Shown here: one piece after another, positions 1-19,128 of the stretch | Layout: the number at the start of each line of letters is the position of its first letter | Numbering within the stretch: position 1 is the first letter of the stretch | Origin: Pseudobdellovibrionaceae bacterium | GTDB taxonomy: Bacteria; Bdellovibrionota; Bdellovibrionia; Bdellovibrionales; Bdellovibrionaceae | NCBI GenBank assembly: GCA_039810425.1 | Contig: JBDHWW010000053.1 | Location: 1-19,128, forward strand | Length of the DNA: 19,128 bases | Direction of reading: 5' to 3' | Notes under the pieces: model-generated | Seen by the model: only the letters and a program-made list of their open reading frames with translations | Databases searched by the model: none | Told to the model about the DNA's origin: nothing | Made by a program: the position numbers and the translations under genes

Positions 1-122
1 GGAAACTTAGGAATGATCAAAAACTCAGTGTGGAATCAGGTCCTTTGTCTAGCAAACTTGTGGGTAATAGTAAGCCCAAGGTCCAGGTGGAGTGATTGCC
101 GTCCACAACTCCAGAGCGTCTT

Positions 123-131
123 TGTTATACT
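123..131 (+). promoter_or_regulatory. Candidate extended -10 sigma70 promoter (TGnTATACT) for ftsQAZ
   Basis: TGTTATACT at 123-131, 24 nt upstream of the ftsQ TTG. SD-like GAGGA at 144-148. No well-spaced -35. Confidence 0.45.
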
Positions 132-155
132 GAAAGCACTTGTGAGGACTTCTGA

Positions 156-902
156 TTGAAAAAGCTCATTCTGAAATTGTTCGTGGCATTTGTTGTTCTT
201 CCGTCAGTGATTGCCAGTTCGATGTATTGGCTCAACGAAAAAGGTTTTTTCAACATCAGTGAAGTACAAATTGTTCTCGTCGACTCTCCGCAATCTCAAT
301 CGAATTTCTATTCCCCGATGGCCGATAAACTTGAAAAACAAATGCTCGAGTTCAAAGGGCAATCCCTGTGGTCCGTGAAGCTTTCAGAAGTTGTGGGATT
401 GCTCAATTCGCAAAACTGGATTGAGCATCACAGCATCAGTCGCAGCTGGCCGAGCGGCTTGTCGGTGAAAATCAAACCTCACGACATCAAGCTCGTTTAT
501 TTGGGGAAAAACGGAAAGTACATGCCGATCATTTCTGACGGCAGCTTCTTGGACACCGTGGATTCAAAGCAAGCCCCGGACGTCACTTTGCTTGAAGGCG
601 AAAATTTCTTGCAGAAAAAAGAGCTTCGTCAAAAAGCCGTGCAGGTTCTGAAAGAAATTCCGATCGAAGGAACCTTCAGCCGAAAAACAATTTCGGAAAT
701 CAGATATGATCAAAAAGATGGTTTTTCGATGACGATGATGAAGACCGGAATACAGGTCAAGATTGGCGAAGAACAGGTTGGAATTAAAAGTGCTCGAGTC
801 TCACAAGTTGTTGATTATCTTCAGACTCGTCAATTTGACGCACGCGTCATAGACGCCAATCTGTCAAAGAAAGTTCTTGTCAGGTTGCGCAACGATCCCT
901 AA
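156..902 (+). CDS. ftsQ: Cell division protein FtsQ/DivIB
   Basis: 248 aa with a TTG start and SD. Single N-terminal TM helix, POTRA-like segment (NWIEHHSISRSWPSGLSVKIK), C-terminal IDANLSKKVLVR resembling the FtsQ 'iDlR...v' end. Lies directly upstream of ftsA. Confidence 0.88.
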   Translation: MKKLILKLFVAFVVLPSVIASSMYWLNEKGFFNISEVQIVLVDSPQSQSNFYSPMADKLEKQMLEFKGQSLWSVKLSEVVGLLNSQNWIEHHSISRSWPSGLSVKIKPHDIKLVYLGKNGKYMPIISDGSFLDTVDSKQAPDVTLLEGENFLQKKELRQKAVQVLKEIPIEGTFSRKTISEIRYDQKDGFSMTMMKTGIQVKIGEEQVGIKSARVSQVVDYLQTRQFDARVIDANLSKKVLVRLRNDP

Positions 903-1012
903 GCTAAAGTCAAGGCAAACTGAGGTCCAGAGACTTTTGTCTGTCTGAATTCTCTGAAGAATTAGGGAATTAATGAGGACCATTTGGTCAGACTTATTGT
1001 TAGGACTTAAGG

Positions 1013-2275
1013 ATGAGCAACATAAAACCGAAAGCACCGGTGCTGGCTGGCCTTGATATTGGTTCCACGAAAGTTTGTTTTGTCATCGGCACGGTAAATC
1101 CTGAAGGTAAGATTGATGTCGCGGGAGTCGGAACCGCCCCTAATACTGGCATCCGACAAGGCGTCGTCGTTAACATCGAAGCCACAACTGAATCCATCAA
1201 AAAAGCAAAAGAAGAAGCGGAGCTCATGAGCGGTTATTCCGTGAATGAAGTGTGGGTTGGGGTGTCTGGCACGCACATCACTTCTTTTGACTCTAAAGGT
1301 ATGGTTGCGATCAAAAATAAAGAAGTGACCAACCAAGACATTGAGCGTGTGATTGAAGCCGCGAAAGCCGTGGCGGTTCCTGCGGATCGCAATGTCCTTC
1401 ATGTGTTGCCTCGTGAGTATAAAGTCGACGGTCAAGACGGAATCACCGATCCTATTGGGATGTCGGGTGTGCGCTTGGAGGCAAGTGTTCACATCGTGAC
1501 GGGTGGTCACACAGCTCTGCAAAATTCCGTAAAATGTGTTGAGAAGGCCGGCCTTCGTGTCGGCGGTCTTGTTTTGAATCAACTTGCCGCTTCGGCCGCA
1601 GTGTTGAGTGAGGACGAGAAGAATCTTGGCGTCTGCGTTGTGGATATGGGTGGCGGTACTTGTGACGCTGTTTACTTCTCGAATGGTAGCGTGGCTCATA
1701 CATCTATTATTCCGATCGGCGGCCACCACTTCACACACGATGTGGCGGTGGGCTTAAGGACGCCTCAGGTGTCGGCGGAAGACCTCAAGAAAAAATATGG
1801 CTGCGCAATGGCTTCCATGGTGAACGAAACTGAAACCATCGAAGTTGAAGGCGTCGGAGGCCGCAAATCCCGTTTGATCCCACGCAAAGATCTTGCTGAT
1901 GTTTTGGAAGCGCGAGCTGAAGAGACCTTAAACCTCATCGCAAACGATATGCGCATGAGTGGATTATTGCCTATGATGGGATCTGGCTTGGTGCTGACTG
2001 GTGGCGCGAGCCAACTCGATGGCCTGGTTGAAATGGGTGAGTTTATTTTTGATATTCCTGTTCGTCGCGGGGGCCCGAGTAAAGTGGGCGGGCTTATTGA
2101 TGTGGTGAAGTCTGGTGAGTTCTCAGCGGCGGTGGGCTTGTTGTTGTATGGCCTCAGTCAGCGTAAGGATCTGATTGCTCAAAGCCAGCAGGGGCAGGGC
2201 GAAATGATTAATTTGGGCGAGTCTATCGATGGATTGGCGCAAAAAGTAAAAGATTTTTTTGGACAGATTTTTTAA
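1013..2275 (+). CDS. ftsA: Cell division protein FtsA
   Basis: 420 aa actin-like ATPase with AGLDIGSTKV, DPIGMSGVRLE, VVDMGGGT and LVLTGGASQL motifs. Lies between ftsQ and ftsZ. Confidence 0.98.
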   Translation: MSNIKPKAPVLAGLDIGSTKVCFVIGTVNPEGKIDVAGVGTAPNTGIRQGVVVNIEATTESIKKAKEEAELMSGYSVNEVWVGVSGTHITSFDSKGMVAIKNKEVTNQDIERVIEAAKAVAVPADRNVLHVLPREYKVDGQDGITDPIGMSGVRLEASVHIVTGGHTALQNSVKCVEKAGLRVGGLVLNQLAASAAVLSEDEKNLGVCVVDMGGGTCDAVYFSNGSVAHTSIIPIGGHHFTHDVAVGLRTPQVSAEDLKKKYGCAMASMVNETETIEVEGVGGRKSRLIPRKDLADVLEARAEETLNLIANDMRMSGLLPMMGSGLVLTGGASQLDGLVEMGEFIFDIPVRRGGPSKVGGLIDVVKSGEFSAAVGLLLYGLSQRKDLIAQSQQGQGEMINLGESIDGLAQKVKDFFGQIF

Positions 2276-2302
2276 AAAGTTTATCTCTCAAGTGTTTAAT
2301 AG

Positions 2303-2326
2303 TTATCAGCGCAGGGATGCGCATAA
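2303..2326 (+). promoter_or_regulatory. GGA-loop hairpin in the ftsZ leader (CsrA/RsmA-site-like)
   Basis: GCGCA-GGGA-TGCGC at 2309-2322, extendable by TTAT/ATAA with a bulge. Contains CAGGGATG (CAnGGAnG). Lies just upstream of the AGGAGGA SD. Confidence 0.4.
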
Positions 2327-2344
2327 AAGTTTTAGGAGGAGCGA

Positions 2345-4003
2345 ATGTTTGAATTAGAAGAGAATATCAGTATCGGAGCCAACATTAAGGTTGTTGGTGT
2401 CGGTGGCGGCGGTAGCAACGCAGTCACAACCATGATCGAATCAAATATGGGCGGTGTAGAGTTCATCGTAGCAAATACTGATATCCAAGCGTTGAACGCG
2501 AATAAAGCGCCTTCTAAAATTCAATTGGGTCTTGATTTAACAAAAGGTCTTGGTGCAGGAGCCAACCCCGATATCGGTCGTCGTGCGGCGATTGAATCTT
2601 ACAATGAAATCGTCGAAAAACTTGAAGGCGCTGACATGGTTTTCGTCACTGCCGGCATGGGCGGCGGAACTGGTACCGGGGGAGCTCCCATCGTAGCGAA
2701 AATAGCCCGTGAATTGGGCGCGCTTACTATTGGCGTAGTCACTAAGCCTTTCTTCTTCGAAGGTAAAAAACGTTCTAAGCACGCTGACGGAGGTTTGGCG
2801 GAGCTGAAAGAGAACGTGGATACCCTCATAGTGATCCCGAATCAGAAACTTCTTTCTATAGCGACGGAAAAGACGCCTTTGCTCGAGACCTTCAAAAAAG
2901 CGGATGAAGTGCTTTTGCAAGCGGTCAAAGGGATCTCTGATTTGATTAACATCCGTGGTTTGATCAACTTGGACTTCGCGGACATTCGTACCGTCATGGC
3001 GTCTAAAGGGATCGCGATCATGGGGACTGGCACGGCAAAAGGCCAAAACCGCGCTGTCGAGGCGGCGACCGCGGCGATTTCTTCCCCACTTCTCGAGAAC
3101 ATCCGTATCGATGGAGCGACGGGTATTATCGTGAACATCACGGGTGGTTCTGACTTGAGCCTCCTCGAGGTGAACGAAGCAACGATGTTGATTACAGAAG
3201 CTGCGCATGAAGATGCGGAAATCATCTTCGGTGCGGTTATCGATGATAATATGAACGAAGAAGTTCGCGTGACGGTTATCGCAACTGGTTTTGCACAAGA
3301 AGACCGTCAAATGGCTTCTGATACAATCAATCAAATGCAACAGTTCTTGAACGGTACGGGCATCCAGTTTCCTGGGATGAGCGCATCTTCCGGCATGCCT
3401 GGGAACATGAACATGCTGCCGCCAATTCCTGCAATTCCGAACATGCTGCCGCAAATGCCACAGATGCCGGCAATGCCTCAGTATCATCAACCGCAACAAG
3501 TTCCTGTGATGCCAGCGGAGTTGCCGCCGATTCAAACAGTCCAAAGTTCCGTGATGAACTACACTCAAACTGTTGAGCAAACTCAACAGCAAGTTCCGCA
3601 ACAGTTTTACCACGCTCCGGTTCAACAGGCGGCTTCTGTAGTTCCACAAATGCCAATGCAGCAAGAGCAGGTGGCGACGCCAATCGCTCCGATTGCTCAA
3701 CAGCAGGTGGTTCCACAGCAAGCGGTGCTACAAACACCACAAGCTCCAAATCCGGCGGAAGCGGCAATGTCTCCTCGTGATATGTTGATGGCTAAGGCGC
3801 GTGCTTTCAAAGAAAGCCAGGACTTGAAAGCGCGTCATACACAACCAGAACAATTGTCTATGAATGTAGACCATGAGCAGCAGTCTCTCGAAGAGGCCCG
3901 TAAAATGGCTCGTGAGGTGCTGAGCTCTCCATTTTCTGGCCAAAACCTCGAGGTTCCTGCTTTCATCCGCAAGAAACAAGGTTTTGACTTGAATAAAGAA
4001 TAA
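2345..4003 (+). CDS. ftsZ: Cell division protein FtsZ with a long low-complexity C-terminal linker
   Basis: 552 aa with [13 protein letters not shown], the tubulin signature [10 protein letters not shown]7 loop INLDFAD and C-terminal core peptide LEVPAFIRK. Strong SD AGGAGGA. Confidence 0.99.
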
Positions 4004-4006
4004 AAA

Positions 4007-4753
4007 TTGGAAGCCTGGTTTTTATCTGACATTCACATAAAAACAATGCAAGAGCGCAACAGTGACATTCTGTTGCGCTTTTTGCATTCTTTGTGCGAGA
4101 AAAATCCCCAGGAAATTCATCTATTTTTACTTGGGGACATTTTTGATCTTTGGGTGGGCGGTTCGAGCGTCTTTGTTAGAAAATTCCAACCGCTTATAGA
4201 TGCGATTCGTGATTTGAAAAATGCCGGGGCAAGAATCACCTACATCGAGGGCAACCACGACGTTCATATTGAGTCGTTCTGGCGGAAAAAGCTCGGTGTC
4301 GAAGTTTTTGTCGAAGCTCAGTTTTACAACATCAACGGTTTAGAAATACGAGTAGAGCACGGCGATCTCATCAACCTCGATGATGAAACCTACCTCAAAT
4401 ACCGTTCGTTTATCCGCAATCCGTGGGTGAAACCACTCAGTTGGATCATTCCGGGAAAGTTCTGGGATGAGGTTGGGAACTATGCGGCCCGTAGGAGTCG
4501 CAAGCGCAGCCATGTCTATAGAGTTCGCAACGAAGAAAAACTTAGTCAGATGATCCACGCCCATGCCGAACGTGTGCATTCTGAGCATCCTTATGATGTC
4601 ATCGTCTCTGGCCACATGCATGTCTACGATGACTACACATTTCAAATTGGGAACAAAGTGGTCCGTTCTATCAATCTAGGCAGCTGGTATGGCCCGGGGG
4701 TCAAGGTTTTAAGACTTTCTGGCCAGCACCTAGAATGGGTCAAAATAAATTAA
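4007..4753 (+). CDS. lpxH: Calcineurin-like metallophosphoesterase, probable UDP-2,3-diacylglucosamine hydrolase (LpxH-like)
   Basis: 248 aa, TTG start 3 nt after the ftsZ stop. Motifs FLSDIH, LGDIFDLW, YIEGNHD, VEHGD, SGHMH and NLGSW. It has GNHD rather than the E. coli-type GNRD, so exact orthology is uncertain. Confidence 0.72.
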   Translation: MEAWFLSDIHIKTMQERNSDILLRFLHSLCEKNPQEIHLFLLGDIFDLWVGGSSVFVRKFQPLIDAIRDLKNAGARITYIEGNHDVHIESFWRKKLGVEVFVEAQFYNINGLEIRVEHGDLINLDDETYLKYRSFIRNPWVKPLSWIIPGKFWDEVGNYAARRSRKRSHVYRVRNEEKLSQMIHAHAERVHSEHPYDVIVSGHMHVYDDYTFQIGNKVVRSINLGSWYGPGVKVLRLSGQHLEWVKIN

Positions 4754-4794
4754 AGCGAGTATCTGTTCGTAATTTAATGTGATGAAATATACAC

Positions 4795-5226
4795 ATGGAA
4801 CTAAAAATCGATAATTGGGAAAGCTTTCTCTACGAATCACGCCCTTTTGCCTATGTCGCAATCGGTACCTACGCGCTCGCGGCAGATAAGCCGAACCTTA
4901 TACTGTTGGCGGCGGCGGCGATTCTGATCTTCTGCGGAATCCTTGTGTTAAGAATGAGATTCAATGCCCGCGCAGGTGCCACCATGGAATCGCTCTATTA
5001 CGAGAGTTTGCCGTTTCTGTATCTTGGTATTGGCGTATACGCCTTGTTTTTTTTAAACTTCACAAAGATCGCCGTGGGCAGTGGGGTGATCTTATTGTTC
5101 TGCGCGACCAAGGTTTTCCAATGGCGAATCCTCAATCGTCGTGCAGTTTTTAGGGTGGTCAGAAATAAACCCACCCCCGAAAAAAAGAAGGCGGAGTCCC
5201 GCCCCGCAAGTCGCCCGCTTGTATAG
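4795..5226 (+). CDS. Small hypothetical 4-TM membrane protein built from two tandem repeats
   Basis: 143 aa with four hydrophobic segments and a basic C-terminal tail. Followed by a terminator. Confidence 0.75.
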   Translation: MELKIDNWESFLYESRPFAYVAIGTYALAADKPNLILLAAAAILIFCGILVLRMRFNARAGATMESLYYESLPFLYLGIGVYALFFLNFTKIAVGSGVILLFCATKVFQWRILNRRAVFRVVRNKPTPEKKKAESRPASRPLV

Positions 5227-5229
5227 GGA

Positions 5230-5262
5230 ATAAAAAGCCGGTCTTCTCAACCGGCTTTTTAT
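5230..5262. terminator. Bidirectional rho-independent terminator
   Basis: Perfect 13-bp inverted repeat ATAAAAAGCCGGT / ACCGGCTTTTTAT with a 7-nt loop and A/T tracts on both sides, between convergent genes. Confidence 0.92.
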
Positions 5263-5285
5263 CTAAGCACGACTTTAATTTATAA

Positions 5286-6011
5286 CTAGAAATTCAAAGT
5301 GTAGGCAATGCTGCCTTGAATGCCAGACAAAGTTGTCTTCAAGTCGGTGCCGTTAATTTCGACCTCTTGGTTCGTGCCGGCTTGTGAAAGGCCTGGAACC
5401 GTGCCGTTTGCTGAGCTTGCCAAGTTTCTTTCGATTGGCAAGTAGCGAAGATTTCCCTCGATACTCAAGCAATGCTCCGGTGTGAAGCAGAAGTCCACGC
5501 CGAGGCCGCCCAATGCACCGAAGGCACTACCGGCGAAAGCAACTGAGTTGCCGCCGGCGCTGATATCGCCGCTCATTCGGCCATAACCAAGACCCATTTG
5601 CATGTAGAATTTAATGAAGCTGTTTTCAAGCGGGTAAAGTCGGAAGATCGGGAAGATCGTCATAGCGGAAAGTTTGTAGTCATAGGAATTACCGCCGCCA
5701 GAACCGGTTGCACTTTGCATAACATATGAAGGTCTGAAGGCGATTGCAAACATCGTCCCGCTGAAACGGTACTGGTACTGCGCAAAGAGCTCGTAGGCAG
5801 AACCCATATCGCCGGTGTCCGCGCCTGACGCCCGGGCCGTTTTAATAAGAGAGTTTACGTCATCTTGGCCTGCGGTTAAAAGGCCCAGCCCGAACTCCAT
5901 GGAGTGGCCACCGCCGCCGCCACGACTGAGCGCGAATGCATTCGGTGCGCCAAATGCCAGAACAAGGACTCCAACGACAGTGGAAAGCATAGATTTTTTA
6001 AATAAAGACAT
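5286..6011 (-). CDS. Outer-membrane beta-barrel protein (OmpA/OmpW-like)
   Basis: Start reassigned to ATG 6011 (SD GGAGGA at 6018-6023 on the minus strand), giving 241 aa. Signal peptide ending ...PNAFA, alternating amphipathic strands (FYMQMGLGYG, GLGVDF, LSIEGNLRY) and a C-terminal aromatic YTLNF typical of BAM substrates. Confidence 0.8.
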   Translation of the reverse strand: MSLFKKSMLSTVVGVLVLAFGAPNAFALSRGGGGGHSMEFGLGLLTAGQDDVNSLIKTARASGADTGDMGSAYELFAQYQYRFSGTMFAIAFRPSYVMQSATGSGGGNSYDYKLSAMTIFPIFRLYPLENSFIKFYMQMGLGYGRMSGDISAGGNSVAFAGSAFGALGGLGVDFCFTPEHCLSIEGNLRYLPIERNLASSANGTVPGLSQAGTNQEVEINGTDLKTTLSGIQGSIAYTLNF

Positions 6012-6037
6012 TTCGTATCCTCCGTGACACATTTTAG

Positions 6038-6050
6038 ATCTATTATAGAT
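6038..6050 (-). promoter_or_regulatory. Candidate -10 (TATAAT) inside a short palindrome upstream of the beta-barrel gene
   Basis: Minus-strand TATAAT at 6042-6047 within ATCTAT-T-ATAGAT. No correctly spaced -35. Confidence 0.35.
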
Positions 6051-6108
6051 TCCAAGAGGAGAGTTCGGTGATCAAGTCAAGTCTCCTTGTTATGGACAAA
6101 GGGCTAGC

Positions 6109-6666
6109 ATGAAAAAAGTCAGCGGAAAGTTAGTCGAAACAAAATTGAAATCCGATTTAGTCTATCACGGTTCTTTTTTGAAGGTTCTTCGGGATGAAGT
6201 CGAGCTTCCAGACGGAAAGACCGCGACCCGGGAATACATTCCTCATCCAGGAGCGTCCATGATCATTCCGCTCACGGATCAAGGTGAGCTCGTTATGGTT
6301 CGTCAGTATCGGTACGCGGTTCAAAAAATTTTTATCGAATTCCCCGCAGGCAAAATAGATCAAGGCGAAGAAGCTCTGCACACGGCTCAACGGGAGCTCG
6401 AGGAGGAAACCGGCTTTGTGGCTCGAGATTTCAGACATCTTACAACCATTCATCCGGTGATTGGCTACTCTAACGAAAAGATCGAAGTCTTTTTGGCAAA
6501 GGGTTTAACCGCTACTCAACAAAGATTGGATCATGGCGAGTTTTTAGATGTGTTCAAAATTCCTTTTGTGGAGGCTATGGAAAAGCTCCACAACGGAGAG
6601 ATCACGGATGTGAAAACCATGGTGGGCCTTTTCTGGTACAACCAGATTTTAAATTCAAAATGGTAA
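6109..6666 (+). CDS. nudF: Nudix hydrolase, ADP-ribose pyrophosphatase-like
   Basis: 185 aa with Nudix box GKIDQGEEALHTAQRELEEETG plus the ADPRase-type REYIPHPGA, VRQYRY, IEFPAG and ITDVKT elements. Confidence 0.85.
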   Translation: MKKVSGKLVETKLKSDLVYHGSFLKVLRDEVELPDGKTATREYIPHPGASMIIPLTDQGELVMVRQYRYAVQKIFIEFPAGKIDQGEEALHTAQRELEEETGFVARDFRHLTTIHPVIGYSNEKIEVFLAKGLTATQQRLDHGEFLDVFKIPFVEAMEKLHNGEITDVKTMVGLFWYNQILNSKW

Positions 6667-6692
6667 TTTTTTGCTAGAAACCGCTAGTTTGT

Positions 6693-7688
6693 TTAGGTGA
6701 GCCGAGCGCGCCGCTGGCTCAGTAAGGCGGCGGCTTCTTTTGCAAAATAAGTCAGAATCACATCCGCACCGGCACGGCGGATCGCCAGGAGACTTTCCAT
6801 CATCGCTTTTTCGCCGTCCAGCCAGCCATTTGCGGCGGCCGCTTTGATCATCGCATATTCGCCACTTACGTTGTAAGCCGCGACAGGCACGGTGAAGTTC
6901 TGCTTCAGTGACTGAATAATATCCAGGTATGCCAAAGCCGGTTTGACCATGATTATGTCAGCGCCTTCGTTCACATCAAGACCTGCTTCCAGCAAGGCCT
7001 CACGCGAATTGCGTGGATCCATTTGATAAGTTTTCTTATCGCCGAATTTTGGCGCTGAATCGAGAGCATCACGGAAGGGGCCATAGAAGCTCGAAGCATA
7101 TTTCGCGGAGTAAGCAAGAATGCCGGTGTTCTCAAAACCTTCGGCGTCAAGGGCACGCCGGATTTCCCCGACGCGCCCATCCATCATGTCAGACGGCGCG
7201 ACCATGTCGGCTCCCGCGCGAGCTTGAGCCAACGCCATTTTCACTAGCACTTCGATCGTCTCGTCATTGAGGACTTGACCATCGCGAACGATACCGTCAT
7301 GACCGTCACTGGAGTAAGGATCCAACGCGACGTCGGTGATCACGCAAGCCTCCGGAAACTTGTCTTTGATTTTTTTCACCGTTGTCGGCAGAAGGCCCTG
7401 CGAATTGAAAGACTCCTCCGCAGTTGAGTTTTTCAAAGAATCCCTGATGGCGGGAAAGAGCGCGAAGGAATGGACTCCCAAAGTCTGGCATTCGGCTATT
7501 TCTTTAAGTAAGTTGTCGGCACTTAGGCGGAACTGACCCGGCATCGACTTGATCGCGATCTTTTGATCCTGGCCCTCGCACAAAAAGACAGGGTAAATCA
7601 GATTATCTGCGCTGAAGGTGGTTTCAGCGATCATGTTACGGATGGCAGGAGTCCGGCGATTGCGGCGAGGGCGATTGATCATATCCAT
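6693..7688 (-). CDS. hemB: Porphobilinogen synthase (ALA dehydratase), Asp-rich non-zinc type
   Basis: 331 aa with RPRRNR, DVALDPYSSDGHDG, APSDMMDGRV, YSAKYASSFYGPFRDA, MVKPA and AYNVSGEY. Confidence 0.98.
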   Translation of the reverse strand: MDMINRPRRNRRTPAIRNMIAETTFSADNLIYPVFLCEGQDQKIAIKSMPGQFRLSADNLLKEIAECQTLGVHSFALFPAIRDSLKNSTAEESFNSQGLLPTTVKKIKDKFPEACVITDVALDPYSSDGHDGIVRDGQVLNDETIEVLVKMALAQARAGADMVAPSDMMDGRVGEIRRALDAEGFENTGILAYSAKYASSFYGPFRDALDSAPKFGDKKTYQMDPRNSREALLEAGLDVNEGADIIMVKPALAYLDIIQSLKQNFTVPVAAYNVSGEYAMIKAAAANGWLDGEKAMMESLLAIRRAGADVILTYFAKEAAALLSQRRARLT

Positions 7689-7779
7689 AGAATCCGTTTT
7701 CGCAGATTCTTACGGGAAGTAAAGCCTTCTCGCGACCTTCGTATTGCTTTGAGTCATGAGGTCTCAAAATTTACCGGAG

Positions 7780-7802
7780 ATGACAATTCAATGACAATTC
7801 AA
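7780..7802 (+). promoter_or_regulatory. Tandem 11-bp direct repeat containing TGACA-N6-TGACA (OmpR/PhoB-type, HemR-box-like operator)
   Basis: ATGACAATTCA at 7780-7790 and 7791-7801. TGACA half-sites at 7781-7785 and 7792-7796. Lies in the hemB/hemA divergent region, about 30 nt upstream of hemA. Confidence 0.8.
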
Positions 7803-7828
7803 AGCCGAAAATACAGTACATAAGAGGA

Positions 7829-8698
7829 ATGGACGACGTCTCTATTCTCCACCGCCGCGGCCACGGCAAGGCTCTCCCGGAACTGACCGAAGGTTTGGTT
7901 TGGAAGACTTGCTTGCGCCAGATTGCTTTCGTACCCGCGGGTGCGAAAGTGGTTGCTTATGACGAGGGCGATGAGATCTATTCTGGAAAAGATGCCTTCG
8001 CCTTTTTGCTCGAGATCATCTGTGGCTTGCAATCACCCATCGTTGGTGAAACCGAAATCTTCGGTCAGTTTAAAAACTTCGTCGGCACCGCGCTTGAAAA
8101 GAAAACATTACTGACTTTACAGCTTCGAGGTTTCTTCCAGTCGTTGATTCAAACGGCGAAGAGTCTTCGCGCTGAATATCTGGTGGGCTTGGGCTCGCAA
8201 GGTTACGGCAGCCTCGTTCGCAAGCTTGCGAAAAATGATAAAGCAGTGACTTTGCTTGGATCAGGCCAGTTGGTGGAAGAAGTTCTGCCTTGGGTTGCGA
8301 AGGAAAAATCGCTGCAAGTGGTTTGTCGCAATCCTGAGAAAGCACAAAGATTTGTTGAAAAATATCCCGCATTGAAAACCGAGTCGTTTGCCAGTGCACA
8401 AGAAGTTTACCCTTGTGTGGTGGTGGCGGCGCCGCTGACGGATGAAGCGCTTCTTCAATGGTTGAAGTCTTATAAGGTTCAAAAGATTCTTGATCTACGC
8501 GGTGAGCTGGAAAAGCCCGAACTTTTCAAAGATTACCAGTTCATTGGCCTTAAAGACGTTTTCGAGAACATTGAGGAAAATAAGAAAGATCTCAGCCGGA
8601 GAGTTGTTGCTCTCAAGGAATTGGTGCAGAGACGCGCGCAAGAATATTTCGATCGCACTTTGCATCGCCCTTACGGCTGGGAGGATTTGTGCATCTAA
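7829..8698 (+). CDS. hemA: Glutamyl-tRNA reductase, short form
   Basis: 289 aa with catalytic Cys motif KTCLRQ (canonical STCNR), CGLQSPIVGETEIFGQFK (canonical GLDS.v.GE.qI.GQvK) and Rossmann LLGSGQL. First gene of the hem operon. Confidence 0.88.
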   Translation: MDDVSILHRRGHGKALPELTEGLVWKTCLRQIAFVPAGAKVVAYDEGDEIYSGKDAFAFLLEIICGLQSPIVGETEIFGQFKNFVGTALEKKTLLTLQLRGFFQSLIQTAKSLRAEYLVGLGSQGYGSLVRKLAKNDKAVTLLGSGQLVEEVLPWVAKEKSLQVVCRNPEKAQRFVEKYPALKTESFASAQEVYPCVVVAAPLTDEALLQWLKSYKVQKILDLRGELEKPELFKDYQFIGLKDVFENIEENKKDLSRRVVALKELVQRRAQEYFDRTLHRPYGWEDLCI

Positions 8699-10191
8699 AA
8701 AGCCGCATCCGGCTGTCGGCTCGAAAAAGCGACCTCGCACGGTTGCAAGCTTACCAAGTCGGCGAAGCTCTTCAAAAGAAGATCCCTGGAATCGAAATTC
8801 AGTATAACTTCCGCGAATCCCTCGGAGACAAGAATCTCAGCGACCCTCTCTGGCGCATGCCCGAGAAGGGTGTCTTCACCGAGGACTTCGTGCAGGATCT
8901 GCTAGATGGCAAGACCGATTTGGTAGTTCACTCGTGGAAGGATCTGCCGACGGCTCCGCGGATTGGCACGAAGATCGCTGCAACTTTGCCACGTGCCGAT
9001 CAGCGTGATTTGTTTTTGTTTAAAAAATCTTCTGAAACGCGTGTTTGCTCTGTTGGTGAACTGAATGTGTTGAGCTCTTCGCCTCGCCGTGCTTACAATC
9101 TTGAAGGATTTTTAAAAGATCATCTTCCCTTCAGCTTGAACAAGGTTCAATTCCATAACGTCCGTGGCAATATTCAAACGCGTGTGCGGAAGATGCTTGA
9201 AGATGCGTCCGTGGACGGCTTGATCGTCGCGAAAGCGGCGCTGGATCGCTTGCTGACGGTGAAGGCTGCCGAGTTTAATGAAACCCGGCAGTTCTTGCGG
9301 GATACTTTGCAAGGGCTCCAATGGATGGTTTTGCCATTATCGGTGAACCCGAATGCCGCTGCACAAGGGGCGCTGGCGGTTGAAATCAAAGAAGGCCGCG
9401 AAGACCTTGAACAGGTTCTCACGCAAATTGATTGCCGTGAAACATTCACCGCTGCCCAGAAAGAGCGCGATGTGCTCGCGAGCTTTGGCGGCGGCTGTCA
9501 TCAAAAGATCGGTGTCGCGGTCTTGAAACGTCCTTATGGGGATGTGTTTTTCTTAAAGGGTCTCACGGACGCGGGCCAAGTTTTGAGTGAGAAGTCATTG
9601 CTCCGGGCATATCCGCCAAAGAAGTTTGCGGCGGACAAACTCGCGAGTTCAAAAGAGCTCAAGGTCGAACGAACGCATTCATTGAAGTTTGAAATTCCGG
9701 CCGATGTTCAAGGCTTGTGGGTGGCAAAGGCCGAAGCTTTTCCTGAAACATTGTTGTTTAGCGGCCTTGTGTGGACGGCGGGCCTTCAAACCTGGAAGAA
9801 AATCGCCAAACTTGGTGTTTGGGTGAATGGCTCCAATGAAGGTCTGGGTGAAGACGAAATCCCGCAAATCGAAACTTTATTTGGTTCAGTGGTTCGCTGG
9901 GCTAAATTAACTCATAAAGAGGCTCCGCAAGGGCCTGATAAGGATGTCGTTGCGACATATCAAGTCGACGTTCATACCGAGAGCTGGAGTATAGGTGCCC
10001 GTGAGGTGTTCTATTGGAATAGCGGGTCGCAGTTTTTGGCCGCCCTAACAAAAGAGCCTGGGCTGCGGCACAAAAGACATGCCTGCGGGCCGGGAAATAC
10101 GTATAAAATACTACGCGACCAGTTGGGTCCCCAGGCCCCTATTGAAATTTATTTGGATGAAGAGGATTGGAGAAAATCATGCAGTCTTTAG
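8689..10191 (+). CDS. hemC: Hydroxymethylbilane synthase with a C-terminal HemD-like extension (putative HemC-HemD bifunctional enzyme)
   Basis: 500 aa, GTG start. N-terminal ~300 aa carry [46 protein letters not shown] and cofactor Cys in GGGCHQ. About 190 extra C-terminal residues follow. Confidence 0.93.
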
Positions 10192-11462
10192 AGCTATTTG
10201 AACGAGCAAAGAAAGTCGCCCCCGGGGGGGTGCATTCTCCGGTGCGTTCTTTCAAAGGTTTGGACCATCATCCCATTTTCTTCAAAAAAGCTCAGGGTGC
10301 TTACCTGACAAGTGTTGAAGATAAACAGTACATCGATTTCTGCCAAAGCTTCGGGCCACTTATTTTGGGTCACCGTGATACCGATGTCGCTGAAGAAGTT
10401 CATCGCATGATAGATACGGCTTGGACGTTCGGTGCCTGCGAAATCTATTCTTTGGAACTTGCTGAGTGGATGACTCAAAGTTTGCCTTGGATGGAAAAGC
10501 TTCGTTTTGTATCTTCAGGCACCGAAGCGGTGATGAGCGCGTTGCGTGTGGCGCGTGCGGCGACGAATCGTACTAAGATTTTGAAATTTGAAGGTTGTTA
10601 TCACGGTCACGCGGATCAGTTGCTTGTGAAGGTGGGCAGCGGTCTTGCCGGCACCGCCGCTTCTAGCAGTGCGGGAATCTCAGCTGAAATCGCTTCAACG
10701 ACTTTGGTGACTCCGCTGGATGACATGGCAAGGCTGCGTGAAGTGTTCACGGCTCAAGGGAAAGATATCGCGGCGGTGATCATCGAGCCATTGCCTGCGA
10801 ATTACGGCCTCTTGGTTCAGCGCCAAGAGTTCTTGAGTGAAATTAAAAATCTTTGTAGAGCCAATGGCAGCTTGCTGATCTTTGACGAAGTGATCTCGGG
10901 TTTCAGAACCGCATTTGGCGGGATGGTGGAGCTCTCAGGCATTCGGCCGGATCTTGTGACTTACGGAAAAGTGATTGGTGGCGGTTTCCCTGTCGGTTGC
11001 TACGGAGGCCGTCAGGATTTGATGGACCTCGTTGCGCCAAATGGCAACGTATACCAAGCCGGTACTTTGAGCGCGAACCCGGTGGGAATGCGCGCGGGTC
11101 TTAAAACTTTGCAAAAAATGAAGTCTCTGAATGGCTGGAAAGTTCTGAATCAAAGAACGACGGTCTTCTGCCAGAAATTGCAAAAGGGCTTTGATGAAAT
11201 CAAAGCGCCGGTGCAAATTTCTTCGCACAGTTCATTGTTCTGGATCCACGGTCGCGTGAGCGACCCGATCCGTACGATTGAACAGATCCCACAAGGCCAA
11301 GGCGAGAACTTCAAAAAGTTGTTTTTAAGATGTTTGGATAAAGGTGTTTATCTTGCGCCCAATGCCTACGAAGTCGGTTTCTTATCGATGGCCCATACGG
11401 ATGTCATTCTGGATGAAGCGGCGAGCAAAATCTTGCAAGCTTCCCGTGAGGTTTTCGGATAG
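10179..11462 (+). CDS. hemL: Glutamate-1-semialdehyde 2,1-aminomutase
   Basis: Start reassigned to ATG 10179 (GGAG at 10169-10172). Motifs [33 protein letters not shown] lysine in [13 protein letters not shown], and [10 protein letters not shown]. Confidence 0.97.
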
Positions 11463-12310
11463 TGTGGAAAGTTAAAACCCTTCTTGCCACTGTTTGGTTC
11501 TTTTTTGTCGTCTCCCTCGTCGGCTGGTGGTGGATTTATTTCATGAACTCGATTGTAGCGGCGAGTGGCCAAGAAATGAACCGCACCCACCGCATGTTCA
11601 TGTGGGAGGGCAGCATTCTTCTGGCGGCGCTCGTTATCGGGGGGCTTGCTTTGATTTTCCTTTCCTATCGTGATGAAAAACGGCATGAACAGCTCAGAAC
11701 TTTCTTTGCGACTTTCAGTCACGATATCAAAACCTCTATCACGCGCTTGCGCCTGCAGGCGGAAGTGCTGGAGGAGGACGGTGCCTCTCAGCAAAGCCCA
11801 GTGTTACAGCGCCTGATTAGAGATATCTCTCGTTTGGACTTGCAGCTGGAGAATTCATTGCTGCTTTCTACCAGTGACGCGCAAAAGGTACTGATCGAAA
11901 GAATGTCTTTATCAAAGCTTATTGAGTCATTGCGAATTCAGTGGAGTGAACTTGATTTTCGCTTGCAAAAAGAAGCGGAGGTCGTGGCGGATAGACACGC
12001 GATGGTCAGCGTGCTTCGTAATTTGATTCACAATGCGGTATTGCATGGACAAGCGACATCCATTGAGATCTCTGTGAGAGCTGTCGGTTCGGAGCAAATA
12101 GAAATCGCAATTCAAGACAATGGCAAAGGTTATGGCGGTAATGCGGGTTTGTTGGGGGCGGAAGTGCTTCCCTCAAAGAGCGAGCGTGGTAGTGGCATTG
12201 GTTTGTACCTCTGCCGCCGTTTAGTTAAAAAAATGGGCGGCGATCTTCGTTTTGAACATGCGACACCTGGCCTTCGCGCTATTGTTCAGATCTCGGGGAG
12301 ACCTCTATGA
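11462..12310 (+). CDS. Two-component sensor histidine kinase (Leptospira HemK-like by context)
   Basis: 282 aa, GTG start overlapping the hemL TAG. Two TM helices with a very short loop. H-box FSHDIKT, N-box NLIHNAVLH, G1 DNGKG and G2 GSGIGL. Confidence 0.93.
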   Translation: MWKVKTLLATVWFFFVVSLVGWWWIYFMNSIVAASGQEMNRTHRMFMWEGSILLAALVIGGLALIFLSYRDEKRHEQLRTFFATFSHDIKTSITRLRLQAEVLEEDGASQQSPVLQRLIRDISRLDLQLENSLLLSTSDAQKVLIERMSLSKLIESLRIQWSELDFRLQKEAEVVADRHAMVSVLRNLIHNAVLHGQATSIEISVRAVGSEQIEIAIQDNGKGYGGNAGLLGAEVLPSKSERGSGIGLYLCRRLVKKMGGDLRFEHATPGLRAIVQISGRPL

Positions 12311-12978
12311 GAAAAATTCTTCTCTTAGAAGATGATGTCTCGTTGGGAGAGACGCTGAAAGAGCGCCTTTCGAAAGAGTACAATGTGTTCTGGGTACAGA
12401 ACGTGCGCGCAGCAAAAGACCTTCTCGGTAAAGAGTCCAGTCTGGATCTCGTGATCCTAGACTTGGGTTTGCCTGATGGCACGGGGTTTGACGTCGCTGA
12501 ATTTATCCGCACACAAGATCAGCACCCGTTATTTATTTTCCTGACGGCGCAAGCGGATGCCGAGGCACGTTTGAAGGGGTTTGAACTCGGGGCGGAAGAG
12601 TTTATTCCAAAGCCTTTTCATCTGAAGGAACTGCTCATTCGGGTAAAACATGTTTTGGAGCTCCACGCCCCTCAGGCGGAAATTTCTATTGAGGGCACCG
12701 TGATTAATTTTACGACATTGTCGGTGAAAAGGCGCGATGGACCGATCGAGTATCCGCCTTTGACGGATCTTAAGATTTTACAGTTATTGATTGAACGCGC
12801 ACCTCGCGTGGTCAGTCGCGATGAGATGCTGAACGAAGTCTGGGGCCAGGATAAAAATCCGAGTCATCGGACGATTGATAACACCATCGTCCGCCTTCGC
12901 CAGTTGTTCGGCGACAAAGGCGAAGAATACATCCGCTCCGTTCGCGGTATCGGATACCAATGGTTTAAAGAGAATTAA
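12307..12978 (+). CDS. OmpR/PhoB-family response regulator (Leptospira HemR-like by context)
   Basis: 223 aa, ATGA overlap with the kinase. Receiver domain LLLEDD...ILDLGLPDGTG...FLTA...KPF and winged helix VSRDEMLNEVWG...RTIDNTIVRLR...IRSVRGIGY. Confidence 0.95.
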   Translation: MRKILLLEDDVSLGETLKERLSKEYNVFWVQNVRAAKDLLGKESSLDLVILDLGLPDGTGFDVAEFIRTQDQHPLFIFLTAQADAEARLKGFELGAEEFIPKPFHLKELLIRVKHVLELHAPQAEISIEGTVINFTTLSVKRRDGPIEYPPLTDLKILQLLIERAPRVVSRDEMLNEVWGQDKNPSHRTIDNTIVRLRQLFGDKGEEYIRSVRGIGYQWFKEN

Positions 12979-12990
12979 GGAAGTCGTACT

Positions 12991-14013
12991 ATGTCGAATA
13001 TTCTTTTTCAAAATGCCCTTCTTCGTAAACCACAAAATACGCCGCCGATTTGGTTCATGCGACAGGCGGGCCGGTATCATAAGCACTACCAAAACCTGCG
13101 TAAGGACCATAGCTTTGACGATCTTTGTAAAAAGCCAGAGCTTGCGGCACAAGTCGCCCTGGGCCCGGTGGAAGATTTCGATTTCGACGTCTCGATTCTT
13201 TTTAGCGATATCTTGTATCCATTGCAGGCGCTTGGTATGGGCTTGGAGTACACGGACCATGGTCCTCGCCTGGGCTTCCAGCTGACACCTGGCAATATTC
13301 AAAATCTGAAGTCCGGTGAAGATGTTGTGTCATTTATGAACTTCCAGAAAGCAGCTCTCCAGCAGACCCGCGCGGTATTGCCGAAGAGTAAATCTTTGAT
13401 CGGCTTTATCGGGGGCCCTTGGACTTTGTTTGTCTACGCAGTTGAGGGATCCCATGCCGGTAGCTTGACACAATCTAAGAAGTTAATTTCGCTCTTCCCG
13501 GAGTTTTTAAAGAAAATGTTACCATTACTGAAAGAAAACATCCGCTTGCAGTTATCTGGTGGTGCTGAAGTAGTGATGATCTTCGATACGGCGGCGGGTG
13601 AGTTGTCTCCGCTGAATTTCCAGAAATGGATTCAGCCCGTGTTGAAAGAGCTCAATGCTTTGGCGCCGGGAAAAATCGGCTACTACTCTAAGAGCACGCA
13701 AGCGGTGTACTTCAACCAAGAATTTTTGAACTTGCCGTGGGCGGGAGTGGGTTTTGACCACCGCTGGAATCTGACGAAGTGCTTCGGCTTGGTTAAGCAC
13801 GGTTTTGTGCAAGGCAATTTCGATCAAAGCTTGCTGTTTTTAGAAGAAGCTCAGCTTCAAGAGGAGCTGGGAATTTATTTGGAAAATATGAAGTCGCTGT
13901 CTGTTGAGGAACGAGCAGGATGGGTGAGTGGGCTGGGCCACGGCGTCTTGCCAAAAACTCCGGAAGGCAATGTTCGCCTTTTTGTCGAGACGGTGCGAAA
14001 GGTGTTTGCATGA
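12991..14013 (+). CDS. hemE: Uroporphyrinogen decarboxylase
   Basis: 340 aa with PIWFMRQAGRY, ILFSDIL, LIGFIGGPWTL, IFDT, QGNFD and LGHGVLP. Confidence 0.98.
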   Translation: MSNILFQNALLRKPQNTPPIWFMRQAGRYHKHYQNLRKDHSFDDLCKKPELAAQVALGPVEDFDFDVSILFSDILYPLQALGMGLEYTDHGPRLGFQLTPGNIQNLKSGEDVVSFMNFQKAALQQTRAVLPKSKSLIGFIGGPWTLFVYAVEGSHAGSLTQSKKLISLFPEFLKKMLPLLKENIRLQLSGGAEVVMIFDTAAGELSPLNFQKWIQPVLKELNALAPGKIGYYSKSTQAVYFNQEFLNLPWAGVGFDHRWNLTKCFGLVKHGFVQGNFDQSLLFLEEAQLQEELGIYLENMKSLSVEERAGWVSGLGHGVLPKTPEGNVRLFVETVRKVFA

Positions 14014-15374
14014 GTTCAAGCTCTGATATTTCAAAGCTCATCGCGAAATACGATGTGCAGGTACCTCGTTATACGAGTTATCCTACGGTGCCTTATTGGG
14101 AAGAGGCCCCCCGCCACGATCAGTGGGTGGATCATCTTCGTCAAACATTGCAGGATGCGGACAGCCGCTGGTCGATGTACATGCATCTTCCGTTCTGTGA
14201 AAGCCTTTGCACTTTCTGTGGTTGCAACAACAGCATCACGAAAGATCACAAGAAAGAAGCGCCTTATATTGATTCCCTGGTGAAGGAATGGAATGCCTAC
14301 AAAATACAAGTGCCGGAGCTGATGCAAAGTCGGCTGACGCACCTGCATTTGGGCGGCGGGACTCCGACATTTTTCTCACCTGAAAGCTTGAAGACTTTGA
14401 TTTCCGCGATTTGGAACGACGTCAAGAAGGACCCTCACCATTTCGAAGCGTCCATTGAAGTCGACCCCCGCAGAACATCGGTAGAGCACTTGAAAGTTTT
14501 AAAGGAACTTGGCTTTGACCGTGTCAGCATGGGGGTCCAGGATTTTAATCCTGAAGTTCAGCGCTTGGTCAATCGTATTCAGCCGTACGCGATCACTGCG
14601 AAACTTACTGAAGAAGCTCGAGCAATGGGTTTTCGTTCCGTGAACTATGACCTCATTTATGGTTTGGCAAAGCAAACAGTGGAGTCTTTCGCTGAGACCG
14701 CAAAGCTGACTGTGGCTTTACGCCCGGACCGTATTGCGCTTTATAGCTTTGCTTTGGTTCCATGGATTAAGCCGGCGCAGCGTTTGTTCAAGGATGAAGA
14801 TCTTCCAGCCGGTGCGGAGAAGCGTCGGCTTTATGAAATTGCGCGCGAGATTCTGATGAACGCGGGTTACGTTGAAATCGGTATGGATCACTTCGCGTTG
14901 CCGTCGGAAGCTCTTAGCATGGCGGCGCAAGCGAACAAGCTTCATAGAAACTTCATGGGGTATACAGATCAGAAGAGCGATGTTCTTCTCGGTTTGGGGG
15001 TCAGCGCCATTTCTGAGACTCCGTGGAGTTTCCATCAAAATGAAAAGTTACTCAATATTTACCAGGAGCGTGTGGCTAAGGGGGAAATCCCAACCCATCG
15101 CGGTCACGTTCACACTGATGAAGATCGTGAACGTCGTCAGCAGATCCTGACCTTGATGACCCAGTTGCAAGTTGGCCTGACCAGTCCTTCGCAAGCGGCG
15201 GCGGCCAAGAGCTTCTTGGGGGAGATGATGAAAGACGGTCTGGTTGAAGTGACTGAGAAAGAAATGAGCGTCACCGAGAAAGGGCGTCCTTTCTTGCGCA
15301 ATGCTTGCGTTTTTTTTGATGAGCGTCTTCGTAACAAGCAACCTCAGACCCAAGTTTTCTCGAAATCTATATGA
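14010..15374 (+). CDS. hemN: Oxygen-independent coproporphyrinogen III dehydrogenase (radical SAM)
   Basis: Start reassigned to ATG 14010 (ATGA overlap with hemE), giving 454 aa. Motifs PRYTSYP, HLPFCESLCTFCGC (CxxxCxxC), GGGTPT, SMGVQDF, IGMDHF and RNFMGY. Confidence 0.97.
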   Translation: MSSSSDISKLIAKYDVQVPRYTSYPTVPYWEEAPRHDQWVDHLRQTLQDADSRWSMYMHLPFCESLCTFCGCNNSITKDHKKEAPYIDSLVKEWNAYKIQVPELMQSRLTHLHLGGGTPTFFSPESLKTLISAIWNDVKKDPHHFEASIEVDPRRTSVEHLKVLKELGFDRVSMGVQDFNPEVQRLVNRIQPYAITAKLTEEARAMGFRSVNYDLIYGLAKQTVESFAETAKLTVALRPDRIALYSFALVPWIKPAQRLFKDEDLPAGAEKRRLYEIAREILMNAGYVEIGMDHFALPSEALSMAAQANKLHRNFMGYTDQKSDVLLGLGVSAISETPWSFHQNEKLLNIYQERVAKGEIPTHRGHVHTDEDRERRQQILTLMTQLQVGLTSPSQAAAAKSFLGEMMKDGLVEVTEKEMSVTEKGRPFLRNACVFFDERLRNKQPQTQVFSKSI

Positions 15375-16576
15375 AGAAAAAAGTGGTTATTGTCGGCGGA
15401 GGTTTTTCAGGTCTGGTGACGGCTTACTACTTAAGCCGCCTTGGGATTGAAGTCGATCTTCATGAAGCAAGCTTCCGTTTGGGAGGGTTGCTTGGCAGTG
15501 AAAGGCTTGAATCGGGTCTGGTTGAAACCGCCGCCAATGGGTTTATTTTGAATGACGTCTTGGTTGAGTTGCTGGAGGACATCGGGCTTGAATGCATTCG
15601 GCCACTTAAAGGCGCGCGTAAAAGATTTATCTTCCGTGGCGGATTTAAGCGGTGGCCATTGAATCTCATCGAGACCCTCGGTCTGATTTTGAAGATTCTA
15701 CCGCGCATTTTCTTTCGTCGGTCCTCCTTTGAACCGAAAGTGGATGAAACTGTTTGGGCGTGGGGCCTTCGTTGCCTGACCAGAGCCGCCACGAGGTATT
15801 TTTTAAGCCCGGCCCTCCAAGGAATCTATGCGGGTGATACCCATAGAATGAGTGCGGAGCTTATTCTTGGCCCGATGTTTGGTGGCAAGAAGCAAAAATA
15901 TCGCGGAACGGTGTCTTTCAAAAGAGGTATGGGCGAGTTCATCGCGGCGATCGAGAAGAAGCTCGTTCATCAGGGCGTGAAGATCCACTTGAATTCGTTC
16001 TATCAAATCGAAAACCTGGAAACCCCACACATCGTTTGCGTGTCGGCGGCCGCAGCGTCAAAAGCACTAGGGAACGTCGCGCCTGAAGTGGGTGCGCGGC
16101 TTTCAAAAATTGAGGTGTTGCCAGTCTTGAGTACGACGGTCTTTTTTGAAAATCCGCGCTTTAAGATCGAAGGCTTCGGCGTCTTATTCCCGGACGATCA
16201 GCGGTATCGCGTGCTAGGGATTTTGTCTCCGACTCGTATTTTTGAAAATCGCGGTCCGGGTTACAGCGAAACCTGGATTTTCGGTGGCGCTCATTCACCG
16301 GAAGTTCTTGAGAAGTCCAATGAGCATATTTTGGAACTCATTCAAAGTGAACGCACCCGTATTTTCGGACTGACTGATAAAGTGCGCGAATATCGTATGC
16401 ATCCTTGGCCGAAGGCATTGCCACATTATACTTTGGAACATAAAAAACTCCTTGGTGAGCTGCAACTGCCGAAGAACTTGTATTTGAATGGCAACTATAT
16501 GGGCGCCATCGGTCTCAGCAGAATTCTTATCCGCAGCAAGGAGCTTGCCCAGAAAGTTAGCGATGGCAGTAACTAA
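15371..16576 (+). CDS. hemY: FAD-dependent protoporphyrinogen oxidase (HemY/PgoX type, often annotated hemG)
   Basis: 401 aa with IVGGGFSGL, EASFRLGG, ETAANGF, GIYAGD, GFGVL, ALPHY and GNYMGAIGL. Lies between hemN and hemH. Confidence 0.9.
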   Translation: MKKKVVIVGGGFSGLVTAYYLSRLGIEVDLHEASFRLGGLLGSERLESGLVETAANGFILNDVLVELLEDIGLECIRPLKGARKRFIFRGGFKRWPLNLIETLGLILKILPRIFFRRSSFEPKVDETVWAWGLRCLTRAATRYFLSPALQGIYAGDTHRMSAELILGPMFGGKKQKYRGTVSFKRGMGEFIAAIEKKLVHQGVKIHLNSFYQIENLETPHIVCVSAAAASKALGNVAPEVGARLSKIEVLPVLSTTVFFENPRFKIEGFGVLFPDDQRYRVLGILSPTRIFENRGPGYSETWIFGGAHSPEVLEKSNEHILELIQSERTRIFGLTDKVREYRMHPWPKALPHYTLEHKKLLGELQLPKNLYLNGNYMGAIGLSRILIRSKELAQKVSDGSN

Positions 16577-17534
16577 GGGTGTTTTGCTGATCAATATCGG
16601 CACTCCGGATTCTCCAGCGGCCAAAGATGTTGCCGTTTACCTCAGAGAATTTCTCATGGATGAGGAAATCCTACCGATTCCCGTATCCTTTCGCTGGATT
16701 CTTGTTCACATTGGTATTGTCTGGCGACGCGCACCTGTTTCAGCCGGAAAATATCAATCGATTTGGACCTCACAAGGTTCTCCGTTGATGATTCACTCAC
16801 TGGCAGCGAAAAAGAATCTGCAAGCGGAGCTCGGTGATGACTACGCGGTCGAAATCGGTATGCGCTACGGAAATCCGTCGGTTGAGAGTGCCTTGCTCAG
16901 GTTCGAAAGTCTTGGTGTGAAAGAGGTATTTATTTTACCTTTGTATCCGCAGTATTGTCGGGCCACGACGGAGTCTTCATTCAAGCAAGTGGAAGAGGTG
17001 AGGGAAAGGCGGGGGCTCACATGCCATTTTCATAGGTTGCAATCGTTCTGGTCGAACCATCAATTCATTCGTGCCTTGGCTGAAGAGGCTAAAAAAAGTC
17101 TGCAAGGCAAAAAGATCGACTACTACTTGATGACCTATCACGGGCTGCCGGAAAGCCAGAACGGCAAAATGGATCCGATGGATTCGTATAAGCTCCGTTG
17201 TTATGACACCTCAAAGCTCTTGGCCGAAGCGATGGGGCTTGGTCCGCAGCAGTGGGGCGTGTCTTTTCAATCCCGTGTGGGCGTTGAGACGTGGATTAAA
17301 CCGTACACAGACGAAGAGTTGAAATCTCTGCCGGTCCGGGGAGTAAAGCATCTTGCGGTCTTGTGCCCAAGCTTTGTCGCGGACTGCTTAGAGACTGTTG
17401 AAGAGATTGGGATTGAGGGGAAAAAAACTTTTCTGCACGCGGGGGGCGAGAACTACTATCTTGTGCCCTGTTTGAATGGCCGGGCCGATTATCTGAAGAT
17501 TCTCATTCAAGAGCTAGAAAATACTGAAAAGTAA
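16563..17534 (+). CDS. hemH: Ferrochelatase
   Basis: Start reassigned to ATG 16563, giving 323 aa. Motifs GVLLINIGTP, GSPL, GMRYGNP, LPLYPQY, YHGLP, FQSRVG..WIKPYT, FVADCLETVEEI and VPCLN. Confidence 0.97.
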   Translation: MAVTKGVLLINIGTPDSPAAKDVAVYLREFLMDEEILPIPVSFRWILVHIGIVWRRAPVSAGKYQSIWTSQGSPLMIHSLAAKKNLQAELGDDYAVEIGMRYGNPSVESALLRFESLGVKEVFILPLYPQYCRATTESSFKQVEEVRERRGLTCHFHRLQSFWSNHQFIRALAEEAKKSLQGKKIDYYLMTYHGLPESQNGKMDPMDSYKLRCYDTSKLLAEAMGLGPQQWGVSFQSRVGVETWIKPYTDEELKSLPVRGVKHLAVLCPSFVADCLETVEEIGIEGKKTFLHAGGENYYLVPCLNGRADYLKILIQELENTEK

Positions 17535-18752
17535 TTATCTCTTCCAGACTTGCATGCAAGCGACGCGATCAACTCGGCGTCCTTCGATGCTGGGATAAAT
17601 GCGAGTGTATCCCCAGGGATCTCGTGAACCGGAGTTGTAATCATAGATATTTTTTCTAATCTCAGAAGTACGGAGTTCAAATTTGCTTGGGAAGAGCACG
17701 GCCTCGGTGGCGATACGGACGGTGTTTTCCCAAATTGCTTGTTCGTCTATTCCAGGTTTGAAGTTTTGCCATGAAGATTTATTCGGATCCGAGGGCGGGC
17801 ACAGTGCTTTCTGTAAGCTGCCGTTGATTTTACCGCCTTTGTGATATTTCATCCAAACGTTAAACTGCGAAGGTGTTGTGACCACACGGGCGATGTCATC
17901 GACGGCGTCGTTGTGACTAGCGTCAGAGCCCAGGAATGTTTTTTTTATGTTATCCGGAGCACCGGCCCGGTTAGTCGCGATCTTTGCAATCGCCATGGGA
18001 TATTGCAAACCATGCTTATAGCAACCGGCCATTTCACCGTAAAGAGTCCGCGCCAAGGCGTCGATGTCGGCAACCTGCTGCAAGGTCACCGGCTTGCCCT
18101 CGGGGCCAAGAATTTTGGGCATATTGCTCTGAAGGCTCGGCAAAACCATGCTATCGAAAGCATTGCCGGCAGGATATCTCGACGGTGGCTTTGCAGGATC
18201 AATCACGCATTGACCAACAACGGCGCTGAGCGATTTCGCGATAGCGTTGACACTTTGGTTGCCAGTGAATTTTTGCACCAGGGCCATTTTCTTTTTTACG
18301 TCAATGATCGCCTGATTCGGATCACCAGGGGGGCAGTCCAGCCCAGGCTTACTGTTGCTGTTATCTTCGCCGAAGAAAGTCTTGTTCTTTGTCTTAGACA
18401 GATAAGAAGCGTCGACCCAGCCCTGGCCACTCTTCTTGTATATGACGCCCTTCACGGTTCGTTCATACGTAAAGTTGACAAAAACGAACTCTTCGGTTTC
18501 CATCTTGCCTGTGTAAGGGTCTTCGACTTTCATCTTTTTGCGCGCAGAAGTAATTTCAATCTTTGCTTTGTTATCGAGCCAGCCGACAGGGTGACAGATT
18601 GAACTTTTTTTACAAGTCTTCCAGTTATAGCCGGGGTTTGTGAAAACGGAAACGATCTGGTTGTCTTCGACGTCGAGATAGGCAGTTTGTTCAAGGGACC
18701 AGGCATTCAGAGATATCAGCAGTATCACAACTAAAACTGGAAGCTTCATCAT
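17535..18752 (-). CDS. Secreted protein with a C-terminal SleB/CwlJ-like (Hydrolase_2) cell-wall hydrolase domain
   Basis: 405 aa with signal peptide MKLPVLVVILLISLNAWS and an SH3-like GWVDASYL. The C-terminal half has DIDALARTLYGEM...AIAKIATNRA...IARVVTTPSQFNVW. Confidence 0.7.
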   Translation of the reverse strand: MMKLPVLVVILLISLNAWSLEQTAYLDVEDNQIVSVFTNPGYNWKTCKKSSICHPVGWLDNKAKIEITSARKKMKVEDPYTGKMETEEFVFVNFTYERTVKGVIYKKSGQGWVDASYLSKTKNKTFFGEDNSNSKPGLDCPPGDPNQAIIDVKKKMALVQKFTGNQSVNAIAKSLSAVVGQCVIDPAKPPSRYPAGNAFDSMVLPSLQSNMPKILGPEGKPVTLQQVADIDALARTLYGEMAGCYKHGLQYPMAIAKIATNRAGAPDNIKKTFLGSDASHNDAVDDIARVVTTPSQFNVWMKYHKGGKINGSLQKALCPPSDPNKSSWQNFKPGIDEQAIWENTVRIATEAVLFPSKFELRTSEIRKNIYDYNSGSRDPWGYTRIYPSIEGRRVDRVACMQVWKR

Positions 18753-18756
18753 AAGC

Positions 18757-18783
18757 CTATCGAGCTTTTAAGGGCGGAACTTA
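18757..18783 (-). promoter_or_regulatory. Sigma28 (FliA)-like promoter TAAG-N15-CTCGATAG
   Basis: Minus-strand TAAG (18783-18780), 15-nt spacer, CTCGATAG (18764-18757). Consensus is TAAA-N15-GCCGATAA. Lies 4-7 nt before the ATGATG start, with no SD. Confidence 0.55.
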
Positions 18784-18797
18784 AGCCAATGATTGCC

Positions 18798-19076
18798 TTA
18801 TATTGAGAATTGGACGCGAAAGATGAGTCCCTCGCGTCCGGGGTGTTTAGTTTTCTTCTTTCTCACCAGAAGCCCATACCTCTTGGCATGGGACTTTATC
18901 AATAACTCCATCTTACGATGGCCAGGAACAAAACAAGAACTTCCTGAGCTCTTGAGGACAAGATGAATCGGATGTCTTAGCGAAAGCGGACGGGCCGTTT
19001 TCCTTTTCCCAGATAGCAAGCTCCCACCAAATTCTTTCTTATAGTCCCCAATAAACCCAAACCCCAGTTGTCGCAT
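18798..19076 (-). pseudogene. 3'-truncated IS200/Y1 (RAYT-like) transposase remnant
   Basis: From ATG 19076: MRQLGF...KKEFGGSLLSGKRKTARPLSLRHPIHLVLKS...LIKSHAKRYGL, resembling the N-terminus of short Y1-transposase-like proteins I associate with Bdellovibrio. No HUH motif or catalytic Tyr helix follows in any frame. Confidence 0.55.
18812..18839 (-). repeat. GC-rich imperfect palindrome (REP-like hairpin)
   Basis: Minus strand GGACGCGAGGGA-CTCA-TCTTTCGCGTCC forms a 12-bp stem with two G-T pairs and a 4-nt loop. Confidence 0.6.
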
Positions 19077-19128
19077 AAAACCCCAAAAAAGAATATTCCC
19101 AAACACTCAGCCAAAAAAAACCGTTCCC

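Follow-up and report, generated by a model that had tools for sequence, protein, structure and literature searches.

The short direct repeat upstream of hemA in this Pseudobdellovibrionaceae genome is very probably the binding site of the HemR-type response regulator encoded in the same operon, which would activate the haem operon from this site when phosphorylated. This reading rests on a footprint conserved at a fixed position upstream of hemA, on the co-occurrence of the box with a kinase and regulator pair, and on the kinship of that pair with HemK/HemR of Leptospira. The window (the whole 19,128 nt stretch analyzed) contains one hem-box, TGACA-ATTCAA-TGACA (7781–7796, plus strand), a motif match that is kept ahead of hemA in relatives and in Leptospira interrogans. 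It is the sole match to TGACA-N6-TGACA in the window even with one mismatch allowed, which upholds the original prediction of no second copy. The box sits inside the 140 bp gap between the divergent hemB (6693–7688, minus strand) and hemA (from 7829, plus strand). As had been claimed, it is part of a perfect tandem with an 11 bp period: ATGACAATTCA occurs twice, head-to-tail, at 7780–7790 and 7791–7801, and the period-11 identity extends to 7802 (7780–7802, plus strand). A perfect 11-mer tandem is found in just 1 of 70 relatives' boxes. Judging from those boxes, the half-sites are what relatives conserve and the perfection of the repeat is incidental. The extended half-site reads R-TGACA-H-W, again with an 11 bp period. 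Dinucleotide shuffles of the 140 bp gap gave rise to the box in 2 of 20,000 cases. The whole 3.54 Mb genome holds three exact copies of TGACA-N6-TGACA (~3.8 expected) and three perfect period-11 tandems. Thus, the significance of the box comes from its position and conservation, not from rarity.

The operon downstream of the box has the order hemA-hemC-hemL-kinase-regulator-hemE-hemN-hemG/Y-hemH, all on the plus strand, with hemB divergent. The first gene (7829–8698) encodes a short, 289 aa glutamyl-tRNA reductase-like protein that scores above the cut-off for Pfam GlutR_N and under the cut-off for NCBIfam hemA. It is 28% identical to the product of the first gene of the L. interrogans operon, also of 289 aa. 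HemA in many other Bdellovibrionota is a ~410 aa form, as against the short, diverged protein of the window, and the box is found ahead of both forms. The hemC gene (8689–10191; TIGR00212) has a C-terminal extension, and its product, 39% identical to the bifunctional HemC/D of L. interrogans over 529 columns, is likely a HemC/D fusion as in Leptospira. These are followed by hemL (glutamate-1-semialdehyde aminomutase, 10167–11462), the HemK-type sensor histidine kinase (11462–12310), the HemR-type OmpR/PhoB response regulator (12307–12978), hemE (12991–14013), hemN (14010–15374), a hemG/hemY-type protoporphyrinogen oxidase (15371–16576), and the ferrochelatase gene hemH (16563–17534). The L. 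interrogans record reads hemA (289 aa)-hemC/D-hemB-hemL-kinase-regulator-hemE-hemN. The two operons share the short HemA, the HemC/D-sized fusion, and the placement of the kinase and regulator genes between hemL and hemE; they differ in that hemB lies within the operon in L. interrogans and is divergent in the window.

Both regulatory proteins are closest to those of Leptospira. The regulator is 52% identical to L. interrogans HemR (214 bits, vs. 117 for the next match in the genome), and the kinase is 31% identical to L. interrogans HemK over its full length (155 bits, vs. 59). On these scores, the window pair is orthologous to Leptospira HemR/HemK. The regulator's best match in the plasmid collection is also a Leptospira protein, and its best match among solved structures is 4q7e (E 1e−37, vs. 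1e−25 for the next), which we take to be the receiver domain of L. biflexa HemR. Against the PhoB model it scores 133 bits, where the cut-off is 296. Asp52 is common to the regulators, as is an R-T-(I/V)-D-N helix, which in the window is the recognition helix RTIDNTIVRLR. In 100 aligned kinases, conservation is ≥99% at H87, T91, W22, W23, and E49, and M45 is nearly invariant. T91 (H+4) falls at the position of the L. biflexa phosphatase residue T102, and two N-terminal hydrophobic segments were judged by eye from the alignment. A profile of the kinase retrieved 231 clusters at E ≤ 1e−30; the ten that were looked up came without useful taxonomy.

Among named organisms, members of the Bdellovibrionales are closest to the genome. 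A search for the regulator in 251 genomes drawn from the phylum Bdellovibrionota matched 91 at E ≤ 1e−40, including the genome itself. We fetched ~10.6 kb around the regulator from 80 of the 90 other matching genomes and added five hemA loci, one of which may come from the same genome as the unfetched G244. Four fetched regions had no hemA match, leaving 81 loci for the box count. In 69 of the 81, the 400 bp ahead of hemA contain the exact box on the coding strand. The phylogenetic footprinting that the original prediction had called for finds the box across the phylum. Changes in the remaining 12 are confined to the upstream half (one base in nine loci, two bases in three), and beyond the hemA sites there are no further exact boxes in the 893,334 bases of fetched loci. 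In one genome (G007), hemA is preceded by a tandem pair of exact boxes at 28 bp spacing (L069:2460 and 2488). Twenty more loci of one family (f18) were picked by hemA, and the regulator lies inside the fetched region at 17 of them. The downstream TGACA is kept in all 20; the upstream half is exact in four, has one change in two, and has two changes (CTACA or GTACA) in 14. In the f18 loci (L147–L166, L109, L114, and L117) the upstream half has mostly shifted to CTACA while the downstream half stays TGACA, and we saw no simple change in the recognition helix that matches this shift.

With the first T of the box as position 1, we compared 109 related promoters, in which the orientation of the box and its distance relative to hemA are constant. 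TA occurs at position 36 or 37 in 105 of the 109, and 79 have TAnnnT there, so that the distance from box to −10 is fixed at 19–20 bp. The corresponding sequence in the window is TACATA (7817–7822, plus strand), 20 bp after the box, in the conserved register but with the final T missing. The original prediction had placed the −10 at TACAGT (7812–7817), i.e., at position 32, where TAnnnT is found in 10 of the 109 promoters, and the conserved register instead points to 7817–7822. TACATA is thus the likely −10. At position 32, TAnnnT is kept in the three closest relatives as well, and TACAGT is a possible −10 in the window's small clade. The full overlap of box and −35 that had been proposed changes with the −10: at 17 bp spacing from the conserved −10, a −35 would occupy 7794–7799 and share just the last three bases of the box. 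The box is accordingly predicted to span about −48 to −33 and merely to clip the −35 position.

This geometry bears on whether the second TGACA could be a plain sigma70 −35 element, with no regulator involved. ATGACA does match five of the six bases of TTGACA, and the downstream half is the invariant one while the upstream half decays in family f18. The distance to the conserved −10 is 19–20 bp, however, or 15 bp to the −10 first proposed, rather than 16–18 bp, and in 69 of 70 boxes TGACA is preceded by a purine, a T never occurring there. ACA is retained one turn away even in degenerate upstream halves, and genomes without HemR lack the motif (see below). We regard a plain −35 as extremely improbable.

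An in-frame hemA start lies at box position 47–58 in 95 of the 109 promoters, the commonest distance from the −10 being 12 nt (39 cases); just 2 of these 95 starts follow an SD-like word. The window's ATG, at position 49, is also 12 nt from the −10. From the position of the start, its spacing, and the scarcity of SD-like words, we infer that the hemA ATG lies at the predicted transcription start and that the message is leaderless or nearly so. Many leaderless messages have been reported in L. interrogans, and hemA is unmentioned in the available portion of that report (PMC5243855). L. interrogans hemA itself has an exact box upstream and TATAGT at position 36, i.e., the same box-to-−10 register, with its ATG at position 54 rather than at the predicted transcription start as in the window. 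In one relative (L057), contigs from 8 of 19 RNA runs were inspected; those on the hemA side begin at 2518–2633 in six (predicted start ~2527), although contigs cannot show starts. Contigs in two runs span the gap, and five hemA-side contigs of 10.4–10.8 kb are near the length of the operon, which we do not count as evidence.

The same region could be read from the other side, with HemR mainly controlling the divergent hemB or acting on the box mainly as a repressor. A minus-strand sigma70-like sequence, TTGTCA-18-TAAATT, is aimed at hemB and has its −35 in the box, and the hemB-side RNA contigs of L057 reach beyond the box in four of eight runs, which is weak support. Across 31 divergent loci, however, the spacing between box and hemB varies (~13–111 bp) and at most two loci have the same minus-strand −10 position, so hemB in the window (6693–7688, minus strand) stands without conserved geometry relative to the box. 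The box is also retained where hemB is within the operon or elsewhere. As for repression, Leptospira HemR also represses hmuO (PMC11426443). A site ending two turns above the −10 nevertheless activates in the case of Salmonella PhoP, for which activation via alpha-CTD from a box 21–23 nt above the −10 (architecture III), as at rstA, has been described (PMC3335776). The hem-box resembles this architecture (rstA, ompX) in being a single direct-repeat box about two turns above the −10, and differs from it in sequence and regulator. Repression or control of hemB as the main role of HemR is very unlikely in our view, and activation of the hemA operon remains our reading. In those four runs the hemB-side contigs of L057 extend beyond the box and stop at the hemA start codon or just short of it (L057:2518–2530). 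Overlapping promoters for hemB and hemA would be compatible with this pattern, although contigs cannot show promoters.

The box also tracks the regulator. We sampled 20 genomes with hemA and without a regulator match at E ≤ 1e−40, and found the box upstream of hemA in eight (five exact, three with one change) and absent in 12, in which imperfect boxes were sought within 300 bp of hemA. The regulator was then searched for again with a profile built from 32 regulators. All eight genomes with the box have a HemR-type regulator at 202–225 bits, located on the same strand ~5–7 kb downstream of hemA in seven of them, whereas the 12 box-less genomes score ≤180 bits or have no match. Four regulators from box-less genomes were placed in the tree, and all group with the PhoB-like protein. 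These counts are non-independent, because the genomes are kin from few families, and amount to a handful of contrasts rather than twenty. At 11 SAR86 hemA loci we found no box and no match to the kinase or the regulator.

Detached pieces of the operon that carry their own box lend further support to the link between box and operon. In G243 and G123, which belong to one genus, insertions part hemA from hemC, and a second box precedes hemC with TAnnnT at position 37. In G048, the relocated hemB has its own exact box, with a −10 at position 36 and an ATG at 48; an exact box was found at only 1 of 30 other hemB loci examined.

The co-occurrence is pertinent to a reading in which another OmpR/PhoB regulator, e.g., PhoB, recognizes the repeat on the opposite strand, which reads TGTCA-N6-TGTCA and so matches the core of an E. 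coli pho box. The likeness is real: PhoB is of the same family and binds 11 bp direct repeats, and the E. coli pho half-site CTGTCAT, in 11 nt repeats (PMC4415409), is the reverse complement of the hem half-site. The genome has phoU, phoB-like, and kinase genes (phoU and the PhoB-like pair at C46:3585–6380) and about a dozen OmpR-type regulators, and a similar box before mlaE persists in a genome with no HemR match (G226). The PhoB box of E. coli lies ~10 bp from the −10. The hem-box, unlike it, is 20 bp from the −10 and in the opposite orientation to transcription, with one orientation and one distance to hemA in 109 promoters. The genome's PhoB-like gene is elsewhere, and the region upstream of pstS has no TGTCA or TGACA repeat at up to two mismatches; it has a different repeat, CCTAAY-N5-CCTAAY, with an 11 bp period. 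All 12 genomes without a HemR-type regulator lack the hemA box, including the four whose regulators group with PhoB. We consider it highly improbable that PhoB or another such regulator is the main reader of the hemA box, and take HemR to be its probable cognate protein. The pstS-upstream repeat (CCTAAT-N5-CCTAAC at C41:5078, minus strand) is itself a candidate pho box unlike that of E. coli.

The Leptospira literature supplies the functional side of the argument. Phospho-HemR binds a TGACA[N6]TGACA hem-box in L. biflexa (PMC11426443), so the motif that the original prediction had given for Leptospira is confirmed in print. The same study proposes that HemR activates haem synthesis and represses hmuO, and reports that 5-aminolevulinate (ALA) stimulates the phosphatase activity of HemK as the shutdown trigger (PMC11426443). 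Besides repressed hmuO, the wider Leptospira regulon includes exbB1/D1, which are activated. The genes were first described as hklep/rrlep, with their arrangement; in Leptospira mutants hemAEL was down 2–10 fold, with signs of autoregulation (PMC2266917). In the L. biflexa study, RNA-seq of a hemKR deletion showed no significant change of the hemA operon (log2FC −0.42), and the operon was induced in the deletion under iron starvation (PMC11426443). Thus, simple activation would be an incomplete account even in Leptospira.

For the window, we infer binding, activation, autoregulation, and ALA sensing by orthology with Leptospira. Two molecules of phospho-HemR would bind head-to-tail on half-sites one helical turn apart, in the region upstream of the −10 given above, and, the promoter having no usable −35, would bring in sigma70 RNA polymerase. 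The transcription start would coincide with the hemA start codon or lie a few bases from it, which would yield a leaderless message. As both hemK and hemR would be carried on this transcript, the operon would autoregulate positively. If the system works as in L. biflexa, an abundance of 5-aminolevulinate or of a later porphyrin would put HemK into phosphatase mode and lower expression of the operon.

The regulon looks narrow, close to a single promoter. In a weight-matrix scan of the genome the hemA site scores 25.8 bits, vs. 19.0 for the next, and 12 sites reach at least 15; a stricter pattern in 50 genomes gave mostly one site each. We examined 40 regions, which take in the non-hemA matches but only part of a set of six identical repeats in G105; roughly half fall inside genes, and the others have mixed neighbours. 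A genome-wide scan had been expected to turn up haem or iron genes, but no conserved second target of this kind emerged from the 40 regions, the exceptions being the G048 hemB and a di-haem peroxidase in G160; degenerate sites could escape such a scan. In this respect the system looks unlike that of Leptospira: neither hmuO, exbB/D nor any comparable gene emerged as a conserved second target, and the haem oxygenase family PF01126 has no match in the genome.

Regulator trees, sampled from Bdellovibrionota and Leptospiraceae, place the Leptospiraceae and Bdellovibrionales-type regulators in one clade (100/100), with other Bdellovibrionota HemRs outside. With one Leptospira sequence, this sequence is nested within the Bdellovibrionales-type clade; with 13 Leptospiraceae, these form a sister group (joint clade 100/100), in a tree whose bootstrap has not settled. 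A constraint holding all Bdellovibrionota together is weakly rejected in both (AU p = 0.019 and 0.046, respectively). The trees, which are of the regulator alone, suggest that HemR was exchanged between the Leptospiraceae and Bdellovibrionales lineages, in either direction. A broader picture would be that HemKR and the hem-box are an old, phylum-wide module of the Bdellovibrionota that drives a leaderless hemA from one promoter design, that it passed, along with the short-HemA operon, between Bdellovibrionales and Leptospiraceae, and that in predators that invade the periplasm, ALA or porphyrins from the prey would switch off the predator's haem synthesis, with the invariant membrane residues W22, W23, and E49 of HemK as the sensor. 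We offer this picture tentatively, and as a whole find it rather doubtful.

The finding extends a known type of regulation and is not a new kind. The linkage of the pair to haem genes in B. bacteriovorus was already noted by Louvel in 2008, with data not shown (PMC2266917), and the box outside Leptospira is the new part. HemKR is described in print as a system of Leptospira, which belongs to a different phylum, and here it occurs in predatory Bdellovibrio-type bacteria; our search of the open-access literature found no paper describing the box outside Leptospira. About a hundred diverged orthologues define the box more sharply, with R-TGACA-H-W half-sites and an invariant downstream half, set the promoter geometry precisely, and single out a few invariant residues in the membrane region of HemK. 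The question moves to B. bacteriovorus, a harmless and genetically workable predator, and to haem supply during growth inside prey.

Several other box-like sites and features deserve mention. A second exact box in the genome (C36:7177–7192, minus strand) overlaps the start of a 224 aa ORF upstream of an apparent rimP-nusA-infB; we found no counterpart of this box in a same-genus genome. A near-identical box (C3:140572–140587) lies between a TPR-protein gene and a lipoprotein-mlaE operon. It is conserved in the genome and three relatives (L201, L210, and L212), including G226, which has no hemA or HemR match, and is probably read by another regulator. In G105 (L235–L237), which has no hemA match, six identical box-matching words occur in a dispersed intergenic repeat. 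Within the window, FtsZ (2345–4003) has a long C-terminal linker of ~220 aa that is rich in Gln and Pro.

Follow-up and report, generated by a model that had tools for sequence, protein, structure and literature searches.

The haem-synthesis genes in the window, a 19,128-nucleotide stretch of contig JBDHWW010000053.1 from a Pseudobdellovibrionaceae bacterium, raise the question of whether a regulatory circuit resembling that of Leptospira governs haem synthesis in a Bdellovibrio-like genome and, if so, how the two lineages came to share it and whether a predator has put it to a use of its own. By analogy with the Leptospira system, the locus is very probably a self-contained operon for haem synthesis, with a HemKR orthologue exerting negative feedback. 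All nine open reading frames lie on the + strand and follow the order hemA-hemC/D-hemL-kinase-regulator-hemE-hemN-hemY-hemH (Table 1), as the first-pass annotation had read them. Neighboring genes overlap at seven of the eight junctions, the regulator and hemE being separated by a 12-nt gap. An alternative start for hemL, an ATG at 10179, is possible.

Table 1. Features of the haem locus, with positions in the window.
Feature	Position	Strand	Evidence or remark
hemB (porphobilinogen synthase)	6693..7688	-	PF00490 and NF006762 above cut-off
hem-box TGACA-N6-TGACA	7781..7796	+	at the -35 position; predicted to bind the phosphorylated regulator
putative -10 hexamer TACATA	7817..7822	+	weak match
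hemA (predicted short divergent glutamyl-tRNA reductase, 289 aa)	7829..8698	+	PF05201
hemC/D fusion	8689..10191	+	PF01379; TIGR00212 above cut-off
hemL (glutamate-1-semialdehyde aminomutase)	10167..11462	+	NF000818 above cut-off; 61% identity to L. interrogans
HemK-type sensor kinase	11462..12310	+	HisKA and HATPase domains; 282 aa
HemR-type OmpR/PhoB regulator	12307..12978	+	53% identity to L. interrogans HemR
hemE (uroporphyrinogen decarboxylase)	12991..14013	+	PF01208; 55% identity to L. interrogans
hemN (oxygen-independent coproporphyrinogen III oxidase)	14010..15374	+	TIGR00538 above cut-off
hemY (protoporphyrinogen oxidase)	15371..16576	+	TIGR00562 above cut-off
hemH (ferrochelatase)	16563..17534	+	PF00762 and TIGR00109 above cut-off

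The closest known system is HemK/HemR of Leptospira (Hklep/Rrlep; LB014/LB015 in L. interrogans, LEPBIa1423/1422 in L. biflexa). In both L. interrogans and the window, the pair lies between hemL and hemE and consists of an OmpR-type regulator and a small HisKA kinase that has two helices and the H and H+4 T residues, and both loci have a short HemA and a fused HemC/D. The gene orders are similar but not identical, because hemB lies between hemC/D and hemL in L. interrogans but is divergent and of another lineage in the window, and hemH is on the opposite strand in L. interrogans but within the operon here. Genes Bd3446-Bd3456 of B. bacteriovorus HD100 have the same order and sizes as those of the window, including the 10-nt overlap of the first two genes (PMC3627812 Table S1). 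The arrangement has already been noted: Louvel et al. (2008) stated, in one sentence with data not shown, that the pair and haem genes are linked in B. bacteriovorus (PMC2266917), so the Bdellovibrio-Leptospira linkage is in print; the first-pass annotation was not aware of this regulation having been characterised in predatory bacteria. For Bdellovibrio, that report gives no box, tree or experiment. A full-text literature search for Bd3447, Bd3449, Bd3450 or Bd3451 found no paper, and a search on HemKR outside Leptospira, with subscription journals mostly beyond its reach, found no relevant paper other than Louvel et al. (2008).

HemA is only a distant relative of the standard form, scoring 46 against TIGR01035 (cut-off 210) with no match to the dimerisation domain (GlutR_dimer) in the domain search, and it is 28% identical to a 289-aa protein of L. 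interrogans. Its motifs are TCxR, a Rossmann GxG and, at the C-terminus, a conserved GWED; the first two do not vary, and T27, C28 and R30 are the same in every row of a 52-row alignment. HemA appears to be a short, divergent form of glutamyl-tRNA reductase that Leptospira also has.

HemC/D is 39% identical to L. interrogans HemC/D over its full length, and its residues 1-306 are a porphobilinogen deaminase (Z 28.4 to 1ah5). In the structural model (pLDDT 94), the tail (residues 312-499) was matched by a wide VIA structure search to HemD of P. aeruginosa (4es6) at Z 9.5, with an rmsd of 3.7 over 183 aligned residues and 9% identity, and we predict a uroporphyrinogen III synthase (HemD) fold for it. 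A Foldseek search with the full HemC/D model listed deaminases, binding proteins and other folds, with no HemD among the matches listed. A single-sequence fold of the tail was unusable (pLDDT 41) and was set aside. Pfam HEM4 (PF02602) does not match this tail, nor the HemC tails of Leptospira and four other Bdellovibrionota, and a HEM4 profile search of the host genome (G000, 99.9% complete) gave no match. The bifunctional HemC/D that had been proposed for the locus is supported by the predicted fold, and the lack of a separate hemD by the HEM4 search. In the window, L. interrogans and Sphingobacteriaceae alike, a single chain joins a deaminase to a C-terminal domain of HemD fold. Unlike the window tail, the tails of the Bacteroidota HemC-HemD proteins match HEM4 (E 2e-22 and 3e-27), and comparing profiles of the two kinds of tail gave a weak match (probability 5.8%, E 0.0065). 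HemB, whose gene, like the box described below, falls outside the span 7829..17534 of the first-pass annotation, is 38% identical to L. interrogans HemB vs. 54% to Sphingobacteriaceae HemB. It groups with the Bacteroidota-type hemB and not with the in-operon hemB of Leptospira in a tree of 35 rows drawn from these loci only.

The kinase has two membrane helices (hydropathy peaks near residues 7-25 and 46-67) joined by a loop of about 20 residues, shorter than that of Leptospira HemK, and its domains are HisKA and HATPase alone, with no cytoplasmic sensor domain. Alignment places the phospho-acceptor at H87 and the phosphatase residue at T91 (H98 and T102 in L. biflexa); W22, W23, M45 and E49 are conserved membrane residues, and E49 is invariant across 62 kinases. 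The regulator has D52 as phospho-acceptor (D53 in L. biflexa) and falls below the cut-off of all NCBIfam PhoB/OmpR models listed. It is 53% identical to L. interrogans HemR, compared with at most 37% for the other plasmid-collection matches listed. Within G000, the window regulator is the top match to L. interrogans HemR (217 vs. 116 bits for the runner-up), the two being best matches in both directions, and the window kinase is the top match to the L. interrogans kinase (156 vs. 61 bits for the runner-up). The HemR-type regulators from Bdellovibrionota, Leptospira, Acidobacteriota and Bacteroidota fall into a single clade (100/99). One more Bacteroidota paralogue lies within it, and 14 other OmpR-type proteins, of which G000 contributes 12, lie outside; this paralogue tree is of regulator sequences, and the orthology of the kinase comes from match scores. 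In all 40 loci fetched around regulator matches, hemL, the kinase, the regulator and hemE are present together. The identity to HemR, the reciprocal matches and the clade confirm that the pair between hemL and hemE is of the HemK/HemR type, and sequence comparison points to a HemKR orthologue.

The TGACA-N6-TGACA box (TGACAATTCAATGACA) lies 32 nt upstream of the hemA ATG, within a perfect 11-nt tandem repeat, and is the single match in the whole window when up to one mismatch is allowed. The exact box occurs three times in G000 vs. 3.8 expected, which alone is chance level, and the remaining two copies lie within an ORF or span a start codon on the opposite strand. Despite this count, we take the box as real because it is conserved before hemA. 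Among the 38 of the 40 fetched loci with hemA in view, whose genomes are not independent samples, the box is found within 450 nt upstream of hemA in exact form in 33 and with at most one mismatch in all 38, and half-site spacers of 3-5 or 7-9 nt are found in none. An exact box also precedes hemA in L. interrogans, 37 nt from the ATG, as expected if the cis-element is shared with Leptospira. Among Bacteroidota, all 13 genomes that carry the regulator have the box ahead of hemA, as against 0 of 10 that lack it, the latter class being set by an E-value cut-off of 1e-60, and this co-occurrence argues for the box as the site of the regulator.

The hexamer TACATA, which lacks the final T of TAnnnT, begins 20 nt past the box, and 6 nt separate it from the hemA ATG. 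A -10 element at this position implies that the hemA mRNA may be leaderless or nearly so. A TAnnnT hexamer starts 19-21 nt past the box in most loci of every group (Bdellovibrionota, Acidobacteriota and Leptospira). In activation by PhoB/OmpR proteins, a direct-repeat site takes the place of the -35 element upstream of the -10. Like the hem-box, the pho box has two half-sites with an 11-nt period, replacing the -35 and upstream of a -10 element, but the half-site and the recognition helix (RTIDN in the window regulator) differ.

The box lies in the 140-nt intergenic region between hemA and the divergent hemB. A relaxed pattern of box plus -10 matched eight sites in G000 vs. none for the reversed pattern; a wider regulon based on these eight was rejected, as all but the hemA site are inexact and can be explained by their likeness to a -35. 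In L. biflexa, HemR is reported to activate hemA and repress hmuO (PMC11426443; PMC2266917). Profile searches of G000 for haem oxygenase (PF01126) and the TonB haem receptor (TIGR01785) found neither. Therefore, hmuO and the TonB-dependent receptor, both targets in L. biflexa, seem to have no counterpart, and a broad regulon of the L. biflexa type, with boxed hmuO and TonB-dependent haem uptake genes, was not encountered in G000. The regulon in the host genome looks narrow, comprising the hemA operon and perhaps the divergent hemB.

In the feedback model, gene content, the orthology of both regulatory proteins, the spacing of box and promoter and the co-occurrence of box and regulator are observed, and the mechanistic steps are drawn from work on L. 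biflexa. The kinase would autophosphorylate by default at H87 and pass the phosphate to D52 of the regulator, which would then bind the pair of TGACA half-sites in tandem, where a -35 would lie, and activate the hemA promoter and with it the whole operon, the regulatory pair included. Build-up of ALA or a downstream porphyrin would switch the kinase, through its membrane part, to a phosphatase (T91), and transcription would fall. Two features call for caution here, as TGACA resembles a -35 hexamer and the -10 of the window is itself weak. In L. biflexa, external ALA turns the HemKR system off (PMC11426443; PMC2266917), and ALA or porphyrin switches the kinase to a phosphatase, as shown only in that species (PMC11426443). 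In the L. biflexa double knockout, hemA was not significantly changed under standard growth and the effects of ALA were modest (PMC11426443), so unchanged hem transcription in a knockout would be an unsafe refutation. The L. interrogans regulator did not complement an L. biflexa mutant (PMC2266917), and orthologues therefore need not be interchangeable.

It might be asked whether HemKR has been given a new role in the predator, sensing ALA, porphyrins or haem from the prey and shutting off the predator's own synthesis there, as the first-pass annotation had suggested. Bdellovibrio grows in the prey periplasm, where the kinase would be exposed to prey metabolites. In L. biflexa, the system shuts down in response to external ALA, and 33 of the 38 genomes sampled from the family have retained the regulator. 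However, the nine genes of Bd3446-Bd3456 in HD100 are expressed 2- to 7-fold higher in the growth phase inside prey than in the attack phase, in an RNA-seq comparison of one time point that is confounded by growth (PMC3627812 Table S1), which leaves the suggested switch unsupported. The absence of PF01126 and TIGR01785 matches in G000 also speaks against it, and no predatory explanation is needed for a circuit that is also found in Acidobacteriota, Bacteroidota and Leptospira. We therefore consider prey sensing unlikely. Similarly doubtful is its fuller version, in which HemK would be an intramembrane sensor of prey ALA or porphyrin, acting through W22, W23, M45 and E49 (found in four phyla) and tuning haem synthesis inside prey, and the circuit would have passed to Leptospira from an early Bdellovibrionia lineage. 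If prey sensing were true, the near single-operon regulon would offer the simplest system for finding the ligand of this kinase family.

Alternatively, the regulator might be a repressor that blocks RNA polymerase when bound at the box, which covers the -35 and whose second half-site is itself almost a -35 hexamer. Indeed, TGACA agrees with TTGACA at five bases, hmuO is reportedly repressed by HemR in L. biflexa, and the box overlaps a weak promoter-like site (9/12 bases) that faces hemB on the - strand. Yet the 19-21 nt between box and -10 exceed a sigma-70 spacer and fit an activator site that replaces the -35, as for PhoB, and the same geometry is found before hemA in L. interrogans, with activation of hemA reported in L. 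biflexa. Moreover, TAnnTTTG, the Bacteroidetes promoter consensus, starts 20-21 nt past the box in 31 of 42 boxed Bacteroidota loci, and this promoter type has, to our knowledge, no TTGACA element. Repression is thus very unlikely, and activation of hemA by the phosphorylated regulator is the preferred reading.

In the enzyme trees, which include several rows of atypical composition and no species-tree marker from the same genomes, Bdellovibrionales-type, Leptospira and acidobacterial sequences form one clade apart from other Bdellovibrionota (100/100 in IQ-TREE; SH-aLRT 100 under a site-heterogeneous model), and monophyly of Bdellovibrionota (24 rows) is rejected (p-AU 2e-7 under LG+G4). Because the enzyme trees reject this monophyly, transfer of the module between phyla, as first proposed, is supported at the sequence level. 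Leptospira had been expected as the nearest out-of-phylum neighbor, but in the site-heterogeneous tree, the acidobacterial copies nest among the Bdellovibrionales-type ones, with Leptospira outside. The placement of Leptospira is unstable, being nested in the regulator-only tree and the FastTree enzyme tree but sister in the kinase-regulator tree and both IQ-TREE enzyme trees; given the latter three, a nested position was dropped. Vertical descent from a remote ancestor with many losses and without transfer, which would suit an old family with a divergent Bacteroidota branch and several Bdellovibrionota families forming their own clades, is already largely refuted by the three-group enzyme clade and the rejected monophyly, and is very improbable.

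The module is also not confined to Spirochaetes and Bdellovibrionota, as had been assumed, but is present in Acidobacteriota and Bacteroidota as well, the Spirochaetota and Acidobacteriota loci being drawn from plasmid or metagenome records. Overall, the module is ancient and widely distributed, and it has passed from phylum to phylum as a block. Among the papers found, HemKR has been studied only in Leptospira; the comparison suggests a module for haem feedback that is general among bacteria, has a portable operator and offers candidate sensing residues, such as E49, in the membrane helices. No new kind of system is revealed, the arrangement being common to several bacterial phyla, but Bdellovibrio, Pedobacter and Mucilaginibacter are harmless hosts in which ligand and mechanism could be studied, and short HemA proteins left unannotated as "hypothetical" can now be named, as can HemD tails that Pfam misses. 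Of eight further genomes checked for regulator loss, seven carry the pair and the box together and one lacks both; the Bdellovibrionota genome without regulator and box is G261 (97% complete).

Within the window, one entire contig of the 3.54-Mb, 99.9% complete genome G000, ORF and family scans confirmed the gene order of the first-pass annotation, although a divergent hemB had been overlooked there. GC content across the operon (0.49-0.51) matches that of the genome (0.49), and all operon junctions overlap except for a 12-nt gap preceding hemE. Overall, this is a real haem operon, likely under HemKR control.

Features of the window and of related Bacteroidota sites, with identity of the operon products to those of L. 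interrogans
Feature	Position	Identity	Basis or remark
ftsQ-ftsA-ftsZ	156-4003		named from translations
143-aa membrane protein	4795-5226		internally duplicated; no Pfam match
248-aa protein	5286-6032		outer-membrane barrel in appearance; no Pfam match
hemB	6693-7688		divergent
TGACA-N6-TGACA box	7781-7796		upstream of hemA
hemA	7829-8698	28%	ORF and family scans
HemA C-terminal motif	8674-8698		P-x-G-W-[ED]-[DE]-L
hemC, 500 aa	8689-10191	39%, full length (HemC/D)	ORF and family scans
hemL	between hemC and kinase	61%	ORF and family scans
kinase, 282 aa	11462-12310	31%	ORF and family scans
regulator, 223 aa	12307-12978	53%	ORF and family scans
hemE	after regulator	55%	ORF and family scans
hemN	after hemE	51%	ORF and family scans
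hemY	after hemN	34%	ORF and family scans
hemH	after hemY, end at 17534	29%	ORF and family scans
405-aa protein	17535-18752 (minus strand)		signal-like N-terminus
PD40 beta-propeller sites	L232:1557-2633, L233:375-1475, L234:349-1476		box and promoter element

Named relatives of the window kinase are Bdellovibrio and Pseudobdellovibrionaceae proteins (best identity 70-71%). When the regulator was searched against a plasmid sequence collection including L. interrogans records of the haem locus, the two best matches were 52-53% identical and the next among the matches listed at most 37%; in the reverse search of G000 with the Leptospira pair, the window's pair was best by a wide margin. Regulators of Bdellovibrionota, Leptospira, Acidobacteriota and Bacteroidota cluster in a single clade that excludes 14 other OmpR-type proteins, and by these reciprocal matches and this separation from paralogues the pair is orthologous to HemKR, as first proposed. 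The L. interrogans order is hemA-hemC/D-hemB-hemL-kinase-regulator-hemE-hemN-hemY, with hemH on the opposite strand, and an exact box precedes hemA as in the window. The best PDB match found was 4q7e, which we take to be the receiver domain of L. biflexa HemR. Window H87 and T91 (kinase) and D52 (regulator) are counterparts of L. biflexa H98, T102 and D53, for which experimental tests are described in PMC2266917 and PMC11426443. E49 is invariant among 62 kinases and W22, W23 and M45 are retained in 91-96%, consistent with a kinase that may sense within the membrane. Louvel et al. 2008 (PMC2266917) found that function survives replacement of the kinase periplasmic loop.

The proposed cis-element was likewise present. 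By sequence alone it is unremarkable, with three exact copies in G000 against 3.8 expected. Among 40 Bdellovibrionota loci fetched around regulator matches and picked for spread, hemL, kinase, regulator and hemE were present in all 40; where hemA was in view, the box preceded it exactly in 33/38 and with at most one mismatch in 38/38, and no variants with other spacer lengths occurred in these 38. In most loci a TAnnnT hexamer begins 19-21 nt downstream of the box, and the hemA start codon usually lies 31-37 nt past the box, which suggests that the box may be an activator site replacing the -35 element and that hemA mRNA would be leaderless or carry a very short leader. In family f22 (L191-L206), CTACA is the first half-site in 11 of 15 loci, together with a distinct regulator clade, and the operator has possibly changed along with its regulator.

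The regulator was found in 95/301 sampled Bdellovibrionota genomes (E 1e-45) and, with a sister-type query, in 129/301 (E 1e-40), including 65/74 of f22; both searches lacked it in families f15, f16, f18, f19 and f23. One genome, G261, is a natural joint loss of pair and box: its operon (L367) is hemA-hemC/D-hemL-hemE, without either, and the whole genome gave no regulator match. The 0.9-Mb genome G258 (L365; scored 96% complete) retains hemA-hemC/D-hemL-kinase-regulator-hemE and an exact box.

The module, first noted as shared between Spirochaetes and Bdellovibrionota, has a broader distribution and also occurs in Bacteroidota and Acidobacteriota. A species-genome scan with a mixed regulator alignment, which is not a census, gave at least 80 loci, and 78 titles among the matches listed name Bacteroidota. 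The order in Sphingobacteriaceae is hemA-hemC/D-hemB-hemL-kinase-regulator-TPR gene-hemE-hemJ. Of the Bacteroidota loci with hemA, 27/31 carry the box (at most one mismatch), a tolerance matched by 15/2000 random windows; two of the four misses lack upstream DNA and two have two mismatches at the same position. The regulator occurs in 32/201 sampled Bacteroidota genomes, often distant from haem genes. Co-occurrence was examined in 15 genomes with and 15 without the regulator (HemA found in 25; two of 12 hemA loci in the latter set were left out, one lacking upstream DNA and one not extracted): the box preceded hemA in 13/13 with the regulator vs. 0/10 without, a contrast that its nominal p value overstates, given the kinship among the genomes. 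In three regulator-carrying Bacteroidota genomes, box and promoter element also precede a PD40 beta-propeller gene, a candidate second target. Many of the 80 loci returned by a metagenome scan have the order hemA-hemC/D-hemB-hemL-kinase-regulator-hemE-hemN-hemY-hemH with an exact box, and NCBI labels of their proteins or close cluster members are Pyrinomonadaceae, or Thermoanaerobaculia and Acidobacteria; where upstream DNA was available, the box was exact in 14/14 Pyrinomonadaceae-type loci.

A tree of concatenated HemC/D, HemL, HemE and HemN (34/58 rows retained after removal of near-duplicates and short rows) placed Bdellovibrionales-type, Leptospira and acidobacterial sequences in a 100/100 clade, with other Bdellovibrionota and Bacteroidota outside, and monophyly of Bdellovibrionota was rejected (p-AU 2e-7, LG+G4). 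Inter-phylum transfer, as originally suggested, is therefore supported. Under a site-heterogeneous model with 21 rows, the clade persisted (SH-aLRT 100), acidobacteria grouping with Bdellovibrionales-type rows (98) and Leptospira sister to them; the Leptospira placement was inconsistent among FastTree trees. The donor to Acidobacteriota was likely Bdellovibrionia-type, and presence across several Bdellovibrionota families would favour that phylum as a possible donor to Leptospira, sampled here as one named operon plus partial metagenomic loci. As in Leptospira, hemB lies between hemC/D and hemL in several Bdellovibrionota families. In a tree limited to the loci fetched, the divergent hemB of Bdellovibrionaceae clusters with that of Sphingobacteriaceae, while the copies found inside the operon in other Bdellovibrionota, Leptospira and Acidobacteriota group in a clade of their own; this suggests that the divergent copy may have replaced an in-operon one.

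The long hemC without a separate hemD also held up: HEM4 had no match in G000, and the HemC tail has a predicted HemD fold. The fusion very probably supplies HemD, because residues 312-499 of the model (pLDDT 94) align to P. aeruginosa HemD (Z 9.5, 9% identity). L208 (G047) encodes an 802-aa HemA-HemC fusion. The late route appears to be HemN-HemY-HemH, since HemF (PF01218) and ChdC/HemQ (PF06778) were not found in the whole of G000, and this organism, although its family is aerobic, seems to depend on HemN, the oxygen-independent enzyme. Contig C1 carries one distant HemN-like paralogue. The C-terminal HemA motif, often followed by Cys, occurs in nearly all short HemA of Bdellovibrionota, Leptospira and Acidobacteriota but not in the long Bacteroidota form, and may substitute for a dimerisation domain or act as a regulatory tag.

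Control of haem synthesis by prey-derived tetrapyrroles or precursors had been envisaged, and is not borne out by Table S1 of Karunker et al. 2013 (PMC3627812), in which the B. bacteriovorus HD100 operon is raised inside prey at the one time point given. Attack/growth RPKM are 112/803 for Bd3446, annotated as hypothetical and equated by us with hemA by position, size and overlap, 49/123 (hemC), 59/128 (hemL), 22/94 (kinase), 31/64 (regulator, not significant after correction), 24/69 (hemE), 40/124 (hemN), 16/70 (Bd3455) and 24/60 (hemH). Because no haem receptor or haem oxygenase was found in G000, it is simpler to suppose that haem is made de novo and controlled by ordinary feedback. The growth-phase transcript of Bd3446 is about 6.5 times that of the next gene (803 vs. 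123), hinting at attenuation or differential decay downstream of hemA.

Linkage of the pair to haem genes in pathogenic Leptospira and B. bacteriovorus is already published, as data not shown, by Louvel et al. 2008 (PMC2266917), and the window operon adds a further HemKR case. Imelio et al. 2024 (PMC11426443) defined the hem-box and showed phosphatase activity of the kinase to be triggered by ALA, and the parts examined do not mention Bdellovibrio. Our literature search for HemKR outside Leptospira, or for HD100 locus tags, gave no match.

Beyond the operon, the stop codon of the 405-aa protein immediately adjoins that of hemH; it had no Pfam or NCBIfam match, and its C-terminal half presumably resembles cell-wall hydrolases. 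The window FtsZ (552 aa) has a very long linker rich in Gln, Pro and Met.
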